Below, one piece after another: positions 1-64,000 of a stretch of 64,000 nucleotides of DNA. The notes below the pieces were generated by a model that was not told the origin of the DNA, ran no database searches, and worked only from the letters and a program-made list of their open reading frames with translations. Source of the DNA: an uncultured Myxococcales bacterium. GTDB taxonomy: Bacteria; Myxococcota; B64-G9. The stretch spans positions 38,567 through 102,566 of the forward strand of contig CAZXHT010000002.1 in assembly GCA_964640665.1 (NCBI GenBank). The letters are read 5' to 3'. The position numbers and the translations under genes are program-made. Within the stretch, counting starts at the first letter, position 1. Each line of letters opens with the position of its first letter.

Positions 1-1
1 G

Positions 2-946
2 GCATCACAGAACGTCTCCGAAAATCCAGCCAGTACCTACAACCCGCTTTTCATCTATGGCGGCGCCGGCCTCGGCAAGACTCACCTTTTGAACGCTATA
101 GGTCACAAGATATTTGAAGACCGTCCCAACTCACGCGTGATCTACACGTCTACCGAAACATTCGTGAACGAGATGATCAACTCCATCCGTTCCATGAAGA
201 TGGACAACTTCAGGAACAAGTACCGGACGCGATGCGACATATTATTGATCGACGACATACAATTTATTTCCGGCAAGGATCGCACCCAGGAGGAATTTTT
301 CCACACGTTCAATACTCTCTTCGAGTCTCACCGCCAAATCGTTCTCAGTTCTGACAGCTATCCGCAGGAGATTCCGAAACTTGAAGATCGTCTCAGGACG
401 CGTTTCCAGTGGGGACTGATCGCGGACATCCATGCCCCTGAAATCGAGACGAGAATCGCCATCTTGCAGAAAAAAGCCGATCAAGAAGGTTTGGATATCC
501 CTGATGATGTCTCCTTGTTCATTGCATCCAAGATTAAATCCAATATCCGCGAGATAGAGGGATCAATAAAGCGCCTTGGCGCCTTCTCCTCCCTGTACGG
601 TAAACCCATCACACTCGATTTTGCAAAGGATGCCTTGAAGGAAACCCTTGGCACAAGCATACGCCTTTCTATCGACGACGTTCTTAAAGCCGTTGCCGGA
701 CACTACAATGTCAAGGTTTCCGATCTCAAGGGCAGCAAGAGACTTCGCTCGATATCCAGGCCTCGCCAAATCGCCATGTACATTTGCAGAACCTATCTCG
801 ACGCGACCTACCCGGAAATTGGAAACCATCTCAACAAAGACCACTCGACCGCCATAAGTGCAGTAAGGAACGTCGAAAAGATGATCGCATCCGATCCATC
901 AGTTAGAGAAGCCATCGAAGCGATCAAGAGGCAACTCGGTTTTTGA
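2..946 (+). CDS. dnaA: Chromosomal replication initiator DnaA (5' partial, continues upstream of window)
   Basis: Frame 2 reads from nt 2 without stop: ...IYGGAGLGKTHLLNAIGHK (Walker A), AAA+ and C-terminal DNA-binding domain motifs; ORF track 89..946 is the same frame. Confidence 0.95.
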   Translation, partial: ASQNVSENPASTYNPLFIYGGAGLGKTHLLNAIGHKIFEDRPNSRVIYTSTETFVNEMINSIRSMKMDNFRNKYRTRCDILLIDDIQFISGKDRTQEEFFHTFNTLFESHRQIVLSSDSYPQEIPKLEDRLRTRFQWGLIADIHAPEIETRIAILQKKADQEGLDIPDDVSLFIASKIKSNIREIEGSIKRLGAFSSLYGKPITLDFAKDALKETLGTSIRLSIDDVLKAVAGHYNVKVSDLKGSKRLRSISRPRQIAMYICRTYLDATYPEIGNHLNKDHSTAISAVRNVEKMIASDPSVREAIEAIKRQLGF

Positions 947-1174
947 ATGAAAATTATTATGGAAAGCTTGTGGACTTCCATGTCAATAACCAGTGAATTA
1001 CTCGAAATCGGTGTTTTCCGACATTTTACGAACAGTCTTTCAAGAGACTTATGTCTTTATTTTCCCTTTACTATGGGTTATGTTACACGTAATTCACACG
1101 TTTCACAGGCCTTACTATGACTACTGTTTCTTTAATTAATTAATACCTGTAAAACAATAATGAGGAGACTTTAA

Positions 1175-2290
1175 ATGGAATTTTCCATAAACTCGGATGA
1201 TCTGTCCAAGGGCCTGTATCGAGCACAGGGAATCGTAGAAAAAAAGACAGCCATGCCGATTCTTTCAAATGTGCTTTTTACAGCTTCGCTTGATGGCAAG
1301 ATCTCAATTACGGCAACCGATCTTGAAGTAGGCATGACTTGCGAGCAGAACGGCGCCGTGAAAGAAGAGGGAAGTATTACCATCAGCGCACGTCACCTCT
1401 ACGACATAATAAGGTCTTTTAAAAAAAAAGAAGTTACTGTAAAAAAACTCGACAATAATTGGGCTGAGGTCAAGTGCGGAAATAACGAGTACCGCATGTT
1501 GGGAATGGCTGCCGAAGATTTTCAAGATCTACCCGATGTGAGCAAAGCAAAGTTATTTGAAATTGATCCCGGCGTTTTAAAGAACATGATTGACAAGACT
1601 ATCTATGCCGTCTCAAATGACGAGACAAGATACAACTTGAATGGCTCTTTTCTCGAAAAAACAAGCGATGGAGACTTCAGGATGGTTGCCACCGATGGGC
1701 ATAGATTATCAATGATCGATGCTAAATTATCGGTGGATAAGAATGCAGCCGGATTCGAGGAAGGAGTAATCATCCCCAAGAAAGGTTTACTGGAGATGAA
1801 AAGACTGATCGAGTCCGAGGAAGACGGCTGTAAGTTAGGTCTTGATGGAAGCAACCTGGTTTTCGGGATAAACGAGGTAACCGTCGTCATGAGGCTGCTC
1901 GATGGACAGTTTCCGGAATATAAACAAGTCGTTCCAACGGATCAAAAGATTACAATAGGCATCGACAGGAAGAAGTTGATGGAAAGTCTGAGGCGCGTCA
2001 GTATTTTGTCGAGTGACAGGACGCTTGGGGTGAAAATAGGTCTTACGAAGGGAATTCTCAGAATAAGCACGTCGAACCCTGATCTTGGCGAAGCGAAGGA
2101 GGAGATGGAAGTCGAATACGATGGCAAAGAGTTAACGATTGGATTCAACGCGCGCTACCTGATTGACGCAATGTCTTCCATGGAAACGGATACGGTCGAT
2201 ATATCTCTGGATGACGATCTTTCTCCAGGGGTAATAAGGCCTTCAGGTTCTGAAAATTACACCTGCGTAGTCATGCCGATGAGAATATAG
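1175..2290 (+). CDS. dnaN: DNA polymerase III beta sliding clamp
   Basis: 371 aa, three-domain beta-clamp pattern, canonical position after dnaA; AGGAG RBS upstream. Confidence 0.95.
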   Translation: MEFSINSDDLSKGLYRAQGIVEKKTAMPILSNVLFTASLDGKISITATDLEVGMTCEQNGAVKEEGSITISARHLYDIIRSFKKKEVTVKKLDNNWAEVKCGNNEYRMLGMAAEDFQDLPDVSKAKLFEIDPGVLKNMIDKTIYAVSNDETRYNLNGSFLEKTSDGDFRMVATDGHRLSMIDAKLSVDKNAAGFEEGVIIPKKGLLEMKRLIESEEDGCKLGLDGSNLVFGINEVTVVMRLLDGQFPEYKQVVPTDQKITIGIDRKKLMESLRRVSILSSDRTLGVKIGLTKGILRISTSNPDLGEAKEEMEVEYDGKELTIGFNARYLIDAMSSMETDTVDISLDDDLSPGVIRPSGSENYTCVVMPMRI

Positions 2291-2299
2291 GCCTGACTG

Positions 2300-3400
2300 T
2301 TGTTTGTCAGGCGAATAGAGGTATCTGGTTTCAGGAACCTTTCGCGACAAGTAATCGAACTGGCTCGGGGTGTTAATTTTTTTAAGGGCGGCAACGGCCA
2401 TGGCAAGACAAATACACTGGAGGCCGTGCATCTGCTGGCGACGTTGAAATCATTTCGCGGAGTTTCGGTAAGAGACGTAATTGCTCATGGCGAGGACAAG
2501 GCTGAAATTTCAGGTAGTCTGGAGCGCGACGGCATACCGATCGAAATAGGCCTGGTCATCGATCACAAGGGAAGAAGACTGAGAGTCGGGGGGCATAGTG
2601 TCTCTGTGGTGGACGACTACCTGGGCCGTTTGAAGGTGGCTACATTCACTCCTGACGACCTGTCGATGATAAAAGGATCCCCTTCGATAAGAAGGCGTTT
2701 CATGGATAGATCGGTGTTCCTGTTTCAGCCAATACACCTGGACCGCGTAAGAAGGTTCAAGGCAGCACTGAAATCACGTAATCGTCTGCTGCGAGATTCG
2801 GGTCGACTGGATAGGGCGGAAATAGATGCATTCGGCCAGTTGATGGCTTTGTATGGAACACAGGTTTCAAAGACGCGTGCGAATATCTTGAAACGCGTGA
2901 GGGATGCGGCCCGAAAGATATTTCACAGGCTGAGTGATGACAGGAACAACATCGACATCATCTTCAAGCCTGGTTGGAAAATGAAGAAAGACTCGGTTGC
3001 GGCGGATCTCGAAGCGCAGTTGCACGAGAAGGTAAGCACTGACATGCGCAGCGGTAAAACCGGCATCGGACCACAATATGACGACTTCGAGATTCTTATG
3101 GAAGAATCATCGGCGAGGCGATTCGCATCGCAGGGTCAACAGAGGAGTTGCGCTGTTTCTCTCTTACTGGGGGTGGTCGAGCACTTCATATTGGAAGAAA
3201 AAGAAAAGCCGATGATTATCCTGGACGATGTATCGAGTGAACTTGACAAGAGCCACCGCAAACGACTCTTCGAAAAGTTGACAGAGATTGGGGCGCAAGT
3301 GTTGTTAACGGCGACAGAAGAAGATCTGATCGCCGGGATAGCAGATCGCATCGAAAAGAGTTTTCTGGTGAACGAAGGAAAAATAACTCCTCTGGGGTAA
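2300..3400 (+). CDS. recF: DNA replication/repair protein RecF
   Basis: N-term RIEVSGFRNL + GGNGHGKTN Walker A, C-terminal ABC-type signature; canonical dnaN-recF adjacency. Confidence 0.9.
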   Translation: MFVRRIEVSGFRNLSRQVIELARGVNFFKGGNGHGKTNTLEAVHLLATLKSFRGVSVRDVIAHGEDKAEISGSLERDGIPIEIGLVIDHKGRRLRVGGHSVSVVDDYLGRLKVATFTPDDLSMIKGSPSIRRRFMDRSVFLFQPIHLDRVRRFKAALKSRNRLLRDSGRLDRAEIDAFGQLMALYGTQVSKTRANILKRVRDAARKIFHRLSDDRNNIDIIFKPGWKMKKDSVAADLEAQLHEKVSTDMRSGKTGIGPQYDDFEILMEESSARRFASQGQQRSCAVSLLLGVVEHFILEEKEKPMIILDDVSSELDKSHRKRLFEKLTEIGAQVLLTATEEDLIAGIADRIEKSFLVNEGKITPLG

Positions 3401-3403
3401 ATA

Positions 3404-5101
3404 TTGGGAGTCATCGACTGGTCGATCGTCGGCGGCTATATGGCCGTATCACTGGCCATCGGGCTGATATTCGCCAAAAAGGCCGGACGTAGCCTGAAGG
3501 ATTACTTTCTGTCCGGGCGCAGCCTGCCGTGGTGGGTAGTGGGCGGTTCGATGGTGGCTACTACTTTCGCCGCCGACACGCCGCTGGCGGTGACCGAGTA
3601 CGTTCGCGGTGATGGTATCTGGCGGAACTGGTTCTGGTGGACGCTGGCAATCAATCATGTACTGGCGGCCGTCGTTTTCTCCAAACTCTGGCGAAGGGCC
3701 GAGGTGCTTACCGACAATGAACTGATCGAGTTGCGCTACCACGGAAAACCGGCCGCCGTCTTGAGGGCGCTGAAGGCATGCTACTTCTCGACCATATACA
3801 ATTTCATCGTCATGGGTTGGGTAACGGCGGCGATGTCGACCGTGCTGAGCGAGTTCATCGACATTCCAATAATCTGGGCGGTTGTTGCCTGTATGGCCGT
3901 CGCATCGATCTATTCGTTGATGAGCGGATTCTGGGGTGTGGTGGTGACCGACCTCTTCCAGTTCGGCATGGCGATGATAGGCTCGGTGATATTCGCCGTG
4001 TTGGCCGCGAAAGCCGCGGGCGGCATGGATGCGATGTTGGCGAAGATAACGGAAATGGGCGCAGGATCGAAGCTGACATTCTTTCCCTCAATGAATTCGG
4101 GGCCCGAGGTGTGGGGAAAGTTCCTTGTGTTCGTCCTGGTCATGTGGTGGTCGACTCATAACGCTGACGGCGGGGGATACTTAATTCAGCGCATGATGGC
4201 GGCAAAGAACGAAAAACAAGCTCAGGCGGGAACGTTCTTTTTCGCCTTAATGCATTATATAGTCAGGGTCTGGCCATGGGTAGTAGTTGCCCTGGCATCG
4301 ATAGTCCTGCTTCCGGAAACGGTAGCCGGCAGGCAGGCCTATCCGCAACTGATGGCGAAAATTCTGCCGGTCGGCTTGAAGGGGGTTTTCGTCGCGGTGT
4401 TCCTGGCCGCTTACATGTCGACGATCGATACGCACCTTAACTGGGGATCGTCATACATCGTGAACGATATCTACAAGAGATTCATAAAGCCAAAGGCCGG
4501 GCCAAAACACTACGTGGCGGTATCCAAAATAGTGTCACTGGTCTTGATGATAGTTGCAGGTTTCGTGGCGCTCAGAATACACAGCATCACTTCGGCCTGG
4601 GAACTCGTCTGGGCCATGGGAGCAGGCGTGGGGGCGGTCTTGATCCTCAGGTGGTTCTGGTGGAGGATAAACGCCTACAGCGAGATCTCGGCCATGGCCA
4701 CATCCCTGGTCATCGCCATGGGCATGCAACTCTGGGAATTGACAACGGGTGAGAGCCTGGCACTGCATATAAAGGCGCTGGTTGTAGTTCTGGGATCGAT
4801 TGCAGTCTGGTTGCCTGTCACCTTGCTCACGAGGCCGGAGCCCGAGAAGGTGCTGAAAAGCTTCTGCGAACGGGTGAAGCCGGGAGGCAGATGGCCTTTC
4901 GAGGTTGCCGGCCGTGGTTATGGGCGGAGTATGATCGTAGCCTGGATAGGAGGGGTGGGTATCATATACGGCGGCATGTTCACTATTGGTGCGTTGGTGC
5001 TGAGACAGACCGATAGCCTGAGTTGGAGCATCCCGCTGGTTACGTCGGGCGGAGCGCTGGTGTGGCTGGGAATGAGAAAAATATTGCGTCAGGGTCAATA
5101 G
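3404..5101 (+). CDS. Sodium:solute symporter family (SSF) transporter
   Basis: 565 aa polytopic membrane protein, N-terminal GRSLPWWVVGGSMVATTFAADT motif typical of SSF/PutP/SglT-like carriers. Confidence 0.8.
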   Translation: MGVIDWSIVGGYMAVSLAIGLIFAKKAGRSLKDYFLSGRSLPWWVVGGSMVATTFAADTPLAVTEYVRGDGIWRNWFWWTLAINHVLAAVVFSKLWRRAEVLTDNELIELRYHGKPAAVLRALKACYFSTIYNFIVMGWVTAAMSTVLSEFIDIPIIWAVVACMAVASIYSLMSGFWGVVVTDLFQFGMAMIGSVIFAVLAAKAAGGMDAMLAKITEMGAGSKLTFFPSMNSGPEVWGKFLVFVLVMWWSTHNADGGGYLIQRMMAAKNEKQAQAGTFFFALMHYIVRVWPWVVVALASIVLLPETVAGRQAYPQLMAKILPVGLKGVFVAVFLAAYMSTIDTHLNWGSSYIVNDIYKRFIKPKAGPKHYVAVSKIVSLVLMIVAGFVALRIHSITSAWELVWAMGAGVGAVLILRWFWWRINAYSEISAMATSLVIAMGMQLWELTTGESLALHIKALVVVLGSIAVWLPVTLLTRPEPEKVLKSFCERVKPGGRWPFEVAGRGYGRSMIVAWIGGVGIIYGGMFTIGALVLRQTDSLSWSIPLVTSGGALVWLGMRKILRQGQ

Positions 5102-6261
5102 GCTGAGCGGAAAACTTTCTCTCCTGCAACATAGCTTTCCAGAACACGTAGATCGGATGGATCGAGAACAATCAGGTCGGCGTGCTTGCCGACGGCGATA
5201 CTGCCAAGCCGTTCGGAGATGCCCAGAACGCTGGCCGGTACGAGCGAGGCGCAACGAACGGCGGTAGGGATGTCGAGGTGGCAGAGATCGACGGCGTTCC
5301 TGACTGCGTCGGCCATTGTCAAGACACTCCCTGCGAGCAGGCCGCTCGCAGTCCGTGCTACGCCTGCGACCAGAGAGATTGGTGTGTCGCCCATGGAGCA
5401 GTTGTCTTCGGAGCAACCAAGAAGCGATGTTGCCGATGTGACGAGAGCGACGCGATCGGCACCAAGGGCACGGAAGGCCAACTTTGCGGCGCTGGGATGG
5501 ACATGAGAATCGCACAGGACGATCTCCGCGACGGCTTCGTCCGAAGTAAGAACAGCGCCCGCGGCGTTGGGATCGCGGTGGTGAAATGGCTTCATGCCGT
5601 TGAAGAGGTGGGTAACCAGTCGGCAACCGCGCCGTATTGCGTGTTCGGCCTGCTCGCAGGTTGAACTCGTGTGGCCGATAGCGGGTACTATACCCGCCCT
5701 GGAAAGCCAATCGACGAGGGAATCTGAACCGGGCAACTCCGGTGCGATGGTTACAATCCTCAACCAACCGGCCGCGGCGTTTGCGAAATCGGCGAGCAGG
5801 CCAAGATCGGGCTCGCGCAGAAAGTCGATGCCGTGGACACCGCAGCGGGACGGACTGATAAATGGTCCAATGAGGTAGGAGCCAAGCAGGCGGGTAGATC
5901 CATCGCCGGAAGAGGCAAGCGAGGAGATTGACGACAGGCAGCGCTTTGTTGTTTCGGGATCCGCAGGATAAAGAGCCAGGCACATGGACGTGGTGCCGTA
6001 AGCGGCATGAGTCTTCAGAATGGTATCGAGGCTTCCTGTCTCGGCAATGGTAGAGTCGACACCGCCGCCGCCATGGACGTGAAGATCGACGTATCCGGGC
6101 GCCAGCAGGAAACCACCCAGATCAATATCCTTGGAATTATGAGCGGGCATGCCGGAAGTCTCACCGATCCAGGCTATGACGCCGTTACGCACATCTACCG
6201 CACCGTCCCGAAGGATCTCGCGCTCGAGCACGACGGAACAATGTGTAAAGACGCAATCCAA
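5095..6261 (-). CDS. nagA: N-acetylglucosamine-6-phosphate deacetylase-like amidohydrolase
   Basis: PGYVDLHVHGGGGVD metal-binding motif and THLFNGM motif as in NagA; 388 aa. Confidence 0.75.
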   Translation of the reverse strand: MDCVFTHCSVVLEREILRDGAVDVRNGVIAWIGETSGMPAHNSKDIDLGGFLLAPGYVDLHVHGGGGVDSTIAETGSLDTILKTHAAYGTTSMCLALYPADPETTKRCLSSISSLASSGDGSTRLLGSYLIGPFISPSRCGVHGIDFLREPDLGLLADFANAAAGWLRIVTIAPELPGSDSLVDWLSRAGIVPAIGHTSSTCEQAEHAIRRGCRLVTHLFNGMKPFHHRDPNAAGAVLTSDEAVAEIVLCDSHVHPSAAKLAFRALGADRVALVTSATSLLGCSEDNCSMGDTPISLVAGVARTASGLLAGSVLTMADAVRNAVDLCHLDIPTAVRCASLVPASVLGISERLGSIAVGKHADLIVLDPSDLRVLESYVAGEKVFRSAY

Positions 6262-6441
6262 GAAAACCTCCGCAAGGCGGTGTTAGAGTTCTTGAAAAAA
6301 CGATGGAAGATTGTCGTACATCAAGGGCGGGGCTGTCAACAGGTACAAAAAACGTCCAGCGAGAAAAACAATAACAAAACAAGCGGTTATGGGAAATGGA
6401 GTCAATGGATTTTACTTTACTGGCATTAGCAATCGTGCTAA

Positions 6442-8940
<2,499 letters not shown>

Positions 8941-8950
8941 CGGCAGAACC

Positions 8951-9949
8951 ATGAAAAGAACAATTTTTCGCTCGGTCGGGGGATATGTTCCGGACAAGGT
9001 GGTGACCAACGACGATCTGTCTAGCATTATGGAGACAAGCGACGAATGGATAGTAGAGCGTACGGGAATCAGGCAAAGACACTGGGTGGAAGAAAGCACC
9101 GGATCGAGCGACTTGGCTGTTCCCGCTTCTTATGAAGCGCTGGAAAGGGCCGGTATAGACGTCGGTGATATCGACTGCATCGTGCTCGCGACCCTCTCTC
9201 CGGACCACACCTTTCCCGGAACGGCCTGTTTTTTACAGCACAAGCTTGGGCTCGGGGGCATCGCCGCGCTGGACGTCAGGAACCAGTGCTCGGGTTTCAT
9301 CTACGGCCTTAGTATCGCTGACGCCTGGGTGCGCTGTGGCCAGTACAAATGCGTCCTGTTGGTTGGAACGGAGGTTCATTCGACCGGCATCGACAAGACC
9401 ACGCGCGGTCGGGATATCGCCTGCCTCTTCGGAGACGGGGCCGGGGCCGTAATTCTCACTCCCACAGACGATCAGAAAAGGGGTATCCTGTCCACACATC
9501 TGCACGCCGACGGAAAGTACGCCCGCTCGCTGTGGATCGAGGCGCCGGGATCATGCTTTTATCCGTTGCGCATCAACGAGCAAATGCTGGAGGAAGGGCG
9601 GCACTTTCCAAAGATGAAGGGTCGGCACGTATTCACCCATGCAATCAAGCGCATGCCGGAAGTCATAGGCGAGGCCTTATCAGAAAACGGTTTCAAACCG
9701 AGTGACGTCGACCTGTTCGTTCCACATCAGGCAAATCAGAGGATTACCGAAGCAGTAGCAAAGGTAATGGGTTTCGGATCAGAGCAGGTGTACTCGAATA
9801 TCGAGAGATACGGAAACACAACCGCCGCCAGCATACCGCTGTGTCTCAAGGATGCCGAGAGAGAGGGTCGCCTGAAGAAGGGAGACCTGCTCCTGCTGGC
9901 ATCTTTCGGAGCGGGTTTCACCTGGGCCAGCGCCCTTGTCAAATGGTAA
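8951..9949 (+). CDS. fabH: 3-oxoacyl-ACP synthase III (KAS III)
   Basis: 332 aa; active-site Cys context NQCSGF, HQANQRI and GNTTAASIPL motifs. Confidence 0.9.
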   Translation: MKRTIFRSVGGYVPDKVVTNDDLSSIMETSDEWIVERTGIRQRHWVEESTGSSDLAVPASYEALERAGIDVGDIDCIVLATLSPDHTFPGTACFLQHKLGLGGIAALDVRNQCSGFIYGLSIADAWVRCGQYKCVLLVGTEVHSTGIDKTTRGRDIACLFGDGAGAVILTPTDDQKRGILSTHLHADGKYARSLWIEAPGSCFYPLRINEQMLEEGRHFPKMKGRHVFTHAIKRMPEVIGEALSENGFKPSDVDLFVPHQANQRITEAVAKVMGFGSEQVYSNIERYGNTTAASIPLCLKDAEREGRLKKGDLLLLASFGAGFTWASALVKW

Positions 9950-9983
9950 TTGCCAGAGAGAAACAGTTACGGGTATTGCAGAT

Positions 9984-11294
9984 TCAGGAAGCGCGGCCGT
10001 CTGGTTCGGTGGTCGGGCCGTCAAACTCGTCGTCGAGAGAATCTGAGCTTTTAGGCGAGACGTCTTGCCCGTCATCGGGCTTGGCTCTTACGAATGGCTG
10101 TGCCGGTTGCGGGTTGATGCCCAGGGGAGTGAAGAGCGCCTGGCGCGGACCCGGTAACTTGCCGATTTGACGGACGAGATCCTCCTTCTGGATATAGATC
10201 TCCTCGCGCCGGCCGCCGTCGTGCTCGATCTTCAGGCAGAGTTCTAAAGGCGCAGGGCTGCGGGCGTCGATTTCGAGAATTGTCGGTGCTAGGTAACGAA
10301 CCAGGCGCTGGACCAAGTCGCCAACCAGGCGGCCGCCGACCACCTCCGTCCCATCGATACTGACGGACGCAAGATCGCCGCGAGTGCGATAGAGTTCGAT
10401 GACGTGGTTTTTGAGCAACCTGTAGAACTCGAGAAGATTCTCGGAGTCGGATGGGTTTACCACCTCATCCGGCACGGACGTCTCCGGCGCGCCTTCACCG
10501 GCTCTGGTAATGGCGATGCCGCCGTTGCGGCCCTTTTTCACCTTGACCTGCAAACCATCGCTGCCATTGCCTGTGTGCTTGATCAGCCGGAAGCTGCAGG
10601 CATCGTCATCGTCCACCACTTCGGTAAGAACGGCATCGTCGATGCGTAGCGTGTCGACGACGGGCTCCTTCTTAAGCCACGCCTTTTTGGTGCCGACGGG
10701 AAAATCGAGCCGGCCGGGAAGGAGGTCGGAAAACTTTTTCGGTTCACAGAAGAAAACAGAGGCCGCCGTGTCGATGAAGTATGAACTGCGTACACCGGTG
10801 ACATCCAGAATCTCGGAGTAGGCCTGGTAGCGCTGGCCATCGAGAGCGCAGCGCAGCGTGTTACCGGCCAGCGGCACGACGCTGGGCGTGTAAAAAAGTT
10901 TGAGAAGATCCAGGATTCTTGCCGACAGGCGTGCAATTTCCCCCTGGGCGCGCTCGATCCGCTGTTCGATCTGATTTGCGAGCTTGGCCTTGCCGTCGGA
11001 GATAAACTGCTTGAGACTGCCGGCCGCGCCACTGGCTACCACGGCGACAATGTCATCAGAGGACAGGCCGGAAACAAATGCGTCGATGGTATCACGCAAA
11101 GAGCCATGGAAGCGGTTGATATTCTCGATGGACTCGACCAGGAACTGACGATCGGATTCAATGTTTGCGAGCAACTCGTTGATCTCGATATCGAGAAGGA
11201 TTACGTTGACGGCCATATCAATGAAGCGCTTGAGCAGATCGAGAGTATTTTCCTGGGGCGGGAAGTCGCTCAGATCGCCGAAAAGATAACGCAT
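9984..11294 (-). CDS. Conserved hypothetical protein with acidic C-terminal tail
   Basis: 436-aa ORF with coding-like composition in high-GC context, predicted coiled-coil N-terminal half, D/E/S-rich C-terminus; no recognisable catalytic motif. Confidence 0.5.
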   Translation of the reverse strand: MRYLFGDLSDFPPQENTLDLLKRFIDMAVNVILLDIEINELLANIESDRQFLVESIENINRFHGSLRDTIDAFVSGLSSDDIVAVVASGAAGSLKQFISDGKAKLANQIEQRIERAQGEIARLSARILDLLKLFYTPSVVPLAGNTLRCALDGQRYQAYSEILDVTGVRSSYFIDTAASVFFCEPKKFSDLLPGRLDFPVGTKKAWLKKEPVVDTLRIDDAVLTEVVDDDDACSFRLIKHTGNGSDGLQVKVKKGRNGGIAITRAGEGAPETSVPDEVVNPSDSENLLEFYRLLKNHVIELYRTRGDLASVSIDGTEVVGGRLVGDLVQRLVRYLAPTILEIDARSPAPLELCLKIEHDGGRREEIYIQKEDLVRQIGKLPGPRQALFTPLGINPQPAQPFVRAKPDDGQDVSPKSSDSLDDEFDGPTTEPDGRAS

Positions 11295-11401
11295 CGGTGA
11301 GAATTCTACACCGACCCGGGGCGGCCGTCAACGGGCACCGCAATTATTCATAATTGCTTGATAATAAAGGTTATATGCTGATTTAGGGGGCGTAAAATTC
11401 G

Positions 11402-11431
11402 TTGACACTCACGCTGGCGTGGTGGTAGAAA
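11402..11431 (+). promoter_or_regulatory. Putative promoter upstream of gyrA (TTGACA - 18 nt - TAGAAA)
   Basis: Perfect -35 hexamer, weak -10; located in 228-bp divergent intergenic region. Confidence 0.3.
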
Positions 11432-11522
11432 AACGATGTGAAAAAGTTAGGATAAACGTGACCTTGTAGTGAAATAGAATTGGTTTATTAGAACCGGGCG
11501 ACACGGAGAGGAAAACGGCAAC

Positions 11523-13979
11523 ATGACAGACTCGGCAATTCAGCAGAAGGTGAACATCGAAGATGAGATGCGGACATCGTATCTCGACTACGCCATGAGC
11601 GTGATAATCGGCCGGGCTCTTCCGGATGTCCGCGACGGTCTCAAGCCGGTGCACCGACGCATCCTGTACGCGATGTACTCCGAGGGGCTGATACACAGCC
11701 ACAAGTATTCCAAGTGTGCCGGAGTAGTCGGCGAAGTGTTGAAGAAATACCATCCGCACGGAGATGCCGCGGTCTACGACACGCTCGTGCGCCTGGCCCA
11801 GAGTTGGAACCTGCGCTACACGCTCGTGGACGGGCAGGGTAATTTCGGATCTATCGACGGCGATCCGCCCGCGGCCTACCGCTACACCGAGGCGCGACTG
11901 AAGAGGATCGCCGAGGAAATGCTGGCTGACATCGAGAGTGCAACGGTTAATTTCGTACCCAACTTCGACGGGTCGGCGCAGGAACCGACCATTCTGCCCT
12001 CGAGGATTCCAAACCTGTTGGTCAACGGCTCGACCGGCATCGCGGTCGGCATGGCCACCAACATTCCCCCTCACAACCTGCGCGAGGTAATCGATGCCTG
12101 CATCCACCTCATTCGCCACCCGGAGGCCGGCGTCGAAGACCTGATGAAATATATACCCGGGCCGGATTTTCCTACGGGCGGAATTATCTACGGTGTCGGG
12201 GGCATCGAGCAGGCTTACAGGACGGGCAGGGGTATCCTGGCCGTCAGAGCCAAAGCTGGCCAGGAGGTACATCCCAAGACCGGGCGCCTGAGCATCATCG
12301 TTGCCGAGATTCCATATCAGGTTAACAAGGCCAGGCTGATCGAGCGAATTGCCGACCTGGTGCGAAACAAGAAAATCAGCGGCATCGCCGACGTCAGGGA
12401 CGAGAGCGACCGGGAAGGAATGCGCATAGTCATCGATCTGAAGCGTGACGCCGTCTACGAGGTCGTCCTCAACCAGTTGTTCAAGCACACACCGATGCAA
12501 AGTTCGTTCGGCACCATCCTGCTGGCAATAGTCGGCGGCCAGCCGCGGGTGATGAACCTGCGCGAGATGATCAAGCACTACAATTCCCATCGACGCGAGG
12601 TGATCCGCAGGCGCTGCACTTACGAGTTACAACAGGCAAAAGCCAGGGCACACATTCTCGAAGGCTTGCAAATCGCGCTCGATCATCTTGACGAAGTGAT
12701 CAACCTGATCCGCTCGGCCAAGGATCCGGCCGAGGCAAAACAGGGCCTGATTAGCGGTTTCGAGCTAAGCGATAAACAGGCCCAGGCCATACTGGAGATG
12801 CGCCTCCAGCGCTTGACTGGTCTCGAGCGGGAGAAGATCGCCGCGGAGTTGGAAAAGATCAGGCAGGAAATCGCCCACTTGGATGCCATCCTGCAGGACG
12901 TTGAGAAACTGCTGCAGGTAGTAATCGACGAACTCGAGGAAGTGCGCGAACGATACAAGGACGAGCGCAGGACAGAGATATACAGAGAGACCAGGGAAAT
13001 CACGTTAAAAGACCTGCTGGCGGACGAAGATCACGTTGTTACCGTGAGCCACGCCGGGTACATAAAGCGCACCAAGCTCAACCAGTACAGGAGACAACGG
13101 CGCGGCGGCCGCGGCCGGAGCGGGATGCATACCAAGGAACAGGACTTCGTTGAAAATGTCTTCGTAGCCTCCACACACAGTAACATCCTGGTGATAACAC
13201 AGAAGGGACAGGCCCTGGTCCTGAAAGTTCACATGGTCCCCGAAGCCAACCCGGCGGCGCGTGGCGTGGCGCTGGTAAACCTGGCCCGTCTGCAGAAGGG
13301 CGAGCAGGTAGCGGCTATCATCCCGGTAAAGTCCTTTGACGAGAAGAAGGACGACTATCTCTGCCTGGCCAGCCGCAACGGCTACATCAAGAAAAGCCTC
13401 CTGGGCTTTTATTCCAACATCAACGTGGCTGGTATACGCGCGATGCGGGTCGAGGAGCATGACGAGGTAATCGCCGCCTGCATCACGAACGGCGAGCAGG
13501 AAATCATGATCAGCACACGCAAGGGCATGGCGGTGCGTTTCGGTGAAAGGGACGCCCGGGCCATGGGAAGGGTCGCCCGTGGTGTGCGCGGCATCAAGCT
13601 GCGCCGGGAGGACGACAAGGTCGTGTCGATGGAAGTGGTTGATCCGGGGGCCACGATCCTGACCGTCTCCGAAAACGGTTACGGCAAAAGATCGGAGCTT
13701 GATGAGTATCGGCTGACAGCGCGCGGGGGCGTTGGCGTGAAAACTTGCCAGGTGACGGAAAAAACGGGTCCGGTAGTTGGGGTGATGCAGGTGTCGAGCG
13801 ATGACGACCTGATGTTAATCACGGACGGTGGCATGGTGATTCGCACCGAGATAAATGGAATCTCAGTGATGGGTAGAGCCACACAAGGAGTGCGCCTGAT
13901 AGACCTGAAGGAAGGAGAGCGTGTCGTCGGCTTGGCACGGCTCGTAGAAAAAGAGAGAGTTGGGGAGAACGATAAATGA
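11523..13979 (+). CDS. gyrA: DNA gyrase subunit A
   Basis: 818 aa; [15 protein letters not shown], active-site Tyr region [11 protein letters not shown]-terminal beta-pinwheel repeats. Confidence 0.97.
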
Positions 13980-15016
13980 AGCGCGGGGCGATCACACTTT
14001 TGCTCACCTGTCTGATCCTCACGGGTTGTATGAAAGAGGACATCGAGGAAAATTTCGCCCGTGGGATGGAGATGCTCTATAACGGCAGCTACGAAGATGC
14101 CGAAAGCCATTTTCTCACACTGGCCAGGCGGATCGAGAGGGAAGAGAAAAAAGAAGACCGGATCTGGCAGGCCAAGTCGCTGTATAAGGCCGGTAGGATC
14201 GAACACCTCTACCTCGATCAGCCGCGACGGGCCGTGGCCCGTCTACGAGAAGCCGTAAAAATTTTCCCAGAAGCGAATTTTGCCTTCAAGGCCCAGAAAG
14301 AGATTGCCTTCATCTTCTACGACCGCCTAAGAGACTACCGCACAGCGGCCCTGGAATTTGAAAGACTGGTCAACGCCTTTCCCGGGCGAGACGACATCTG
14401 GAAGTACCAGTACCGCATCGCGCAAAGCTACTTCATGATCCGCGAGTTCGACCAGGCGCGAGCAGAGGTGCGGCTTCTGCTGGAAAAGCACAAGAAGGAC
14501 CGTATAGCGACCGAGGCGATGTTGCTGGTCGCAAATTCGTACTACGTGCAGGGCCGCTACCGTGAGGCGGCCGACTCGCACAAGGCGCTCCTGGATATAA
14601 GACCCGCTGAACAAATCGAAGCGCGCAGCCTATTCGAGATGGGAATGTGTTACCAGGAACTTGGTGACTATGCCCTTGCCCAAAAGAGCTACCTGGCTGC
14701 CTTGAAGAAACACCCGCGCCCGGATCTCGTAAAAATCCAGCTTAATTCCCTGCAAAAGCAGATGCTTGAAGAAGAGGTAGAAAAAAAGGAAAAATCTCCT
14801 CTTTCGCACGGGGCGAAGAAAATCACGAATACAGCGAAAGTTCTGAAGGCAGCGCCCAAGGCGGAAAATACAGAAGAAAATCGAACCAGAGATGCATTGG
14901 ATGATCGCGGAAAAATGGAGAAAAAACAAAGTCCACCGCCCCCAAAAGACAAGCCTGGTATACCACCTGCATCAGAATCATCCGTTAAGAAAGTTGAAGA
15001 GAAAGAGAAACCCTGA
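13976..15016 (+). CDS. TPR-repeat lipoprotein with K/E-rich low-complexity tail
   Basis: Lipobox LLTCLILTGC, multiple TPR-like repeats, C-terminal EEKEK-rich region; 4-bp overlap with gyrA stop. Confidence 0.65.
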   Translation: MKRGAITLLLTCLILTGCMKEDIEENFARGMEMLYNGSYEDAESHFLTLARRIEREEKKEDRIWQAKSLYKAGRIEHLYLDQPRRAVARLREAVKIFPEANFAFKAQKEIAFIFYDRLRDYRTAALEFERLVNAFPGRDDIWKYQYRIAQSYFMIREFDQARAEVRLLLEKHKKDRIATEAMLLVANSYYVQGRYREAADSHKALLDIRPAEQIEARSLFEMGMCYQELGDYALAQKSYLAALKKHPRPDLVKIQLNSLQKQMLEEEVEKKEKSPLSHGAKKITNTAKVLKAAPKAENTEENRTRDALDDRGKMEKKQSPPPPKDKPGIPPASESSVKKVEEKEKP

Positions 15017-15089
15017 TGCCGGTATAAAAAATGTTGATCCAGTTGTTGGGTCGTGATAAATCCCCGCGCGATGCGCGCCGGAGGAAATT

Positions 15090-15341
15090 TTGGAAAAGTT
15101 CTCCGAGTCGCTCAGGAAGATATCGCCGTACATGAATATCGGGGGTATCTTCCTCGGCTGCATGGTAATCGGAGTTTTTGGGGGGCACTGGTTGGACGAG
15201 AAATGGGGAACGGCTCCATGGATGTTGCTTACAGGCGCATTTGTAGGAATGGCGTCTGGCTTCTACCACTTTTTCAAGACAGTGCTGCGCCTCGACGGGA
15301 AGCGGGACGGAAAGAAGAACGATGACGATGCGCAACACTGA
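15090..15341 (+). CDS. AtpZ/AtpI-like small membrane protein preceding F0 genes
   Basis: 83 aa, two TM helices, position immediately upstream of atp F0 genes. Confidence 0.45.
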   Translation: MEKFSESLRKISPYMNIGGIFLGCMVIGVFGGHWLDEKWGTAPWMLLTGAFVGMASGFYHFFKTVLRLDGKRDGKKNDDDAQH

Positions 15342-15753
15342 TACACCGACCGTTTTCGGGCCACGTACCCTGATTGCCATGCTGGGTCTCGTGGTCCTGG
15401 TTGCGGCGCTGTTTATCTTGGCCGGAGGATGGGGTGAATGGAGCCAGGCTGCCCTGGCCGGTTTGCTGGGAGCCGGTTTACTGGGCCTTTTGGGGCTCTG
15501 GGGTACACGGCGGGCCATGCTGGCCGACGAGCGGATGTTCATGGTCTACGTGCTGGGCGGCCTGCTGGTGAGGCTAATCTGCTACGCAATATACGCAGGC
15601 GTCGTTTTAGGCAACCAGTGGCTTGACAAGAATGGGTTTGTCCTGGGATTGCTGGTAGGCGTTGCGCTGTTTATGTTAGTCGAGATTGCCGGAATAGATC
15701 GGGCCGCCAGGCGAAGAACACGGAAGACGGAAGGAGTGATGGGTCGTGGTTGA
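15322..15753 (+). CDS. atpI: ATP synthase protein I-like membrane protein
   Basis: 143 aa, four hydrophobic helices, classical position upstream of atpB. Confidence 0.45.
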   Translation: MTMRNTDTPTVFGPRTLIAMLGLVVLVAALFILAGGWGEWSQAALAGLLGAGLLGLLGLWGTRRAMLADERMFMVYVLGGLLVRLICYAIYAGVVLGNQWLDKNGFVLGLLVGVALFMLVEIAGIDRAARRRTRKTEGVMGRG

Positions 15754-16591
15754 ACATGCGGCACAAGCGGCTACGAGCATTGGTGAGCAGGTCAAGGAAG
15801 TCATCCTGCACCATATCAACAATGGATGGGAATGGGGCCTGCCCTCGACTCAATGGGAGACGCCGGTTCAGCTGAACCCTGACCTGTGGCGCTTTTCTGC
15901 CCTGGGGATCGACGTCAACCTCTCCATAAGCAGGCATGTGCTGATGATGTTGATAGCCGCGGGGTTGCTGATCTTGATGGGAATCCTGGTCAGGCGCAAG
16001 CTGGCCCTGATACCCAAGGGATTCGTGTCGGTTGTCGAGTCATTTGTCTTGTTCATCAGGGACGAGTTGGCCGTCCCGACCATGGGCCAGCCCGCATCGA
16101 AGATCTACACCCCCTTCCTGTGCACGACATTCTTCTTCATCCTGACAATGAACCTGATGGGATTGCTGCCGTACTGTGCCACCCCGACGGGAAACATCAG
16201 CGTCACGGCGGGCTTGGCCACTATGGCTTTCTTGGCCATCCAGTTCGCGGGCATGCGCAAGATGGGCGTCTTCGGCTACTTCGGCCACCTGGTTCCGCAC
16301 GGTGTGCCTTGGTGGCTCGCGCCGGTAATGATCGTGGTTGAGCTTATGGGAATCTTCGCCAAGCCCTTTGCCTTGTGCGTGCGACTCTTCGCCAACATGA
16401 TAGCCGGGCACGTCGTGATCCTGAGCCTGATCGGTTTGATTTTCGTCATCGGCATCTACGTGTTCCCGGTCGTACTGTGTTTCGCACTGTTTATGTACAT
16501 ACTGGAGATATTCGTGGCCTTCCTGCAGGCCTACATTTTCACTATCTTGACGTCGTTATTCATTGGATTGTTCGTGGCAGGAGAACACTGA
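15746..16591 (+). CDS. atpB: F0F1 ATP synthase subunit a
   Basis: Polytopic; conserved LCVRLFANMIAGH motif (essential Arg) near C-terminus; start uncertain. Confidence 0.85.
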   Translation: MVEHAAQAATSIGEQVKEVILHHINNGWEWGLPSTQWETPVQLNPDLWRFSALGIDVNLSISRHVLMMLIAAGLLILMGILVRRKLALIPKGFVSVVESFVLFIRDELAVPTMGQPASKIYTPFLCTTFFFILTMNLMGLLPYCATPTGNISVTAGLATMAFLAIQFAGMRKMGVFGYFGHLVPHGVPWWLAPVMIVVELMGIFAKPFALCVRLFANMIAGHVVILSLIGLIFVIGIYVFPVVLCFALFMYILEIFVAFLQAYIFTILTSLFIGLFVAGEH

Positions 16592-16626
16592 ACGAGGAAG
16601 TCTACCTATCCTAAGGAGGCACGGGC

Positions 16627-16842
16627 ATGCTGGCACATCTCGCGGCAGGAATCGGAGCAGGTCTGGCGGTTATCGGAGGCGGTTACGGCATCGGGCGCAT
16701 TGCCGAAGGAGCAATGCACGGAACGGCCCGGCAACCATCGGCATCGGGCGACATCAGGACATCGATGATCATCGCGGCCGCGCTGATCGAGGGCGTCACC
16801 CTTTTTGCCGAGGTTATTTGCATTCTAATGGCCCTCAAGTAA
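16627..16842 (+). CDS. atpE: F0F1 ATP synthase subunit c
   Basis: 71 aa hairpin proteolipid, GxGxGxG helix 1, conserved carboxylate helix 2 (IEGVTLFAEV). Confidence 0.9.
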   Translation: MLAHLAAGIGAGLAVIGGGYGIGRIAEGAMHGTARQPSASGDIRTSMIIAAALIEGVTLFAEVICILMALK

Positions 16843-16866
16843 AAGACGCTCGGCGGAAGGTGCGAT

Positions 16867-17445
16867 ATGGCGCTTTTAAACATCGATCCCCTTGTCTTGA
16901 TCAGGATCCTCGCCGGCACGGAGGTAGAGGGAGAGAAGTTCTCCCTGATGCAGATTCATCCAGGCACGATCATCTGGACTCTGATCATCTTCGCCGTGTT
17001 GTTGATCGTTTTAAGCAAGTTGCTCTGGAAGCCCATTCTCAAGGCGGTCGGCGAACGCGAAACCAGGATCCGCGAGGCGCTCGAAAAGGCGGATCAGGCA
17101 CAGGCGGATGCCCATAAGGCACTTGCCGGCCAGAAAGACATGGTCGAAAAGCAACGCAAGGAGGCTGCCGAGTTCATGACCCGGGCCAAGGATGACGCCC
17201 GGCGCTCGGGAGATGAAATCATCGATAAGGCCCGGCGGGAGGCGAGCGAGCAAACGGAGCGTGCAAGAAGACAGATTGAAGAAGAGAAAAACCGGGCAAT
17301 CGAAGAGGTTCGAACCCATGCCGTCGACCTGGCGCTGCAGGCGGCCGGTCACCTGCTTGGCAAGAGCCTGGACGAAGCCAGCCAGCGCGGCATCGTCAAG
17401 GACTACATCGACAATCTGCCTACTCAGCTCAACAGGCGTAACTGA
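16867..17445 (+). CDS. atpF: F0F1 ATP synthase subunit b
   Basis: 192 aa; single N-terminal TM then long charged coiled coil (EAxxxAExIxxARxEA). Confidence 0.8.
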   Translation: MALLNIDPLVLIRILAGTEVEGEKFSLMQIHPGTIIWTLIIFAVLLIVLSKLLWKPILKAVGERETRIREALEKADQAQADAHKALAGQKDMVEKQRKEAAEFMTRAKDDARRSGDEIIDKARREASEQTERARRQIEEEKNRAIEEVRTHAVDLALQAAGHLLGKSLDEASQRGIVKDYIDNLPTQLNRRN

Positions 17446-17495
17446 CAACATCTTGACTTGCGGGCAGCGCTTAAAGCAAATATCATCTCGCCTGC

Positions 17496-18422
17496 ATGTA
17501 CTCGGTTGCCATTAAAAAACCTCAAGCACTCCGGGCGGGAGATCGAATCCGCCTGGTAGCTCCGGCCAGCCCATTCGACCGGCGCAAGCTCGCTCGCGGT
17601 TGCCGGATCATCGAGCAAATGGGCTTCGTGCCCGTTATCGACAAGCAAGAGTTCTCGATGCGAGGCTTTCTGGCCGGCGACGACGAGGCGCGGGCGCGCA
17701 GGCTCCGGCGCGGACTGCTCGAAGACGACACCCGGGCGGTCTGGTGCATCCGCGGTGGATACGGCTCTGCGCGCTTGCTTGAGAGGCTCGATCTTGAGCG
17801 CATCAAGGCACGGCCGAAACTGCTGATCGGCTTCTCCGACGTAACCGCCCTGCTGTTGCCGCTTTCCGCCCCGGGGGGCTTCGTAACCATTCACGGGCCG
17901 GTGGTTACCCAACTGCCGGATTTGTCGCAAGGCTCACGCCGCTGGCTCAAAAAACTCATCAGCGGCAAACAGCCCGCGGGCCGCGTTCCCTTGGGCAGGT
18001 TGAAAACCCTGGTACGCGGCAGAACCAGGGGCTTTTTGCTGGGGGGCAACCTTTCCGTGCTGACCAGCTTGCTGGGAACTCCGCACCTGCCGCCGCTGGC
18101 CGGCGCCATACTCTACATCGAGGATGTCGCCGAACTCGCCTATCGTCTGGATCGGATGCTTGTACAACTGAGACAATCGGGCGCCGTCAAGAATGTCTTC
18201 GGAGTGCTGCTGGGGTCTTTGAAAAACTGCAAGCCTGCGGGCCGCAAGTGCTATTCTGCCCGCAGCGTCCTGGAGCGGGCAGTGACCGAACTGGGGGTGC
18301 CGGCCGTATCGGGAGCCGCCTTCGGACACCAGCGGAGCAACATGGCGCTTCCCAACGGTTTGCTGGTCAGCCTGGACGCCGACCAGGGACGACTTGAACT
18401 GCTCGAACCGGCGGTGCGCTGA
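17496..18422 (+). CDS. ldcA: LD-carboxypeptidase (muramoyltetrapeptide carboxypeptidase, S66)
   Basis: GDRIRLVAPASPFD N-terminal motif, 308 aa, S66 family pattern. Confidence 0.8.
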   Translation: MYSVAIKKPQALRAGDRIRLVAPASPFDRRKLARGCRIIEQMGFVPVIDKQEFSMRGFLAGDDEARARRLRRGLLEDDTRAVWCIRGGYGSARLLERLDLERIKARPKLLIGFSDVTALLLPLSAPGGFVTIHGPVVTQLPDLSQGSRRWLKKLISGKQPAGRVPLGRLKTLVRGRTRGFLLGGNLSVLTSLLGTPHLPPLAGAILYIEDVAELAYRLDRMLVQLRQSGAVKNVFGVLLGSLKNCKPAGRKCYSARSVLERAVTELGVPAVSGAAFGHQRSNMALPNGLLVSLDADQGRLELLEPAVR

Positions 18423-18427
18423 TCGAA

Positions 18428-19555
18428 ATGGCCGGAAGGAAAAGCCAGCCCAGGCTTTACACCCTGATGGACGAAGCCATCGAAGAGGGGGTTTTCCCCG
18501 GGGGGACGCTGCTGATACGTCGGGGTAAAGAGACGCTGCACGAGTCGGCCCATGGATTGACATCGTTGGTGCCTAAAGGCCAACGGGTGGAGATTGATAC
18601 GATCTATGACCTGGCATCGCTGACGAAAGTGCTGGTAGTGACACCGCTGATCGTCGATCTCGTAAAACGCGGCGTGATGAAGCTGGAAGATCCCGTCGCA
18701 CGTTTAGTGCCGCTCTTCGACGGCGCGGGCCGGGAGAAAATTACGATCGAGCATCTTCTTGAACACACCAGTGGTCTGGCCGGCTGGCGTGCCTATTTCG
18801 AGGAACTGGCCGCCTGTGGGGGAGGGAGACTTGTGTGTGAGTTTGCCGGGAGGGATGCCGTCAGGTCGATGCTGGCGGCCGAGGACCTGATTTCGAAGCC
18901 AGGCCTGCAAGCGCTATACAGCGATCTGGGTTTCATATTGCTCGACTGGGCCATTGAAAAGGCCACCGGCAAAACACTCGACCTGCTCTTCGAGCAAAGA
19001 GTCGCACGTAAACTGGGGCTCGACGATCTGTTCTTCGTCGACCTGAAGAACAAACGCAAGGCTCGCTTGGCCAGGAAGGGACGAAAAATTGCGGCAACCG
19101 AGCGGTGTCCGTGGCGGGGCCGGACACTGGTGGGCGAGGTTCACGACGATAACGCCTATGCCATGGGCGGCGTCAGTGGTCATGCGGGACTATTCGGCAC
19201 AGCTCGAGATGTGGCCCGACTGGCCGGAGTCTGGCTGGCGGCCTACCGCGGCGAATCAACAATCTTCGATAGTCGGCTCGTTCGCCGGTTCTCGCGACGC
19301 ACGAGCGTGCCTGACTCGACCCGCGCGCTGGGATTCGACACGCCCTCTGAGAAAAATTCCCAGGCCGGCAGGCTTCTGGGACGCGAGGCCATCGGGCACA
19401 CGGGTTTCACGGGCACGTCCCTTTGGATCGATCTGAGGCGTGAACTGATTATCGTTCTGCTGACCAACCGCGTGCACCCCAGTCGTGACAACGACGCTAT
19501 CCGGCGATTCAGGCCGCGCTTGCACGACGCGGCGGTGGAGGAATGCGTTCGATGA
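18428..19555 (+). CDS. Serine hydrolase, beta-lactamase/AmpH-like (class C fold)
   Basis: SxxK motif in IYDLASLTKVLV, 375 aa, beta-lactamase family signature; adjacent to ldcA and mpl. Confidence 0.75.
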   Translation: MAGRKSQPRLYTLMDEAIEEGVFPGGTLLIRRGKETLHESAHGLTSLVPKGQRVEIDTIYDLASLTKVLVVTPLIVDLVKRGVMKLEDPVARLVPLFDGAGREKITIEHLLEHTSGLAGWRAYFEELAACGGGRLVCEFAGRDAVRSMLAAEDLISKPGLQALYSDLGFILLDWAIEKATGKTLDLLFEQRVARKLGLDDLFFVDLKNKRKARLARKGRKIAATERCPWRGRTLVGEVHDDNAYAMGGVSGHAGLFGTARDVARLAGVWLAAYRGESTIFDSRLVRRFSRRTSVPDSTRALGFDTPSEKNSQAGRLLGREAIGHTGFTGTSLWIDLRRELIIVLLTNRVHPSRDNDAIRRFRPRLHDAAVEECVR

Positions 19556-20964
19556 AGGTACATCTGGTTGCAATCTGCGGAACAGGCATGGGGTCGCTGG
19601 CCGGGCTGATGCAAGCGGCGGGTTATCAGGTCAGCGGCTCCGACAAGGCGTTTTATCCCCCGATGTCCAGAAGCCTCAAGGCCTGGGGTATCCCGACGGT
19701 GCAGGGTTTTTCGGCAGAGCACATAGGGGCGGATCTCGACCTGGTGATAGTCGGCAACGCCTGCCACGGCGACAACCCGGAAGCTCGGGCGGCACTGGAC
19801 GAGGGTATCGAAGTCAAGAGCTTCCCCCAGGCCCTGAGCGAGCTTTTCATTAAAGGGCGGCGTTCCCTGGTGGTGGCCGGGACTCACGGCAAGACAACGA
19901 CCTCCGCCTTGCTCTCTTTCTTGCTCAGCGAGGCAGGCCGGGACCCTTCTTTCCTGGTCGGCGGTATCGTCGAAAACTACGGTCGCAGCTTCGGGCTCGG
20001 AGGGGGAGAAGAGTTCATCGTCGAAGGAGACGAGTACGATTCGGCCTTTTTCGACAAGCGACCGAAGTTTTTCCACTACCGGCCCGAGATCGCCGTCCTG
20101 ACGTCGGTGGAGTTCGATCATGCGGATATCTACGTGGATATGGATGCTTACCGGGCGGCCTTTCGGGGGTTCGTTCGACTGCTGCCGCGCACAGGCCTGC
20201 TCGTGGCCTGTGACGACGATCCGGAGGTGCGCGCCTTGATAACCGAGACGGAGTGCGAGGTGGTGTGCTACGGGCTTAGGGAAGGCAAGGGGTTCAGGGC
20301 GAGAGAGATTTCCACTACCAGCGGCGGAACAACATTCACCCTCGAAATCGACGGCGCCGGAAAGACCAGGTTGAAGACTCCTCTGTGCGGTGAACACAAC
20401 GTGGCCAACACTCTGGCGGTGTTGGCGGTAGCCGCGCGGCTGGGCCTGCCTCCCGTGCAAGCAGGCCAACTGCTGGCAGGATTCCGGGGTGTGGCTCGGC
20501 GCATGCAGGTCAGGGGCACGCGGGCCGGAGTGACCGTGATCGACGATTTCGCTCACCATCCCACCGAGGTTGCTAAGACCGTGCGGGCGGCCCGTGAGCG
20601 ATACCCCGCGGCGGATCTTGTGGCCGTCTTCGAGCCGCGTACCAATACCAGCCGCAGGACCTTTTTTCAGAAACGGTATCCCGATTCGTTCGACGGAGCG
20701 GACCGGGTAATCGTGGTTCCCCCGTACAACGTCGAACAAATAGCCGCGGATGAGCGCTTCGATTCGCAAGCGTTGGTGGAAGATTTGCGGCAGCGGGGAT
20801 TTCGGGCCGATTGCCTGCCGGATGCCGCCGCTGTCGTCTGTGACCTGGCAACCAGCGCGCCCCCGGGGGCGGTGATCCTGGTCATGTCCAACGGCGCCTT
20901 TGACGACATCCACGAGCGACTGCTAGTCTCCCTTGGGGCTCGCGAGGAAGGATCGCATGGGTGA
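19543..20964 (+). CDS. mpl: UDP-N-acetylmuramate:L-alanyl-gamma-D-glutamyl-meso-DAP ligase (murein peptide ligase)
   Basis: N-term HLVAICGTGMGSLAGLMQAAGYQVSGSD...YPPMS as in Mpl; Mur ligase ATP-binding GTHGKTTT. Confidence 0.85.
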   Translation: MRSMKVHLVAICGTGMGSLAGLMQAAGYQVSGSDKAFYPPMSRSLKAWGIPTVQGFSAEHIGADLDLVIVGNACHGDNPEARAALDEGIEVKSFPQALSELFIKGRRSLVVAGTHGKTTTSALLSFLLSEAGRDPSFLVGGIVENYGRSFGLGGGEEFIVEGDEYDSAFFDKRPKFFHYRPEIAVLTSVEFDHADIYVDMDAYRAAFRGFVRLLPRTGLLVACDDDPEVRALITETECEVVCYGLREGKGFRAREISTTSGGTTFTLEIDGAGKTRLKTPLCGEHNVANTLAVLAVAARLGLPPVQAGQLLAGFRGVARRMQVRGTRAGVTVIDDFAHHPTEVAKTVRAARERYPAADLVAVFEPRTNTSRRTFFQKRYPDSFDGADRVIVVPPYNVEQIAADERFDSQALVEDLRQRGFRADCLPDAAAVVCDLATSAPPGAVILVMSNGAFDDIHERLLVSLGAREEGSHG

Positions 20965-22108
20965 AGTGCTTCAGGTCGCTCTATGGATACTGGCCATTGG
21001 GGCGCTAGTCCGGCTGCACACGGCCTTTTGGTCGCGCTACTTCGAGGCCGGCCGCTACGCCGACATGGTTTATTTTGCCCGCACGCAGGACGGTTGGCGA
21101 CTGGCCCTGCATCGCTACCAACCGCCCGATCAGAAATTTGCCCAACCCGTGATTCTGTGCCACGGAATGGGCGCCAACCGCCATAACTTCGATATTTCGA
21201 CCGAGCGTTCCCTGGCGCGCGATCTGGCGGGGCGGGGCTTCGACGTCTGGTCGCTGGAGTTGCGCGGTGCAGGCATGAGCGACAGGCCCGGTTGGTTTAC
21301 AGGGCGCAAGGGCCGCTACTCATTCGATGATCACCTGAACCTCGACGTGCCGGCGGCACTGGAGCGTGTCGTGGCCGAGACGGGCAGGTCTGACGTCCTG
21401 TGGGTAGGGCACAGCATGGGCGGCATGCTGGGATACGCATGGCAGGGGCTGGAGCGTGAACCGCGCCTGGCGGGATTGGTGACCATTTCGGCGCCGGTGC
21501 TGCTGAACGTCTCGGGCAACGTCGGCTGGAGCCACCACTTGGTGCGGCCCATGTTTTTCGGCCGCACGATCGCCTTCAGGCCGCTGGCCCGTTTTTTCAG
21601 CCCAATGATGGGCTGGCCCCCGCGCTGGCTGTCGCGAATCGTGGTATTGAAAAACGGCATGGAAGGCACCGTCATGCGCCGCTGTCTGGTGAACTTGTGC
21701 GAGAACACCACGGGGGCATTGATGCGCCAGTTCTTCGACTGGATCAGGACCGGACACTTCGAATCCACCGACGGCCAGACAAATTACCTCGAAAACCTGG
21801 CACGCATCGAAGCGCCGGTTCTGATCATCGCAGCGGACGCCGACAAAATCGCCTCGCCGGAAGCGGTCTCACCGGCCTACGAGCGAGTTGCTTCGGAAGA
21901 CAGGCAGCTTAGAATTTTCGGGATCGATCGTGGCGACGATGCCGACTTCGGACACGGTGATATCCTCCTCGGGGTTCACTCCCGAGAACTGCTCTACCCG
22001 GAAATTTGCAACTGGCTGCAACAGCACGCAAGCCCGATCGCAGGCGGTGTTCAAGACGATTCGTCGAAGACGGACATTGGATCGGCCGAGAGGCCGCAGG
22101 CCGAGTAG
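20957..22108 (+). CDS. Alpha/beta-fold hydrolase
   Basis: HGMGANRHNF oxyanion region and GHSMGG nucleophile elbow; start set at in-frame ATG 20957 with GAGGAAGGA RBS (ORF track 20933 likely GTG/TTG extension overlapping mpl). Confidence 0.7.
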   Translation: MGEVLQVALWILAIGALVRLHTAFWSRYFEAGRYADMVYFARTQDGWRLALHRYQPPDQKFAQPVILCHGMGANRHNFDISTERSLARDLAGRGFDVWSLELRGAGMSDRPGWFTGRKGRYSFDDHLNLDVPAALERVVAETGRSDVLWVGHSMGGMLGYAWQGLEREPRLAGLVTISAPVLLNVSGNVGWSHHLVRPMFFGRTIAFRPLARFFSPMMGWPPRWLSRIVVLKNGMEGTVMRRCLVNLCENTTGALMRQFFDWIRTGHFESTDGQTNYLENLARIEAPVLIIAADADKIASPEAVSPAYERVASEDRQLRIFGIDRGDDADFGHGDILLGVHSRELLYPEICNWLQQHASPIAGGVQDDSSKTDIGSAERPQAE

Positions 22109-22368
22109 TCGCCGGCAGCGAGGGCTTCACAGGTGCAACGACCGCTGTCGAGAATGTTTTGGCAGCGGTCTTCTTCTCGGTCGGAAAGATCGAAGTTGCG
22201 GGCCACCGAGTCGATGCTCTGGTTGCAATGGTCCTTCTTGGCCCGCGTAGGTTGACAGTTGCAGATCTTGTGGGCCAAATCCTTGCAGGCGCTGCCGCAG
22301 CCCACAGAAAGCGCCAGCGCCAGCACGGAAGAAAGAATCGCAATCAGAGTCCTGCTTTTCATGGGCAC
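22051..22368 (-). CDS. Small Cys-rich secreted lipoprotein
   Basis: Signal peptide + lipobox LSVGCGS, 10 Cys in 105 aa; last gene of minus-strand operon after uvrD; 58-bp convergent overlap with hydrolase 3' end. Confidence 0.4.
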   Translation of the reverse strand: MPMKSRTLIAILSSVLALALSVGCGSACKDLAHKICNCQPTRAKKDHCNQSIDSVARNFDLSDREEDRCQNILDSGRCTCEALAAGDYSACGLSADPMSVFDESS

Positions 22369-22413
22369 CGATGCTAGGGCCTTATACGCAGGCTGTCAAC
22401 CACAATCGCCATC

Positions 22414-24606
22414 TTAGACAGGCTTCACGTACCTCGCGAGCACCGTTTTCGGCCCCACGTCTTCGAAATCGATAAGCAGCTTCAGCCCCAGGCGCGAGTG
22501 GCCGACATCACGCACGAGGCCGCGCCCGAAGATGGAATGTTGCACTCCCAAGCCGATCCATTCATCCAGAATCTGACGCGGGCGACCGTTGTCGACGGCA
22601 CTCTGATCGTACTGCGCATCGTAGTCGACGACGATTCCGTCACCGTCGTCGAGACATATTTCGGCATGGTCTGTCATCGTTTTTTCCCGTTGCCTACTTG
22701 TCGACTGCTCGACTAGTTGATCAAGAAATCTGGATGGCGGGTTTTCCTCGCTTCTCCCGAAGATGGTGCGCGATTGGACACAACTCATCTGCAGCATTTT
22801 CCGGGCCCGGGTCATACCCACGTAGCACAGACGGCGTTCTTCTTCTACCCCGCCGCTGACCTGATCCTCCTCCTCCTCGGGCCGTAAGACCCGGTAGTGG
22901 GGCAACAAGCCCTCCTCCAGGCCCACCATGAAAACCATATCGAATTCCAGGCCTTTTGCTGCGTGCAAAGTCATCAGGCTGATTGCTTCACTCCCGGCGT
23001 CAGCCAGATCGACGGCGGTCACCAGGGCCACGTGATCGAGGAAAGACACGAGCGAGCCGTCGCCGCTCATGTCGGAGAAATCACGGGCCGCGCCCACCAG
23101 TTCTTCGATGTTTTCCCGGCGTCCAAGAGCCGTCAGGGCATCTTCGTGTTCGAGTGTCTCGAGATAAGCGCTGCGCTCTATGACCAAACCGATGATCTCG
23201 GAAGCAGGCAGATCACGCGCCTCGTCGCGCAACTCGGAGATCAGGTTCTTGAAGCCGAGTACCTTCTCCCGCTTGGACTTGCGCAGGAAATCCATTGGTC
23301 CGGACCCGATCGCATCGAGCAGCGTAAGATTTTTCCGGGTGGCAAAATCCTGCAGCCGTTCGCGAGTCAGCTTGCCGATACCCCGCGCCGGTACGTTGAT
23401 GATCCTCCAGGCGTCCACGTCGCTGAGCGGATTTTGCACCAGGCGCAAATAGGCTACCAGATCGCGGATCTCCCGGCGGTCGAAAAAACGGGTGCCGCCC
23501 ACGATACGGTAAGGAATGCCGTACAGGCGCAGAGCATCTTCCATCGCGCGGCTCTGGGCGTTGACCCGATAAAAAACCGCCACCCGGTTCAGGTTTTGCC
23601 CGTCGGCGTCGGCAGTGTATATCCTGCGAGCCACCTGTTCGGCCTCGGCGTGCTCGTTGTCCAAGAGCTTGACGTCTACCGGGGCCCCGCTTTCTCCCTC
23701 GGTCCACAGTTTCTTGACGTGCCTTCGGCTGTTTGCGGATATTACTTTTGAGGCTGCCTCGAGAATTTCCGGGGTCGAACGGTAGTTTCGTTCGAGCCGG
23801 ATCACCTTGGCAGTCGGATAATCCCGCTTGAATCCCAGGATGTGCCCGACATCGGCGTCCCGCCACATGTAGATCGATTGGTCGTCATCGCCCACGACGC
23901 ACAGGTTGGCATCCGCCTTGCACACAAGCCGCAACAAGCCATACTGCGCGCGGTCGGTATCTTGAAACTCGTCCACCAGCACGTATCGAAAGCGTTCACG
24001 GTAGTCGCGCAAGACCTCGGGCTGCTCGGCAAAAAGCCGGTGGGTCTGAAAGATGAGATCGGCGAAGTCGAAGGCATTGGTCGCCTGCAGCCGATCCTGA
24101 TAACGGGCGTAGAAATTTCTCTCGAGGCGGTCGGGCAGGTCGCTCTGGCCGGGACCCTTCAGGCGATGTTTAGCGGACTCGATCTTTCTGAGCAATCTCT
24201 CGGCGCGCCGTCGCTCGGGGTCGAGCCGCAACTCCCGCAGTACGTCGATGCCCAGGCGGCGCGAGTCGTCCTCGTCGTAAATAACGAAATCGCGGCTACG
24301 ACCAATCAGATCGGCGTGCCGCCTGAGGATTCGCGCACCCAGGGAATGAAAAGTCGATATCCACACACCAGCGTTGCGGCCGGAAAGCCCCTCGACGCGT
24401 TCACGCATCTCTCCGGCGGCCTTGTTGGTGAAGGTGACGGCCAGAATGCGGTGTGGCGCAACGTCCCGCTTCCCGATCAGATGGGCGATACGGTAGGTGA
24501 TCGCCCTGGTCTTACCGCTTCCCGCACCGGCCAGGATCAGAAGCGGACCATCACCGTGCAGCACGGCCGCTTTTTGCTCGGGGTTCAGGTCACGGTCGAG
24601 ATCCAT
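22414..24606 (-). CDS. uvrD: ATP-dependent DNA helicase UvrD/PcrA/Rep family
   Basis: 730 aa; GAGSGKTR Walker A, helicase motifs I-VI of SF1 UvrD family. Confidence 0.9.
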   Translation of the reverse strand: MDLDRDLNPEQKAAVLHGDGPLLILAGAGSGKTRAITYRIAHLIGKRDVAPHRILAVTFTNKAAGEMRERVEGLSGRNAGVWISTFHSLGARILRRHADLIGRSRDFVIYDEDDSRRLGIDVLRELRLDPERRRAERLLRKIESAKHRLKGPGQSDLPDRLERNFYARYQDRLQATNAFDFADLIFQTHRLFAEQPEVLRDYRERFRYVLVDEFQDTDRAQYGLLRLVCKADANLCVVGDDDQSIYMWRDADVGHILGFKRDYPTAKVIRLERNYRSTPEILEAASKVISANSRRHVKKLWTEGESGAPVDVKLLDNEHAEAEQVARRIYTADADGQNLNRVAVFYRVNAQSRAMEDALRLYGIPYRIVGGTRFFDRREIRDLVAYLRLVQNPLSDVDAWRIINVPARGIGKLTRERLQDFATRKNLTLLDAIGSGPMDFLRKSKREKVLGFKNLISELRDEARDLPASEIIGLVIERSAYLETLEHEDALTALGRRENIEELVGAARDFSDMSGDGSLVSFLDHVALVTAVDLADAGSEAISLMTLHAAKGLEFDMVFMVGLEEGLLPHYRVLRPEEEEDQVSGGVEEERRLCYVGMTRARKMLQMSCVQSRTIFGRSEENPPSRFLDQLVEQSTSRQREKTMTDHAEICLDDGDGIVVDYDAQYDQSAVDNGRPRQILDEWIGLGVQHSIFGRGLVRDVGHSRLGLKLLIDFEDVGPKTVLARYVKPV

Positions 24607-24647
24607 TTGAAATCCGGGATTTTTTCGCCTACCGGGTTATGGCTGAA

Positions 24648-27290
24648 TCACGGTTGGTCCGGGCCCTGCCGCTTGACCCATGTATCCAGCATTGCCCCGG
24701 TGGTCGCTTTTTGGCGGCCCTCTTCAACAGCCTTTATTCTCTTGCGCATTTCGTCGGGCCTGAAGCGGGCGGCCATGAGTTCTGTGTAGATTCTCTCGGC
24801 GTCGTCCCAGTCGCCCATGCGTTCGTCCATGCGGGCGACTTTGAGCAAATATCCGGGCCGTCCGGGAACCATGCGGATCGCCATGCGGTAGAACCCCCGT
24901 GCCTCGTACAACATCCCCTTGGCTTCGTTGATACGGCCCAGCAAAAACTGCAGCCGGGCCTGGTTCTCGTCGTTTGACGGGGCGTATGTTTGCAGCCGGC
25001 CGGCGATTCCTTCCGCCTCGTCGAAACGCTCCTCGGACAACAGCAATTCCACCAGGTTGTAGGCTAGCAGCGAGGACTCAGGCACCTGTTCGAGCCCGTT
25101 CCTCCAAACCTTTTCCGCGCGCTGCGGATCTCCCTGTTTCTTGTACACCCGGCCCTCGATAAAGTATGCCCGATCATGAAGCGGGTTGAGCTCCAGTTCC
25201 CGGCGAGCCAATCCGGCGGCCTCTTCATAGCGCCCGCCGGCGAAGGCTAGATCCGCCAGCAGGTCCATTGCCGCGATGAGTGACGAATCTTTGTCTAGTG
25301 CCAGCTGGGACGCCTTTGCCGCGGCGGCGTTTTTTCCCAAAGCGCGCAGGTTGCGCGCAACTCTCAAGTAAGATTCGCCATCGGTCGGTGTAGCCTGGAT
25401 TACCTTGTCACTGTCTCCCGTCAGCCGGAGCACCTCGGTTGTCGTGGCCGTCAGAATGCGCGGGTCCCAGTGTGCGGCCAGGCGATACTCGGTCAGGGCC
25501 TGTTCGCCGAACCCGGCCATGAATAGAGCCCGGCCCAGCAGACGATGGATGACGGCCGAGGTCGGATTGAGGTACATCGCCCGCGACAGCCAGTGCGCCG
25601 CTCGTCCGAGATCGCGGCCGGGGCCTTTTTCCAGGTAGGCCTTGCCGGTGACCAGGGGGGCCAGGAAATCGGACGGGTGATAACGCAGCATCTCACAGGC
25701 CGCCTGTCCCAGCGTTCCCGGGCCGCAGGGCTCTTCGGCCGGGGCATCCCCGGCCTCGAGCAGGTCGGCGCTCCGCGCGGAGATCCCGTGAAAAGCGGCG
25801 TAAGGAACGGCAATAGCCGCGATGATTAGCGAGGCAACAGCCAGCAGTTGAGCCGCCCGGCCGGGAAGCCGCAGGCGCAACTCGCCCTTTCGTGGCTTTC
25901 CGGCATGCGAGAATGGGGCCGCCGACAGAATTCCCAGCACCACGACGAAAGGCAGCGCCACCCCGCCGACCTCGAGGTTGAAATCAACGAGATTCTGCAC
26001 CGCGACCGTAAAGACCCCGGCCAGGCAACCCGCCATGGTGAGAGATTTCCTCGTCCGAGACAGAAACAGGAAAAAGGACAGCGCGAACATGCCGGCGAAG
26101 AGCAGGCCGAAAAGCGGGCCCCATTCGACCATGACCTGCAATAATTGGTTCTCTGCGTGGGTGAAGGTATTTTCGTAAGACACCGTCTTGTAGTGTGGGT
26201 AGATTGTCTCGTAAGCGCCCTTGCCGACACCCAGCACCGGGTAGTCGGCCATCATCGGCAAGGTTCCGGCCCATGAGCGGATTTTGACTTCCTCCTCGAC
26301 GGCACTCAGGTCACCCAGTGTCTGGAGCTCCTTGACGATGGTGTCGTAGGCCAGGTAGCCGGCCAGGAGAAGCACGCCCACCATGGCCGCCTGCACCGCC
26401 GTCGTATGCCTAAGACGCCGCGCCCGGCGGGTGGCAGCGATGAAAAATAAAAGGATCATGCCCGCCGAGAAAGCCACTATGCCACCCCGGCTGAGGCTCA
26501 TGAAGACAGCTACTCCCGTGATTATCCCCATGAAGCCGTATAGCGCCCGATCGTTACGCTCGCGGGCCGACAAGGAGATGCCCAGCGTCACCGGGGCGCA
26601 CAACCCCAAAAAGCCGGCCAGGTGATTGGAATTGACGAAGGTCGAGAAGAAAAAAGAGCCCGCCGGGATCGGATAAACTCCCCAGATTGCCTTGGCCACG
26701 AACAGCTTGGAGAAAAACCCCACCAGCGCGACAGCGAAGCCGCTCCAGGCGACCGCTTTCAACAGCCGTCGGGCGCGGTGGCGATCATTGAAATAATTGA
26801 CCACCACCACGAAAACCAGGGCATAGGCCAGGTAACGCACTAATTCTCCCGCACTGGCCGGGGAATCGAGACTGAGCGAGTGGAGTCCTCCCGATCCCCA
26901 GAGACCCGTGCCGTCGAGGACGAAGTCATAAAGCTCTGCCGCCCCGGGATTCAACAGCCGCACGAGAAAGGCAGGCAGCGGCACGAACTGCAGCAGTGTC
27001 ACGAAGAAGGCGGCGAGCAAGGCCAGGCCCATGGGAAACAGAAGAAAAGACCTCTGGTTACGTCGTCTGCGCAGGGAAAGGGCTGCGAAAGCTACCAGGC
27101 ACAGCCCCAACATGATGGCAGAAGACCATAGGTGCGCCGTGCCGATGGCCATGGGGGTGAAAAACAGGAGCACGAACACCGGCAGTTCAACGATCCAGCT
27201 CGATCGGTGAGGCGCGTGAGGCCGGTCGGCCCGATCTTCCAAGCTAGCCGATTCCGACTCGAGGTTTTTCGTGCGCCGCTTGTAGGGCAT
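24648..27290 (-). CDS. O-antigen ligase (Wzy_C)-like polytopic membrane protein fused to C-terminal TPR repeats
   Basis: About 12 TM helices with Wzy_C-like core, then ~350 aa of TPR repeats; start refined to ATG at 27290 with GGAGAG RBS (ORF track extends to 27362). Confidence 0.7.
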   Translation of the reverse strand: MPYKRRTKNLESESASLEDRADRPHAPHRSSWIVELPVFVLLFFTPMAIGTAHLWSSAIMLGLCLVAFAALSLRRRRNQRSFLLFPMGLALLAAFFVTLLQFVPLPAFLVRLLNPGAAELYDFVLDGTGLWGSGGLHSLSLDSPASAGELVRYLAYALVFVVVVNYFNDRHRARRLLKAVAWSGFAVALVGFFSKLFVAKAIWGVYPIPAGSFFFSTFVNSNHLAGFLGLCAPVTLGISLSARERNDRALYGFMGIITGVAVFMSLSRGGIVAFSAGMILLFFIAATRRARRLRHTTAVQAAMVGVLLLAGYLAYDTIVKELQTLGDLSAVEEEVKIRSWAGTLPMMADYPVLGVGKGAYETIYPHYKTVSYENTFTHAENQLLQVMVEWGPLFGLLFAGMFALSFFLFLSRTRKSLTMAGCLAGVFTVAVQNLVDFNLEVGGVALPFVVVLGILSAAPFSHAGKPRKGELRLRLPGRAAQLLAVASLIIAAIAVPYAAFHGISARSADLLEAGDAPAEEPCGPGTLGQAACEMLRYHPSDFLAPLVTGKAYLEKGPGRDLGRAAHWLSRAMYLNPTSAVIHRLLGRALFMAGFGEQALTEYRLAAHWDPRILTATTTEVLRLTGDSDKVIQATPTDGESYLRVARNLRALGKNAAAAKASQLALDKDSSLIAAMDLLADLAFAGGRYEEAAGLARRELELNPLHDRAYFIEGRVYKKQGDPQRAEKVWRNGLEQVPESSLLAYNLVELLLSEERFDEAEGIAGRLQTYAPSNDENQARLQFLLGRINEAKGMLYEARGFYRMAIRMVPGRPGYLLKVARMDERMGDWDDAERIYTELMAARFRPDEMRKRIKAVEEGRQKATTGAMLDTWVKRQGPDQP

Positions 27291-27346
27291 TGTCTCTCCA
27301 GGAAGGTTGACATAGCAGGAAAAGAGGAGATTTGCACGGATTTTTC

Positions 27347-27375
27347 TTGTATCCAATTTCAACGAAAAATAGTAT
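27347..27375 (+). promoter_or_regulatory. Putative promoter for Cys-rich lipoprotein (TTGTAT - 17 nt - TAGTAT)
   Basis: AT-rich divergent intergenic region; hexamers with 17-nt spacer ~60 nt upstream of ATG 27434. Confidence 0.35.
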
Positions 27376-27433
27376 TCTGTAAACTGTAGGAAAAATTGTT
27401 ATAACTTATCGCCCTTTTCTTCCCGGGGGAGAT

Positions 27434-28939
27434 GTGATGAAAAAAGTCTCTTTTTTGTTTGTAGCCTGCATGCTGGCCGTAGGGTGTGGTGGAACTGATG
27501 GAGGAGGCGCATGCACAAACACGATACCCTGCCCGGAAGGATTCGCCTGCGACGCCTCCGGCGCCTGTGTAGAGGCAGCACCGTTTATCGTGGCCACAGA
27601 AGAACTCGACGCGGCCACAGTGGGTGTTGCCTATCAGTTTACCGTCACTGCCAGCGGGGGTATTCCTGCTTATTCGTCCTGGGCGATCGAAACAACACAG
27701 GTATGGCTGACTATCGATCCCGATTCAGGCACCCTCGGCGGAACGCCGGATAAGTCTTCGTTCGGCACCGAGGTCACGGTTTCCGTCCGCGACTCTTCCT
27801 TTGGCGATGGAGCGAGCGCCTCGAAAAGCTTTCTGCTCAAGGTGACCGACTGTGAACAAGAAGGCCAACAGACCAGTTGCTACCGTGACGAGGGCGGCAT
27901 TTGCAAGATCGGTGTCCAGACCTGTCACGAGAAAACATGGACCGGCTGCACGGACCTGGATGTGTCAACAAGCGCTCAACATTGCGGCCCGGGATGTGCA
28001 ACCTGCGATCCCGTAAAGGCCGATCGCTGCAACGGCGTGTGCGCCTGCGGAACCGAGCTTCCCTGTACGGAATCCGATTCTTGTTGTACGGGCGCGTGTG
28101 TCAATACGCTGAGCAGTAACGTCAACTGCGGATCTTGCGGGCAGGATTGCAATTTGCTCATCCAAAACGCGGCCGGCTCCCATTGCGACGCGGGTAAGTG
28201 CGATTTCACGTCTTGCCTGTCGGGATTTCTCGATTGCAACGCTGATCGTAGCGATGGTTGCGAGACGGCCATCGACAGCGCTCATTGTGGTACCTGCGAG
28301 AGGGATTGTACGAGCAATGTGCAAAACGCCGATGGTGTGATCTGCGATTCCGGCGGTGGTAGCGGTTACCACTGCGAGTATTCCGCCTGCAGCGAGCCCT
28401 ATGGAGATTGCGACGGCAACCGCCAGAACGGCTGCGAGATCGATCTGTCCGATCCGCTGCACTGCGGAGCATGCAACTCGAACTGCCCGGCCGGCGGCAA
28501 CAACACGGCCTGCGTCTATATCGACGGGGTCGGCTTCAGCTGCGGTTGCCTGGCGGCCGGCGATTGCGAATCCGATCCCGCCCAGCAATGCTGCGACAAC
28601 CGCTGCTACGAGTTTGCAGATGTCGCCCACTGTGGCAATTGCATAACCGACTGTACAAACAGTCCCATCGGTCCCATATGCGCTGACCCGGACAATGCCT
28701 CCTGCGGCTGTTTTTATCGCACGGATTGCGGTGGCCATGATCTTTGTTGCAATCACGTCTGCACGCCGGTCGATGATTTCCACTGCGGCGACTGCGCTAT
28801 CGTCTGCGAAGCCGTCTACGGCGGCCCGCTCTGCGATATAGACAGTGAGTCCTGCTACTGCACGGACAATACCGAATGTGCGGGTTATGGCTCCGAGAGT
28901 TGTGTAGGCTCGGGCACGGCGGCACGCTGTGCAGACTAG
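27434..28939 (+). CDS. Secreted Cys-rich repeat lipoprotein with N-terminal He_PIG/Ig-like domain
   Basis: Lipobox LAVGCGG; cadherin-like putative Ig domain (VGVAYQFTVTASGGIPAYSSW...LTIDPDSGTLGGTP); >6 tandem repeats of DC(N/D)x5GCEx6HCGxCxxxC; about 60 Cys. Confidence 0.7.
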   Translation: MMKKVSFLFVACMLAVGCGGTDGGGACTNTIPCPEGFACDASGACVEAAPFIVATEELDAATVGVAYQFTVTASGGIPAYSSWAIETTQVWLTIDPDSGTLGGTPDKSSFGTEVTVSVRDSSFGDGASASKSFLLKVTDCEQEGQQTSCYRDEGGICKIGVQTCHEKTWTGCTDLDVSTSAQHCGPGCATCDPVKADRCNGVCACGTELPCTESDSCCTGACVNTLSSNVNCGSCGQDCNLLIQNAAGSHCDAGKCDFTSCLSGFLDCNADRSDGCETAIDSAHCGTCERDCTSNVQNADGVICDSGGGSGYHCEYSACSEPYGDCDGNRQNGCEIDLSDPLHCGACNSNCPAGGNNTACVYIDGVGFSCGCLAAGDCESDPAQQCCDNRCYEFADVAHCGNCITDCTNSPIGPICADPDNASCGCFYRTDCGGHDLCCNHVCTPVDDFHCGDCAIVCEAVYGGPLCDIDSESCYCTDNTECAGYGSESCVGSGTAARCAD

Positions 28940-29295
28940 CGCATCGTGATGACGCTGAGGATCTTGCTATTGTTTGCGTTGATCTTGATGGTGTAGTCAC
29001 ATCCCCGGACATCGCCCTGATCTTTTTCGAAGACCACGGTGTAAACGTTGTCACAGAAGGAAACGGACATGTTACGGTTCTCGTAGGTCATGCCCTTGTC
29101 GCGAAGCGCGAGTTCCGCAAGGTAGATGGCGATGGAGGTCGAGTAAATAGGCTCGCCGCTGGTGGCGGCAGCGACCCTGGTTTGCGTTTCCGGCGTTACA
29201 TGGACCTTACTATCGCCGGCGGCACAACCGGCGGTCAAACCCGCCAGCCCAAGCGCAAACAAAAGGCAAGAAATTTTCTTTCCCCGATTTTCCAT
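28936..29295 (-). CDS. Hypothetical lipoprotein
   Basis: Signal peptide LGLAGLTAGCAAG lipobox, 119 aa. Confidence 0.45.
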   Translation of the reverse strand: MENRGKKISCLLFALGLAGLTAGCAAGDSKVHVTPETQTRVAAATSGEPIYSTSIAIYLAELALRDKGMTYENRNMSVSFCDNVYTVVFEKDQGDVRGCDYTIKINANNSKILSVITMR

Positions 29296-29381
29296 CGCCT
29301 CTCTCGAAAAGTCCTATAAAGCTACCACGCAACTGAGTACCGTGGCAACAAATTGAGCACTTACATTAGACATTTGGTCGC

Positions 29382-30365
29382 TCAGTCCTTCACCGACAGG
29401 ATCGTCTGTCGCAGGTTGTAGCGCGGGCGGAATCCGAGGACGTCGCGAGCCAGTTTGCCGTCCACCATGCACTGGTACTGCAGGTGCGTAACCTCCCCAG
29501 GGGGGAAGCCGGACAGGCCGAGTCTCCAGAGCCTTTTCAAAAGAGGCCGGGCGACGACATGCGGCAGGGGAAGGGGCTTTTTTCCCAATTCTTTGAGAAT
29601 GGAGGAGAGGGGGACCTCACCTGGTCCGACCACGTTGAAAATTCCGCTGATGCCCGGTTCGAGGCTGAGCATGATGGCCTGGATCAGGTCGTCCTCGTGG
29701 AGCATCTGAAGCATGGGATCGAAACCCAGTAAAGTGGGTGGCTTCGCCAGTCGCAGGTAGTTGGTAGGGGCATTGCGCACACTAGGCCCGATAACGTGAA
29801 CAGGGCGCAGGATGACAGTCTCAATATCCGGGTACTTCCAGAAGAAACTCTGGGCGTACATATCCCACTCGATCAAGGCTTGCATCTCTGGGTAGTCGGC
29901 CACGCCGGCCAGCGGGGTGTCTTCGGGCAGGAAATTCGAATTGGCCGGGTCCGGCCCGTAGACCGATGCGGTCGAGATCAACACGACCTTGGGAATGCCG
30001 TAGCGCTGACAATAATCCAAAAGCTTGACCGTGCCGCGGACGTTCATCTCCCGATATATAGGCTCACCTGGCTGCGGACGATGCAACAGGCCCAGGTGAA
30101 TCAGTGCCCGAATTTCCTTGCGGCGAAAAATATTCTCTGCCCTGCGGCGCCGGGCATCAACCTGGTAGTGGGTAACGTCCTTGGGCTTGCCCTCGAATGG
30201 TCTCTTATCGATGCCGATTATCGGGTATTCCGTGTGCAGCCTGCGCGTCAACAGGCGGCCGAGGTTGCCCGATATACCGGCGATGACAACCGACTCGGAT
30301 GCCTTTTTGCGCCGCGGGCCCGATTGCCCGGAAGAGGTGATCTTTTTTCTTTTACCAGAAGACAT
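29382..30365 (-). CDS. NAD-dependent epimerase/dehydratase (SDR family)
   Basis: N-terminal Rossmann GISGNLG motif, 327 aa, extended SDR pattern. Confidence 0.7.
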   Translation of the reverse strand: MSSGKRKKITSSGQSGPRRKKASESVVIAGISGNLGRLLTRRLHTEYPIIGIDKRPFEGKPKDVTHYQVDARRRRAENIFRRKEIRALIHLGLLHRPQPGEPIYREMNVRGTVKLLDYCQRYGIPKVVLISTASVYGPDPANSNFLPEDTPLAGVADYPEMQALIEWDMYAQSFFWKYPDIETVILRPVHVIGPSVRNAPTNYLRLAKPPTLLGFDPMLQMLHEDDLIQAIMLSLEPGISGIFNVVGPGEVPLSSILKELGKKPLPLPHVVARPLLKRLWRLGLSGFPPGEVTHLQYQCMVDGKLARDVLGFRPRYNLRQTILSVKD

Positions 30366-31212
30366 TTTTACGAGCCTTCAGACCGTCTCGGAGCATTCGC
30401 TGGATCGTGCGGCGAACCCTCTGTACCTTTGGGTCGAGTACCTCGTCCTCGTCGTCGGGATCGCCCGAAAAGTGCATCGGCTTGCCGAAGTAGATATGAT
30501 ACTTGACAGGCAGCGGCAATAGGCCCAGCGGTCCCAGCCAGGGAAAAGTCGGCGTCACCGGAAAGGCCGGAAACCCCAACAGGCGAGCAACGGGCTTGAA
30601 GTCCAGAAGCGAGGGGATTTGCTCCTCTGCCCCGACCACCGCTACGGGCACGATCGGAGTGTCGGTCATCAGGGCCAGGCGCATGAAACCCGGCCCGAAT
30701 TGCTGCAACTGGTAGCGCTTGGCGAACGTCTTGGATATTCCGCGCATCCCCTCCGGAAAGGCCAGGATGGCTTCATCGCGCCGCAGAAGCCGCAAGCAGT
30801 TGTCGCGGGTGCCCACTATTTGCCCGGTGCGCGGGAAGAAGAAGCTGACCAGCGGCAGCGTGGGTACCCAGGTTTCCACCATCGAACGCACCATTCGGGG
30901 AGGATCCGCCTCGATGAACATCGACAGCACAATCATCATCCCGTCGATGGGTATTTGTCCCGAGTGATTGGAAATCAGCAGTACCCTCCCGCGGGGAACG
31001 TTTGCCAAACCGGTTGTCTGCACCCGGAAGTAATTGCGGTAGATCGAGACTACAATTGGCAGGGCGTACTTGATGTAGTCAGGGTCGAATCCCCAGGGAT
31101 CGACACCGTACTCATTGAGGCGGATGTCCAAGCGTTCGATGCGCTCGATGATGTCAGGATCGATAAGATCGTCGATTTTTACCCGCAGTTTTTCAAGCAG
31201 ACCCGCCAACAT
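30352..31212 (-). CDS. Lysophospholipid/1-acyl-sn-glycerol-3-phosphate acyltransferase family protein
   Basis: NHSGQIPIDG (HX4D-like) and PEGMRG (PEGTR-like) acyltransferase motifs; start taken at internal Met MLAGLLEKL. Confidence 0.65.
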   Translation of the reverse strand: MLAGLLEKLRVKIDDLIDPDIIERIERLDIRLNEYGVDPWGFDPDYIKYALPIVVSIYRNYFRVQTTGLANVPRGRVLLISNHSGQIPIDGMMIVLSMFIEADPPRMVRSMVETWVPTLPLVSFFFPRTGQIVGTRDNCLRLLRRDEAILAFPEGMRGISKTFAKRYQLQQFGPGFMRLALMTDTPIVPVAVVGAEEQIPSLLDFKPVARLLGFPAFPVTPTFPWLGPLGLLPLPVKYHIYFGKPMHFSGDPDDEDEVLDPKVQRVRRTIQRMLRDGLKARKNVFW

Positions 31213-31234
31213 CCCTAACCCGCGGCTCGATGTG

Positions 31235-31549
31235 TCAATCTGGATATTCGTTGCAATAGACCGCCCTGAGCAGACGCGGACGGGGTGGGCTGAAGTTGAC
31301 GGCAAAACCCTTGAATCGGCCGGGGTTGTGACGCACGACCATTACCTGCAAGTCGTAGTCCAGAAGCGGAGGCTCAGAGAACTCGATAGCCAACCGAGTT
31401 CCAACGGGAGGCGGGGACGAATGCTGGAAGAAAGCGCCGCCCATCGAAACGTCCTTGAGCATGCAAACGCCGTTGCGGCGCGGGAGAGTCTTGCACAAGA
31501 TGGGTTGCACCGGAAAGCGGGAGAACTCACGCCGTTCTGATCCACTCAT
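31235..31549 (-). CDS. PilZ-domain protein (putative c-di-GMP receptor)
   Basis: RxxxR (RREFSR) and DxSxGG (DVSMGGAFF) PilZ signature motifs; ~105 aa from internal ATG (ORF-track start at 31597 is a TTG). Confidence 0.6.
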   Translation of the reverse strand: MSGSERREFSRFPVQPILCKTLPRRNGVCMLKDVSMGGAFFQHSSPPPVGTRLAIEFSEPPLLDYDLQVMVVRHNPGRFKGFAVNFSPPRPRLLRAVYCNEYPD

Positions 31550-31653
31550 GGCAAAATCCTCCCTCTCTTGACCACCTTGTACGACAAGGTACCCCAAACA
31601 ACTACATTTGTCAACTTATAGTGTTACACAATGCATAGTTATTAACCGATTGC

Positions 31654-32559
31654 TCATCCAAACATGTTTGCTGCATCGGCCATTGTCGTGGCCTTGTGAG
31701 TCGAAAGCATCCGCTCGCAGAAGTTCCGTATTGCCTCGGCCTTGCGTTGCCAGGCGATAGACAGATCCGGCTGAACGGCCAGGGCGGGATCGAGACCGTC
31801 CGCCTGGACGTCCAAGAGATCCATCGCGTGCAACTCCAGGCATACAAACCCCTTGCGGGATGCTAGCGCGGCCAGCCAGGCCGCCCGGGGGGGACCCGCC
31901 AGGGCCAATAAACTGCCCGTGAGCGGCAGACCCAGAATCGTACTGATGGGAAGCTCAATCAACCCGCCCGTTCCTCGGCGCCAGGGAATGGAGAGATCGG
32001 GCCGATAAGGGCCGTGCGGACCGAGCGTCTCGCGGGGATCGGCTAAAAACGCCCCGCTATTTCTACCCCGTAGCTTCAGCCAGCCATAGACCGCCGCCTT
32101 GACTCCCTGGTAGGCGGGCGAGGGCAAGATCGAGCTGTCGTACACCGCACCGGCCCTGTCCACGGCCGGCAACACCCCGGCGCCCAGCGAATAGCCGGGC
32201 GCCCGGAAGCCGCACGGCCTGCTGCCGGTGACGCGCTCGATGTCCGCAGCGCCTTTCTCAACCTCAAGCGTGATGCGCTCGCCGCCGAGCCTGGAAAGAT
32301 CGTAAGGATGTGAATGAGTGTGATTGGAAATCTCGTGCCCGCCCGCGCTAGCCTGTGCGATTGCCGCGGCGACGCCCGTGTCGGACAACGTCTCGCCGAC
32401 CACGAACAGACTGCCGGGGATCCCGAGATCGCCGGCCAAATCGAGAAAACGCGAAATAGAGCTTTCCAGGCCGTCGCAGGTGCGTTCTCCCTGGCCGAGC
32501 CCGTATAGGCTGCGGTAGCACCAGACGGGATCCAGATCGATGGTCAGAGCGAAAAACAT
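31654..32559 (-). CDS. Polysaccharide deacetylase (CE4/NodB family)
   Basis: NodB motifs TIDLD (motif 1), HTHSHP (motif 2), RAPGY (motif 3). Confidence 0.75.
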   Translation of the reverse strand: MFFALTIDLDPVWCYRSLYGLGQGERTCDGLESSISRFLDLAGDLGIPGSLFVVGETLSDTGVAAAIAQASAGGHEISNHTHSHPYDLSRLGGERITLEVEKGAADIERVTGSRPCGFRAPGYSLGAGVLPAVDRAGAVYDSSILPSPAYQGVKAAVYGWLKLRGRNSGAFLADPRETLGPHGPYRPDLSIPWRRGTGGLIELPISTILGLPLTGSLLALAGPPRAAWLAALASRKGFVCLELHAMDLLDVQADGLDPALAVQPDLSIAWQRKAEAIRNFCERMLSTHKATTMADAANMFG

Positions 32560-32568
32560 GGTGTCGAC

Positions 32569-33288
32569 TCAGAGCCGGTCACGTAGCCTGAAGATCCAGA
32601 TCAGGCGGCCGACGTTATACAAGGCCCGCGGCACCCTGCGTACCAGGTTTATGGTTGGATCGCGTTTTTCGCGCAGGGTCAACGGCAGTTCGACCAAGTC
32701 CAGGCCGGCCCGTTCGGCGCGGATGACGAGTTCCGAGGCGAACAGGTTCTGCCCCACTACACAGCGCTTGACCACATCGACGACATCCGCCCACAAGAAG
32801 GCCTTGGGCCCGTGCGTGTCCGTCCCGCGAAACCCGGCCCCGATGCTGAGCATGCCGCTCAGCACCCGCGAGGCCAGGTTGCGCACGAACGGGCGTTCGT
32901 CGCGAGCGCCGGGGGCCAACTTCGAGCCGACTACCATCCGGGCCCGGCCGGAGCGCAGAAGTCCCAGCGCCGAGCGATAAAAATCGGTGTCGCACAAATC
33001 GATTTCGTCGCAGATGCAGTATTTCCCGCGAGCATCGAGGATACCGGCCTTGAGAGCCCGGCCGTAATCGGGGTTTTCCAGGTGAATGCACCTGACGGCA
33101 GGATAACGCATCTGAAGCGCCCGCGCCTCTTCCCGGGTACCGTCATTGCTTCCATTCTCTGCCAGAATGATTTCGAATGATGCGGCAATGTCCGGCAAGC
33201 GCATAAGCAGGCCGGCCACCGAGTCAGTCACTATGGGCCGCTCATTGTAGACCGGGATGACTATGGAAACCTCTGGCGCGGCTGGCAT
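32569..33288 (-). CDS. Family 2 glycosyltransferase (DPM1-like)
   Basis: N-terminal SIVIPVYNE, DxD-type motif region, 239 aa. Confidence 0.8.
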   Translation of the reverse strand: MPAAPEVSIVIPVYNERPIVTDSVAGLLMRLPDIAASFEIILAENGSNDGTREEARALQMRYPAVRCIHLENPDYGRALKAGILDARGKYCICDEIDLCDTDFYRSALGLLRSGRARMVVGSKLAPGARDERPFVRNLASRVLSGMLSIGAGFRGTDTHGPKAFLWADVVDVVKRCVVGQNLFASELVIRAERAGLDLVELPLTLREKRDPTINLVRRVPRALYNVGRLIWIFRLRDRL

Positions 33289-33379
33289 GCCGAGAAAGCT
33301 AGCATTAATCAGCCGCGGGTTCCAACAGCGAGTTAAGGAGTTGTTGAGAAGTTACACTGAAACAGACTAACATTGAGCC

Positions 33380-35836
33380 ATGTCGGGGAAAATACACGTC
33401 ATCGTTCACGGTCACTTCTACCAGCCGCCCAGGGAAAATCCCTGGAGCGGGAGAATCGAGCGCCAGCCGTCGGCCGCGCCATTCCATGACTGGAACGAGC
33501 GCGTCACCAAAGAATGTTACGCACCCAACACGCACAGCCGGATCCAGGACAATCGGGGCCGCTTGGTCGAGGTGGTCAACAACTTCGAGCACATCAGTTT
33601 CAACTTCGGCCCGACGTTGCTGTCCTACCTGGAGAGCGAGCACCCGGATACCTATCGGCGCATCATCCAGGCGGACGAGATCAGCGCGAACGCTCGCGGA
33701 TACGGCAACGCCATGGCCCAGTGTTACAACCACATGATCATGCCCCTGGCGTCGGCACGGGACCGCTGGACCCAGATCCAGTGGGGGCTTGCCGATTTCC
33801 GGACTCGCTTCAGGCGCGAGCCGTCCGGCATGTGGTTGCCGGAGACGGCCGTCAACGAGGAGACCCTGTGCGACCTGGTGCGGGCGGGGATCGAGTTCAT
33901 CCTGCTTTCTCCGTCCCAGGTCGAGGCCTACCGCCGGCTGGACGGCGGATCCTGGCGGGACGGCCCCCCGCCGACCGATCGCCCCTATCTTTGTCGCACT
34001 CCGGCCGGGGATATCGACATCTTGTTCTACCATGCCGGCCTGAGTTCGGCCGTGGCCTTCGAACACCTGCTGCGCAACGCCGCCATCTTCGCAGATCGTA
34101 TCGCCGGGGCGGCGCGGGAAAGCGATCTCGAAGGAGACCGGTTGGTCTTCGTCTGCTCGGACGGCGAGAGTTACGGACATCACGAGAAACTCGGGGACAT
34201 GTGTCTGGCCTACCTGGCCACGCAGGAATTGCCGGCCAGGAACATGCTGATGACGAGTCCCCGGTGCTATCTCGCCGGGCACCGGCCGGCGTTCGAGGTC
34301 CGCCTCAAGCCGGGGCGGGACGGCCAGGGCACCGCCTGGAGCTGTGCCCACGGGGTTGACCGCTGGCAGGCTGACTGTGGTTGTTCGGACGGCGGCCGGC
34401 CCGGGTGGAACCAGGCCTGGCGCGGGCCACTCAGGCGTGCCTTCGATGAACTGCGGGACGAGATCGATCCCCTTTTCGAACGCCGGGGACTTGCCTATCT
34501 GAACGATCCATGGGCGGCCAGGGATGACTACATCAAGGTTGTTCTGGGAAAACCCCTCGGGTCTGCCCAGGCATTCTTCACCGAGCACCTGTGTGCCGAT
34601 GCGCCCGGCGATGCACATACGGCCGTCTTTCGCCTGATGGAAATGCAGCGCCACGCCATGTTGATGTACACGTCTTGCGGCTGGTTCTTTGCCGACTTGG
34701 CCGGGCTGGAAGCGGTGCAGAACATGCGCTACGCCGCGCGAGCGGCCGAACTGGGCAAGCTCATTGCGGGAACGGCACAGGACTCCGAAATGCGCCGCTG
34801 GCTGGAAGAGGCCGGAAGCAACCTTCCCGAGGAGGACAGCGGCCTTTCCATTCTGAATCGCAGGGTGCTACCCGAGGCCCTGCCGCCCGCTAAAGCTGCT
34901 GCACAATACGCCGTGCTCTCGATGCTGCGTGCCGGAGAGGAGAATGACCGTTCGTGCGGATACAGGATCGAGGTACACGAAAGAAAAATTGCCGCGCGCA
35001 GCGGGTTCGAGGCCGGCGTTTACAAACTCACCGTGGTGGCCGAAAGAACACACGAGGGAGGCACATTCGGCGCGGTGGTGCTGGTCGGCAGCGGCTTGCG
35101 CCTGGCGGCCTTCATCGGCCGGGCAAGGCCCGAGGCAAATCCGCAAGACCCGGAACGGATCCTTTCCGAGTTGGAGCGTGAAGGTTTCGATCAGGCTTGC
35201 AGGAACCTTACGGAAAAAACCGGGCACTACTTCGGGTTGGGTGATCTGTCACCGCAAACCCGCGAACTCGTGGTGGGGGCGCTGCTTGACCCGTTGCTTG
35301 CCGAGCTTGGTCGTACCTATGAAGAAGTTTTCACGGGCAACGAGTGGCTGGTCGACGCGCTCGTGCCCCTGGGAATAGCCCTGCCGGCGCCCTTGCGCCC
35401 GGCGATAGGCTGGGCCGGCTCGGCGCGCTTCAACGCGCTGGTCGAGCGATCGCTGGACGACGCCAACCTGGAGCGGGCGGCCGAGTTGGCGGCAAGGCTT
35501 TCGGTCCTGAACGTTCCGCTCGACATGCAGTCCGCGACCAGACGCGTGTCGCACAGATTGATGGAGCTTCTCGAAGACATCCTGGTCGATCCGCGAGCGG
35601 AGCGAGTTAGCGCGTTCATGGGCTTGCTACGTGACGGCAGGCGAATCGGTCTGGACATCGATGAGGCGACCCTGCAGGTCAGGCTGGGTCTCGCGCTGGG
35701 CGGACTGGTCTCCGGATTGCTCGATCCGCGCAAGCCGGGTGGTGCGGCGCCGGATACGGCCCGGGCAATAGTCGAACTGGCAGATTTACTCAGGCTGGAA
35801 ACGCAAGGGGCAAGGCTGATGATGGATGGTGACTGA
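33380..35836 (+). CDS. Glycoside hydrolase family 57-like protein with C-terminal DUF3536-type domain
   Basis: N-terminal HVIVHGHFYQPPRENPW signature of GH57; 818 aa. Confidence 0.8.
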   Translation: MSGKIHVIVHGHFYQPPRENPWSGRIERQPSAAPFHDWNERVTKECYAPNTHSRIQDNRGRLVEVVNNFEHISFNFGPTLLSYLESEHPDTYRRIIQADEISANARGYGNAMAQCYNHMIMPLASARDRWTQIQWGLADFRTRFRREPSGMWLPETAVNEETLCDLVRAGIEFILLSPSQVEAYRRLDGGSWRDGPPPTDRPYLCRTPAGDIDILFYHAGLSSAVAFEHLLRNAAIFADRIAGAARESDLEGDRLVFVCSDGESYGHHEKLGDMCLAYLATQELPARNMLMTSPRCYLAGHRPAFEVRLKPGRDGQGTAWSCAHGVDRWQADCGCSDGGRPGWNQAWRGPLRRAFDELRDEIDPLFERRGLAYLNDPWAARDDYIKVVLGKPLGSAQAFFTEHLCADAPGDAHTAVFRLMEMQRHAMLMYTSCGWFFADLAGLEAVQNMRYAARAAELGKLIAGTAQDSEMRRWLEEAGSNLPEEDSGLSILNRRVLPEALPPAKAAAQYAVLSMLRAGEENDRSCGYRIEVHERKIAARSGFEAGVYKLTVVAERTHEGGTFGAVVLVGSGLRLAAFIGRARPEANPQDPERILSELEREGFDQACRNLTEKTGHYFGLGDLSPQTRELVVGALLDPLLAELGRTYEEVFTGNEWLVDALVPLGIALPAPLRPAIGWAGSARFNALVERSLDDANLERAAELAARLSVLNVPLDMQSATRRVSHRLMELLEDILVDPRAERVSAFMGLLRDGRRIGLDIDEATLQVRLGLALGGLVSGLLDPRKPGGAAPDTARAIVELADLLRLETQGARLMMDGD

Positions 35837-35839
35837 TCC

Positions 35840-36850
35840 TCATTCCCATGCCTCGAGCACCCGCAAAAAATTCCCTCCCAGGATCCCGGTGAGTTCCTCT
35901 TCGGAAAACCCCCGTTCGAGCAGCTTGGCCGTCAGGAGCGGCAGATCCGAAGCGTCTTTCATGCCGCGCGGAAGCCAGGTGAAACCGTCCATATCGGTGC
36001 CGATCATAAGGTGTTGCGGTCCTACCAACTCGGCGATGTGGCAATAGACATCGGCGGCCCTATCGAGGCTGCCAAGGATCCCGAAGCGCGACTGGTACCA
36101 TGGGCACATCAAGACGCCGACGCCACCGCCGGCGGCAGCCAGGGCCTTGATCTGATCGTCGGTCAGGTAGCGATCCGAGCGGCCATGACGACGCAGGCCG
36201 GTGTGGGTGACCACGGGGGGCCGATCGAGTCTCTCGATGATCTGGTAAAAGGCTGGTTCACTGGTATGAGCCAGATCACACACGATGCCGTGAACCACGC
36301 AGGCATCCAATACCTCGCGTCCAAAATCGCTCAATCCTCCGTGGACTCGCGGGCCGAAGTGGGCGTCACAAATGCGGTTGGCAATGAAATGCGTCAAGGT
36401 CAGCAGGCGCAGACCACGCTCGCGCAGCCAGGCGATGCGCTCGATCTTGCGTCCGATTACATGCCCGCCCTCGACGGCAAGCAGCGCGGCAAGCTTTTCC
36501 TGGCCGAAGGCCGCCCGGATTCCTCGTGACGAACGGACGCGGACAACCTGTTCGGCATTGCGCTCGAGAAGCTTCTCAAAGCTTGCGACGATGCGCCGGC
36601 AGGCTTCCCAGGCGCGCAGGCGCAGGGGCGGGGGCGGCACATAGACGGTAAAGGCCGCGCAGGATATTCGTCCCTCTCTGAGACGAGGCAGGTCGATTAC
36701 ATTGCGCAGAGGGTTCCATAGCAGGGGCGGGCGGTGGCGCTTGTCGAAGCGCTTCGACAGGTAGTGGCCGGCAAGCAGGAAGTGGCTGTGTGTGTCGATA
36801 ACCGGCACACGGTTGTGCAATTCAAGAGCGCGTGTCAGGTAGTCATTCAT
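35840..36850 (-). CDS. M19-family (membrane dipeptidase-like) metallopeptidase
   Basis: LTDDQIKALAAAGGGVGV and HLMIGTDMDGF regions resemble M19 dipeptidase motifs; N-terminal VIDTHSHF metal-binding motif. Confidence 0.55.
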   Translation of the reverse strand: MNDYLTRALELHNRVPVIDTHSHFLLAGHYLSKRFDKRHRPPLLWNPLRNVIDLPRLREGRISCAAFTVYVPPPPLRLRAWEACRRIVASFEKLLERNAEQVVRVRSSRGIRAAFGQEKLAALLAVEGGHVIGRKIERIAWLRERGLRLLTLTHFIANRICDAHFGPRVHGGLSDFGREVLDACVVHGIVCDLAHTSEPAFYQIIERLDRPPVVTHTGLRRHGRSDRYLTDDQIKALAAAGGGVGVLMCPWYQSRFGILGSLDRAADVYCHIAELVGPQHLMIGTDMDGFTWLPRGMKDASDLPLLTAKLLERGFSEEELTGILGGNFLRVLEAWE

Positions 36851-36914
36851 TTTATCGAGCCGAGCTTATCTGGTAATTCTGACCTTAGAGCATCTAAATA
36901 CACTGCGGGACACA

Positions 36915-38192
36915 ATGTGTCAACGACCTCGATTTGACCCGGGATGGGGTATTGGCTATGTTTTCGCCAGGGAGCGTAGCCATATCGTGGATGAGCGGCA
37001 ACCAGGACCAGAGCGCGGCGGCGGGGTGTTTACTCCGATCGAGATCGGTCCGCTCAAGCTTCGCAATCGGGTGATCAAGGCGGCAACCTTCGAGGGTATG
37101 ACTCCGGGAGGTTTACCGTCGGATGATCTAGTCGAACACCATCGGCGGGTGGCGGCCGGGGGCGCCGGCATGACCACCGTGGCATATTGCTCCGTATCGC
37201 CCGAGGGTTTAACGTTTCCCGACCAGATGCACATGCGCCCGGAGATCGTGCCCGGCCTTAGCAGGCTTACGGCGGCTGTTCATCACGAGGGCGCCACGGC
37301 CGCCCTGCAACTGGGGCACGCCGGTTACTTCGCCTCGCGTAAGGCCGCCGGCTGTCGTCCGGTCGGGGCGTCGCGGGTACTCAATCTGTATACTCTGACC
37401 CGCCCGCGAGTCATGAACCCGGCCGACATGGAGAGAATTCGCGACGATTTCGCCAAGGCCACGACGTTGGCCGCCGAGGCAGGGTTCGACGCCGTCGAGG
37501 TCCACCTTGGCCACGGCTACCTTCTGAGCCAGTTCCTGTCTCCCTACACCAACCGGCGCCGTGACATGTTCGGCGGGGATATCGAGGCGCGCCTGCGCTT
37601 TCCGATCGAGGTTGTCAAGGCCGTCCGTGGGGCCGCCGGCAGCAAGATGGCGGTGCTGGTCAAGGCCAACCTCGAAGACGGGTTCAAAGGCGGGTTGGGG
37701 ATCGAAGAAGCGATTGAAGTGGCCCGGGCGCTCGAAGCGAACGCCGTTGACGCAATCGTGCTCAGCGGCGGGTTCGTCAGCCGGACACCCTTTTACATGC
37801 TGCGCGGCGACCTGCCGGTGGCCGAGATGGTTCGCAACGAGAAGAAGAGACTGCGCCGAATCGGCCTCAGGCTTTTCGGACGAATCTTCGTCAAGGTCTA
37901 TCCTTTCGAGGAAATGTTCTTCTTCGAACAGGCGCAGAAGGTGCGCCGGGCTGTGAAGGTTCCTCTGTGTCTGCTCGGCGGAATACGTTCGTTGGCCAAC
38001 ATCGAAAAGGCCATGAGCGCCGGTTTCGATCTGATCTCGATGGGCCGCCCGCTGATTCTAGATCCGGACCTGGTTTTGCACATGAAGGCCGGGAAGTGCG
38101 ACGCCTCGGTCTGCGAGCCCTGCAACCTGTGCGTGGCGCGCATGGAGGCCGGAGGAATAATCTGCGCCCATCCGCGCCTGGGCGCCTCGTGA
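36915..38192 (+). CDS. NADH:flavin oxidoreductase (Old Yellow Enzyme family)
   Basis: FTPIEIGPLKLRNRVIKAA...GAGMTTVAY OYE N-terminal motifs; true start probably GTG near 37026 (ORF track start 36915 uncertain). Confidence 0.8.
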   Translation: MCQRPRFDPGWGIGYVFARERSHIVDERQPGPERGGGVFTPIEIGPLKLRNRVIKAATFEGMTPGGLPSDDLVEHHRRVAAGGAGMTTVAYCSVSPEGLTFPDQMHMRPEIVPGLSRLTAAVHHEGATAALQLGHAGYFASRKAAGCRPVGASRVLNLYTLTRPRVMNPADMERIRDDFAKATTLAAEAGFDAVEVHLGHGYLLSQFLSPYTNRRRDMFGGDIEARLRFPIEVVKAVRGAAGSKMAVLVKANLEDGFKGGLGIEEAIEVARALEANAVDAIVLSGGFVSRTPFYMLRGDLPVAEMVRNEKKRLRRIGLRLFGRIFVKVYPFEEMFFFEQAQKVRRAVKVPLCLLGGIRSLANIEKAMSAGFDLISMGRPLILDPDLVLHMKAGKCDASVCEPCNLCVARMEAGGIICAHPRLGAS

Positions 38193-38298
38193 AGCTTCTA
38201 CCTCTGGAATACGCTGACTCCAGCCTTGCGGGCGGAGTTCGGCTTCTCGTCGGGGATGGTCCAGGCAAAGGCCAAAGAGCAGTCGAGCACCAATTTCA

Positions 38299-38553
38299 TC
38301 AGAAGCGGCGTCCTTCATCAATCAACTTACTAATACTCAGGCCGGGTCCCACCCTTTTCCTGATCTCGCGGAACTTTTCCAGGATTTCGGCGAAGTCCGG
38401 TTCATGGTCATCTTCATTATAAGGAACCAGGCGGGCCACGACCTTGCCGCGACGGCGGATGACGAAGGAACGTCCCTTCTCGGTTTCGCGGAGAAGCTCG
38501 GCCAGGCGGGTCTTGGCTTCGAAGGAACCAATTTCATCTTCATGGACAACCAA
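38299..38553 (-). CDS. Phd/YefM-family type II antitoxin (orphan, C-terminally extended)
   Basis: N-terminal IGSFEAKTRLAELLRETEKGRSFVIRRRGKVVARLVP matches Phd/YefM fold consensus; no cognate toxin ORF adjacent. Confidence 0.6.
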   Translation of the reverse strand: MVVHEDEIGSFEAKTRLAELLRETEKGRSFVIRRRGKVVARLVPYNEDDHEPDFAEILEKFREIRKRVGPGLSISKLIDEGRRF

Positions 38554-38781
38554 CTGGAATACCTCCTTGTTGTCTTCTGTAAACCAGTTTATTAAATCAG
38601 TAGAATAACGTCAAGGGAAGAAGGGGACGGCGGAGAAGATCATCACGTGGAAAAGCACCTCGACTCAGATGATTTATTGCCATTTCCTGAAATAGTATCG
38701 GATCTTCTTAATCGACATGTTTCTTGAAGGTCGATGTAGATATTGGTACACTGTTCTTGTAAAAAGATATATTAGCTCTCA

Positions 38782-39426
38782 TTGACACCTCATGGGCTGG
38801 TATTCACGATGAACGACACGCAGATTCGGGAAGGCCTCCATAAAAAATTACTGAAGAGGCATCATATTTGTAAGGATACACTCGTTGTCAACGAGTTGGG
38901 CCTGAGACATGGTACTAACCGGGCTGACATTGTTGTAATAAATGGGAACCTTGTCGGATACGAGATCAAGAGTGACAAAGACTCATTGCACCGACTCAAA
39001 GAACAAGTACCCGCGTATACCTCGGTTTTTGACTGGTCTTCGGTGGTGGTTGGCACTCGACACAAGACGGTGATTGAATCGTTGGTGCCTGACAACTGGG
39101 GAGTAATAGTGTCATACCAAGGTCCCAGAGGCGGTGTCCACTTTGAAACGCTACGTGTGGCTCGCAGGAACCAAGCAGTGGATCCTTTCGCGATTGCACA
39201 ACTACTCTGGCGAGATGAAGCCGTGGCTATCCTTGCGGAGAAAGATGTGCCAGCGCGAGTACTGCGACAGTGCCGTTCTGTGCTCTACAAGCATCTCGTG
39301 GAAATGCTCAGTCTATCGGAATTGCAGAGTCGGGTCAGGGCTTTCCTGAAGAACCGTAGAAACTGGCGACATCCCGCACAACCTTTTCAAGATGGTGGTT
39401 TGTGCCGACCCACCGCCAAGTTGTAA
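38782..39426 (+). CDS. PD-(D/E)xK-type nuclease-fold protein (MmcB/sce7726-like)
   Basis: Core RADIVVINGNLVGYEIKSDKDS gives D...E-x-K arrangement typical of restriction-endonuclease-like fold; 214 aa. Confidence 0.5.
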   Translation: MTPHGLVFTMNDTQIREGLHKKLLKRHHICKDTLVVNELGLRHGTNRADIVVINGNLVGYEIKSDKDSLHRLKEQVPAYTSVFDWSSVVVGTRHKTVIESLVPDNWGVIVSYQGPRGGVHFETLRVARRNQAVDPFAIAQLLWRDEAVAILAEKDVPARVLRQCRSVLYKHLVEMLSLSELQSRVRAFLKNRRNWRHPAQPFQDGGLCRPTAKL

Positions 39427-40453
39427 GGTTGCCCGTTGTTTCAGTGCCGCCTGCGCAGCCTTTAATGTACTCGTCCCCTTTTGAGAAACTGTCCCCACAG
39501 TAGCCTTGTGAATCCATGACTGTTCGGCAATGGCCTTTGTACTGCCCGAATTTATGGTCTCGGACATTCGGTCCTTTGACCACAAACCAGGCATCATCGA
39601 TTGCGTACCTGATGCTTGCCGATGGCTTCACCTTTCGCATGTCCACCAACAGAACCTGCGGGTGGCTGATTGTATAGTCTCCAAAGGTGGGGATTCGAGA
39701 ACTACCAAGCCTGCTGGCTACTTTCTTGTAAAGAAGCCATTCATAGCGTTCAATAACTGAAGGACTATGCTTCACTTCTGCCATTGACTGTGGAAACGAG
39801 GCACCTAGAAGGATGAATGTTCTCCACTTCTTCAGGTATGGTATTCGTTCGATGATCGCTTGCACGAGTTTGCTGAAGCCTTCAAGAGGGAGGAAATTGG
39901 GTGACCCCAAGTCGAGGACGAGGTCACACTCATTTGCCCTCATCTCCATGAGCTTCAATAACTTATTGAGGTTGACCTCAAGGCTTGATCTGTTGGCTAG
40001 TTCAATTCCTATACGTAGACAGAGACCTTTTTTATCCTTGCTGATAGCACGCTTGACTGAACTCTGGTAGCGATGATCTCTCTCCAGCCCAGTTACAGGT
40101 ACCGCATGACATTTCTCAGCTCGGAGTTCATTGAAAACATAGTCGACCGGGTGCCTTCGGCTCTTCATCATTGTCTTCGAATCCAACAGATTGAGATCTA
40201 CAAAGCAAGGCTGTTGTCCCCACTTTGTACTGACTCGCTTGGCGAAGGGTTCCAGGTGCTCATCGACTGTCCTCTTGTCAGACTGTGCCTCAAAATCGAA
40301 ACCGATTTCCGGAACCTCTATGAACGGAGTAAGTGAACGCTTTGCTGACTTGGATAGCCGCAGCACGGCCTGATACTCCCCCTGTTTCCATCGGAGGCAC
40401 GGAACATAATGTTCATGGTCGAATCTCATCGTAAACCTCCTTTCACTGTCCAA
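39335..40453 (-). CDS. Uncharacterised 372-aa protein (last gene of HTH/ImmA operon), C-terminal Cys cluster
   Basis: Long ORF with 11-bp overlap with upstream XRE/ImmA gene; C-terminal HCx9CGDx9C pattern; no recognisable catalytic motif. Confidence 0.5.
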   Translation of the reverse strand: MDSERRFTMRFDHEHYVPCLRWKQGEYQAVLRLSKSAKRSLTPFIEVPEIGFDFEAQSDKRTVDEHLEPFAKRVSTKWGQQPCFVDLNLLDSKTMMKSRRHPVDYVFNELRAEKCHAVPVTGLERDHRYQSSVKRAISKDKKGLCLRIGIELANRSSLEVNLNKLLKLMEMRANECDLVLDLGSPNFLPLEGFSKLVQAIIERIPYLKKWRTFILLGASFPQSMAEVKHSPSVIERYEWLLYKKVASRLGSSRIPTFGDYTISHPQVLLVDMRKVKPSASIRYAIDDAWFVVKGPNVRDHKFGQYKGHCRTVMDSQGYCGDSFSKGDEYIKGCAGGTETTGNLTTWRWVGTNHHLEKVVRDVASFYGSSGKP

Positions 40454-41735
40454 ATCGGACCTCGGTGAATTGCTTCCTCACCTCGCCTAGTCCCACCATG
40501 TCTTTGAGGATTACGTAATTGTTCGCCTCTTTTCTTATCCTCCCTGCGATGATAGCGGTGCCTATCTTGAGCTTAATCGCTGCTTCCCTGATGGCCTCCT
40601 CGGTTCTAACATATCGAGCCAGAGCTGTTTCCCACATGTCATCAGGGATAAGCATATTCCCAGCGAAGTCATTGGCCTCCCGCTCCACGTCATCACCCTC
40701 TATGTCGAGGTCATCGAAGATGTCTTCAATCTTCCCTTTGCGTAGATGCTTGACCACATGGGCCAACTCGTGAAAAAGGACAAACCAAAAATTATCAAGT
40801 CTATCATACCGCAACGTCATACCGATAACTGGGTGTCCGTCTCTAAGAAGAAAAGTAGCTCCATCCAGATATGTCCTTGGAAGATGAGGTTCAAAAACAA
40901 GAGAGATGCCAGATTTTGCCAAGTACTCCTTGGCCAATTGTGGCCCATTAGTTTGTTGACTCATCTGCGCCAGCTCACGAAACCACCTAACTGACAGTCC
41001 CTTGCGTTCAAAATCGCCTACGTCTTTCTCCATGCCAGAGAGCAGGAGAATCCGACATTGCCAAGCGATGAGAGCATAGGTGTCCATATTTCTGCCCATA
41101 CGGGCTCGCTGTCGGAGAAGGGCTGGCTGTCGCAAGGGCATTGCCTTCTCGATGAAATCCTTCACAAGTTCATCTGCACATGACATGGCCGTCGACAGTG
41201 AGCCTTTGAAGTCCTCAAACCAGTTCCGACGATACATTTCTTTTACTGGGAACAAACTCCAATCCAGTTCTTTGGGATCGCCTTTGTATGCCCTGGTAGG
41301 AGTCCCAACAATTTCGGCAACTTCACTGATGTTTAGGTTAAGGGTCCTCGCCACTTGTGTGATCCTCTGCAAGCTTGCTGAGGAATAATATTCAGCCTCA
41401 TACCTTTGGACTTGCTGCTCCTTCACGCCGAGCATTTCAGCCAGTTCTCGTTGGGATAGACCCTTGGCAATCCTCGCTTGGATGAGTACCGTTGGCATTT
41501 GTTCTAGAGACGCCGCACTTAATACCGTGATCGCACCGGATTCCAGTGCTTCATATTCACGAATTTGATCGGAGAGGCTCAAGACTTCACTTTCCAATGC
41601 GCTAAATTCGGCCTTTGCTAGAACTGCTGAACCCGTGCGTTGTGCAGCTTCCTTGATGTCAAAGGCCTCTACCGCATCTTTGAGTTTCCGATACTGAGCC
41701 CTTGTTATTCTATACTGCCGGTCATTAGTAATCAT
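40443..41735 (-). CDS. XRE-family HTH domain fused to ImmA/IrrE-family zinc metallopeptidase
   Basis: HTH_XRE (IAKGLSQRELAEMLGVKEQQVQRYE) at aa ~95-150; HEXXH (FHELAHVV) plus EREANDFAGNMLIP downstream, diagnostic of COG2856 ImmA/IrrE. Confidence 0.8.
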   Translation of the reverse strand: MITNDRQYRITRAQYRKLKDAVEAFDIKEAAQRTGSAVLAKAEFSALESEVLSLSDQIREYEALESGAITVLSAASLEQMPTVLIQARIAKGLSQRELAEMLGVKEQQVQRYEAEYYSSASLQRITQVARTLNLNISEVAEIVGTPTRAYKGDPKELDWSLFPVKEMYRRNWFEDFKGSLSTAMSCADELVKDFIEKAMPLRQPALLRQRARMGRNMDTYALIAWQCRILLLSGMEKDVGDFERKGLSVRWFRELAQMSQQTNGPQLAKEYLAKSGISLVFEPHLPRTYLDGATFLLRDGHPVIGMTLRYDRLDNFWFVLFHELAHVVKHLRKGKIEDIFDDLDIEGDDVEREANDFAGNMLIPDDMWETALARYVRTEEAIREAAIKLKIGTAIIAGRIRKEANNYVILKDMVGLGEVRKQFTEVRFGQ

Positions 41736-41749
41736 TCAGTCCTCCATCC

Positions 41750-42229
41750 TCACATGAGTCGGACACGGACAATGCCTTTCTGCTTGCCCGTGTGCCTGTC
41801 CTTCTGGAAATACTCCACGAAGGTTCTTCGTCCATTCGCAAATGCGCTCGATGGGAATAACTCACCCTCGAATTTGTCCTTCTGGTTTTTTCGGCTGTCG
41901 CTGAAATCTAGTAGGACCGGGTCTAACTTCTTGGCGTTGACACCTACGGGGTCCCAGCAGGCATCGTAATCACCCGGTTCCGGCTTCCCGGTAACAAAAC
42001 TTCCGTCGATGTAGACCGTTTTACACCCAGCTCTCTGAAGGGCCTCTATACTTGCTTTCAATCCTGTAAAAAGCATTTGGCGTCGTGGCGTCGTGGCAAA
42101 TACCTTCTTAACCTCATCAAGTGTTGCATCGTGTACCCCAGGAGGCAGGACCGGCCAAGGACTCTTGATGTCAACCAGCTCAGGAATCATGACACAATTA
42201 TATTGTTGTGTTGATAAATGATCCAGCAA
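41750..42229 (-). CDS. Putative minimal nucleotidyltransferase (pol-beta superfamily)-like protein
   Basis: IDGSFVTGKPEPGDYD fits hG[GS]x9-13DhD NTase motif; 159 aa; first gene of operon, 14 bp upstream of XRE/ImmA gene. Confidence 0.4.
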   Translation of the reverse strand: MLDHLSTQQYNCVMIPELVDIKSPWPVLPPGVHDATLDEVKKVFATTPRRQMLFTGLKASIEALQRAGCKTVYIDGSFVTGKPEPGDYDACWDPVGVNAKKLDPVLLDFSDSRKNQKDKFEGELFPSSAFANGRRTFVEYFQKDRHTGKQKGIVRVRLM

Positions 42230-42487
42230 AATGTCATAAAAAAATCAAAATGCCATGAGGCGGGAGTTGTTCTTCGAACGAGGCGTGTCAATAAACATAT
42301 TTGTATTCGATCAAGCCAGCGATCGGGCGCGTCGAATTCACCGTTGTCGTCGGGTCGGGCCGCAATCTGCACACCGGGGACACTCCCGATAGCCACCGGC
42401 ACATCGGAAGTCGGCAAGCCACAGACACGCACCGCGACCCAGTGCCGCCCGTGCCACCACCGCCACAGAACGATGGGGTGTTTGGTC

Positions 42488-44107
42488 TTACGTTGTCAAT
42501 CGCTTCAAATTGTCAACTGCTTGGACAACGAGCTCATCTGGAAAAGCGCCACGACTCAGCAATTCAATTGCATTTGTTGTCTTGCACAGTCCGGGTTTCA
42601 GGCGATAGTCGAAAAGGATGTCACTGCCCTGATAATGCTCTGAGAAATGGTACCTTTCAAAATTGTGATCAACCAACGTGCCAATCGCAAGGTCATGGGT
42701 GGCAACAATAACAAGGTTGCTCTTTGCCAAGTATTGGATGACTGCCGCAGCAGCCGCGACTCGCTCCACGGGATTTGTCCCCCTGAACAATTCGTCAACA
42801 ATGAAAAGGCAGTTGTTTCGGCTTGTGCTATACCCAACCAGTTTCTGGATGACATCAACCTCTACCGCAAACAAGCTCTTGCCGTTTTCAATGTCATCTG
42901 CAATGTCGATTGAAGTTTTAATGTAAAACAGACAGGCTTCGTACTTGCGTGCCACAGACGTATTGATGGTTTGAGCAAGAATCGCGTTCAATGCGACAGT
43001 TTTCAAAAACGTGGTCTTCCCGGACATATTGGAACCGGTAATCAACATGCTTGATCCATGGATTTCGAATGAATTGCCGATCGCCCGGTCTAGCCTCGGA
43101 TGAAGAAGGTTCTCGGCCTTGATCAGGCAAGGTGTATCGACAAATTCTGGTTTGCACCAGACGGGCTGGCTTCTGCGGTATGATGCAATTGAAATGCAGG
43201 CATCGATCAAGCCGATGGATCGAAAGAGAATGCGAAGATGCTTCTGGCTGTTTTCAATTTGTTCCCGGAGGGAGCCATAAGCGAGAACTTTTCTGAGTGT
43301 CAGGATGTTGAGATAGTCCAGCAGTTGTGTCGGATCTCTGAGCTGTATATACCTGCATTTTCTGGCGAGCGGGAGACACTGGTTGATGCTGGCGGAAAAT
43401 TCGACTTCGGAGGGAAAGTTTTTCCCGATAAGTTCGTGCAGATTTGCGCTCGATTGTATGAGTCTACCGAGACAGGAGAGGACATCGATTTCGTAGCCAA
43501 AAACCTCTTCGTACTTGTAGTGAACCATTAAGTTTATTAAAAACATCACAAGGGCGGCAGCCCAAAACAGAGGCTTGAAGACGGCCACAACAACGAACAC
43601 AATCAGGGCGATTGTACAAAGCCTGACCACTGTAATTGACAACGGAGGCTTGGGGAGGTTCTTCCAGATAAGCCTCGGTAGAGAAAATGAAGTATCATCG
43701 TCAAGGGAGAGAAGCTCAACTTGTGCTTTCTCGCGCAATTCAGCGTCGGTTTCAAACAACTCGACAAGTGGCTCCGGGACAGTTATCGCCTCTGAGTTGA
43801 GGCATGGCGTGACGAGAGTCTGATAGAGGTACTGCGATCCAGGGCTCGAGGTTGCGTGGTCGATAGATCCAAACACAAAATTGATATCAAGATCAGACCT
43901 TGTCCTACTGTCCAGCGAGAATCTGTTGAAGTCATCCGGGTTCTCTGAATCGATCTGTTCATAGAATTTGCACTTCTCGATTGGCCGCGGCGAACTCCGG
44001 CGATTTCCCCATTCCCGGCGCAGCCTCTTGAGTTGTTCCGCCTTTTTCGAAAAGATGCAGATTCGAGAGAGAACCGATCTGAAATGAGCCGCCGCGTTGG
44101 TGAGCAT
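42488..44107 (-). CDS. Membrane-anchored MutS-domain-V-like ABC ATPase
   Basis: Walker A ITGSNMSGKTTFLK, Walker B LFIVDELFRGTN, VIVATHD; two predicted TM helices (aa ~165-215); no mismatch-binding N-domain. Confidence 0.7.
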   Translation of the reverse strand: MLTNAAAHFRSVLSRICIFSKKAEQLKRLRREWGNRRSSPRPIEKCKFYEQIDSENPDDFNRFSLDSRTRSDLDINFVFGSIDHATSSPGSQYLYQTLVTPCLNSEAITVPEPLVELFETDAELREKAQVELLSLDDDTSFSLPRLIWKNLPKPPLSITVVRLCTIALIVFVVVAVFKPLFWAAALVMFLINLMVHYKYEEVFGYEIDVLSCLGRLIQSSANLHELIGKNFPSEVEFSASINQCLPLARKCRYIQLRDPTQLLDYLNILTLRKVLAYGSLREQIENSQKHLRILFRSIGLIDACISIASYRRSQPVWCKPEFVDTPCLIKAENLLHPRLDRAIGNSFEIHGSSMLITGSNMSGKTTFLKTVALNAILAQTINTSVARKYEACLFYIKTSIDIADDIENGKSLFAVEVDVIQKLVGYSTSRNNCLFIVDELFRGTNPVERVAAAAAVIQYLAKSNLVIVATHDLAIGTLVDHNFERYHFSEHYQGSDILFDYRLKPGLCKTTNAIELLSRGAFPDELVVQAVDNLKRLTT

Positions 44108-44119
44108 TGTTTTCCCCTT

Positions 44120-45559
44120 TCAGTGCCAGAAGCCTATCCCGGCTCCGATATCGAGGTAGCCCGGTGCCCCGTCCACCGTGAGCGAGGCTCGCAGGTCGAA
44201 GGGATCCGTGTAGCCGAAGAGGTCCCACCTGAAAAGGCGCAGCTCCAGGCCGCCCGTGCCATGGGGTCGTAATGGTACGCCGGCGTAGCGGGGTGGCTCG
44301 AGGTAGAAGCCGGCTCTCAACTTGAGGCGATCGGGCCAGATTTCTGTTTCGGCTCCGAGCCTGAAGCCGAAAGAAAGGCCGTCACCGGACGCCCGCCTCT
44401 TCTGCTCGACGAATGAGTCGATGCCGACGCCGTCTGTGGTGCCGCCGATGATGAAAACATCCGCGCTCATAAGCAAATATGATTTGGGAAGAGACTCGTA
44501 CTCCTTGCGTCGCTCGTGCTCGATCACCGCTTCCCGTACATCCAACGCCTTTTCGAGCAAGAGCTCCTCCGCCTCGCGAAGCTTCTTCTCCCGAGCCCAC
44601 CAGATCTCGTCACGAGGCATGTCTAAAAGGTTGGGGCACTCGTCCGACGTAGTGATCCCTTCACGATCCGGTTTCTCCAGGGCCTGCTGGGCCACCGCGC
44701 GTTTGCAGCGCGCGCTTTCGATATGCTTGCGCAGATCCTGCTGCGGATCTGGTGGAGCCGACCAGACACGGTTCATCGGCCGCGGGCCGAACTGCCAGGC
44801 GAAACCCAACTGGACTTCCCAGGGCATGTGAACTCCGCGCGGCAGCACAAAGTTTTTGACGTAGCTCGTGCCGTCGCGCACCTCGACCCCCGGGGTCTTG
44901 TCCGGCCCGGACTCGACCGGCCCGCGGCCGGAAACTCCCAGCCGCCAGGGCATGTCGGCCAACTTCAAGAGCACGCCTCCTTCGACGCCGGCTCCGGTGA
45001 AATGCACCAAAGTGGTGTCGTCGGCCAGTTTGAGATCCAGGTCGGCGACCCGCGTTCCCAGCCCCACGATCAACTGCCCGCTAAAGAAGGCATAGGCCAC
45101 ACCGGCATGGCTTTCTATCAGGAAGATGTTAATCGGTTCTCCCGCCGAGCCGGTATTGTAGATCTGCAGTCGGGTGTCTGCCCCGATTCCCAAACTGCCG
45201 AACTGCAGGCGCAAACCCAGGCCGAGAAATGAGAACTTCTCAACTCCGATGCCCGAACCGTTGTTGAAGAAATCATCGAGCCCGAAGATGCCGGGCGCGC
45301 AGTAAGACAACGACAGACCGTACGAGAACCAGGAGAACTCGTAGGGCGGTCGCGAACCAAAAGATGCCGGATTGAAGTGTGCCCCATCGATATCCTCGGC
45401 CAGGGCGGTGTAGGCCCCGCCCATTCCCACAACGCGGCTCGAACCCAGCACCGGCCCGGTCACGGCGTCTATCTCGAAGTCGTTATGCGCGAAGATATCC
45501 TGGGCGGTCACCGGGCACGATAGTGCCACAATGAGCAAGATGGAGGACATGACGCGCAT
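44120..45559 (-). CDS. Putative outer-membrane beta-barrel protein
   Basis: Signal peptide LLIVALSCPVTAQD, alternating amphipathic beta-strand pattern, Gly/aromatic-rich, C-terminal GIGFWH. Confidence 0.45.
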   Translation of the reverse strand: MRVMSSILLIVALSCPVTAQDIFAHNDFEIDAVTGPVLGSSRVVGMGGAYTALAEDIDGAHFNPASFGSRPPYEFSWFSYGLSLSYCAPGIFGLDDFFNNGSGIGVEKFSFLGLGLRLQFGSLGIGADTRLQIYNTGSAGEPINIFLIESHAGVAYAFFSGQLIVGLGTRVADLDLKLADDTTLVHFTGAGVEGGVLLKLADMPWRLGVSGRGPVESGPDKTPGVEVRDGTSYVKNFVLPRGVHMPWEVQLGFAWQFGPRPMNRVWSAPPDPQQDLRKHIESARCKRAVAQQALEKPDREGITTSDECPNLLDMPRDEIWWAREKKLREAEELLLEKALDVREAVIEHERRKEYESLPKSYLLMSADVFIIGGTTDGVGIDSFVEQKRRASGDGLSFGFRLGAETEIWPDRLKLRAGFYLEPPRYAGVPLRPHGTGGLELRLFRWDLFGYTDPFDLRASLTVDGAPGYLDIGAGIGFWH

Positions 45560-45569
45560 CGGCCTCTCC

Positions 45570-46496
45570 TCAGCAGAGGAAATCGAGAATCCAGCGCAAG
45601 ACTCCCAGCATGATCAATGCCAGGCCCTCGCGGCGCGAGATTTTCCAGCCGGTGCGCATGAAAAAAACCACCAGCAGGCACATCCCCAAAAGCATGTAAA
45701 CCGAAGAAAGCGAGTGGGTGTCGACCTTGAGGTTGCGAATCAACCCGGCCAGACCCAGCACTCCCAACAGGTTGAACAGGTCGCTGCCGATCAGGTTGCC
45801 CAGCGACATTCCATGCATTCCCTTGGCTGCGGCCGTCAAGGAAGTTGCCAGTTCGGGCGCCGAGGTGCCGGCTGCGACTATGGTGACCGCGATCAGCCAC
45901 TCGGATAGCCCCAGTAAGCGAGCCAGTTCGGAGGCCGATTCCACCAACGAAGCGCCGCCGCCCACCACGGTGGCGATTCCCAGAAGCAGCAGGAAGGGAT
46001 CCTTCCAGGTCGCCGTGCCCTTGGGAACTTCAGTTGTCGATCCCTTTTTCTGGAAGAAAAGCAAGGCGATGTAACCGATCAAGCCGCAAAAAAGAATGGC
46101 ACCTTCCAGGTGTGACAGGTGATAGTCCGAAAGCATCAAGACGATCGCCAGAGAGGTTGCCACCAGCAAGCTGCCGTCGCGAAATACCGAGATGCGTTGC
46201 ACCGGGAGAGCCTTAAACAGGGCGCAGCCGCCGAGGATGAATCCCAGGTTGAAGATGTTGGAACCGACTATGTTACCGACCGAGATGTCGGCCTTGCCGG
46301 TTACGGCCGCCGAAATGGTCACCGCGAACTCGGGGGCCGAGGTGCCGAAGGCGACAATGGTCAACCCGATCACAAGATCCGATATGTTAAAGTGACGACC
46401 TATGCGCGCGGCACTTTCGACCAGCCAGTCGGCGCCCTTCCACAGGAGCAGGATCGAGGCGACAAGCAGCGCCAGGTTTAGGATGAAGTGTCCCAT
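45570..46496 (-). CDS. Ca2+/cation antiporter (CaCA/YrbG family)
   Basis: Two alpha-repeat GTSAPE motifs (GTSAPEFAVT, GTSAPELATS), 308 aa polytopic. Confidence 0.85.
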   Translation of the reverse strand: MGHFILNLALLVASILLLWKGADWLVESAARIGRHFNISDLVIGLTIVAFGTSAPEFAVTISAAVTGKADISVGNIVGSNIFNLGFILGGCALFKALPVQRISVFRDGSLLVATSLAIVLMLSDYHLSHLEGAILFCGLIGYIALLFFQKKGSTTEVPKGTATWKDPFLLLLGIATVVGGGASLVESASELARLLGLSEWLIAVTIVAAGTSAPELATSLTAAAKGMHGMSLGNLIGSDLFNLLGVLGLAGLIRNLKVDTHSLSSVYMLLGMCLLVVFFMRTGWKISRREGLALIMLGVLRWILDFLC

Positions 46497-46542
46497 TGAG
46501 TTCTGTTCGCGCGCCGCTTGCGGAACGGCAGCCGGCCGGGCC

Positions 46543-47670
46543 TCACTCGGGCTTTCCTAAAACAGCCTCGAAGAGATTCTCGTCCATCAAGGCACCCTTG
46601 GCTATACGCCTGCGATACTCGATGAAATCGATCGTGTCCCGGCCGGTCTGTTTGCGGGTGGCGAAGGCGTTGAAGCCCAGGAAGGCCTCCCCCATCATGT
46701 TGGCATCCAGCCAGTGTCGGTTGAAAACCTTGGCCTGGTCCCAGAAGAACCTCTTCTTGGCGCGCACCGAATCGATTGACATCTGCAGGCATCCGGGGAA
46801 GAGGTTGGTCAGGTGCCAGATCATGCCGTCCACCGCCTCGTCCAATAGTGAAAAATCAAACTGACAACTTTTGGCAAGCTCACGGGCCGCCTTGGCCTCG
46901 GCCCCGCTCTTCATCTCGCCGTAGACGATCTCTCCGTCATTGATGTAGTTGTCGGTCATAACGGCCGGGTTACGGATGAAGCGGCCGTCCTTTTTGAGCA
47001 CCGGCGCCACCTTGGTGACCAGCCCCTTGACCTTCATCTTGTATGCAGACCACAGCTCGCACGAGATGCAGTTCCACATGGCGTCTTCCATGGTCAAGAA
47101 CCAGGGTAAAAAGTCGCTCGAACCGCCCACGGGAGCCGATCCGTGCCGGGTACCGGCCTGTCCGAAGATTGCCGTATCAGCGGCCACCGCCAGATCGCAG
47201 GCCATCCCGATCTCCTGGCCGCCTGCCACTCGCATCCCGTTGACCCTGCAGATGACCGGCTTCTTGCAATCGAGAATGGAATCGACCATGCCGTTGAACA
47301 GGTCCATGTACTCGCCGTACTCATGGGGTCGCTTGGAGTAGTATTGCGCGTACTCTACTGTGTTGCCGCCGGAGCAAAAGGCCCGCTCTCCCGCCCCGGT
47401 GAAGACGACCGCCACCACGCTCCGATCACACGAGGCTTCCTTGAAACCGGCGATGACGCCCTTAACCATCTCGGTGGTGTAAGAGTTGTATTGCTCGGGG
47501 TTGTTGAGAGTGATCCGGGCGACGAAGAGATCGGCCTGTTTTTGCCCCTGCGGATCCGCCAGCGGAATCTTCTCGTACATGGTGCAGGGCGGTTCCTTGC
47601 CCCAGTATTCGCCCTTGAACAAACCGTGGTCTTTCAACTCGTCATCCCTGGTCAACCAATCGAGCGCCAT
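46543..47670 (-). CDS. Crotonase-fold enoyl-CoA hydratase/hydrolase (BamA/Oah-like)
   Basis: FTGAGERAFCSGGN crotonase oxyanion motif; 376 aa from ATG 47670 with AAGGAGGAAAC RBS; ORF track N-terminal 251 aa Arg/Ser-rich extension judged spurious. Confidence 0.75.
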   Translation of the reverse strand: MALDWLTRDDELKDHGLFKGEYWGKEPPCTMYEKIPLADPQGQKQADLFVARITLNNPEQYNSYTTEMVKGVIAGFKEASCDRSVVAVVFTGAGERAFCSGGNTVEYAQYYSKRPHEYGEYMDLFNGMVDSILDCKKPVICRVNGMRVAGGQEIGMACDLAVAADTAIFGQAGTRHGSAPVGGSSDFLPWFLTMEDAMWNCISCELWSAYKMKVKGLVTKVAPVLKKDGRFIRNPAVMTDNYINDGEIVYGEMKSGAEAKAARELAKSCQFDFSLLDEAVDGMIWHLTNLFPGCLQMSIDSVRAKKRFFWDQAKVFNRHWLDANMMGEAFLGFNAFATRKQTGRDTIDFIEYRRRIAKGALMDENLFEAVLGKPE

Positions 47671-47818
47671 GTTTCCTCCTTCGTAAGAGACACCATCATG
47701 TAGCCCAAAGAGCCGATCATTGCAAGAGCGGGAGCCGTCCAAAATTTTCCAAGCGAAAATCACGCTTGGCCTAAATCTTTTCTTTTTAACCCCGCCGATT
47801 GGTGATAAGCTCTCGGAC

Positions 47819-50800
47819 ATGCTGCGAGGATGTGGGTGTTTACATCCGGTCCGATGGACCGGTTGCAGAACGTTACTGTTCTTGCACCTGGTGTCTTGCG
47901 CGAATCCGGTCTTGGCCGGGACGCGGGAGGCGGGGCCGCTTATCGATTTGCCCGGCAAATTGACTTCGGCGGCCATGGAGATCATCGACGGAGAACTCGA
48001 AGAACTTGGCAAGGATCCCGACTGGGATGCCCTGCACGCCTTCCTGGCCTCGCAGCCCGCTTCGCCCGTGGCCCGGTACGCGCGGGCCTCCGCTGATTTG
48101 AAACGCTGCGCCGTTTGGGACGGGGAACGCGGCCTCGAGACGCTCGCGGCCTTGCGCAAGGAAGCCGCCCAGCGGGGTGATCGGGTGCTGGCCGCACGGC
48201 TGCTTCTGGCCATCGGCCGCGGGCAACTCGCCCTGCGACACAACGCCCGGGCGCTGTCCTCCCTCGAGACCGCGGCAGCCGAGCTGCGCAGGTTGGGAGA
48301 TTCCCGGGGGCTGGTAGAGGCGCTTTTCCAACTCAGCAGCGGTCTGATCAACAATTCCCGCCGGCCGCGGGACGCCTTGAAATACATCAACGAGTTGCAG
48401 GTGCGGGCCGCGCGCCTCGACATGCGCGATTATGAACAGTTAGCCGCGCGTCTCTACGATGAATGGCGCAAGGGAATAGACGAAGTTGACGACTACTTCG
48501 GCCGGGCCCGTAACCGCTTGCAGTACTTCCCGCCGGCCCTCGGCATTTCCGAAGACGCGGACCTGGTGGCTTTTACTAACGGTGTGCTGGTCATGAACGG
48601 AGACACCGACGATCAGGTAGTGTCCGCCCGTCCCGAATTCGTGTCCTTCGACGGCCTGTTTACCCGCAAGTTGAAGCTGCCGGGCGACTCGCTGCAAATA
48701 CGCGGATCGCTGGTGGACGATCGCGGCCGGCTGTGGGCCGCAACCAACCGTGGCCTGTACCGCTACGACGGGGAGGGTTTCGTACACCTGTACAATCCCG
48801 CTCTTGCAGACGAGGAGGGCAACGATCTCGCAAGACAGGTAGCACGCGAGCGCGGCCGGATCTCGACTATGGAAGTTGCCTTATCTTCAAATATCGTAAA
48901 CGAGATAAAACAGGGCCCGGATGGTCGTTTCTATCTGGCAACAGCATCCGGGGCGTCTGTTTGTGATCGTGGCTTCAAGAAATTTCAGTATTTCACGCCG
49001 AAAAACGCTCCGCTGCCCGCGTCTGTCGAACGCATCGCCAAGGCTGCGGACGGATCGTTAGTGATTGCCTGGAGAGACGCCTACGCAGTGCGCCTGCCCG
49101 GGGGCGCCTGGAAAAGACGCGCCTTCGAGTTTCCCAAGGCCGCCGGCCGCCCGCACGGTAAGCTTTTTGGTCTTCTGGTCGACTCATCCGGGCACCCCTG
49201 GGTGCACGGTCTGGGGGGCGGACAGGAACTCTCCGGAACACGAGTTGTGCGCTATGTTGATCGACGCTTTTCGGCCATGACCCGCAACGTCAACCACGTG
49301 CTCAAGGCGAGTGATGGCGCCTATTGGTTCGCTTCAACCGATGGTCTCTGTCGCCAATCGGGTGCGCATTGCGACACGCTCAACGCCGGCCGCTGGATGC
49401 CGGCCGAGTGGTCGCTGGATCTGTTCGAGGGGCCGCCAGGAAACGTGTGGGTTTCTGTCTACCAGGGGGGGCTGATTCGCATCATGCCTCCCAACTACCG
49501 GCACTACGGGCTTGCCGAGGGTTTTCGCCAGCCGGTCAACGAAACAATCCGCGAACTTGCGGGTTACCTGTATTTCACAAACGGAGAGGGGTTGACGCGA
49601 CTGGATCCCGCCAGCGGCCGCATAGACAACTTCGCCTCCGAGGCAGAGGGCATACCCTTAGGAGAGCTGAAGATATCGGAGAAGTTGAGTGATGGGCGGC
49701 TGGCCCTGGCCGGTCCGGACATACTGGCGCAAAAGGCGATCGTCCTCTTCGATGGGCGGCATGGCCGCCTGGTGGACGAACACAATGGATTGCCGGCCGA
49801 AAGCCTGATCTCCTTTTGCCAGGACGAGGCCGGCAAGCTCGAGGTCGCCTACGGCACGGGTTTGTGGCAACTCGACCTGCAGACGCTGCGTGCTCGGCCG
49901 GACCCCGACTGGCGAGCGATCGAGGGCATACAGATTGTGGATCTTGCCTGCGCCGCCGACGGATCCGCCTGGGTGTTGACCCCTGATGCCGTCTATCGAC
50001 GGGATAGCAACGGCGTGCGACACATCGATCTCGGGGGTATTGGTTTGCACGGCAAGCCGCGCCAACTGATTGCGTCGGTGCGGGCCGGGGTCTTCGTTTT
50101 CGGACAGCGCCAGATATTGAACCGCCGAAATGACGCCTGGAAACAGATACCGGTCGATGCCGACAAATTCGACTTCCGCGTCCGCGACGTGGTCGAAGAC
50201 GATCGCGGCCTGCTCTACTTCGCCACCGAAAGCGGCGTTTTCGCCTTCAACGGTGAGAACTGGACCCGCCTGAGCGCGCGTGACGGATTGGTTTCCAGGA
50301 CAGCTTTCCAAATGTTGGCGCGCGGGGACGGGTTGTGGATATCCGGAGACGGAGGCGTCACTTGCTGGAACTGGCCTGAACAGCAACCGCCGGAGACGTT
50401 TCTGTTGTTCAGAGGCGATGCTTTCTTCGCCGATCCCGACGGGAGAGCGCTTCGCTTCCGGGCTTCAAACGGAATAGAAAAGGAAGGTTGGGTGCAGCTA
50501 CGCGGGACGGCCGGCCTGTTCGAGCTGCCCGAAAAGCAGGCCGGCTCGTTTTTAACGCCTGCCAGACGAACGGGTCTCCTGTTGACTGATAACGCAGGTG
50601 CAGGCGATTCGACGGCCTCCGGGATGAAGGTAGTAAGGTCGAACAGGCTTGAGTTTTTCGCTTCGGCCGGTGTGCCTTTCATGGACGATACACCCGATGA
50701 GTTCTCGTACCACTACCGGGTCGACGCGGGTGCCTGGTTTCCCGCCCGGGGAAGGAAGATTGTTGTCGGCGACCTGAAAGATGGAGTGCACCGGGTGGAG

Positions 50801-53800
50801 ATCCGCGCCACGGATCCACGCCTGGTTTCGGATCCCACACCGGCTCGATGGTCCTTCATGGTCGAGACGCCGATGTCCCCCTGGCTGCCGGCCGCCTTCG
50901 GTCTTTCGGCCGGCTTGCTTTTGTTCTTTGCGCGCCGACGCTGGATGTGGTTGCTGCAACGCTTGATGCACAGGCACTTCCATCCTCTCGACCCGGCATC
51001 ATTCGCCCCGCAGCGGCCGGCCAGCGGGCCCGATTTCATTGGTCGTGGGGAGCAGTTGGAAACTCTTTTGCGCGTGGCCGCGGATACCGGGGGGGTGGCC
51101 GTGGCATGGGGGGAGAGAGGAACAGGAAAACACTCGTTCATGCTGCGGCTCGCCGCGCAGCTGCGCCAGCGACACGTACATGTCGTCGAGATGGATCTGG
51201 CCGTTACGACTGCCGGCGGCGACGTCGCCAACCTGGTTGGCAGCCTGGGCCGCACCTTGCTGGACGTTTTAGAGTCAGACGGAGTTCGGATCGATTTGGC
51301 GCCGGCCATGGCAGGGGAATCGCTGTTATCCTTGCCGGGCAGCCTTGGCGGGGAGTCACCCGCCAAGGACATGCCGTCTCCACCCGGATCGTCGGCCTCG
51401 GGTGATAATCCGTTTGAGGTATTGAGTCGGACATTGCGGCATCTTGATCAGCAGGCGCCGGGTGAACGAGTGGCCTTCCTGATTGACAATGCCGAGGTGC
51501 TCGGCGTGGCCCTCGATTCGGACGCCGGCTATGGCTCTTACTTGTTTCCCTTTATGCGCTCGCTGGTTCAGGAACGTTCCTGTGTAACCATGGTGCTGGC
51601 CATCGAGGGCCGCTGGTTCAACCTTTCGCGGATTTACAGGCAGCTGTTTGCCTTCGCATCTCCGCTGGCCATCGATCGTCTCTCGCGGGAAGAAAGCAGC
51701 CGCCTGCTTACGGGCAGGCTCAAGAATCAGGCAATCGTATCCGAGCGGGATCTCGGGCGGCTTGTGGATCTGGCCGGCGGACATCCTTTCTTGCTGCAGC
51801 AAATTGGCAAACATCTGGTTGATGAAATGAACCGCCGGCGGACCAACGTGTGCTCGGGCAAGCTCGTCAAGGGGATATCGACCGTCCTGGTCGATGAAGT
51901 CGACAGCCAGCTGCAACGGATGTTTTTCGATCTTTCGCGCGAGGAAAAACTCGTGGTGACGGCCTTGTGCACAGGCGACCGTCGCGCAAGCAAGCTGGAC
52001 ACGATTGCGGCCCGTCTCGCGGAGGCCGGCGGCAAGTTGCTGTACGAGGAAATCCGCCGGGCCGTTTTGTCGCTCGCCAAGGACGGCACGCTCTTGAAAG
52101 ACGAGGATTACTTCTCCCTGCAAGGTGACCTGTATCGCAGCTGGGTGCATGCGCACCACTCTTTAGCCTCTGTGTTGGAGGAGTCGCATGACTACGTGGG
52201 CCACTACCAGCTCGTCGAAAAGCTGGGCTCCGGCGGCATGGGAGTAGTTTACAAGGCACGCAATCTGGTAACCGGTGCCACGGTGGCACTCAAACTGCTG
52301 CGGGCCGAGCTGTCGGAAAAGAAGCGTTCCCGGCGCCGTTTTCTGCGCGAAGCCAGACTGGGAAAGAGCATTCGGCACCCCAATATAGTGCGCATTCTCG
52401 ATTACGGAGAGCAGGCCGGACGACTTTACCTGGCCATGGAGTTCGTGGACGGCAAGACCTTGACCCTCTGGACTCGCAAGGCCGGCGGCCTGTCGGCACA
52501 GACAGTGTTGGAAATAGGCCGCCACCTGTTGTCGGCGCTGGTTGCCGTCCACGAGGTGGGGATCGTGCACCGTGACGTGAAAAGCGACAATGTCATGGTG
52601 ATAAGCGCGAAGGGCAACTCTATAAAGTTGATGGACTTCGGCCTGGCGGTGGGCAAGGACGTCTCTCGCATGACCCGCGCCGGCTCGTTGCTGGGCACCG
52701 TCGCCTACATGTCGCCGGAGCAGGCGAGGGGCAAGGTGGTTGACGCCCGTTCGGATCTCTATTCACTGGGGGTGGTACTGTATGAACTTTGTGCCGGCGC
52801 ACCGCCTTTTGCCGGCCCCGATGCCGCGGTGCTGCATTCTGTGATATACGATCTGCTCCCGCCGCTTGATGAGCGGGTTAAAAATATTCCTGCTGAGCTT
52901 TCGGCCTTCATCGGCAGGCTGCTCGCCAAGAATACCGACCAGCGTCCATCCAGTGCCCGCGAAGCTCTCGAGCAGCTCAACGGTCTAGCCGAACGACTTG
53001 GATCTTCCGGAGAAAACCTGTTCATGGGCGAGGCGGCGGCTGATGGCCGAACCGATCGGGGCACGACAAGTGGCATTACATCCGGGACAGAAGTGACCTC
53101 ACACGCACTGGAAACGCTCAAGTCACAGAGCATCTTGTTGTCTTCGCTGTCGACGGCCACAAAGGAATCTATCTCCTCGCTGGCGGACGCCACCCACGAT
53201 GCCGCCCGGCTGTTGCTATATCGCATCTCGGCCGATGTGGCTCGTGGCTCGATCGAAGGCGGCGTCTTGAGAGATTGCCTCGAACAGGTTTGCGACACGC
53301 TCGAGGCGAACCGCGGCCTGGTGGCCCTGGGGAGCGATGATGGAAAGTTCGAATGTGTAGCGTCCTTCAACCGTGATGTAGAACAGATTGAGAAGCTTCC
53401 GGTCTTGTTCTCATTGTTTCACCAGTGTGTAGGCAAGCAGAGCGGTCTCCTGTACACGGCCCCGCATGGTTCTGTCGAGGATGGAATGGGCACCGCCGTT
53501 TTCGCACCGCTCTGGGCCGCGGACAAGATCCTTGGCGCTTTCATGGTTGAACGTAGCGGAGCCGAGGCGCGTCCATTCGATTTTCATAGCCTGGAGTTGA
53601 TGGCAGGCGTCGGCTACCTGTTGGGACTCGGACTGGAACGCGAGAGGCTGTACAAACAGGTGCTGAATCAGGAACGCCTGGCCGCGGTGGGACACATGCT
53701 GGCCGGGGTGGCGCATGATATGCGTTCTCCAATGGCTGTCATTTCCGGCTACGCAGAGTTAATTACGTTTGAAAAAGACTCTTCCAATCGGGAGAAGAAC

Positions 53801-54340
53801 TGCGCCGTTATCGTGCGCCAGGTGGGAGAGATGAACCACATGATCGGCAATCTGCTGGCTTACGTTCGCGGGGACACGCAACTCAATCCCGCCCAAATCC
53901 GGGCAGAAGAACTCGCCGTGGAGATCGAGGAAACCTTCCGGCCGCAATGCGAGCCGCGGGGCATCGAGTTGAACATCAGCGCCGGGGAGGGGCCGGCGCG
54001 GGTCGATGTCTCCCGAACCAAGCGCATCATCTACAACCTGGGCAAAAACGCCGTGGAGGCCCTCGGTGAATCCGGCAAATTGGAGATACGCCTTGAGAGC
54101 CGGGACAACGGACTCGAAATCAGGATCCGCGACAACGGGCCTGGAATCCCAACCGAGGTGCGTGAGCATATGTTCGACCCGTTCTTTACAAGCGGCAAGA
54201 AAGGAGGAACCGGTCTTGGCCTGGCGATCGTGAGTCGCTTCATACACGACCAGGCCGGGTCGATATCCACACACTGTGGGGAAGGTGGCGGCACGACCAT
54301 GATTGTCCACATCCCCGATGTAACCAGCCGTAAAAGCTAA
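47819..54340 (+). CDS. Multidomain sensor kinase: TPR-like + beta-propeller/Y_Y_Y - TM - P-loop ATPase - Ser/Thr protein kinase - GAF - histidine kinase (HisKA+HATPase_c)
   Basis: Reg_prop/Y_Y_Y repeats (~48.7-50.86 kb), TM helix (~50.87-50.94 kb), Walker A GERGTGKHS (~51.11 kb), STK motifs GSGGMGVVYKA / HRDVKSDN / DFGLA / SPE (~52.2-53.0 kb), GAF (~53.2-53.65 kb), H-box AHDMRSP and G2 box GTGLGLAIV (~53.7-54.3 kb); start set at ATG 47819 (track start 47720 is upstream extension). Confidence 0.85.
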   Translation: MLRGCGCLHPVRWTGCRTLLFLHLVSCANPVLAGTREAGPLIDLPGKLTSAAMEIIDGELEELGKDPDWDALHAFLASQPASPVARYARASADLKRCAVWDGERGLETLAALRKEAAQRGDRVLAARLLLAIGRGQLALRHNARALSSLETAAAELRRLGDSRGLVEALFQLSSGLINNSRRPRDALKYINELQVRAARLDMRDYEQLAARLYDEWRKGIDEVDDYFGRARNRLQYFPPALGISEDADLVAFTNGVLVMNGDTDDQVVSARPEFVSFDGLFTRKLKLPGDSLQIRGSLVDDRGRLWAATNRGLYRYDGEGFVHLYNPALADEEGNDLARQVARERGRISTMEVALSSNIVNEIKQGPDGRFYLATASGASVCDRGFKKFQYFTPKNAPLPASVERIAKAADGSLVIAWRDAYAVRLPGGAWKRRAFEFPKAAGRPHGKLFGLLVDSSGHPWVHGLGGGQELSGTRVVRYVDRRFSAMTRNVNHVLKASDGAYWFASTDGLCRQSGAHCDTLNAGRWMPAEWSLDLFEGPPGNVWVSVYQGGLIRIMPPNYRHYGLAEGFRQPVNETIRELAGYLYFTNGEGLTRLDPASGRIDNFASEAEGIPLGELKISEKLSDGRLALAGPDILAQKAIVLFDGRHGRLVDEHNGLPAESLISFCQDEAGKLEVAYGTGLWQLDLQTLRARPDPDWRAIEGIQIVDLACAADGSAWVLTPDAVYRRDSNGVRHIDLGGIGLHGKPRQLIASVRAGVFVFGQRQILNRRNDAWKQIPVDADKFDFRVRDVVEDDRGLLYFATESGVFAFNGENWTRLSARDGLVSRTAFQMLARGDGLWISGDGGVTCWNWPEQQPPETFLLFRGDAFFADPDGRALRFRASNGIEKEGWVQLRGTAGLFELPEKQAGSFLTPARRTGLLLTDNAGAGDSTASGMKVVRSNRLEFFASAGVPFMDDTPDEFSYHYRVDAGAWFPARGRKIVVGDLKDGVHRVEIRATDPRLVSDPTPARWSFMVETPMSPWLPAAFGLSAGLLLFFARRRWMWLLQRLMHRHFHPLDPASFAPQRPASGPDFIGRGEQLETLLRVAADTGGVAVAWGERGTGKHSFMLRLAAQLRQRHVHVVEMDLAVTTAGGDVANLVGSLGRTLLDVLESDGVRIDLAPAMAGESLLSLPGSLGGESPAKDMPSPPGSSASGDNPFEVLSRTLRHLDQQAPGERVAFLIDNAEVLGVALDSDAGYGSYLFPFMRSLVQERSCVTMVLAIEGRWFNLSRIYRQLFAFASPLAIDRLSREESSRLLTGRLKNQAIVSERDLGRLVDLAGGHPFLLQQIGKHLVDEMNRRRTNVCSGKLVKGISTVLVDEVDSQLQRMFFDLSREEKLVVTALCTGDRRASKLDTIAARLAEAGGKLLYEEIRRAVLSLAKDGTLLKDEDYFSLQGDLYRSWVHAHHSLASVLEESHDYVGHYQLVEKLGSGGMGVVYKARNLVTGATVALKLLRAELSEKKRSRRRFLREARLGKSIRHPNIVRILDYGEQAGRLYLAMEFVDGKTLTLWTRKAGGLSAQTVLEIGRHLLSALVAVHEVGIVHRDVKSDNVMVISAKGNSIKLMDFGLAVGKDVSRMTRAGSLLGTVAYMSPEQARGKVVDARSDLYSLGVVLYELCAGAPPFAGPDAAVLHSVIYDLLPPLDERVKNIPAELSAFIGRLLAKNTDQRPSSAREALEQLNGLAERLGSSGENLFMGEAAADGRTDRGTTSGITSGTEVTSHALETLKSQSILLSSLSTATKESISSLADATHDAARLLLYRISADVARGSIEGGVLRDCLEQVCDTLEANRGLVALGSDDGKFECVASFNRDVEQIEKLPVLFSLFHQCVGKQSGLLYTAPHGSVEDGMGTAVFAPLWAADKILGAFMVERSGAEARPFDFHSLELMAGVGYLLGLGLERERLYKQVLNQERLAAVGHMLAGVAHDMRSPMAVISGYAELITFEKDSSNREKNCAVIVRQVGEMNHMIGNLLAYVRGDTQLNPAQIRAEELAVEIEETFRPQCEPRGIELNISAGEGPARVDVSRTKRIIYNLGKNAVEALGESGKLEIRLESRDNGLEIRIRDNGPGIPTEVREHMFDPFFTSGKKGGTGLGLAIVSRFIHDQAGSISTHCGEGGGTTMIVHIPDVTSRKS

Positions 54341-54448
54341 AGGTTCCAAGTACAGGCCTCGAGATTTTGACAAGTCGGCCATGCTGTGCTAAACAGCTTG
54401 CGCTCGGGTTTGTAAGCGGCCATCGGTGCAGTATGGCCGGATACTACC

Positions 54449-55225
54449 TTGAAAGAACAAGGTATTGCCAATATGCGCAACGTATATTTCGACATCGACG
54501 ACATGACCAAGGAAATCGAGGCGCTGCAGACCAAGAAAAAGAAGGACTCACACGCGTTCCAGGAAAAGTTCGAAGTTTCCTGGATCTATCATGAAAATGC
54601 GCTCGAGGGCACCGTGTTGGACATCTTCGACTTGAAGGCGGCGCTCGATCACGCCGCGTTGGAGGACGGTGTGCTGATTCCCGTCTACCAGCGCATCCGC
54701 AACCACAAGAATACCATAGAAAAGATCAAAAACAGCGCCACTGGCAACTCGCGCATGCCGACACTCTCGTTCATCAAGGAAGTGCACCAAGTGCTGAGCT
54801 ACGGACTTGACGAGCGGCCGGGGGGGCAGTACCGTAAAGATGTTCCCATCCATCGTAGTTATTACCATGAGATCATGGCTCCCTCGCGCATCTCATATGC
54901 CATGAACAAGCTTGTCAGGGATCTCAAGACCAAGGAATTCAAGCAACTCCATCCACTTCAGCAGGCGGCCGAGGTGCATTTTCGCCTGATGCACATCTTT
55001 CCTTTCTCCCGGGAATGCGGCAAGCTGGCGCGCCTGATCATGAACTTTTTCGTAATTCGCGCGGGCTACCTGCCGATCATAATCCCCGCCGTGGAAAGGC
55101 AACATTACTACGAAGCCTTACGCGTGGGTCCCAAGGTGGTTCACGATCTGATCGTCAGCTGCATGGAACAGACGATCAATCTCTCGCTGCGCTTCTTCGA
55201 TGGCGGCACCAAAGAGATCTGGTAA
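54449..55225 (+). CDS. Fic/DOC-family protein with degenerate active-site motif
   Basis: Fic fold-like region AAEVHFRLMHIFPFSRECGKLARLIMNFFVIRAGY aligns to HPFx(D/E)GNGRxxR but with His->Phe, Asp->Arg, Asn->Cys substitutions. Confidence 0.6.
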   Translation: MKEQGIANMRNVYFDIDDMTKEIEALQTKKKKDSHAFQEKFEVSWIYHENALEGTVLDIFDLKAALDHAALEDGVLIPVYQRIRNHKNTIEKIKNSATGNSRMPTLSFIKEVHQVLSYGLDERPGGQYRKDVPIHRSYYHEIMAPSRISYAMNKLVRDLKTKEFKQLHPLQQAAEVHFRLMHIFPFSRECGKLARLIMNFFVIRAGYLPIIIPAVERQHYYEALRVGPKVVHDLIVSCMEQTINLSLRFFDGGTKEIW

Positions 55226-55228
55226 GGC

Positions 55229-57046
55229 TCAAGGTCCTCCGGAGAATTGTCGAACGGCCTGTTGAAACATCTTCATGACGGCCGGATCGAGGCGGCCGTC
55301 GAACTTGATGTTGTGAAATCCTTTCATTTTCTTGAGCATTGCCAGAAGGTTGTTCAAGTCCATCAGCTTGAGCTTGCCGAGATCCTCGTCGGCGTGACTA
55401 TCCTGCAGCCAGCGCTTGAACATCTTCTTGACTTTTACGGGCTTTCCCGAACCACGCACGAAAGCAGCTTGCAGATCGCCCGGGGTGGCTTGCTTGAATG
55501 ACAATTTGCGGGTGTAGGCCCGCATGCACTTGAGAAAGGTCTTTTGACCCAACGCTCGGCGCAGGAAGTGCAGAAACAGGGCCCCCTTGCCGTAAACCAA
55601 TCCCGCATACTGCAATTGGTTATCGAAGTCCTTGACCTGACGGTCGACCGCGCCGTCACTGCCGCCGAAAGCCCGATGAAGCTGGTAGGGCAAGGCCAGC
55701 TCCATCTGGAGCTGACGCGTGGCCGCCTGGCTGCCATGTTTTTTCTCGAAGTACAGCACCGCAGCATAGTTAGCCGGCGACTCGTCCAGAAAAGGGTGAC
55801 GGATCGAGTCGGAACCCACCAGGGCATGAAACCACTGGTGGGCGATCTCGTGGGCCAGGACGAACTCCTCGATGCCGGTTTTCTTCATCAGGCCGGCCAT
55901 CATGTCCCCCATGGGTCCCGCGGCACGCGGACCGGCCACGGCGATCGCTATTGTCACCAGTCCGGGATACTCCATTCCTCCGGCCCCGCCGACCAGTGGC
56001 GCGTAGGCGACGTCGAGTTCGGCGTAGGGGTAGGGGCCGAACATACGAGAATAGATTTTCACGGCGCTAACGGCGCGCGCGAGAAGCACCTCTGCCTCGC
56101 TCTCCTTCTCTTGCAGAACGAAGGCGCGCAGGCGCAACCCACCGGACATCTTCTCCCGGACGACATAGCGGGTCGAGACCTGCAGGGCAAAGTCGCGCAC
56201 AGCCGTGCCCATTAGAAAGACGTCTTTCTTGGCGGCGGCACCGGGGCCCAGGGGCTGCTCCCCGATTTGGATGCCCGAGGAGGCCACTCGCGCCGTTTTG
56301 GACAGGCGCAGCTTCACCAGGTAGTTGGCCACTTCGAAGTTTGCCAGGTCCCCCATTCCGGGCGGCGCCTCGGCGTCCCAGCCCGAATCCAGCCGCGCGG
56401 GCAAGATGGGATAGAAGTAGCCCAGGTTGAAGACACCACGACTACGGCCGTAAGTGCCGTACCCCTCCCGACCCTGCTTTCCCATCAACTCGGCCAGGAC
56501 ATTGCCTATCTGTGCGCCGGCATCCGCATGTATGCTGGGGACCACTGCCTTGCAGGTGATTCCCAGAAGCACACGGGAATTCGCGGGCAGGGGTATGGCC
56601 AGGGAGATGCGCATGGCGGTCGGGTTGATCCACTCGAATTCGGCCGGGGCCCCGTTGATGGTGACCGCCGAGATCTCGAGATTGCGCGCCTTGCCCTTTG
56701 TGAGCCAGGCGACGTTGGGGTAGGTGCGGAAAACCAGGTCGGGCAAGGGCTCGCCGGTGGTGTTCTTGTAGTTGACCTGCTCGTGGATATCGATTGTTCC
56801 CAGCACGGTGTTGAGTTCCATGTCGATCTGGTAAAGCGGCAAGTCGGATAGCGAGGCCACCCCGACCCTGGCCGCGGTATTCTTGCGGTACGCCCGTGAC
56901 AGTCCGCGCAGGAAGGGCTTCGAGTCATAGTCGCCGGGCGCGTTTTCGGCACCGCTTGCGGCCGATGCGCACAGCAAGCAGGCGACGACGATACAGCCAA
57001 TGCGAGCGTGCGGCTTTATGAAGATCCTGCCCGATTGAGAGACCAT
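55229..57046 (-). CDS. Secreted M1-family (gluzincin) metallopeptidase
   Basis: Signal peptide; HEIAHQWFH zincin motif with Glu ~18 residues downstream (LDESPANY); 605 aa. Confidence 0.7.
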   Translation of the reverse strand: MVSQSGRIFIKPHARIGCIVVACLLCASAASGAENAPGDYDSKPFLRGLSRAYRKNTAARVGVASLSDLPLYQIDMELNTVLGTIDIHEQVNYKNTTGEPLPDLVFRTYPNVAWLTKGKARNLEISAVTINGAPAEFEWINPTAMRISLAIPLPANSRVLLGITCKAVVPSIHADAGAQIGNVLAELMGKQGREGYGTYGRSRGVFNLGYFYPILPARLDSGWDAEAPPGMGDLANFEVANYLVKLRLSKTARVASSGIQIGEQPLGPGAAAKKDVFLMGTAVRDFALQVSTRYVVREKMSGGLRLRAFVLQEKESEAEVLLARAVSAVKIYSRMFGPYPYAELDVAYAPLVGGAGGMEYPGLVTIAIAVAGPRAAGPMGDMMAGLMKKTGIEEFVLAHEIAHQWFHALVGSDSIRHPFLDESPANYAAVLYFEKKHGSQAATRQLQMELALPYQLHRAFGGSDGAVDRQVKDFDNQLQYAGLVYGKGALFLHFLRRALGQKTFLKCMRAYTRKLSFKQATPGDLQAAFVRGSGKPVKVKKMFKRWLQDSHADEDLGKLKLMDLNNLLAMLKKMKGFHNIKFDGRLDPAVMKMFQQAVRQFSGGP

Positions 57047-57149
57047 GAATCTTACTCTAGGCCAAGCAAAAGGCCGGCGTCAACGTCCTCTCGTTGACGC
57101 CGCGGTGTAGCAATGATATTTGCGTAAAAAAACAAAGGGGATCAAGATC

Positions 57150-58898
57150 ATGGAAGAGAAACTCTGGCATCAACACAACTGGCCCGAGGGCGTGGCTCAT
57201 GAAATCTCGGGCTTCGAAAAGCCGGTCTTCTCACTCCTCGACACGGCGGCCGAGAAGTGGCCCGAAAACACCTACACCATCTTCGAGGGTTCCGGCAGGA
57301 CCTATGCCCAGGTCAAGCAGACAGCCGACCGGTTGGCCAACTTCTTGGTCTCGCGCGGCGTAGGCAAGGGAGACCGGGTGGCTATTTTTCTGCCCAACCT
57401 GCCGCATTTCCCGGCCATCTTTTTCGGCATACTCAAGGCGGGGGCGGTCTGCGTCACCTGCAATCCACTCTACAAGGCCACGGAACTCAACTATCAGCTC
57501 AAAGACTGCGGGGCCAAGGTCGTGTTCGTCATGGATCATCCCCAGTTCTACCCCACGGCCCAGAAGGCCGTCGAGGACACCGATGTCGAGACCGTTGTGG
57601 TCTGCGGGATAAAATCATATCTGCCTCCGCTCAAGGGCTTTATCGGCGGGGTGCTCGGAAAAATTCCCCATGCCGCCTCCCATGATCCCGGACACTTCTT
57701 CTTCGATGAAGTTGTATCATCGGCAGACGGCGCCACGCCCAAGGTCAACATCGATCCCGAGCGGGATCTGGCATTGGTTATCTACACCGGGGGAACCACC
57801 GGCTTGCCCAAGGGCGCGGCCCTGACGCACGCGAACTTCGTCTACAATGTTATGGCCGTCCACGAATATGTTCGCTATCCGCACACCGAAGGGGCCCCTC
57901 CTGAAAAAGTTCGCGTGGGTGGATTTCATTCCTTCCTGGGCGTGTTGCCTTGGTATCACTCCTTCGGCATGTCGCTGTGTATGCTCTGGGCGTGTCACAC
58001 CGGCAGCCGCCTGGTCTGCATACCCGACCCCCGGGCAGGCAAGCCGCCTTTCACGGAAGTGCTCCGGGCGGTCGAGAAATACCAGACCACTGTGATTGCC
58101 GGGGTGCCCACAATCTACGTGGCCTTCACCAACCATCCGCTGCTTAGCAAGTTCAACCTGAAATCGGTTCAGGCCTGCGGCTCTGGAGGGGCGCCGCTGC
58201 CGGTCGAGGTAGCCAAGCGCTTCGAGGCGGCCACGGGAGCGGTGCTCTTCGAGGGCTACGGCCTGAGCGAGACATCTCCGGTAGCGAGCCTCAACCCTAC
58301 CAACGTCAAGCAACGCCGCTTCGGCTCGGTGGGTTTTCCCCTGCCGGGCACAGACATCAAAATCGTCGACGCGGAAAGCGGACAAACCGAGCTTACCCGT
58401 GGCGAGGACGGTGAGATAGCCATCTGCGGTCCGCAGGTGATGCAGGGCTACTGGCAACGCCCCGAAGAGAACGAGGCGGTCTTTCGCGAGGTTGACGGCA
58501 GGCGCTTTTTCCTGACGGGCGACATCGGGCATTTCGACGAACAGGGCTACCTGGTGATCACCGATCGCAAGAAAGATCTCATCCTGGTGGGCGGCTTCAA
58601 TGTCTATCCGCGCGAAGTGGAGGAGATCCTCTACCAGCATCCCAAGGTGGCCATGGCTGCCGTAGTGGGTATCCCGCACGAGAAGAGCGGCGAGATGGTC
58701 AAGGCCTTCATCCAACTCAAACCGGGCCAGAATGCCAGCGAGCGGGAGATGCTCGACTTCTGCCGGGAAAACATGGCCGGTTACAAACGACCCCACTCGA
58801 TAGAGTTCCGCGATGCCCTGCCCCAGTCGGCCGTGGGCAAGGTCCTCAGGCGCGAGCTGCGCGACGAGGCGCTGGCGCCTCATCCTACTCAAGTGTAA
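57150..58898 (+). CDS. fadD: Long-chain-fatty-acid--CoA ligase (AMP-binding enzyme)
   Basis: YTGGTTGLPKGA AMP-binding motif I, GYGLSET, C-terminal PQSAVGKVLRREL; start at ATG 57150 with AAAGGGG RBS. Confidence 0.9.
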   Translation: MEEKLWHQHNWPEGVAHEISGFEKPVFSLLDTAAEKWPENTYTIFEGSGRTYAQVKQTADRLANFLVSRGVGKGDRVAIFLPNLPHFPAIFFGILKAGAVCVTCNPLYKATELNYQLKDCGAKVVFVMDHPQFYPTAQKAVEDTDVETVVVCGIKSYLPPLKGFIGGVLGKIPHAASHDPGHFFFDEVVSSADGATPKVNIDPERDLALVIYTGGTTGLPKGAALTHANFVYNVMAVHEYVRYPHTEGAPPEKVRVGGFHSFLGVLPWYHSFGMSLCMLWACHTGSRLVCIPDPRAGKPPFTEVLRAVEKYQTTVIAGVPTIYVAFTNHPLLSKFNLKSVQACGSGGAPLPVEVAKRFEAATGAVLFEGYGLSETSPVASLNPTNVKQRRFGSVGFPLPGTDIKIVDAESGQTELTRGEDGEIAICGPQVMQGYWQRPEENEAVFREVDGRRFFLTGDIGHFDEQGYLVITDRKKDLILVGGFNVYPREVEEILYQHPKVAMAAVVGIPHEKSGEMVKAFIQLKPGQNASEREMLDFCRENMAGYKRPHSIEFRDALPQSAVGKVLRRELRDEALAPHPTQV

Positions 58899-58996
58899 AG
58901 ATCTCGGCTCGGTAAGTGTGGACGGTGTTGTTACGGTCACCAAGCATGCCCAGCCAAGTAACGAAATTAATACCTATCGGGTGTTTCCATTCGGGG

Positions 58997-59440
58997 CTAG
59001 ACCACTTGAGATGGCAATATCTTTACTGTACGGAAGCCCTCGCGCTTGGCCGCGTCGACAAGCCTGTGATCGAGGCAGACCAGCGGTAGATTGGGCGGGT
59101 GATCCTGGGATGCAACGATAGCTGCCGCCAGCTGCAGGGCGTCCGCCGCGCGAAGGGAATGAACTCGTAGCAGGCGGCGCGCAAGGCCGCGCACTTTCGA
59201 AGTCGGCTGGACCTCGTGCCACGAACGGGCCAACTTGTCCAGTCGATCGAGAGCCCGATCTATCGCCGATGCCGCCGCTGGCGTCTCGCGCTCGAGGCGA
59301 GAAAGGGCCGAGACACACTCGATCTCCGTGCCCCACCAGACAATAAGATCAGGATCGCTTTTGACAAGCTTGCGCAGCGCCGGGCTGCTCGATTCGCGCA
59401 CCAGCAACGGAACCACCGCAGAGCTGTCCCAGAACCTCAC
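58997..59440 (-). CDS. vapC: PIN-domain ribonuclease toxin VapC
   Basis: N-terminal FWDSSAVVPLL and downstream acidic residues of PIN fold; 147 aa; 4-bp overlap with upstream antitoxin. Confidence 0.75.
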   Translation of the reverse strand: MRFWDSSAVVPLLVRESSSPALRKLVKSDPDLIVWWGTEIECVSALSRLERETPAAASAIDRALDRLDKLARSWHEVQPTSKVRGLARRLLRVHSLRAADALQLAAAIVASQDHPPNLPLVCLDHRLVDAAKREGFRTVKILPSQVV

Positions 59441-59739
59441 CGGCCCCTCTCGCGCTCTTCGAGCAAGATAGTCAATGCACTTGCGCGCTTCGGGAGTGAT
59501 GGCGGCTGTTCATCGAACAGGACTGGATCGAGAGGCTCCTCGGCGCGGCGGATCAGACCGCTGCGTTCCAGCTTGTCGAGCAGTCCGCTGGCCTCACCGC
59601 CGTCGACCGCGCCGCCCACCGTAATCATCCGGGCCACGGGCTTGCCTCGATCCAGGATCAGGATGGTCTCGCCTCGTTTGACCCGATCGATCAGAGCGCT
59701 CAGCTGGTTCTTTGTTTGAGTAATAGAGGCCGTCTTCAT
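59437..59739 (-). CDS. vapB: Phd/YefM-type antitoxin (VapB partner)
   Basis: ITQTKNQLSALIDRVKRGETILILDRGKPVARMI matches Phd/YefM consensus; 100 aa. Confidence 0.7.
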   Translation of the reverse strand: MKTASITQTKNQLSALIDRVKRGETILILDRGKPVARMITVGGAVDGGEASGLLDKLERSGLIRRAEEPLDPVLFDEQPPSLPKRASALTILLEERERGR

Positions 59740-59830
59740 ATGGCTATTATGGCTCTTTTGTTAAGACCTGTCAAGCCCTATAGCCCCATTTTCTAACAAT
59801 GTATGACTTGTTAGAAAAAGTGGATTTCCG

Positions 59831-60658
59831 TCAAGAGCTTGATTTTTCGGAAACGTATGGAGACTGCTTGAGCGTTTTTTCAGGGGTCTTCCATGGGCGC
59901 GCTACGTCCCGGTGCATGACTCGCCAAAATGCCCAGGCTGCGCCTATGAACATTGCTATGCATAGCCACTGGGCGGCGGTCAGGTCGAGGTAACGCAGGT
60001 CGACGTTGCCGTAGTGGCGCGAACGCAGGAAGTCGAAGAAGAAACGCACCGGGGCATAGAGAAACGGCACCAGGGCCAGGAAAAACCCGTCGGGCCGCGG
60101 CTTGCGGCCCAGCCAACGGGTTACTGGGTAGAGAACAAACAAAGTGTAGAGAAACTCGTAGAAACCCAGGTCGTGGCGCGACCCGCCGGGGAATTTCACC
60201 GCCAGGAAGAAATCACTATGTATCCCGGGATGGTCATGGGCCAGGCTGCAGCCCAGCCGCCCGAAGACCCAGGCCAGCACGATGCCCCAGACGAAGATGT
60301 CGGCGTAGGCCAGAAACGGGATCTTGCGCTTGCGGGTGTAGATTAGTGCCGTGATCAGCGCACCCAAGAAGCCACCCATGGACGAGATCGGCGCCCAGAT
60401 GAAGAAGATCTCCCAGGGCCTTTCTGCCAGCCGTTCGGGAAAGTAGAAGACCATCGAAACCACATGAGCCATGGTGAAAGCGCCCAAGATGATCCAGATG
60501 GCCATTGTGTGGGCCTCCTCGGGGTCGAGACCCACTCTTGCGGCTCGCCGCTTGGTCGAGAAGAACCCCACCAGGATGGCGCAGGCTACGCAGACGCCGA
60601 AGGGATCGATGACCAGGAACCCGAGATCGGCCGTCGGAATGTGTATGTAAGGGATCAT
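59831..60658 (-). CDS. lgt: Prolipoprotein diacylglyceryl transferase
   Basis: 275 aa polytopic; Lgt signature-like FGRLGCSLAHDHPG region and conserved N-terminal Y/H residues. Confidence 0.8.
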   Translation of the reverse strand: MIPYIHIPTADLGFLVIDPFGVCVACAILVGFFSTKRRAARVGLDPEEAHTMAIWIILGAFTMAHVVSMVFYFPERLAERPWEIFFIWAPISSMGGFLGALITALIYTRKRKIPFLAYADIFVWGIVLAWVFGRLGCSLAHDHPGIHSDFFLAVKFPGGSRHDLGFYEFLYTLFVLYPVTRWLGRKPRPDGFFLALVPFLYAPVRFFFDFLRSRHYGNVDLRYLDLTAAQWLCIAMFIGAAWAFWRVMHRDVARPWKTPEKTLKQSPYVSEKSSS

Positions 60659-60668
60659 TGCAGGCGGA

Positions 60669-61049
60669 TCAGTTCAGCGGAGATTTCTTGACCTCTTCCT
60701 CGGCTATCTTCCGGTGTACCTCTTCCATGTCAAGTTCGCGGGTTTTCTGGATGATCTCCTCCAGCGCGGATTCCGGCAGGGAGCCTGCCTGCTGAAAAAT
60801 CATGATCTGCTCCTTGAACACGGCCAGGGTTGGAATCGATCGGATGCCGAACATCATCGCCACCTCTTGCTGGGCCTCGGTGTCGCAACTGGCGAAGGCA
60901 ATGTCGTTATGCTTCTCGGAAGCTTTCTCGAAAACCGGTCCGAACATCTTGCAAGGGCCGCACCATTCGGCCCAGAAGTCGATCAGCACGATAGCGTTGT
61001 TCTTGATTGTTTCGTCCAGGTTTTCCTTGGATAAATCGAAATGCGACAT
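60669..61049 (-). CDS. trxA: Thioredoxin
   Basis: WAEWCGPCK active site; start at ATG 61049 with GGAGAA RBS (track start 61127 is extension). Confidence 0.9.
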   Translation of the reverse strand: MSHFDLSKENLDETIKNNAIVLIDFWAEWCGPCKMFGPVFEKASEKHNDIAFASCDTEAQQEVAMMFGIRSIPTLAVFKEQIMIFQQAGSLPESALEEIIQKTRELDMEEVHRKIAEEEVKKSPLN

Positions 61050-61175
61050 GGGATTCTCCTCGTGTTGTTGGATCCGACGCAGACCGCGGCCAGACCCGTT
61101 TTTCAATCGATTGTCCAGTATAATCACATCTGAGCCCGAGGCAAGTAGACGAATGTTTTTTGCTTCGACCGGCTA

Positions 61176-64000
61176 CTATTTCGCGGGCTTGATCGTCATG
61201 CTGGTCCCGGACGAGTAGGCGCTGAACTCGGGGGCGTACATGGGCTGGACTGTGGCCGGGCCTATTCTGAAGCTGCCGGCGATGGCCGCCCGCATGCGGT
61301 AGCTGAAAGGGTACTCGCCCTGGGGCAGGTTTTCGAAGAAGAAGTTCATGCCGCTGTCGCGCACCTCTTCGTACCAGTAGATGCCCAGCGCCCAGCGGTG
61401 TCGACTGGTGATGCTGACCGGCTCGCAGCCGGCCGGGCGCGGATCGCGCAAGTGAACGTACTGAACCGGGTGCTTGGAGGTCAGCATAAGATGCACCTCG
61501 ATCTCGTCGCCCGGCTCCAGCCGGGCGCCCTCGGCCAACGGCTGAAGGACCGTCTCGCGTCCGGATTTTACACGCTTGAAGTATTTACGCGTGACTTTCA
61601 GGAAATCGCCGCTCGCTTCGGCCGGCAGCTTCTCGGTCGAGAAGTGCCAGGTGGCCGAGGCGAACATGTAGCCCGGGGTGTGTTTCTCGACCACGACGGT
61701 GGAAGTCGTTACAGGATCCACCTCGGGGCCGGGAATGACGATCTGGTTCTTCTTGCCTGTGTACTCGTCGGGCTCGAAGACGAAAGACTTTTTCAAATCT
61801 CCGATGGTGACGGTCGCAGCCTCGCGCACACCGAGTTGGTTGGTCTGCTTCAGGTATTTGGCCAGCGAGTAGATTACCTCGGCCGTGGCCCGGGTGGACT
61901 TCCAGTGGTTGAGCTTCTTGTTCAGAAACAACCATAGCACCAGCCCGTCGAGTTTTTCGTTGTTGGGCATCAACTCGAGCAGGGTGCGCACGGCGAAGGC
62001 GTGCGTTTCGATTGTGTCGTTGTACCACAGCCAGCCGCGATCCTCCGGGGCCCAGAAGGTGCCCATGTCCTTTTCCGTCCTGGCCGAGTCCATGACGCTC
62101 TCCCACACGAGGCGGGCCTTTTTATCGCGATCCATGCGGTGCAGCGTTAAAGCCAGGTAACCCTTGAGATAGGGAGAATGCTTACGCCAGTGCTCGAATG
62201 AGAAATCGAGCATGCGCCGGCGGTCTGTGTCCGAAAAGACCGAGTTGGTCCAGCTCACGTCCGGGTAGTTCGATAGCACGTAGTTCAGGAAAGTAATGAA
62301 CTCCCAACAGCTGTAGTGGGTCATGCACTCTTCGACAATATGATCCACATAGTGTTGCTTCATGTAAGACCAGGCGCGCTGGACCATATCTTTGGGAACA
62401 TCCACGCCGAACTCGAGCGCCTTGGAGAATCCGTAGAGTATGTAAAGAGTCATGTAGGGCGAAGGCGGTCCGCCCGGAAACCAGGGGAAGGCGCCGATAG
62501 AGGTCTGGGCTTTTTTCAACTTGGCCAGCGAGGCGTCGCGCTGAGCGCGGGTTATCCTCGGATCGAGCACGTTGATTAGCGGATACTCGCTCTTGCGCCC
62601 GCCCTGGGCCTGCTGCAACCAGGGAGTTTCCTCCAAGGCCATCTTGCGGTTGGGATCGTCCGCGTCCCAGCGCTCTAAGCGCGTTTTGCGCGCGGCGAAT
62701 TTCTTGGCCATGCGCTCGATGGCGGGAAAGTCTTTGTACATCGAGGCAAGGATCCCGGTCGAGATGAAACGGTTCAGGGTCTGCTCGGTGCACTCGTAGG
62801 GATAGTTGACAAGATAAGGCAAGGCCGAGAGGACCGAGTAAAAGAGCTGCGCATCTAAAGTGACCACCATCTGCTCGTTGATCAGTGTCGGGTCGTCGTT
62901 CCTGGCGAGATCCGGAAACTTCATCACCCGGCGAGCATCGCCCTTGAGACTCACGAAACGCGATTGGGACAGGTGAAGTCGCGAGGGAAGGATGGGAAGC
63001 GGCCTCAGCTCTCCGTCAGAGAACGCTCCCGACCTGGCCGCCACCTTGAAGGCCACCATTCCGACCCTGGGAGGGGTCTTGACGGCGAAGGTCAAATTTG
63101 TGCCGGAGCCGGCCTTGACCGAGAAGCTCTTCTTGACATCGTTCGGGGCGAGTCCGAAGTCTGCAAGCAGGCTCTTCTTGCTGTCCGCGTCGACGATGTC
63201 GAATGTCAGCGTGCCTTGCATGGGCTTATCGGATGCATTGTTGACAACCACCTTGAGCTGCGCCTGATCGCCCTCTCGCAGGAAGCGCGGCAGGTAGGGG
63301 CGCACCATCAGATCCTTGACACTGCGGGCCTCTTTCTTGAGAGACCCCGAGGAAAGGTCGCGGGTAATTGCGTGCACCCAGACGTTCCACGAGGTGACCG
63401 AGTCGGGCACCTCGTATTCGAAAGTCACCGAGCCGTCGGTGCCGGTGAGCAGTTGCGGCTGGAAGAAGGCCGTCTCCGAGAAATTGCTGCGCAACGCGAC
63501 CGGCGCGGCTGGCTTGCTTTCACCACCGATAGCATTTTTGCCGGCCTTGTCTCTCGATCGGTCCTCACTGTCCGAGATCTCCCCGGCCTCTTCGGCCGGG
63601 GCCTCGTCCAGTGAGGCAGTCACCTCGGCCGATTTCTGCTTCTCGGATTTGCAGGGGGCCGCCATTGGGGCCTTGGTCGCGAGTGACCGCCGCAGCTTGC
63701 CGCGGTGCCCCCGGCGCCTTCCCGGTCCGCCGATGCCGTAGCCCGAGTAGAAATAGAGACGGTCGACCTGAAGAGAAGGGTAGCCCGGCGGCGGCGCGAA
63801 TCCGTCGCAGCGCACCCATGAACTGCGCGCCTGGCCGAGGCTGGTGCGCACCGAAGCGCATCCGGTGCGCGAGGGAAACAGCGAAAGCGGCACCGGAGGA
63901 TTGTGGGGCGCGAAAGAATCCAGGCTGCGATCATACATGTAGGCCAACACCTCGGCGGCGGCCACCGCGGTGTCCTTGCCGGCCGGGCCTGTCACCTTGA
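61176..64000 (-). CDS. Alpha-2-macroglobulin-family protein (C-terminal ~940 aa; N-terminus beyond window end)
   Basis: A2M bait/MG region ETAFFQPQLLTGTDGSVTFEYEVPDSVTSWNVW, thioester-domain motif YPYECTEQT (CxEQ), A2M receptor-binding-type C-terminus. Confidence 0.8.
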   Translation of the reverse strand, partial: KVTGPAGKDTAVAAAEVLAYMYDRSLDSFAPHNPPVPLSLFPSRTGCASVRTSLGQARSSWVRCDGFAPPPGYPSLQVDRLYFYSGYGIGGPGRRRGHRGKLRRSLATKAPMAAPCKSEKQKSAEVTASLDEAPAEEAGEISDSEDRSRDKAGKNAIGGESKPAAPVALRSNFSETAFFQPQLLTGTDGSVTFEYEVPDSVTSWNVWVHAITRDLSSGSLKKEARSVKDLMVRPYLPRFLREGDQAQLKVVVNNASDKPMQGTLTFDIVDADSKKSLLADFGLAPNDVKKSFSVKAGSGTNLTFAVKTPPRVGMVAFKVAARSGAFSDGELRPLPILPSRLHLSQSRFVSLKGDARRVMKFPDLARNDDPTLINEQMVVTLDAQLFYSVLSALPYLVNYPYECTEQTLNRFISTGILASMYKDFPAIERMAKKFAARKTRLERWDADDPNRKMALEETPWLQQAQGGRKSEYPLINVLDPRITRAQRDASLAKLKKAQTSIGAFPWFPGGPPSPYMTLYILYGFSKALEFGVDVPKDMVQRAWSYMKQHYVDHIVEECMTHYSCWEFITFLNYVLSNYPDVSWTNSVFSDTDRRRMLDFSFEHWRKHSPYLKGYLALTLHRMDRDKKARLVWESVMDSARTEKDMGTFWAPEDRGWLWYNDTIETHAFAVRTLLELMPNNEKLDGLVLWLFLNKKLNHWKSTRATAEVIYSLAKYLKQTNQLGVREAATVTIGDLKKSFVFEPDEYTGKKNQIVIPGPEVDPVTTSTVVVEKHTPGYMFASATWHFSTEKLPAEASGDFLKVTRKYFKRVKSGRETVLQPLAEGARLEPGDEIEVHLMLTSKHPVQYVHLRDPRPAGCEPVSITSRHRWALGIYWYEEVRDSGMNFFFENLPQGEYPFSYRMRAAIAGSFRIGPATVQPMYAPEFSAYSSGTSMTIKPAK

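Follow-up and report, generated by a model that had tools for sequence, protein, structure and literature searches.

A conserved cysteine-rich lipoprotein with an Ig-like domain and two classes of repeat unit, a candidate binding or spacer protein of the myxobacterial envelope

Cysteine-rich repeats and modules have been encountered in several quite different settings. [quoted passage not shown] In eukaryotes, the plant STIG1 proteins are small soluble ligands of pollen receptor kinases, and STIG1 binds the ectodomains of LePRK1 and LePRK2 (PMC6275014), while CPL1 of Cryptococcus neoformans is a small secreted fungal protein that acts on TLR4 (10.1101/2021.09.02.458767). The NCBIfam model NF041328 (MXAN_6577-like) covers proteins of Myxococcota, and its profile repeat of about 52 aa and 8 Cys reads CGxCGx2C...C..GxC...C..G[FYW]x[DN]C[DN]x4[ND]GCE; no literature on MXAN_6577 itself was found. 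Such repeats are very common, yet no member has a solved structure or an assigned function, and the curated Stig1, CPL1-like and MXAN_6577-like models cover them only in part.

The protein considered here is encoded in a 64,000-nt stretch of DNA from an uncultured Myxococcales bacterium, referred to below as the window (Table 1). The open reading frame is uninterrupted over 27434..28939 (+) and comprises 501 aa when counted from a GTG. From the sequence, the most likely start is ATG 27437 rather than GTG 27434, because a GGGGGAG motif is placed 6 nt ahead of the ATG and because the database copy P0001, 100% identical to the product of 27437..28939, is the 500-aa form.

Table 1. Features of the Cys-rich lipoprotein gene, its product and its neighbours (window coordinates).
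Feature	Position	Strand	Details
Cys-rich lipoprotein gene	27437..28939	+	500 aa, ATG, stop TAG included; alternative GTG start 27434
Shine-Dalgarno-like GGGGGAG	27424..27430	+	6 nt upstream of ATG 27437; read directly in the sequence
Predicted lipoprotein signal peptide (aa 1-16), lipobox Cys17, then Gly-rich tether CGGTDGGG	27437..27487	+	PS51257-type pattern; K2 and K3 in n-region
4-Cys mini-knot Cx5Cx5Cx5C (aa 26-44)	27512..27568	+	C26, C32, G35, C38, G42 and C44 invariant in orthologues
He_PIG Ig-like domain (aa 52-137)	27590..27847	+	Pfam PF05345
5-Cys beta-hairpin module (aa 139-171)	27851..27949	+	C139, C148, C156, C163, W168 and C171 invariant
Unit B1 (aa 183-230)	27983..28126	+	10 Cys; ends in Stig1-like CCx3C core; B1-B3 z=3.4
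Unit A1 (aa 231-283)	28127..28285	+	canonical 8-Cys type A, DCNx5GCE; repeat HMM 45.7 bits, E 3.7e-16
Unit A2 (aa 284-342)	28286..28462	+	type A (8 Cys), DCDx5GCE; repeat HMM 38.7 bits, E 5.8e-14
Unit B2 (aa 343-398)	28463..28630	+	10 Cys; B2-B3 z=4.2; Stig1-like core 10.5 bits
Unit B3 (aa 399-449)	28631..28783	+	10 Cys; Stig1-like core 13.4 bits; among best-conserved modules
Unit B4 (aa 450-500)	28784..28936	+	9 Cys; C-terminal tip; best-conserved module
Small lipoprotein, 119 aa, lipobox LTAGC	28936..29295	-	last gene of minus-strand acyltransferase-epimerase unit
Wzy_C (O-antigen ligase-like) membrane protein with C-terminal TPRs	24648..27362	-	Pfam Wzy_C 69.7 bits and TPR families
uvrD	22414..24606	-	UvrD 288 bits

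Seven orthologues of about 500 aa were identified at 48-57% identity, and all 64 Cys that follow the lipobox are invariant among them. The window protein has 66 Cys in total (13% of residues), close to the roughly 60 first noted. The L007 locus, whose copy is 93% identical, belongs to a MAG named 'Myxococcota bacterium', and the relatives are hypothetical proteins labelled Myxococcales, Polyangiales or 'Deltaproteobacteria', which fits the resemblance to Myxococcales surface proteins noted in the first-pass annotation. The same annotation had named a GC-driven artefact lacking homologues as the refuting case. A frame left open by chance, in DNA rich in GC and with Cys codons of low complexity, would be compatible with a local GC content of 0.55-0.59 and with several long shadow ORFs overlapping the region, such as 27965..28783 (-) of 272 aa. 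However, at least six other metagenome lineages contain orthologues with every Cys retained, dN/dS against the L007 copy is 0.34 with no Cys substitution, and these observations refute the idea; a ribosome-binding site, a lipobox, a Pfam domain above its cut-off and a full-length AlphaFold (AF2) pLDDT of 86 also speak against it. A chance origin is thus extremely improbable and, given the orthologues with every mature Cys invariant and the dN/dS value, the ORF is a genuine, conserved gene under constraint.

By homology, the lipoprotein belongs to a large family of myxobacterial repeat proteins. The family profile reached 21,703 cluster representatives at E<=1e-3, many of these matches being owed to the Ig domain, and 1603 copies of one repeat class (type A, below) were counted in 146 proteins among only 245 fetched relatives. 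When a 53-aa type-A profile was used to look for further homologues, the matches were all fragments, none longer than 104 aa, and no paralogues were found within the window. An N-terminal lipobox is also present in about 60 of 97 relatives. In relatives the same repeats are found between an N-terminal lipobox and C-terminal binding-type domains (fibrinogen_C, D8C, Kelch/RCC1 propellers, CBM_3, Laminin_G_3), a position that points to their use as a spacer or stalk.

The N-terminus was compared with PROSITE PS51257, which specifies a basic n-region, a hydrophobic h-region and a lipobox [LIVMFWSTAG]2-[LIVMFYSTAGCQ]-[AGS]-C with its Cys at position 15-35. The segment MKKVSFLFVACMLAVG-C17 conforms to the lipobox pattern, as do the corresponding segments of P0004, P0005 and P0006, and the lipoprotein signal peptide noted at first reading is therefore retained. 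The lipobox Cys aligns in all seven orthologues, and C-G-G is conserved in each. The protein would be exported by Sec, cleaved by signal peptidase II and lipidated at Cys17; as Gly at +2/+3 argues against retention in the inner membrane, it would then be sent on, probably, to the outer membrane. Beyond the tether, the AF2 model of the 4-Cys mini-knot region has a short hairpin (aa 36-46).

The Ig-like domain suggested in the first-pass annotation is confirmed by several lines of evidence. Pfam He_PIG (gathering score 24 bits) matches at 26.8 bits, with aa 52-137 covering profile positions 5-96 of 96, and all seven orthologues are matched as well (best E 1.7e-7). AF2 models the region as a beta-sandwich with strands across its whole length (pLDDT 84-92), and Foldseek searches with this model recovered the Rib domain 6s5w (E 1.6e-4, TMt 0.62) together with SraP modules, cadherin EC domains, BF4189/BF1418 and the Bacteroides alpha-galactosidases 4ogz/4nzj. 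The modelled fold is thus Ig-like and resembles Ig-like modules of adhesins (Rib, SraP, cadherin EC). The 5-Cys module that follows is predicted to form long hairpins at aa 145-164, and this stretch falls within the weak match to NF041328.

The remainder of the protein consists of six units, each led by a CGxCx3C-type motif (at aa 183, 231, 284, 343, 399 and 450). At least six tandem repeats of about 35 aa had been proposed; the six units stand, and their spacing is 48-59 aa, not about 35. The [HN]CGxCx3C motif occurs five times where 0.016 occurrences are expected in shuffled sequences, and in four of the six CGxC motifs the residue just before the first Cys is His. The pattern initially put forward as common to all repeats, DC[ND]x5GCEx6HCGxCx3C, did not hold up in that role, as it occurs exactly only once (aa 266) and twice when x6-7 is allowed, and its DC[DN]x5GCE part is confined to two units.

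When pairs of units were aligned and scored as z against composition-preserving shuffles, these two units, A1 and A2, proved closely similar (z=13.3), and B3-B4 (z=6.6), B2-B3 and B1-B3 also scored above background. Of the eight A-versus-B pairs, in contrast, five gave z<=0.7 and the remaining three 2.1-3.5, at or near background. The expectation that the repeats would align to each other statistically is therefore borne out for these within-class pairs and fails for most pairs between classes: the units fall into two classes, in the order B-A-A-B-B-B. Consistent with this, a type-A HMM, for which 428 repeats were taken from non-orthologous relatives, matched the window protein only at A1 and A2. 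Conservation is unevenly distributed along the chain. Pairwise identity among orthologues at non-Cys positions peaks in the He_PIG domain and B4 (0.55 each) and in B3 (0.53), and B4 carries an invariant HCGDCxIxC..YGG motif.

The state of the Cys is central to how this array might behave. Their counts per unit are invariant and largely even (the A units have 8 each, B1-B3 have 10 each and B4 has 9), which favours disulfide pairing, and Cys-rich domains of secreted eukaryotic proteins such as Stig1 and CPL1 are normally disulfide-bonded. Correlated Cys loss was examined as a guide to the pairing; 94% of 1461 type-A repeats retain the full set of 8 Cys, and where one is lost it is lost singly, which gives no pairing signal. 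AF2 gives the Cys-rich part a pLDDT of 81.8 and builds it from short helix-plus-hairpin modules, and the pTM of 0.47-0.49 would be as expected of a beads-on-a-string rod. The 64 invariant Cys could pair into about 32 disulfides, and the result would be a stiff and very acidic rod (D/E outnumber K/R by 69 to 16 in the mature protein). In 1357 type-A repeats E44 is conserved at 99%, G42 at 97% and the D/N positions at 89-96%, as strongly as the Cys, so that the loop [DN]-C-[DN]-x4-[ND]-G-C-E may leave room for a bound cation, perhaps Ca2+.

A contrary interpretation, in which most Cys stay reduced, would make the protein a metallothionein- or MopE-like metal-binding or metal-sequestering component of the envelope, with Cu, Zn, Fe or Cd held by thiolates and by His or acidic loops. 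The high Cys content and the His residues placed just before CGxC motifs would suit such a role, as would H182 and H449, which are invariant in the orthologues along with several Asp adjoining Cys. Close relatives were also found in MAGs from the metal-rich hydrothermal sediment of Guaymas, and the repeat-bearing relative P0187 additionally has MopE motifs. Nevertheless, the window protein matches no metal-binding family, and the MopE, myxococcal Cys-rich repeat and DUF families proposed at the outset were not recovered: the Pfam scan at E<=10 showed neither the MopE Cu-binding motif PF11617 nor DUF4215, and the NCBIfam scan at E<=1 showed neither TIGR02232 nor TIGR04201. As the PF11617 model does match P0187 (83.5 bits), its negative result here is a working test. 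The pairing implied by the Cys counts, the packing of Cys into hairpin modules by AF2 and the kinship of the Pfam relatives Stig1 and CPL1, which are secreted eukaryotic proteins, all tell against reduced thiolates. So does the taxonomic setting, since MAGs placed in Myxococcales, Polyangiales and Polyangiaceae carry these repeats in abundance and cultured Myxococcales and Polyangiales are aerobes. A metal-binding role of this kind is, in our judgement, quite unlikely. The Guaymas sediments are possibly anoxic, which would make extensive disulfide formation less certain and counts against the disulfide rod.

The neighbouring genes were considered as a possible guide to function. As first described, a small lipoprotein gene converges on the Cys-rich gene and overlaps its end, the two stops being shared in CTAG, and the Wzy_C-TPR and uvrD genes lie upstream on the opposite strand. 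The small lipoprotein is itself constrained (dN/dS 0.13 against L007) and has no family in Pfam or NCBIfam scans; it adjoins the Cys-rich gene only in the window, L001/L002 and L007. No intrinsic terminator was found between the two convergent genes. Other neighbours in the window encode an NAD-epimerase, an acyltransferase, a polysaccharide deacetylase and a GT2 glycosyltransferase.

This setting invites the proposal that the protein faces the periplasm and assists the assembly of envelope polysaccharide as an accessory lipoprotein, functionally tied to the Wzy_C-TPR protein and perhaps binding or positioning the polymer through its He_PIG domain. The divergent Wzy_C-TPR and uvrD genes are indeed kept both at L007 and at L006, the locus of a 48%-identity orthologue, and at L008 two paralogues flank a putative PAPS-synthesis ORF (assigned by eye) with CysQ-like and GalE-like ORFs downstream. 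At the other four orthologous loci (L003, L004, L008 and L009), however, Wzy_C-TPR and uvrD are absent, with L003 and L004 lying in unrelated contexts (DNA pol III alpha, ABC transporter, PilZ). The Cys-rich gene moreover starts from a promoter region of its own and is oriented differently from the sugar genes, and neither the A nor the B repeats have a link to glycan handling. We therefore consider a dedicated role in polysaccharide assembly unlikely. No conserved operon was found across the orthologous loci, and neither the small lipoprotein nor Wzy/uvrD is a conserved partner across the orthologues; because the genomic context is not conserved, it offers no clue to the ligand.

Taken as a whole, the features are compatible with an outer-membrane-anchored, disulfide-stiffened, non-enzymatic binding or spacer lipoprotein, a reading to which we would give about an even chance. 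From the anchor outward, the chain would run through the Gly-rich tether, the 4-Cys knot, the He_PIG domain, the 5-Cys hairpin module and the B-A-A-B-B-B array. No enzymatic family was detected in Pfam and NCBIfam scans of the protein, and its role would be one of binding and not of catalysis. The ligand might be contacted by the two best-conserved surfaces, the membrane-near Ig domain and the far-end B3-B4 tip, with the A and B modules setting the reach; it is conservation that points to B3-B4 as a putative binding tip. Candidate ligands would be a polysaccharide of the matrix or the envelope, or a protein carried by another cell.

Comparison with curated families places the repeats more precisely, although these families are reached only through relatives. 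The window protein scores 18.8 bits (E 0.0012) with NF041328, below the cut-off of 100, and relatives score 35-115 bits (P0013 114.6, P0198 92.9, P0018 86.4). The 8-Cys repeat of the NF041328 profile corresponds to type A and is present twice, as A1 and A2; judged by its pattern, type A is the repeating unit of NF041328 and in part that of CPL1-like. Unlike the NF041328 model, the window protein has only two type-A units, together with an Ig domain and four type-B units. The CPL1-like model PF21671 spans CCx3C...CGxCGx2C...C..GxC and so bridges the end of a B-type unit and the start of an A-type unit. It gives no match to the window protein at E<=10 (gathering score 27.4 bits) and is passed by the multi-type-A relative P0198 (83.8 bits) and by P0008 (27.8 bits). 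Three candidates were set aside: a PDB search with the orthologue profile returned only spurious WT1 zinc-finger matches (E about 0.07-0.17), a 2026 preprint on 'cysteine-rich repeats' and horizontal gene transfer describes another repeat with a different spacing (Cx6-9Cx5-7Cx8-11Cx7-8CC), and a preprint on diatom trail proteins concerns DUF4215 repeats.

The resemblance to STIG1 lies in a core CCx3C-x6-12-CGxCx3C, of which a regular expression finds three copies (aa 216-238, 385-406 and 437-457). An HMM of this core, built from 28 segments of 21 relatives of unrelated architecture, scores 29.6 (aa 204-238), 10.5 and 13.4 bits. Pfam PF04885 Stig1 (gathering score 24.1 bits) gives no match to the window protein at E<=10 and a single sub-threshold match among the seven orthologues (P0004, 19.7 bits), and other bacterial relatives exceed the cut-off (P0020 43.4, P0040 40.3, P0146 35.2 bits). 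With relatives passing both the Stig1 and the CPL1-like models, and with the receptor interactions of STIG1 and CPL1 in mind, one could imagine a precursor whose Cys-rich part is shed to act as a ligand or effector on the receptor of another cell. The window protein itself, however, falls below both Pfam cut-offs and shares no more than a short Cys motif; in contrast to the small soluble STIG1 and secreted CPL1 proteins it carries a predicted lipid anchor and an Ig domain, and no conserved processing site is evident. We regard a released ligand as very unlikely.

A broader idea is that the type-A and type-B units are bacterial versions of an ancient extracellular module that survives as the STIG1 and CPL1 domains and was multiplied in Myxococcota until thousands of envelope proteins bore it as cation-stiffened rods. 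The compact, highly conserved lipoprotein with its He_PIG domain and B-A-A-B-B-B array would then be a receptor dedicated to recognition or adhesion, and its conserved B3-B4 tip would be the binding site for a specific partner, for instance one on kin or prey cells. This is speculative, and we think it rather doubtful. Within the host genome the protein is one further envelope lipoprotein. The 500-aa orthologue group is nonetheless a small, well-conserved representative that AlphaFold models with confidence, and is therefore a practical target for structure determination, disulfide mapping and metal analysis. It is also suited to testing whether the plant and fungal Stig1/CPL1 domains and the bacterial repeats have a common fold.

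Among disulfide-rich modules that bind calcium, cbEGF and LDL-receptor class A gave no significant sequence or fold match and serve as an analogy only. The comparison with TraA concerns the overall design, in which the two proteins share an envelope anchor, one beta-sandwich recognition domain, tandem Cys-rich repeats and the same phylum. TraA differs in having TIGR04201 repeats, a PA14-like domain and a C-terminal MYXO-CTERM, where the window protein has He_PIG and an N-terminal lipobox. With the anchor at the N-terminus and not at a C-terminal MYXO-CTERM, the Ig domain would be membrane-proximal and the repeats distal. Thus, contrary to the arrangement proposed for TraA, the Cys-rich part would not be a stalk for the Ig domain.

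The Cys-rich lipoprotein gene of the window is a single uninterrupted reading frame, and the ATG at 27437 is a likelier start than the GTG at 27434, because a Shine-Dalgarno-like stretch, GGGGGAG, stops 6 nt 5' of the ATG and because an identical database protein (P0001) has the 500-aa form, which is used for residue numbering throughout. Cysteine accounts for 66 residues of the protein (13%). Six further orthologues of ~500 aa, from metagenomes and MAGs, share 48-57% identity with it, and neither the lipobox Cys nor any of the 64 Cys that follow it varies among the aligned orthologues. Compared with its copy in a MAG labelled 'Myxococcota bacterium' (locus L007), to which it is 93% identical, the gene shows a dN/dS of 0.34, and the 34 substitutions between the two proteins spare every Cys. 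The first-pass annotation would have been refuted had the ORF proved a GC-driven artefact lacking homologues; the orthologues, their invariant Cys and the dN/dS ratio rule such an artefact out, and we give an artefact virtually no weight. An antisense ORF rich in Ala, Gly, Val and Ile lies entirely within the gene, and is best taken, from its sequence, as a shadow ORF of the GC-rich coding region.

Features of the Cys-rich lipoprotein and other ORFs (aa, residues of the 500-aa form; other positions in nt of the window or, where stated, of locus L008)
Feature	Position	Strand	Remark
Cys-rich lipoprotein ORF	27434..28939	+	501 aa counted from GTG
Signal peptide and lipobox	aa 1-17		MKKVSFLFVACMLAVG followed by C; fits PROSITE lipobox rule
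Mini-knot	aa 26-44		Cx5Cx5Cx5C
He_PIG Ig-like domain	aa 52-137		26.8 bits vs gathering score 24
Double-hairpin module	aa 139-171		5 Cys
Six repeat units	aa 183-500		unit openings CGx(1-2)Cx(2-3)C
Antisense ORF	27965..28783	-	272 aa
Small lipoprotein gene	28936-29295	-	119 aa
Glyco_hydro_57 + DUF3536 protein	33380-35836	+	818 aa
Overlapping ORF	33305..34654	-	449 aa, without family
Kinase ORF	47720-54340	+	2206 aa
Alpha-2-macroglobulin ORF	61176-63995	-	939 aa as listed
L008 paralogue	L008:338-1702	-	partial
L008 paralogue	L008:1989-3923	+	long form, 644 aa
L008 orthologue	L008:6001-7518	+	505 aa

The lipoprotein signal and He_PIG domain proposed in the first-pass annotation were both borne out, the latter matching in seven of seven orthologues. 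A conserved Gly-rich tether directly follows the lipobox Cys. AlphaFold models the He_PIG domain as a beta-sandwich, whose Foldseek matches include the Rib domain 6s5w (E 1.6e-4) and SraP adhesin modules, and also Bacteroides BF4189/BF1418 and cadherin EC domains.

Tandem Cys-rich units are present as first described, although their length and uniformity were not as proposed (at least six repeats of ~35 aa). The units open at aa 183, 231, 284, 343, 399 and 450, giving a period of 48-59 aa, and the pattern DC[ND]x5GCEx6HCGxCx3C occurs exactly only once (two occurrences in all with x6-7) and spans the junction of two successive units. The units also fall into two classes. An HMM of type A, built from 428 copies of a ~52-aa, 8-Cys repeat in non-orthologous relatives, matched only aa 231-283 (A1, 45.7 bits) and aa 284-342 (A2, 38.7 bits). 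The remaining units, B1, B2, B3 and B4, hold 10, 10, 10 and 9 Cys; B1-B3 have in common the pattern CGxCx3C-x7-8-C-x3-9-CxC-x5-C-x5-7-CCx3C, which B4 keeps only up to the fourth-from-last Cys, without the CC pair. Composition-preserving shuffle tests of unit-unit similarity gave z=13.3 for A1-A2 and z=6.6, 4.2 and 3.4 for B3-B4, B2-B3 and B1-B3, with A-vs-B pairs at or near background (z <=0.7 in five pairs, 2.1-3.5 in three). Against a core model built from relatives, the CCx3C...CGxCx3C stretch closing B1, B2 and B3 scored 29.6, 10.5 and 13.4 bits, respectively.

The same type-A repeat gave 1603 domain matches in 146 of the 245 fetched relatives, and 94% of 1461 distinct copies keep all 8 Cys. 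Its logo, C-G-x-C-G-x2-C-x4-5-N-A-x3-C-x2-G-x-C-x3-4-C-x2-G-[FYW]-x-[DN]-C-[DN]-x4-[ND]-G-C-E, is conserved to 99% at the Glu, to 97% at the Gly preceding the final Cys and to 89-96% at the D/N positions. Model positions 13-15 (1357 repeats; N 55%, A 54%, T/S 50%) form an N-x-S/T sequon in relatives including P0012 and P0146 (e.g. VQNATG, VLNASG), which may have a structural role or serve for N-glycosylation; the window protein has NAA (aa 243-245) and NAD (aa 297-299), without the sequon, and some orthologues have NVS, NVT or NST.

The first-pass assignment to myxococcal Cys-rich surface families was right in spirit and wrong in the families, as MopE PF11617, DUF4215, TIGR02232 and the TraA-type repeat TIGR04201 did not match the window protein. 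Among relatives, NCBIfam NF041328 ('MXAN_6577-like cysteine-rich protein', cut-off 100) scored 114.6 bits on P0013 and 92.9 on P0198, Pfam CPL1-like 83.8 bits on P0198 and 27.8 on P0008, and Pfam Stig1, at the CC-core, 43.4, 40.3 and 35.2 bits on P0020, P0040 and P0146. The window protein itself falls below the NF041328 cut-off (18.8 bits), and a Pfam scan at E<=10 returned neither Stig1 nor CPL1-like. A profile of the orthologue group matched 21,703 cluster representatives at E<=1e-3 (1625 at E<=1e-30), the majority being giant proteins in which He_PIG or type-A copies number in the dozens; the complete architecture recurs in about a dozen, ~640-aa 'long forms' among them. These long forms (P0124, P0126, P0127, P0141, P0156) align over the full length of the window protein and add a Cys-rich C-terminal ~140 aa with a conserved tail, ...CC(x3-4)CGxNxxGxC(I/V/L)(F/Y). 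By sequence, the window protein is the short form within a two-form family. The window gene represents a distinct orthologue group among the Cys-rich repeat envelope proteins of Myxococcota, which are a large kind, already known but uncharacterised.

We infer an outer-membrane-anchored, non-enzymatic binding protein, in which a tether would lead through the Ig domain to a rod that is rigid and very acidic (69 D/E vs 16 K/R in the mature protein). By module, the Cys after the lipobox number 4+5+10+8+8+10+10+9 = 64, an even sum; ~32 disulfides would make the rod stiff, to which cations bound in the invariant [DN]C[DN]x4[ND]GCE loops may contribute. Set beside this even count, a metal binder using thiolates and His seems unlikely. 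AlphaFold2 modelled the whole protein with pLDDT 86 and pTM 0.47, and aa 137-500 alone with pLDDT 81.8 and pTM 0.49; within each unit it places a single helical turn at CGxCx3C and then two short hairpins. Such high local and low global confidence would be expected from a beads-on-a-string rod. Foldseek found no significant match for the Cys-rich model among solved structures (best E 1.7, the TNFR-type Cys-rich domain of GITR), and a PDB search by sequence gave zinc-finger matches only, all spurious. In relatives, the same repeats sit between the lipobox and distal binding-type domains (among them fibrinogen_C, D8C, beta-propellers and CBM_3), which shows their use as a spacer. B3-B4 form the distal end of the window protein, and we take this tip and the Ig domain as likely ligand-contacting surfaces, since they are the parts best conserved outside the cysteines (non-Cys identity 0.53-0.55 vs 0.36-0.47 elsewhere).

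Ordinary chromosomal DNA makes up the window (gyrB, gyrA, Mur ligase, uvrD), and the Cys-rich gene stands by itself on the + strand. Both neighbours were correctly placed at the outset: a Wzy_C-TPR gene and then uvrD lie divergently on the 5' side, and convergently on the 3' side lies a 119-aa lipoprotein gene, last in an acyltransferase-epimerase unit, the two stops overlapping in the palindrome CTAG. This small lipoprotein (lipobox LTAGC) matched no Pfam or NCBIfam family, and its dN/dS of 0.13 vs L007 marks it, at sequence level, as a genuine gene. The Wzy_C-TPR/uvrD arrangement recurs in L007 and at the locus of a 48%-identity orthologue (L006), as an accessory lipoprotein of envelope-polysaccharide assembly tied to Wzy_C-TPR would have it; we consider that role rather improbable. 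The arrangement is missing at L003, L004, L008 and L009, and the small lipoprotein gene adjoins the Cys-rich gene in near-identical genomes only, so context yields no firm functional partner. Locus L008:338-9539 (Guaymas 'Deltaproteobacteria' MAG Meg22_46_Bin_104) carries three Cys-rich lipoprotein paralogues, of which the 644-aa and 505-aa proteins flank a 580-aa ORF resembling a bifunctional sulfate adenylyltransferase/APS kinase, with CysQ-like and GalE epimerase-like ORFs downstream (translations read by eye). It is a hint, in that genome only, of a connection with sulfated-polysaccharide metabolism.

Elsewhere in the window, the kinase ORF is by its predicted domains a hybrid STK/histidine kinase of unusually large size: it has Reg_prop beta-propeller repeats, a region of the AAA_16 ATPase type, a Ser/Thr protein kinase domain (179 bits) and, at its C-terminus, a histidine-kinase module (HisKA+HATPase_c). 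The alpha-2-macroglobulin ORF (A2M, bMG10) has both ends within the window, the nearer one 5 nt from the right edge, its listed GTG being merely the first start codon after the previous stop. Of the Glyco_hydro_57 ORF and the ORF overlapping it on the opposite strand, only one is likely real.

Compact and well behaved, the window protein is a candidate for a first solved structure of this very widespread module, and is suited to testing the suspected link of these repeats to Stig1 and CPL1 domains. The namesakes of both are Cys-rich and secreted, STIG1 binding to the ectodomains of LePRK1 and LePRK2 (PMC6275014) and CPL1 acting on TLR4 (10.1101/2021.09.02.458767). A comparable shed ligand is a very unlikely reading of the lipobox-bearing window protein. 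For the anchored binding protein that we favor, the closest analogue in design among studied proteins is TraA of M. xanthus, in which Cys-rich repeats have been proposed to hold a PA14 domain on a rigid stalk (PMC3325183), although repeat family, anchor and polarity all differ between the two.

Follow-up and report, generated by a model that had tools for sequence, protein, structure and literature searches.

The window analysed here, a 64,000 nt stretch of a contig from an uncultured Myxococcales bacterium, includes five genes lying between a resident Phd/YefM antitoxin gene (38299–38553, minus strand; PF02604, 1.7e-08) and an outer-membrane-protein-like (OMP) gene (44120–45559, minus strand). 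An earlier note on this DNA had described the interval from 38560 to 44115 as a low-GC island in which the third-position G/C bias of the flanking genes disappears, and both descriptions were borne out. The GC content of this interval was 0.489, whereas the 474 spans of 5.5 kb taken elsewhere in the window gave 0.585 ± 0.025 with a minimum of 0.507, and GC3 was 0.50–0.56 in the five inner genes versus 0.71–0.77 in the flanking genes. Tetranucleotide usage over the island correlated with that of the remaining window at 0.32–0.39, compared with 0.85–0.97 elsewhere, except at the replication-origin end of the window. The five-gene content was confirmed by domain and profile matches. A lack of compositional deviation, or conservation of the genes in synteny across the lineage, had been named as grounds for abandoning the idea of an insertion, and neither holds.

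The limits of the island were set by comparison with the empty site in L001, a related Myxococcota MAG with a core-gene dS to the window of 0.11–0.16. Bases 38231–38622 of the window align to 11832–11440 of L001 and bases 44116–45507 align to 11438–10047, placing the junctions at 38622/38623 and 44115/44116. The island is therefore 38623–44115, a segment of 5,493 bp that is also absent from the same locus in L002, a more distant relative. The search for an empty site in related genomes had been suggested in the earlier note, and its outcome supports the proposed insertion between the Phd and OMP genes, with the right boundary (44115) placed exactly and the left one about 63 bp too far to the left. 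As had also been stated for tRNAs, integrases and direct repeats, no tRNA was found at the island, no integrase or transposase in the island or its flanks, and no convincing direct or inverted repeat, target duplication or terminal repeat at its boundaries. The block is a genomic island both by the empty site at the same locus in two relatives, with the junction resolved to the base, and by its foreign composition and codon usage. The five ORFs are all intact, catalytic motifs included, and the composition is unameliorated, which, together with the absence of the island from L001, speaks against the option of an old, decayed insertion. The island is a recently acquired composite of two modules that circulate separately and are divided here by a GC-rich spacer, and what had been taken for a single insertion is indeed foreign but is not a single unit.

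The first module is a four-gene cassette consisting of a tight operon (DUF6932, Xre-HTH/M78 and Beta, in that order) and a convergent cII-like gene that overlaps the 3' end of the operon. The DUF6932 gene (41750–42190, minus strand) occupies the 'A' position of the cassette and encodes 146 aa from the ATG at 42190, in an ORF that opens with a TTG at 42229. It was identified by a profile match (7.9e-36), and the model of the protein most resembles the MNT minimal nucleotidyltransferase, pointing to an MNT-like fold. The next gene (40443–41735, minus strand) encodes a 430 aa protein in which an Xre-type HTH domain (HTH_3, 1.6e-11) is joined to an ImmA/IrrE (M78) metallopeptidase domain (Peptidase_M78, 2.8e-12), with a match to PD-Lambda-2_B (4.6e-93). 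The HExxH motif at residue 322 is kept in 120/120 homologues. The Beta family gene (39335–40429, minus strand; 364 aa from the ATG at 40429, ORF opening with a TTG at 40453) matched PF14350 (1.9e-88), PD-Lambda-2_C (2.4e-57) and PADLOC 'beta' (1.5e-12), and the predicted fold of its product is a TIM barrel. Conserved acidic and His residues in this predicted fold suggest that Beta may be more enzyme-like than a passive "antitoxin". The phage-P4-cII-like gene of the sce7726 family (38809–39426, plus strand; 205 aa from the ATG at 38809, ORF opening with a TTG at 38782) converges on Beta with an overlap of 92 bp. Its product matched NF033832 sce7726_fam (2.4e-47), PADLOC 'cll' (6.3e-30) and phrog_984, and gave no Pfam or PDB sequence match; homologues are annotated with PF26915. 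Residues E38, R47, D49 and E61-x-K63 are invariant, a motif that makes the protein a candidate PD-(D/E)xK nuclease.

This four-gene arrangement, with order and orientation preserved, was found in seven unrelated contexts, each with different neighbours (L003, L004/5, L006/7, L008, L009, L010 and L030). One copy is on a conjugative plasmid (L009), one is in a prophage (L030) and one is truncated by an IS (L010). Identity between cassettes is 53–70% across Planctomycetota, Sumerlaeota, Chlamydiota, Myxococcota and Proteobacteria, and the GC content of the cassette is 0.50–0.59 whatever that of the host. Six copies are complete and have mapped gene ends; in these, Beta and the convergent cII-like gene overlap by 47–92 bp.

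A conserved palindrome, ACACAACAATATAATTGTGT (42192–42211, minus strand), lies one base before the DUF6932 ATG and has a -10-like TATAAT (42202–42197) at its centre. The pattern CACAACA-N(3-9)-TTGTG was found once in each of L003–L008, at the same position, and in 0/23 other loci, and the conservation was also seen when the upstream regions of the cassettes were aligned. A looser form of the pattern had two matches in the window, compared with 0.37 expected. The position and sequence of the palindrome suggest a putative operator and promoter for a leaderless cassette transcript.

The labels given to the individual genes in the earlier note were sound, but the cargo had not been recognised as a defence cassette of the PD-lambda-2/Gop-beta-cII type. 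In PD-lambda-2 of E. coli ECOR42, the toxicity of B is neutralised by A, and C, a Beta family protein, is needed for defence and not for neutralisation (Vassallo et al. 2022, PMC9519451). In the cassette, genes two and three are clear homologues of B and C, in the same order and on the same strand behind a small first gene. However, gene A of PD-lambda-2 is of the HigB/RelE type (PF09907), whereas the cassette has DUF6932 in that place. Individual PADLOC models matched B, C and 'cll' separately, and no PD-Lambda-2_A or HigB model matched DUF6932. The B protein of the cassette also extends about 30 aa further at its N-terminus than those associated with HigB, and the convergent cII-like gene is a constant part of the present cassette, unlike PD-lambda-2. 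The experimental PD-lambda-2 clone could not have contained the full cII-like gene; as that clone was functional, cII may be dispensable rather than an effector.

The other close system is Gop-beta-cII of satellite phage P4 (Ghisotti 1990). It confers protection from lambda and P1, with Gop being toxic when Beta is missing (Rousset et al. 2022, PMC9122126); the phage orf184 triggers the system (bioRxiv 2023.04.06.535777). Gop-beta-cII shares with the cassette a Beta family gene (PF14350 in both) and a convergent gene of the cII/sce7726 family. The cassette lacks Gop, to which DUF6932 showed no similarity, and has the HTH-peptidase gene between its first gene and Beta. In P4 a 28 bp gap with a terminator separates beta from cII, in place of the 92 bp overlap found here, and the P4 cII carries a C-terminal extension of about 60 aa that is not present in the cassette protein. 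The cassette is thus neither a canonical PD-lambda-2, as it has no HigB, nor a Gop-beta-cII, as it has no Gop, and links the two. It is an undescribed variant of known anti-phage systems.

Other relatives share only parts of the cassette. Loci with HigB and Xre/COG2856 (ImmA/IrrE) likewise consist of a small gene and, downstream of it, an Xre-HTH/M78 fusion, but the small gene is HigB, and Beta and cII are missing. ImmR/ImmA, DdrO/IrrE and CapH/CapP pair an Xre-type HTH with an M78 metalloprotease, and repression there is relieved once the protease has been activated by a cue from stress or phage; in the cassette the two domains are fused in one protein, and matches to capP and capH were weak. 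In HEPN-MNT modules, MNT neutralises its HEPN partner by nucleotidylylation. The DUF6932 model is nearest to the MNT of such modules (e.g. HI0073/HI0074; PDB 8xeh), and this resemblance suggests that DUF6932 may have an analogous neutralising role in the cassette.

By homology with PD-lambda-2 and P4 Gop-beta-cII, we infer that the cassette probably provides toxin–antitoxin-like abortive defence against phages. The HTH domain of the peptidase would bind the palindrome and repress the leaderless operon transcript. The HTH-peptidase would be the potentially toxic component and would be restrained by the MNT-like DUF6932 protein encoded upstream of it, possibly via nucleotidylylation, as MNT does to HEPN. 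DUF6932, for which this role is proposed, stands in place of HigB and is the very component in which the cassette differs from PD-lambda-2. Beta would be needed to couple phage sensing to activation, and the cII-like nuclease would be the likely DNA-directed effector, its expression tied to that of the operon via the convergent overlap. The probability of the overall reading, a recent composite island with the site history and the proposals for the two modules given here, is put at about 0.7.

PD-lambda-2 and Gop-beta-cII are experimentally validated defence systems that have been catalogued separately. Two things emerge from the cassette: Beta has a convergent, putative nuclease of the cII type as its usual partner, and a gene for an MNT-like nucleotidyltransferase can stand in for the HigB-type first gene. 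A broader reading, which we consider possible but doubtful, would make the cassette a distinct multi-phylum anti-phage system that unites PD-lambda-2 and Gop-beta-cII in one superfamily. The core would then be a TIM-barrel enzyme (Beta) and a convergently transcribed PD-(D/E)xK nuclease (cII), with interchangeable control modules consisting of Gop, of HigB and the peptidase, or of the MNT-like nucleotidyltransferase and the peptidase. The MNT-like protein would nucleotidylylate to restrain the toxic peptidase, the cII nuclease would be an overlooked effector, and the conserved 3' gene overlap together with the leaderless operator-promoter would act as the switch. The hypotheses yielded by the cassette are the operator site, the leaderless transcript, nucleotidyltransferase-dependent neutralisation and the nuclease as effector.

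The same architecture could belong to a selfish addiction (toxin–antitoxin) module or a regulator of mobile elements with no role in phage defence. The gene arrangement is toxin–antitoxin-like, and neutralisation of the toxic B by A in PD-lambda-2 (PMC9519451) fits such a module, as does the presence of the cassette on plasmids and in prophages, where addiction modules are common. Pairs of HigB and ImmA/IrrE also exist without Beta or cII. However, the two Beta-containing relatives that have been characterised both defend against phages (PMC9519451, PMC9122126), and in PD-lambda-2 Beta is required for defence and not for neutralisation (PMC9519451). Conservation of all four genes at 53–70% identity across phyla also exceeds what a two-gene addiction function needs. 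We therefore regard a purely selfish role as improbable and favour phage defence.

The second module is a single-gene unit (42469–44113, minus strand) encoding a MutS-related ATPase with MutS domains III and V. The ORF (42488–44107, 539 aa) starts 12 nt from the OMP stop codon. MutS_V was matched at 3.3e-26 and domain III weakly, with Walker A at residue 358 and Walker B at residue 434, as in the MutS family (MutS1, MutS2 and KamC-type ATPases). Unlike members of that family, the protein has neither a mismatch-binding domain I nor an Smr domain, and has a two-helix transmembrane hairpin (154–197) that is present in 118/120 of its relatives. An identity as MutS1 or MutS2 was rejected (117 bits against an NCBIfam cut-off of 480, and 81 against 400). 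Nucleotide homology to L012–L015 is confined to 42469–44113, which is the ORF minus 6 and plus 19 nt. The unit lies at different loci in related genomes and always has a GC content of 0.46–0.49 in a background of 0.58–0.60. The dS of the gene (0.30, with a dN/dS of 0.2) is lower than that of core genes in the same genome pair (0.46–1.03). This gene for a membrane ATPase may move between loci as a bare ORF.

The five genes could also be read as one functional system, including the MutS-like ATPase, with the 5.5 kb moved as a single unit. All five are in one low-GC block downstream of the OMP gene, and four of the five are on the same strand. An independent contig, L031, is 100% identical to window bases 41977–43539 (1,563 bp) and confirms the internal junction: DUF6932 and the MutS-like gene are neighbours in this organism. 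A further MAG has the MutS-like gene next to a type I R-M system and a HigB/HTH pair. Against this, the gene was found in 0/7 of the other cassette contexts and the cassette in none of the other contexts of the MutS-like gene (L012/13, L014, L015 and L025). The two modules are also parted by the cassette's own putative promoter/operator and by the 175 bp spacer (42296–42470; GC 0.63), which is open in two frames and had no match among the sequences compared. A distant relative of the MutS-like gene lies amid housekeeping genes. A single system is very unlikely on this evidence, and the MutS-like unit would be unrelated cargo that came to adjoin the cassette.

The site itself is a variable, repeatedly used tail-to-tail spacer between the OMP gene (91% identity to the orthologue in L001 and 80% in L002) and an OYE gene; the replication origin lies some 40 kb away. 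In the ancestral state the OMP and OYE genes were about 19 bp apart, as in L002, which has neither the island nor Phd. The Phd-VapC pair was an earlier insertion, in a state kept in L001, where the pair is intact, with an 86% identical Phd protein and a PIN ORF of 138 aa (11764–12180; PF01850, 1.1e-11). The window lineage later gained the island of 5,493 bp, which has the stop codon of the OMP gene on one side and the Phd promoter (a promoter-like site at 38614–38586 in a promoter scan) on the other, and lost most of vapC. L001 bases 11833–12142 have no counterpart in the window, where a deletion of about 310 bp within the PIN (VapC-like) toxin gene left a remnant (38193–38298, minus strand). 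The type II pair is incomplete and Phd is an orphan because of this deletion, which bears out the claim that the antitoxin lacks a toxin. Neither a donor of the island nor an intermediate state of the site was found; the island probably entered through recombination that involved no dedicated integrase, in one event or two. It is extremely improbable that the region is instead ancestral and was lost from the relatives by precise deletion, or that the window contig is chimeric here through mis-assembly. The relatives are MAGs, so that their contigs could in principle be mis-assembled, and the outer junctions are supported by the window alone, but the region is foreign in GC3 and tetranucleotide usage, its loss would require a pair of exact deletions given the state of the outgroup L002, both flanks belong to the same syntenic chromosome, each module is found elsewhere as a compositionally distinct mobile unit, and L031 reproduces part of the interior exactly.

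As in defence islands and hotspots, toxin–antitoxin and defence-type genes share one spot whose occupancy varies among related genomes. The present site differs in being small and without an integrase, with single modules rather than a large mobile element as its occupants. The island itself is of a familiar kind, a small, recently gained accessory block at a variable chromosomal spot, and at its site nested insertions form a clean natural series, together with a toxin deletion that accounts for the orphan antitoxin.

The interval of low GC content between the genes for an outer-membrane protein (OMP) and a Phd antitoxin is a real, recent and precisely delimited island. As a phenomenon it is ordinary, and its interest lies in the cargo, an unusual roaming MutS-like gene together with a hitherto undescribed variant that bridges two defence systems already known. 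The GC content over positions 38560-44115 was 0.489, compared with a mean of 0.585 (sd 0.025, minimum 0.507) when the rest of the window was sampled in 474 spans of 5.5 kb, and a sliding profile gave 0.43-0.53 in the interval against 0.59-0.66 in the flanks. The loss of the third-position bias that had been noticed by eye was borne out, with GC3 values of 0.50-0.56 in the five inner genes and 0.71-0.77 in eight flanking genes, and the tetranucleotide check proposed in the earlier note agreed, the correlation between the island and the remaining window falling to 0.32-0.39.

The flanks contain ordinary metabolic and envelope genes. The earlier note had seen no integrase, tRNA or obvious direct repeats, and the searches agreed: no integrase was found among the flanking genes, no tRNA or tmRNA target in the entire window, and no direct or inverted repeats or target-site duplication at the boundaries beyond chance-level short matches, besides a 5 nt GGGGA...TCCCC at the island ends. 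No Rfam family matched within the island at E <= 1, and scans for promoter and terminator consensus sequences gave signals no higher than in shuffles. The low-GC start of the window (1-3 kb), the only other compositional outlier, was ruled out as a second island as it is the dnaA-dnaN-recF-gyrB origin region. There, the 3' part of dnaA is followed by dnaN, recF and later gyrB (89-8940), these housekeeping genes having a GC content of 0.44-0.51, below that of the remaining window. The spacer between dnaA and dnaN (947-1174) is AT-rich, with a GC content of about 0.40, and is a candidate for oriC; the distance between replication origin and island would then be about 40 kb.

A scan with the protein of the flanking OMP gene, in which each species was represented by a single genome, recovered two related Myxococcota MAGs, both without the island. 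In the closer one (L001), the predicted adjacency of the Phd and OMP genes was found: window positions 38231-38622 and 44116-45507 are contiguous there (L001 11832-11440 and 11438-10047). Base-level alignment resolved the insert as 38623-44115, with no target duplication. The insertion follows the OMP stop codon by 3 nt and precedes the -35-like element of a putative Phd promoter by 8 nt. Insertion is close to certain. The suggestion that it might be old and decayed was not supported, because all five island ORFs are intact and the island is absent from L001, whose core genes differ from those of the window by a dS of only 0.11-0.16.

The antitoxin had been described as lacking its toxin, and the reason is now apparent. 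L001 carries an intact Phd-PIN pair (PIN gene 11764-12180), whereas an internal deletion of about 310 bp has reduced the VapC-like PIN gene of the window to a remnant at 38193-38298; the two alignments flanking this deletion overlap by about 5 nt. In the more distant MAG (L002), both Phd and the island are missing, and about 19 bp separate the stop codon of OMP from that of OYE. The site states in the two MAGs indicate nested events, with Phd-VapC arriving first and the 5.5 kb later, in addition to the toxin deletion. The metagenome scan recovered only these two relatives and no intermediate states of the site, more distant relatives having no synteny, and no DNA-level donor was found among plasmids or phages.

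The whole neighbourhood of the site is structurally variable. At 45512-45569 the window lacks 3-4 kb that is present between the Na/Ca-exchanger and OMP genes in L001 (5795-10046) and L002 (6969-10041). The L001 segment, which includes a DAGK-like kinase gene and a gene for a 1,059 aa S8 subtilase with Dicty_CTDC repeats, has a native-like GC content (0.61), which points to a probable deletion in the lineage of the window. In L002, about 6.6 kb of extra sequence (12761-19364) separates the M19 dipeptidase gene from the OYE gene. Further along the window, a 2,206 aa ORF (47720-54340, forward strand) with Reg_prop repeats and AAA_16 ATPase, Ser/Thr kinase, GAF and histidine-kinase domains, as currently delimited, overlaps an enoyl-CoA hydratase-like gene on the opposite strand (46543-48423) by about 700 bp, and its true start is therefore probably further downstream.

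The island is composed of two modules, not one, and the junction between them was confirmed by an independent metagenome contig that is 100% identical over 41977-43539. The first module is a four-gene cassette. On the reverse strand, the gene for a DUF6932 protein (41750-42190; PF22014 7.9e-36, PADLOC candidate PDC-M63A, with no match to the PADLOC PD-Lambda-2_A models) is followed by those for an Xre-HTH/M78 peptidase, B (40443-41735; PD-Lambda-2_B 4.6e-93), and a Beta family protein (39335-40429; PF14350 1.9e-88, PD-Lambda-2_C 2.4e-57). A cII-like gene of the sce7726/P4-cII family (38809-39426, forward strand; NF033832 2.4e-47, PADLOC 'cll' 6.3e-30) converges on them. The HExxH motif of the peptidase was retained in all 120 homologues, and conserved motifs were also seen in the cII-like (D...ExK; D49, E61 and K63) and DUF6932 (G-S...D-x-D; D74 and D76) proteins. 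Residues conserved in Beta include E18, D45, D78, D173, D251 and H346. Sequence-profile searches of PDB chains with DUF6932, cII and Beta detected no solved relative, and no NTase or nuclease family was matched when Pfam was scanned at permissive settings. DUF6932 is not mentioned in the literature searched, and 1,796 clusters (50% identity) of it were found at E <= 1e-3 in a library of 1.8 billion proteins.

In all neighbourhoods examined, the DUF6932 gene was followed by the peptidase gene and then by Beta, with cII converging on them, and the MutS-like gene was missing from all of those other than the window. The contexts included four metagenomic or genomic ones from different phyla, a Sinorhizobium conjugative plasmid, and a prophage, where the cassette lies between the structural genes and the integrase. 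In the Acinetobacter pittii NDM-1 plasmid pNDM-AP_882 (3025-6915), it adjoins Tn7-like tnsD/tnsE, and an IS30 element upstream of blaNDM-1 truncates it beyond the peptidase gene. Cassette GC content was 0.50-0.59 regardless of that of the host (about 0.44 to 0.65). The 3' ends of the Beta and cII genes (window 39335-39426) overlap by 47-92 bp where the cassette has four genes and by 41 bp in the lone pair of an E. coli Rac-type prophage (L011), hence by 41-92 bp at all loci compared (the window, L003, L004, L006, L008, L009 and L011) bar P4, where a 28 bp gap contains a terminator. This convergent overlap suggests coupling by antisense or transcriptional interference.

A palindrome, CACAACA-N(3-9)-TTGTG, was found directly 5' of the DUF6932 ATG once in each of the cassette loci L003-L008, while 23 other loci lacked it; the window copy (42211-42192, reverse strand) is ACACAACAATATAATTGTGT. 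The centre of the palindrome holds a -10-like hexamer and, at several loci, a TTGAC(A/T)-like -35 is 17-18 nt further upstream. The ATG follows 7 nt past the hexamer, too close for a ribosome-binding site to fit in between. From this arrangement we infer a putative operator-controlled promoter producing a leaderless transcript that would start at about 42190, the operator being bound by the Xre domain.

In PD-lambda-2 of ECOR42, A is HigB-like (PF09907), B is PF06114 and C is PF14350; B is toxic and neutralised by A, while C is needed for defence (PMC9519451). Gop-beta-cII of P4 protects against lambda and P1 (PMC9122126), with a phage gene acting as trigger (bioRxiv 2023.04.06.535777). In P4, gop is followed by beta, with cII convergent. 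The cassette has counterparts of B and C of the former and of beta and cII of the latter, but its first gene is neither HigB-like nor Gop, making it a hybrid four-gene variant. We consider membership of the PD-lambda-2/Gop-beta-cII family, and a probable role in defence, to have a probability of about 0.7. HigB and peptidase pairs also occur without Beta or cII. Gop was considered as a relative of DUF6932 and rejected, the proteins being unrelated. When a cII-like neighbour of PD-lambda-2 was sought in E. coli, only Rac-type beta/cII pairs were found, in 93 of 5,426 complete genomes at at least 98% identity. These two-gene pairs have no upstream partner and adjoin hok/mok.

By homology, the cassette could be a toxin-antitoxin-like abortive-infection module. 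Through the palindrome, the Xre domain would autoregulate the operon; the DUF6932 protein, putatively MNT-like, would restrain a potentially toxic peptidase, and Beta would couple sensing to activation. The putative nuclease of cII type would probably act as effector, and the convergent overlap would link its expression to that of the operon. This detailed scheme is speculative and may well be wrong in part, the main caveat being that PD-lambda-2 was functional from a clone too short for a complete cII-like gene.

The second module is a single gene (42488-44107, reverse strand) for a MutS domain V ATPase that scores far under the MutS1 and MutS2 cut-offs. The protein has Walker A and B motifs and a two-helix membrane hairpin, and a transmembrane-like segment was present in 118 of 120 relatives; a literature search for membrane-anchored MutS-related proteins gave nothing relevant. 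Relatives in related MAGs form a tight group (77-88% identical), beyond which identity is at most 38%. Nucleotide homology to the window is confined to 42469-44113, and each of four further loci has the gene as a patch of GC 0.46-0.49 in a background of 0.58-0.60, with differing neighbours. The dS between this gene and the copy in the L002 MAG was 0.30, below that of all five core genes from the same genome pair (0.46-1.03), and dN/dS was about 0.2. These values suggest that the gene is under selection and that it was exchanged later than the divergence of the two lineages.

The modules are separated by a 175 bp spacer (42296-42470) with GC 0.63, two open frames and host-like codon-position GC. 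It matched nothing in the window, the retrieved loci or Pfam, and may be a piece of a gene that one of the modules brought from a previous, GC-rich site. One distant MutS-like relative lies among housekeeping genes. On another contig of the L002 MAG, the MutS-like gene is directly downstream of a HigB/HTH pair, in a defence-rich neighbourhood with a type I R-M system with a Fic gene, an SMI1_KNR4 gene and an NYN-domain gene. At a further locus (L014), the region upstream of the MutS-like gene holds a gene resembling those of class II aminoacyl-tRNA synthetases (7593-8932), which is split into two ORFs of 185 and 253 aa and may be a pseudogene.

Follow-up and report, generated by a model that had tools for sequence, protein, structure and literature searches.

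The 64-kb window (the whole stretch of DNA that was analysed) carries a compact group of four genes: three in tandem on the minus strand and a fourth that converges on the last of them. The features, with the most likely start codons, were as follows:

38809..39426, plus strand: gene 4, a P4 cII / sce7726-family PD-(D/E)xK protein of 205 aa, converging on gene 3
39335..39426, both strands: 92-nt overlap of the 3' ends of the convergent β and cII reading frames
39335..40429, minus strand: gene 3, a P4 β-family protein of 364 aa (longest ORF to 40453), homologue of PD-λ-2_C and P4 β
40443..41735, minus strand: gene 2, a 430-aa fusion of an Xre HTH and an M78 (ImmA/IrrE) peptidase, homologue of PD-λ-2_B
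41750..42190, minus strand: gene 1, a DUF6932 minimal nucleotidyltransferase-fold protein of 146 aa (longest ORF to 42229), in the 'A' position of PD-λ-2
42192..42211, minus strand: dyad-symmetric predicted operator, ACACAAC-N6-(A/G)TTGTGT on the minus strand, enclosing a -10 TATAAT at 42197-42202

The earlier note had described the three minus-strand genes at the correct ends (ORFs 41750..42229, 40443..41735 and 39335..40453) but took them for the entire unit. The unit is four genes, since the convergent gene on the plus strand always belongs to the module as well. The start of gene 1 is most likely the ATG at 42190 and not the TTG at 42229, because its homologues are approximately 146 aa long and begin M-I-P, and because the conserved promoter/operator element stops 1 nt before this codon; the protein would then have 146 aa rather than the 159 aa previously given. 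Gene 3 most likely starts at the ATG at 40429, which is preceded by AAGGAGG, lies 13 nt past the gene 2 stop codon and is the position where homologues begin. The 14-bp gap between genes 1 and 2 was found as reported, and a GGAGG Shine-Dalgarno sequence lies inside it. The coupling of genes 2 and 3 is still tight, but the 11-bp overlap ascribed to them is an artefact of the longest ORF.

The genes lie in a low-GC island, as had been noted: the GC content was 0.43-0.53 over 38.5-44.1 kb compared to about 0.57-0.66 in the flanks. GC below the host level indicates recent acquisition of the cassette. A tRNA, an integrase and convincing flanking direct repeats were sought at the island borders and none was found. 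No P4 genes, integrase or tRNA occurred within or near the island, hence it is not a hotspot of a P4-like satellite. The MutS-like gene at 42488-44107 was considered as a fifth component and rejected, as its presence beside the cassette is not conserved: a MutS-type gene of any kind was nearby in only one locus. The cassette is also adjoined by an orphan gene for a Phd antitoxin.

Gene 1 showed the nucleotidyltransferase core fold with an hG[GS]-x9-13-DxD motif following strand one and, on the strand after that, a third carboxylate, and its closest structural matches were MNT antitoxins. The nucleotidyltransferase-like fold and motif recognized earlier therefore stand, but the spacing is x9 and not x10: GS-x9-DxD was invariant among 33 homologues, as was the extended GS…DxD…E pattern. 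Gene 1 shares the minimal-nucleotidyltransferase fold and the GSx9DxD of MNT antitoxins with HEPN-MNT (type VII) toxin-antitoxin systems; neither the four proteins nor the conserved neighbourhood contained a HEPN domain. There was no HigB_toxin match and no PADLOC PD-Lambda-2_A match (E<=0.1), the gene 1 profile gave no meaningful match among PDB sequences, and a literature search on DUF6932 found no papers.

Gene 2 was confirmed as a fusion of an Xre-type HTH with an ImmA-type peptidase by Pfam matches to HTH_3 (1.6e-11) and Peptidase_M78 (2.8e-12). The protein consists of an N-terminal segment of approximately 80 aa, read as putatively coiled-coil-like, the Xre HTH (aa ~85-138), a conserved middle domain and the M78 zinc peptidase. 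It matched PADLOC PD-Lambda-2_B at 4.6e-93, covering profile positions 71-398 of 402. The M78 site, HELAH at 322-326 (H322/E323/H326) together with E351, was at least 95% conserved in a local alignment of 43 sequences, and HEXXH and E351 were invariant in an alignment of eight more distant homologues. Matches to RmrA were partial and weak (E about 1e-12; 6e-12 or weaker), and capP was matched at 4.7e-09. Against the PDB, the C-terminal 272 aa gave no match by phmmer, and the gene 2 profile found generic HTH proteins only, plus 9vzy, a 393-aa HTH protein that weakly matched the M78 segment (query 314-367, E 1.4e-3).

The earlier statement that gene 3 lacks recognizable motifs did not hold. The protein matched Pfam Beta_protein PF14350, the phage P4 β family, at 1.9e-88 and PADLOC PD-Lambda-2_C at 2.4e-57, it is 25% identical to P4 β across its full length, and its predicted fold is a TIM barrel. 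The C-terminal Cys cluster is present in the window sequence but is not a feature of the family: C333 (372-aa numbering) is the sole invariant Cys in an alignment of the 33-member subfamily, and P4 β has none of the cluster Cys. A zinc site at this cluster was rejected because the cluster is not conserved. A function like that of tRNA/DNA-guanine transglycosylases (TGT/DpdA) was likewise rejected as unspecific, as the fold search led to no specific enzyme family. Those enzymes join a TIM barrel to a C-terminal zinc CxCxxC…H subdomain, and gene 3 did not show this combination together with specific TGT similarity. The gene 3 profile had no meaningful match among PDB sequences, and no papers were found in a literature search on PF14350.

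Gene 4 matched NCBIfam sce7726_fam NF033832 at 2.4e-47, above the 70-bit cut-off, and PADLOC 'cll' at 6e-30, and a JGI gene identical to it carries a precomputed Pfam Phage_P4_cII match. Its PD-(D/E)xK motif (E38, D49 and E61-I-K63, 214-aa ORF numbering) was invariant, P4 cII included. The cII profile had no meaningful match among PDB sequences. A suggestion in the note that genes 3 and 4 resemble a sce7725/sce7726-type pair was half right: the convergent gene is sce7726 with a PD-(D/E)xK motif, but gene 3 had no NCBIfam match at E<=0.1 and so is not of the sce7725 family. In each of the 49 loci where β was intact and its downstream flank available, cII was convergent with β, and the 3' ends overlapped by 32-119 nt (median 80).

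The claim that no repressor target is present was overturned by a conserved dyad, the predicted operator, which overlaps the -10 of the operon promoter. The conserved element 5' of gene 1 comprises TTGACA, the inverted repeat and the -10. In the window copy the 3' edge of the operator lies 1 nt ahead of the gene 1 ATG, and the -35 is degenerate (TGGATC), which counts against the interpretation proposed below. The dyad was unique within the 64-kb window (0 expected in shuffles) and an exact copy occurred once per locus in 29 loci. With at most one mismatch it was found 0-4 nt ahead of the start codon in 30 of 32 loci, and TTGA[CT] stood at the -35 position in 28 of that set. Both arms change together in locus L005 and in the Sinorhizobium plasmid copy (L056). 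A shared operator 5' of cII was not found; the sequence upstream of cII is conserved within clades only, and the dyad occurs once per locus. Because the element stops 0-4 nt before the first start codon, it implies an operon that would be leaderless and autoregulated.

The tabulation of neighbourhoods suggested in the note was carried out on 52 non-redundant related loci from more than 10 phyla, with plasmids of Rhizobiaceae and Acinetobacter and a single viral contig in addition. All four genes occurred together in 38 of the 52 loci, and DUF6932 was the first gene in 38 of the 42 having upstream sequence. The gene block is conserved, but no conserved neighbours were found outside the four genes. 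Association with defence islands is modest, since the flanking genes were mostly housekeeping and approximately 10% defence-related. The same cassette was present on Sinorhizobium and Acinetobacter plasmids, and on the viral contig it adjoins an S49 prohead-type protease.

The first gene varied between lineages. HigB_toxin was matched by the first gene in three sister loci (L068, L069 and L064), and the N-terminus of the B protein (gene 2) co-varied with the type of A gene. B had a HigA-like N-terminus in the HigB loci and, in the DUF6932 loci, a different N-terminus of approximately 130 aa (extension plus HTH) that is unalignable to the HigA-like one, while B lacked an HTH in loci that begin with an RHH gene and a 208-aa protein. 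The 39% identity between gene 2 of the window and B of a HigB-type locus is confined to aa 130-429. The cassette shows the first gene to be an exchangeable module.

Two validated anti-phage systems contain these components. PD-λ-2 of E. coli ECOR42 (Vassallo et al. 2022, PMC9519451) has the same A-B-C order and tight coupling, with B an Xre HTH plus M78 protein and C a P4 β-like protein. In that system B is toxic alone, A rescues, C is needed for defence against λvir, and the phenotype is abortive infection (PMC9519451). In contrast to the cassette, where A is a DUF6932 minimal nucleotidyltransferase, A of PD-λ-2 is a HigB-like protein of RNase (RelE) fold, and the HigA-like N-terminus of B in HigB-type loci is unalignable to the first ~130 aa of the cassette B. 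Gene 1 is not homologous to A of PD-λ-2, and therefore the neutralizing behaviour of A may not transfer to it. Convergent cII is an obligatory fourth member of the cassette, whereas it is missing from the two HigB-type (viral) loci with downstream flank; the E. coli PD-λ-2 clone, judged from its coordinates, extends only about 396 bp past the C gene, too short for full cII.

The second system, P4 gop-β-cII (NC_001609), has the same geometry, with gop-β facing cII, a PF14350 β protein and a sce7726-family cII with PD-(D/E)xK. It defends against λ and P1 and is toxin-antitoxin-like (Rousset et al. 2022, PMC9122126), and a phage gene acts as its trigger (bioRxiv 10.1101/2023.04.06.535777). The cassette differs in that Gop is replaced 5' of β by DUF6932 and Xre-M78, in that its β and cII ORFs overlap by 92 nt where those of P4 are separated by a terminator and do not overlap, and in that it lies outside a P4 satellite (integrase, cos, psu and sid absent). 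Gop had no phmmer match in any locus, and the idea that it is a cryptic relative of gene 1 or gene 2 was rejected, as hhalign against both profiles gave a probability of 0.1%.

These findings establish that genes 2 and 3 are homologues of B and C of PD-λ-2 and that genes 3 and 4, convergent geometry included, are homologues of P4 β and cII, with catalytic motifs conserved in the nucleotidyltransferase, the M78 peptidase and the PD-(D/E)xK protein. On these homologies the cassette mixes components of the two systems and is a recombinant-looking relative of both, a variant within an already known class and not a new class. The clear homology of genes 2 and 3 to components of the validated PD-λ-2 system (PMC9519451) makes a part in defence or abortive infection the best interpretation. 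We put at approximately 0.65 the probability that the locus is a horizontally mobile, self-contained four-gene anti-phage cassette acting by toxin-antitoxin-like abortive infection, in a lineage that is sister to E. coli PD-λ-2 and to P4 gop-β-cII. PDC-M63AB, a distant DUF6932 relative, gave no defence in one E. coli host, which counts against this reading. The proposal of a defence module in the earlier note is thus upheld, but not as an undescribed class; its effector logic is undescribed only narrowly, as to the biochemical mechanism of PD-λ-2 and P4 gop-β-cII. Nor is an effector absent, as had been stated, the conserved convergent cII nuclease-fold gene being the obvious candidate. An effector role of cII is nevertheless a conjecture, and cII is dispensable for PD-λ-2 defence, judged from the short clone and the two HigB-type loci that lack it.

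As an abortive-infection cassette, the locus would be transcribed into a leaderless operon mRNA by way of a σ70-type promoter with its -10 within the dyad, and the Xre HTH of gene 2 would bind the dyad as an autorepressor and keep expression low. Gene 2 would be the switch, restrained by the first-gene product, by analogy with PD-λ-2, where B alone is toxic. The MNT-like gene 1 product may neutralize gene 2 by binding to the lineage-specific N-terminal region of the latter, by nucleotidylylating a partner in the manner of MNT antitoxins, or in both ways. A phage cue would activate the M78 peptidase, and cleavage of its own HTH linker or of a partner would derepress or unleash the downstream arm, consisting of the β TIM-barrel enzyme, whose PD-λ-2 counterpart is required for defence, and the cII PD-(D/E)xK nuclease, the likely executioner. 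Expression of β and cII could be coupled, through antisense or transcriptional interference, by the obligatory overlap of their transcripts at the 3' ends.

A different arrangement of the same parts would set genes 1 and 2 apart as a toxin-antitoxin pair of the RosmerTA (RmrT/RmrA) or Xre-COG2856 class, with the DUF6932 nucleotidyltransferase as toxin and the HTH-M78 protein as hub antitoxin, and leave β and cII as a separable P4-type module. The toxin could, for example, nucleotidylylate tRNA in the way of MenT/AbiEii nucleotidyltransferase toxins. In that class, too, an HTH plus M78 gene lies directly 3' of a small variable partner gene, and tested members are anti-phage. HTH-ImmA proteins are validated 'hub' antitoxins of very diverse toxins, often with the toxin gene first (PMC10440598), and Xre-COG2856 fusions classically follow toxin genes, RelE/HigB and PIN among them (PMC2701414). 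The weak RmrA matches and the toxin-type genes (HigB, or RHH plus the 208-aa protein) that fill the A slot in sister lineages point the same way. RosmerTA has two genes against four conserved ones here, the RmrA matches of gene 2 are partial, and, judged from PD-λ-2, the toxin partner in the cassette may be the reverse. We regard this arrangement as unlikely.

Distinctly unlikely in our estimate is a logic new to defence systems, in which DUF6932 would covalently nucleotidylylate the Xre-M78 switch or the β/cII arm and so silence it, in the manner of type VII toxin-antitoxin systems, a phage cue would fire M78, the β enzyme, acting on a nucleotide or nucleic acid, would license the cII nuclease, and the β/cII overlap would serve as an RNA-level interlock. 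If so, the swappable first gene (HigB, nucleotidyltransferase, or RHH plus 208-aa protein) would make the B-β core a general 'adaptor' platform linking toxin-antitoxin toxins to a nuclease effector.

Post-segregational killing by an addiction module that stabilizes mobile DNA, with no dedicated anti-phage role, would fit the toxin-antitoxin-like architecture beside an orphan Phd gene, the isolated low-GC insertion amid housekeeping genes, and the copies on large conjugative and non-mobilizable plasmids. Yet most copies sit singly in chromosomes, with no replication or transfer genes, one lies in a viral contig, and the two experimentally studied relatives both protect against phages, and we consider this quite improbable. 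Very improbable is a stress or DNA-damage switch that merely regulates neighbours such as a repair nuclease, as an HTH joined to M78 and a dyad operator might suggest, for the cassette has no conserved neighbours outside its four genes, its dyad lies once per locus at its own promoter only, and genes 2 and 3 have orthologue-level matches to a defence system. ImmR/ImmA (ICEBs1), IrrE/DdrO (Deinococcus) and CapH/CapP (CBASS) likewise pair M78 with an Xre HTH repressor in a signal-gated switch (PMC2701414), but gene 2 unites both domains, and an additional middle domain, in a single protein of 430 aa, and the cassette controls no integrase or CBASS operon, its sole detectable operator being that of its own promoter.

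PD-λ-2 and P4 gop-β-cII have hitherto been treated as unrelated, and the cassette physically links Xre-M78 plus β with β plus cII. It thereby offers a broader comparative frame for the action of β-family systems, and handles are provided by its four catalytic motifs, its defined operator, its predicted leaderless promoter and its conserved antisense overlap. A PD-λ-2 detection rule that demands a HigB-like A would probably miss the DUF6932-type family. The cassette occurs in bacteria of more than 10 phyla and on plasmids of clinical relevance; on Acinetobacter NDM-1 plasmids, Tn125 sits within the β gene.

Three co-directional ORFs were present on the minus strand as claimed in the earlier note, and the low-GC island that holds them extended over 38.5-44.1 kb, with a GC content of 0.43-0.53 compared to about 0.57-0.66 in the flanks.

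Features of the cassette in the window (longest ORFs for the minus-strand genes)
41750..42229, minus strand: gene 1, DUF6932 nucleotidyltransferase (NTase)
40443..41735, minus strand: gene 2, Xre-M78 protein (B)
39335..40453, minus strand: gene 3, β (C; P4 β family)
38809..39426, plus strand, ATG start: gene 4, cII, sce7726 family (NCBIfam, 2.4e-47)
39335-39426, convergent: 3' overlap of β and cII, 92 nt in the window copy

For genes 1 and 3, sequence context indicates that the true start is probably downstream of the longest-ORF start. Gene 1 was placed at ATG 42190 (146 aa) because its homologues are approximately 146 aa long with an M-I-P N-terminus, and because a conserved promoter element stops 1 nt before this codon. 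Gene 3 was placed at ATG 40429, with AAGGAGG six nt upstream and the gene 2 stop 13 nt before, and gene 2 at 41735, with GGAGG in front. With these starts the coupling of the three genes remained tight, and the 11-bp overlap reported earlier was therefore an artefact of choosing the longest ORFs.

Gene 1 matched Pfam DUF6932 (8e-36), a family of approximately 2,900 clusters (50% identity, E≤1e-3) whose members among the matches listed were mostly about 140-160 aa. Among PADLOC models it matched only the candidate PDC-M63A (1e-14) and not PD-Lambda-2_A. Residues G63-S64, D74-x-D76, E110 and K138 were invariant across 33 homologues, and in the AF2 model (pLDDT 94) the GS was located directly after a β-strand, the DxD at the entry to the following strand, and E110 in a third. 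Gene 2 contained HTH_3 and Peptidase_M78 domains (Pfam) and matched the PADLOC model PD-Lambda-2_B (4.6e-93) almost end to end; its HELAH (322-326) and E351 were at least 95% conserved in 43 homologues and invariant in distant ones. The convergent gene belonged to the P4 cII family (PADLOC 'cll', 6e-30; precomputed Pfam Phage_P4_cII), in which an E…D…E-x-K motif was invariant, P4 cII included; in the window copy D49, E61 and K63 belong to it (214-aa ORF numbering). In β, D181 and D259 were invariant (372-aa numbering).

When the β alignment was scanned against one genome per GTDB species and the translated ORFs were then searched locally, 52 non-redundant related loci were obtained from Sumerlaeota, Planctomycetota, Desulfobacterota, Verrucomicrobiota, Chloroflexota, Actinomycetota, Acidobacteriota, Fibrobacterota, Spirochaetota and other phyla. 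The order DUF6932, Xre-M78, β and convergent cII was found in 38 of the 52. Of the 42 loci whose upstream sequence was available, 38 had DUF6932, and cII was present in all 49 loci in which β was intact and its downstream flank was covered. The unit is thus one of four genes and not of three, as had been claimed. No further conserved neighbours were found around the cassette among the related loci; the 105 flanking ORFs were mostly housekeeping genes, and approximately one tenth matched defence models, CBASS, methyltransferases, MzaA and DrmD among them. The cassette was also carried by a Sinorhizobium conjugative plasmid (annotated 'hypothetical / XRE family / beta family / sce7726 family'), by an IMG/VR viral contig, where it adjoined an S49 protease, and by Acinetobacter NDM-1 plasmids, in which β was interrupted by Tn125. 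In these plasmids (for example L057, Acinetobacter pittii pNDM-AP_882, 5232-5432) the IS30-family element of Tn125, the bearer of blaNDM-1, cuts β short, which leaves the cassette inactive.

The β and cII reading frames overlapped at their 3' ends in all 49 loci, by 32-119 nt (median 80), whereas in P4 gop-β-cII the two genes are kept apart by a terminator. This overlap suggests, from gene arrangement, coupling by antisense transcription or transcriptional interference. Directly 5' of gene 1, nearly all loci carried TTGAC(A/T)-N9-10-AACACAAC-N6-GTTGTGT(T/C), with the start codon 0-4 nt on and the -10 hexamer inside the dyad, within the spacer and right arm. The element was in position in 30 of 32 loci (≤1 mismatch) and the -35 in 28. 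The exact dyad pattern occurred once per locus in 29 loci and once in the window (42192-42211), where none is expected by chance; the window promoter had a weak -35. The dyad was absent from the cII upstream region, which was poorly conserved. Both arms were altered in a complementary manner in related locus L005 (ACCCAA/TTGGGT) and in the Sinorhizobium plasmid (CTTACAAC/GTTGTAAG), as would be expected if the dyad serves as an operator. From the layout of the element, a leaderless mRNA and autoregulation through the gene 2 HTH are predicted, with transcription starting at 42190 or within 1-2 nt of it. The promoter and dyad upstream of gene 1 were seen in the window and in related loci L004-L059, across phyla. 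In L054 the dyad (2938-2957) was displaced about 1.3 kb from the gene 1 start (4270), and in L015 (4119-4138) about 100 nt, suggesting insertions between promoter and operon.

These findings demonstrate the homologies, motifs, synteny and operator of the cassette. The cassette is not a new class. Its genes relate to PD-λ-2, which consists of a HigB-like A, an Xre-peptidase B and a P4-β-like C (Vassallo 2022, PMC9519451), and to P4 gop-β-cII (gop-β -> <- cII), which protects against λ and P1 (PMC9122126) and is set off by a phage accessory gene (bioRxiv 10.1101/2023.04.06.535777). No relative of Gop was detectable among the cassette genes. The A of PD-λ-2 is HigB-like, whereas DUF6932 occupies the first position here. 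HigB-type loci on viral contigs had the order HigB_toxin-like, Xre-M78 and β, and lacked cII where flank was present; the PD-λ-2 clone extends only about 396 bp past C. Gene 2 was alignable to the B of a HigB-type locus over residues 130-429 only (39% identity), and the N-terminal parts were unlike. In two Verrucomicrobiota loci (L037, 4094-5053; L039, 4068-4912), B was 304 aa without an HTH and was preceded by an RHH (CopG-type) protein and a 208-aa protein with no Pfam match, GNAT-like by eye only. The B N-terminus differed by first-gene type, and the two were therefore exchanged together. The B core and β (plus cII in the window's lineage) were retained while the first module was exchanged. 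Separately, in L063, L064, L073 and many other viral loci the HigB and Xre-M78 pair was followed by a non-β gene, in L064 one for a Schlafen/AlbA_2-domain protein; the Xre-M78 core may pair with several alternative downstream effectors. The cassette is a widespread candidate defence variant bridging two validated, mechanistically unsolved defence systems. The observation in the earlier note stood with corrected coordinates, and its interpretation was supported in part.

In PD-λ-2, B is toxic alone and is rescued by A, C is required against λvir, and protection is by abortive infection (PMC9519451). We favour, with a probability of roughly 0.65, a toxin-antitoxin-like abortive-infection cassette in which the Xre-M78 protein would be both autorepressor and protease switch, and the DUF6932 NTase would neutralise it, on the model of PD-λ-2 A and MNT antitoxins. 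The effector arm would be β and the cII nuclease, with their convergent overlap coupling the expression of both. We infer the direction of toxicity, the protease and NTase substrates, the β chemistry and the nuclease role. The main rival, a RosmerTA-like system with the NTase as toxin and Xre-M78 as antitoxin, is considered unlikely; an addiction module is less likely still, and a pure stress regulator is very improbable.

The same low-GC island encoded a 539-aa protein (42488-44107, minus strand) that combines MutS domains III and V (ABC-type ATPase) with a hydrophobic centre resembling two transmembrane helices and lacks the mismatch-binding domain; even its best PADLOC match (E about 5e-4) was not significant. 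A Phd/YefM-family antitoxin gene (38299-38553, minus strand) was located at the left edge of the island. Neither was a conserved neighbour of the cassette across loci, and the MutS-like gene was rejected as a fifth component on this ground. The ORF downstream of the Phd gene (38058-38321) had no Pfam match and ran into the 3' end of a convergent flavin-oxidoreductase gene, so that the antitoxin is seemingly orphaned or its toxin truncated. A 2206-aa ORF unrelated to the cassette (47720-54340, plus strand) showed, by eye, two kinase-like regions, one resembling Ser/Thr protein kinases and the other, at the C-terminus, resembling histidine kinases.

Follow-up and report, generated by a model that had tools for sequence, protein, structure and literature searches.

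A predicted P4 cII-family nuclease gene convergent with the Beta gene of a PD-Lambda-2-like module

PD-Lambda-2 consists of a HigB-like component A, an Xre-peptidase (B) and a P4-beta-like protein (C). It has been described as an abortive-infection (Abi), toxin-antitoxin-like system: B on its own is toxic, A rescues from this toxicity, and C is needed for defence (PMC9519451). The gop-beta-cII system of phage P4 protects against lambda and P1, and Gop is toxic when beta is missing (Rousset et al. 2022, PMC9122126); the toxicity of gop-beta-cII is triggered by the phage orf184 (bioRxiv 10.1101/2023.04.06.535777). None of these three reports (PMC9519451, PMC9122126 and bioRxiv 10.1101/2023.04.06.535777) assigns a role to cII.

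Here, we analyze a locus in a 64,000-nucleotide stretch of DNA (the window) from an uncultured Myxococcales bacterium, in which a plus-strand gene converges with the last gene of a minus-strand operon. The operon contains a DUF6932 gene, an Xre-M78 peptidase gene and, as last gene, Beta. The locus lies in a low-GC island (38.5-44.1 kb; GC 0.43-0.53 versus about 0.61 in the flanks), and the search of the island boundaries found no tRNA genes and no convincing flanking direct repeats. We put at roughly 0.68 the probability of the reading as a whole, in which the plus-strand gene would encode a P4 cII-family nuclease that forms a fourth, opposite-strand part of a mobile anti-phage-type module, is paired with Beta, and overlaps it mostly by a chance tail.

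The nuclease gene and the facing operon

The 214-aa ORF, the Asp-strand-ExK motif and the 92-nt convergent overlap reported in an earlier note on this DNA were all found at matching coordinates. The plus-strand ORF (38782..39426) encodes 214 aa when read from a TTG codon, contains NRADIVVINGNLVGYEIKSDKDSL and ends in a TAA stop at 39424-39426. The convergent minus-strand ORF (39335..40453) encodes 372 aa with its stop at 39335-39337, and both ORFs share 92 nt at their 3' ends. The nuclease gene likely starts at ATG 38809 rather than at TTG 38782, which gives a protein of 205 aa, because alignment to the family profiles sets in at residue 10 of the 214-aa ORF, most close homologues have 204-205 aa and, on an identical metagenome contig, the gene as called by JGI likewise has 205 aa. 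In the same way, the Beta gene likely starts at ATG 40429, since a 100% identical protein (P0121), encoded on a 174-kb contig, has 364 aa. The coordinates of all features are collected in Table 1.

Table 1. Position, strand and supporting evidence of the features of the nuclease-Beta locus in the window
Feature	Position	Strand	Evidence or remark
AT-rich region upstream of the nuclease gene, presumed own promoter	38554..38808	+	Inferred from GC (0.43 at 38500-38999 versus about 0.61 in the flanks)
P4 cII-like / sce7726-family gene	38809..39426	+	NF033832 2.4e-47; PADLOC 'cll' 6e-30; PF26915; tblastn to P4 cII 1e-11
Predicted catalytic core of the nuclease	38893..39018	+	Six invariant residues, model, structural neighbours
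E29 codon	38893-38895	+	Nuclease catalytic core
D40 codon	38926-38928	+	Nuclease catalytic core
E52 codon	38962-38964	+	Nuclease catalytic core
K54 codon	38968-38970	+	Nuclease catalytic core
Q66 codon	39004-39006	+	Nuclease catalytic core
Y70 codon	39016-39018	+	Nuclease catalytic core
Conserved back-to-back junction	39335..39369	.	Nuclease last helix, K181..R183..W186-R187, antisense to Beta stop and last ~11 codons
Unconstrained nuclease C-terminal tail HPAQPFQDGGLCRPTAKL plus stop	39370..39426	+	Antisense over the conserved C-terminal helix of Beta
Beta_protein gene, 364 aa from ATG 40429 (ORF extends to TTG 40453)	39335..40429	-	PF14350
Xre-type HTH fused to M78 (ImmA/IrrE) metallopeptidase, PD-Lambda-2_B-like	40443..41735	-	Pfam HTH_3, Peptidase_M78; PADLOC 4.6e-93
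DUF6932 gene, first of operon, likely start ATG 42190 (M14)	41750..42229	-	PF22014 7.9e-36; PADLOC PDC-M63A 1e-14

The nuclease sequence matches the NCBIfam model NF033832 ('sce7726 family protein') with 161.2 bits over profile positions 1-183 of 184, the curated cutoff of this model being 70 bits. It also matches the PADLOC profile 'cll' (6.3e-30) and phrog_984. The Pfam family PF26915 (Phage_P4_cII) is precomputed on an identical protein (P0001), on the identical JGI gene and on all close homologues; the Pfam copy searched here was without PF26915 and therefore gave no match for the window nuclease. Furthermore, tblastn between the window nuclease and P4 cII (NC_001609) shows 27.5% identity over 82% of the query, and the P4 cII gene is labelled 'sce7726 family protein' in RefSeq. 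The window nuclease is an ordinary member of the named family PF26915 / NF033832; as consulted here, the two entries give no function.

Alignment of 73 homologues shows that E29, D40, E52, K54, Q66 and Y70 are invariant, with a D...ExK core followed by a QxxxY motif, which we take to be of the RecB/Cas4 type. The AlphaFold model of the nuclease (pLDDT 90, pTM 0.84) places the catalytic residues on a strand-strand-strand-helix core, with D40 between strands 37-39 and 41-44 and with E52 and K54 at the end of strand 48-54. The model has the alpha-beta-beta-beta-alpha-beta core of the restriction-endonuclease-like fold and the residue pattern of PD-(D/E)xK enzymes, i.e. D...(D/E)xK on adjacent strands, a glutamate in the first element and QxxxY, and carries an additional C-terminal helical domain (residues ~126-187). 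Its structural neighbours are PD-(D/E)xK nucleases. Structure prediction was one of the checks proposed in the earlier note for its PD-(D/E)xK assignment, and the confident model, these neighbours and the invariant D40, E52 and K54 bear the assignment out.

The likeness to MmcB-type proteins, suggested in the same note, was recovered in structure and not in sequence. The nearest named viral neighbours of the model in BFVD are 'MmcB-like / MmcB family DNA repair' proteins; in Pfam, at E values up to 1, there was no match for any of the 73 members of the nuclease family, and the Pfam and PDB profile searches found no sequence-level link of the nuclease to MmcB or to any solved structure. The sequence-level search for solved structures was likewise negative for Beta and for the DUF6932 protein. 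The resemblance of the nuclease to MmcB-like (DUF1052) proteins is structural only. The window gene is real and encodes a probably active nuclease of the phage P4 cII family.

The Beta protein matches Pfam PF14350 (1.9e-88), the PADLOC profile PD-Lambda-2_C (2.4e-57) and the PADLOC profile 'beta' (1.5e-12). Its fold is a TIM barrel plus a C-terminal helix, a generic fold match by which no chemistry is indicated, although many acidic residues of the barrel are invariant. NCBIfam models searched on the Beta proteins, with the question of whether 'sce7725' corresponds to Beta, gave no matches. The peptidase encoded upstream shows a HELAH motif, and the DUF6932 protein an invariant G76-S77-x9-D87-x-D89 motif that may represent a minimal nucleotidyltransferase-like signature. 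A literature search on DUF6932, PF26915 and PF14350 found no publications.

Association of the nuclease with Beta

The genome collection contained 536 relatives of the nuclease, and the best 80 of these 536 were analyzed. They are distributed among Planctomycetota, Verrucomicrobiota, Desulfobacterota, Chloroflexota, Actinomycetota, Alphaproteobacteria, Bacteroidota, Spirochaetota, Myxococcota and others. Three of the 80 loci end at a contig edge and, in all 77 loci with downstream DNA, Beta is directly next on the opposite strand. Within the same best 80, an Xre-M78 gene was found upstream of Beta in 53 loci and DUF6932 in 43. The association was also studied from the side of Beta, using metagenomic proteins with at least 49% identity to the window Beta: a convergent nuclease gene is present at 79 of the 79 loci with downstream DNA, while Xre-M78 is upstream of Beta in 77 of 81 loci and DUF6932 is present in 58.

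The same arrangement was found in P4, Rac-SA53, Gordonia phages and Mycolicibacterium phages, and annotated pairs are carried on plasmids of Agrobacterium, Rhizobium, Sinorhizobium, Rhodococcus, Acinetobacter and E. coli. The six phage records with a Beta homologue all contain the nuclease. Of 5426 complete E. coli genomes, 93 carry the nuclease-Beta pair; blastn of E. coli genomes with the Rac-type pair detected the Rac-type locus only. Two-gene pairs alone were found in Bradyrhizobium/Afipia, Azospirillum, Nannocystis and an E. coli Rac-type prophage. We also noted the Beta-nuclease core standing alone in actinophages, as it does in Rac-type prophages and Bradyrhizobium.

Divergent viral contigs (27-45% identity) show 57 of 82 nuclease loci paired with Beta, all 57 of them convergent, and stand-alone genes of the nuclease family in the other 25 (about 30%), among them those of Bacillus phage Edson, Myxococcus phage Mx4 and Bequatrovirus phages. 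These stand-alone homologues are located in operons of lytic phages. Sampling of viral contigs from the Beta side, with an alignment of close Beta relatives as query, gave one locus. In addition, distant Beta genes (about 22% identity) are found with Xre and without a cII-like gene. The stand-alone fraction of about 30% among viral loci and the distant Beta genes without a cII-like partner indicate that the partnership is clade-specific and not universal. Across genomic, viral and metagenomic samples the orientation is convergent in every pair (>210 pairs, no exception). Thus, the nuclease-Beta pair is obligate, reciprocal and always convergent in this clade, and facultative across the whole family.

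Composition of the 92-nt overlap

Overlapping 3' ends were found in 76 of the 77 genomic pairs (best 80 of 536), with lengths of 32-119 nt of which 77, 80, 89, 92 and 110 nt are the commonest, and in 78 of the 79 metagenomic loci; the overlap is therefore not peculiar to the window. All overlap lengths in the genomic sample are 2 mod 3, which implies a single antisense phase, with first codon positions opposite each other and second positions opposite third positions. Furthermore, the codon of nuclease W186 (39364-39366) is exactly 31 nt from the codon of Beta H345 in 77 of 80 pairs, and this stretch has tolerated no indels.

Per-position entropy was computed over 71 distinct junctions. Upstream of W186, variation falls on the third codon positions of the nuclease, which vary freely and correspond to second positions of Beta, and the second positions of the nuclease are conserved. 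In this stretch the nuclease is under constraint, and Beta has ended or is close to its stop. Beyond R187, variation falls on second positions of the nuclease, which correspond to third positions of Beta. Here the constraint is on Beta and not on the nuclease tail, whose amino acid entropy is typically 2-3.5 bits. Constraint in both frames appears to be limited to about 5-7 codons around K181...W186-R187.

The natural C-terminus of the nuclease family is '...R-x-x-W-R' followed by 0-3 residues, also in members without Beta. The window nuclease has 18 residues beyond R187, and its model is disordered at 192-205 (pLDDT <50). Across loci, the tail after W186 ranges between 3 and 24 residues, and the mean distance from R187 to the stop is 14.9 codons, compared with 18 expected from the stop density in that antisense phase of Beta. 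The 92-nt overlap is therefore composed of a conserved interlock of ~35 nt plus a chance read-through tail of 57 nt: the tail arises as the nuclease frame continues antisense to the conserved C-terminal helix of Beta and meets a stop by chance. Divergent pairs have overlaps of only 26-59 nt, or gaps of 20-46 nt, in other phases. An overlap made up only of non-conserved tails of both proteins was ruled out, as the conserved Beta helix 335-360 is inside the overlap and ~35 nt of it are constrained.

These results bear in opposite ways on two proposals of the earlier note. The proposal of a functional pair is strongly supported by the co-occurrence with Beta, which is reciprocal and fixed in orientation (77/77 and 79/79), and cII and beta of P4 are convergent as well. 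The proposal that the long overlap has a regulatory function is weakened, with about 35 nt conserved, the other 57 nt encoding a disordered tail of chance length and distant pairs separated by gaps. For annotation, the lesson is that a 'long convergent overlap' can consist of a short constrained junction and a chance read-through tail.

A consensus scan of the window revealed no terminator-like site within the overlap or close to it, a conserved hairpin was absent from both strands in an RNAalifold analysis of 71 gapless junctions, and there were no known RNA families (Rfam) at 37500-45000. Convergent read-through at the nuclease-Beta junction is plausible from the sequence, and the lack of a terminator-like site and the invariably convergent orientation make antisense or transcriptional coupling possible. 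A stronger explanation, built on the antisense coupling put forward in the earlier note, would make antisense regulation the point of the arrangement, with complementary mRNA 3' ends and antagonistic transcription of operon and nuclease, through RNA polymerase collision or RNase III cleavage of the duplex, acting as a switch by which a shift in operon transcription during infection would free the nuclease. The missing terminator-like site, the 71 aligned junctions without a conserved hairpin, the convergence of all >210 pairs and the fixed junction register across phyla are in its favour. However, the overlap evolves as protein constraints alone predict: the junction sequence shows no constraint beyond protein coding and synonymous sites have no extra conservation. 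The long part of the overlap is of chance length and variable (3 to 24 codons) and, moreover, the divergent pairs with 20-46 nt gaps and the annotated terminator between cII and beta of P4 indicate that an overlap is not required for the pair to persist. We therefore regard this explanation as unlikely.

Proposed role and relation to PD-Lambda-2 and gop-beta-cII

In the preferred reading, that of a P4 cII-family nuclease paired with Beta, the nuclease appears from its sequence and neighbourhood to be catalytically intact and genetically locked to the Beta gene inside a PD-Lambda-2-like module. It would work with Beta as a DNA-targeting effector or as a processing partner, and its activity or expression would depend on Beta. 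By analogy with A and B of PD-Lambda-2, the Xre-peptidase and the DUF6932 protein would form a regulatory, toxin/antitoxin-like layer, which would release the system on infection and lead to abortive infection. Beta and the nuclease would then be the executing or sensing part of this response, with the nuclease acting on DNA. The interlocked 3' ends would mainly enforce co-inheritance, since separating either gene would damage the other, and mutual transcriptional interference may add to this effect. Any transfer of mechanism from PD-Lambda-2 or gop-beta-cII to a module that has neither A nor gop would be by analogy only.

A bolder version, which we consider quite unlikely, is that Beta and the cII-like nuclease are the ancestral core of both PD-Lambda-2 and gop-beta-cII, that the nuclease is the real effector, and that the terminator-less junction is a collision switch with nuclease expression inverse to the Xre-controlled transcription of the operon. 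If this were true, the three-gene definitions would omit the executing component.

It is improbable that the cII-like protein serves chiefly as a DNA-binding regulator of lysogeny, immunity or operon expression, acting on the module or on its mobile element. In favour of this view, the P4 homologue is named as a c gene in the record annotation and is reportedly a clear-plaque gene, and the window nuclease gene forms a separate transcription unit that faces the operon. Against regulation as its main function, all catalytic residues, including QxxxY, are invariant in the 73 homologues, which argues for retained enzymatic activity, and the stand-alone homologues belong to lytic-phage operons, where there is no lysogeny to regulate. 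In addition, a comparison of the DNA preceding the nuclease gene with that preceding the operon found no convincing shared operator-like repeat. A sigma-70 consensus scan of the plus strand upstream of the nuclease found no site, although this consensus may not be the promoter type of the host.

A last alternative is that the operon is a complete three-gene PD-Lambda-2-like system and the plus-strand ORF next to it is either non-functional antisense sequence or a pseudogene in decay. For this it could be said that the GC-rich window DNA yields many long spurious ORFs and that PD-Lambda-2 is defined by three genes only. This alternative is refuted by the strong family matches (161 bits for sce7726), the confident fold (pLDDT 90), the invariant catalytic residues, the codon-position pattern of purifying selection in the nuclease's own frame, the location of 526 of its 618 nt outside Beta and its co-occurrence with Beta in 100% of the clade samples, and the ORF is a real gene.

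The pair formed by Beta and the cII-like nuclease is what PD-Lambda-2 and P4 gop-beta-cII, both validated yet mechanistically opaque, have in common. Within this clade, in at least ten phyla, the two genes are strictly inherited together, and their convergent register is fixed. The nuclease, overlapping and on the opposite strand, was missed by actinophage annotators and is absent from the definition of PD-Lambda-2. Should it turn out to be the effector, or a partner that Beta requires, system definitions and mechanistic models would need revising. The link between nuclease and Beta is already implicit in P4 gop-beta-cII and in RefSeq annotations. As far as the searchable literature shows, its strict convergent conservation and fixed 31-nt register are undescribed, as are the breakdown into junction and chance tail and the minimal two-gene form of Beta and nuclease.

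Of the described groups closest to the window genes, three differ from them. PDB 3dnx (SPO1766) is presumably a member of the MmcB-like Pfam family; unlike the window nuclease, MmcB-like (DUF1052) proteins do not share the C-terminal helical domain, and their genomic context differs.

With P4 gop-beta-cII the window shares a nuclease homologous to cII and a Beta homologous to beta, and in P4 these genes are adjacent and convergent too. In contrast, the window has no gop, and its operon contains DUF6932 and the Xre-M78 peptidase instead; phmmer with P4 Gop among 83 loci matched P4 alone, and the window shows no PADLOC gop match. P4 cII is also larger, at 264 aa: it continues into a long additional C-terminal region and lacks the WR terminus. 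Between it and beta lie 27 nt that carry an annotated terminator, and the two genes do not overlap. Furthermore, the window Beta is far closer to the PD-Lambda-2_C profiles than to the 'beta' profile of P4.

With PD-Lambda-2 the window shares matches to component B (Xre-M78) and component C (Beta), in the order B then C, and the location in a low-GC island, as in many defence systems. Unlike PD-Lambda-2, it has no HigB-like A (no PADLOC PD-Lambda-2_A match), a DUF6932 gene takes the place of A, and the strictly associated convergent cII-like nuclease gene is outside the published three-gene definition. The published PD-Lambda-2 clone (ECOR42 contig QOYB01000002, 228,989-232,396) reaches only 396 nt past gene C and thus was unable to hold an intact convergent cII-like gene; if ECOR42 natively has such a gene, it is dispensable for defence against lambda-vir.

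By sequence, the window module appears to join parts of two validated anti-phage, toxin-antitoxin-like systems, B and C of PD-Lambda-2 and beta and cII of P4. Since one defining feature is missing from each, the HigB-like A from the former and gop from the latter, the module is best described as a four-gene variant, DUF6932 / Xre-M78 / Beta plus the cII-like gene, that bridges PD-Lambda-2 and gop-beta-cII.

Genes and reading frames around the module in the window

Besides its domain V match, the 539-aa MutS-like protein gives a weak match to MutS domain III, and the mismatch-binding N-terminus is absent from it. The gene lies inside the same low-GC island, directly upstream of the DUF6932 operon. 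As a relative was present at only one of the 80 related loci (best 80 of 536 genomic relatives), the gene does not belong to the conserved module.

At the island edge, the JGI annotation shows an additional gene immediately after the Phd/YefM-type antitoxin gene. The corresponding ORF in the window shows no resemblance to a recognisable toxin and is set in GC-rich DNA, therefore the antitoxin gene and its neighbour may represent an orphan or truncated toxin-antitoxin pair. The GC-rich flanks yield many long mechanical ORFs which overlap on both strands, such as a 449-aa antisense ORF within the 818-aa gene. ORF length alone is poor gene evidence in this window.

Coordinates of the features in the window and at related loci
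Feature	Record	Position	Strand	Basis
818-aa gene in GC-rich flank	window	33380-35836	+	
ORF after the antitoxin gene	window	38076-38318	-	JGI call
Phd/YefM-type antitoxin gene, island edge	window	38299-38553	-	family match
DUF6932 gene	window	41750-42229	-	alignment A3
MutS-like gene, 539 aa	window	42488-44107	-	MutS domain V match, 3e-26
Unannotated cII-like ORF	Gordonia phage DumpsterDude (L003)	4001-4612		
Unannotated cII-like ORF	Mycolicibacterium phage Mycofy1 (L090)	3001-3603		
Next gene upstream of Beta, opposite strand to Beta	L047	8057-8794	+	
Next gene upstream of Beta, opposite strand to Beta	L035	2297-2980	+	
Acinetobacter plasmids with partial Beta match	H37-H39 (NZ_CP014478, NZ_CP045561, NZ_CP059301)			

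The nuclease and Beta genes in phages and plasmids

The cII-like ORFs left out of the phage records were probably missed because of their overlap with the Beta gene. In DumpsterDude, a small "gene 32" is annotated within this ORF on the opposite strand, and the homologue of Gordonia phage Powerball is annotated as "exonuclease". At L047 and L035, two loci with the Beta and nuclease pair only, proteins encoded by the upstream neighbours start with MNYSEYIVYIDESGDHG... or ...FVDEYGTAGFGD, and, judged by eye, they may resemble DUF3800.

The match to Beta spans residues 65-360 only in large resistance plasmids of Acinetobacter, where the matching gene, annotated as "hypothetical", adjoins an sce7726 gene. 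The module on these plasmids may be disrupted. The pAC1633-1/pAC1530 paper draws immA/irrE and sce7726 genes adjoining the NDM-1 transposon Tn125. Natural disruptions of the pair were observed in one genome, E. coli PEC209 (H56, NZ_CM168015), where the beta gene is cut in two by an inserted IS1A, and in one viral contig (L114), where an insertion of about 1.5 kb separates the nuclease gene from the Beta gene.

DUF6932 and comparison with PD-Lambda-2

The DUF6932 protein likely starts at M14 (ATG 42190) instead of the TTG of the mechanical ORF. Its alignment shows an invariant G-S-x9-D-x-D motif, which is typical of minimal nucleotidyltransferases. In relation to PD-Lambda-2, the window module shows DUF6932 in the position of the HigB-like component A.
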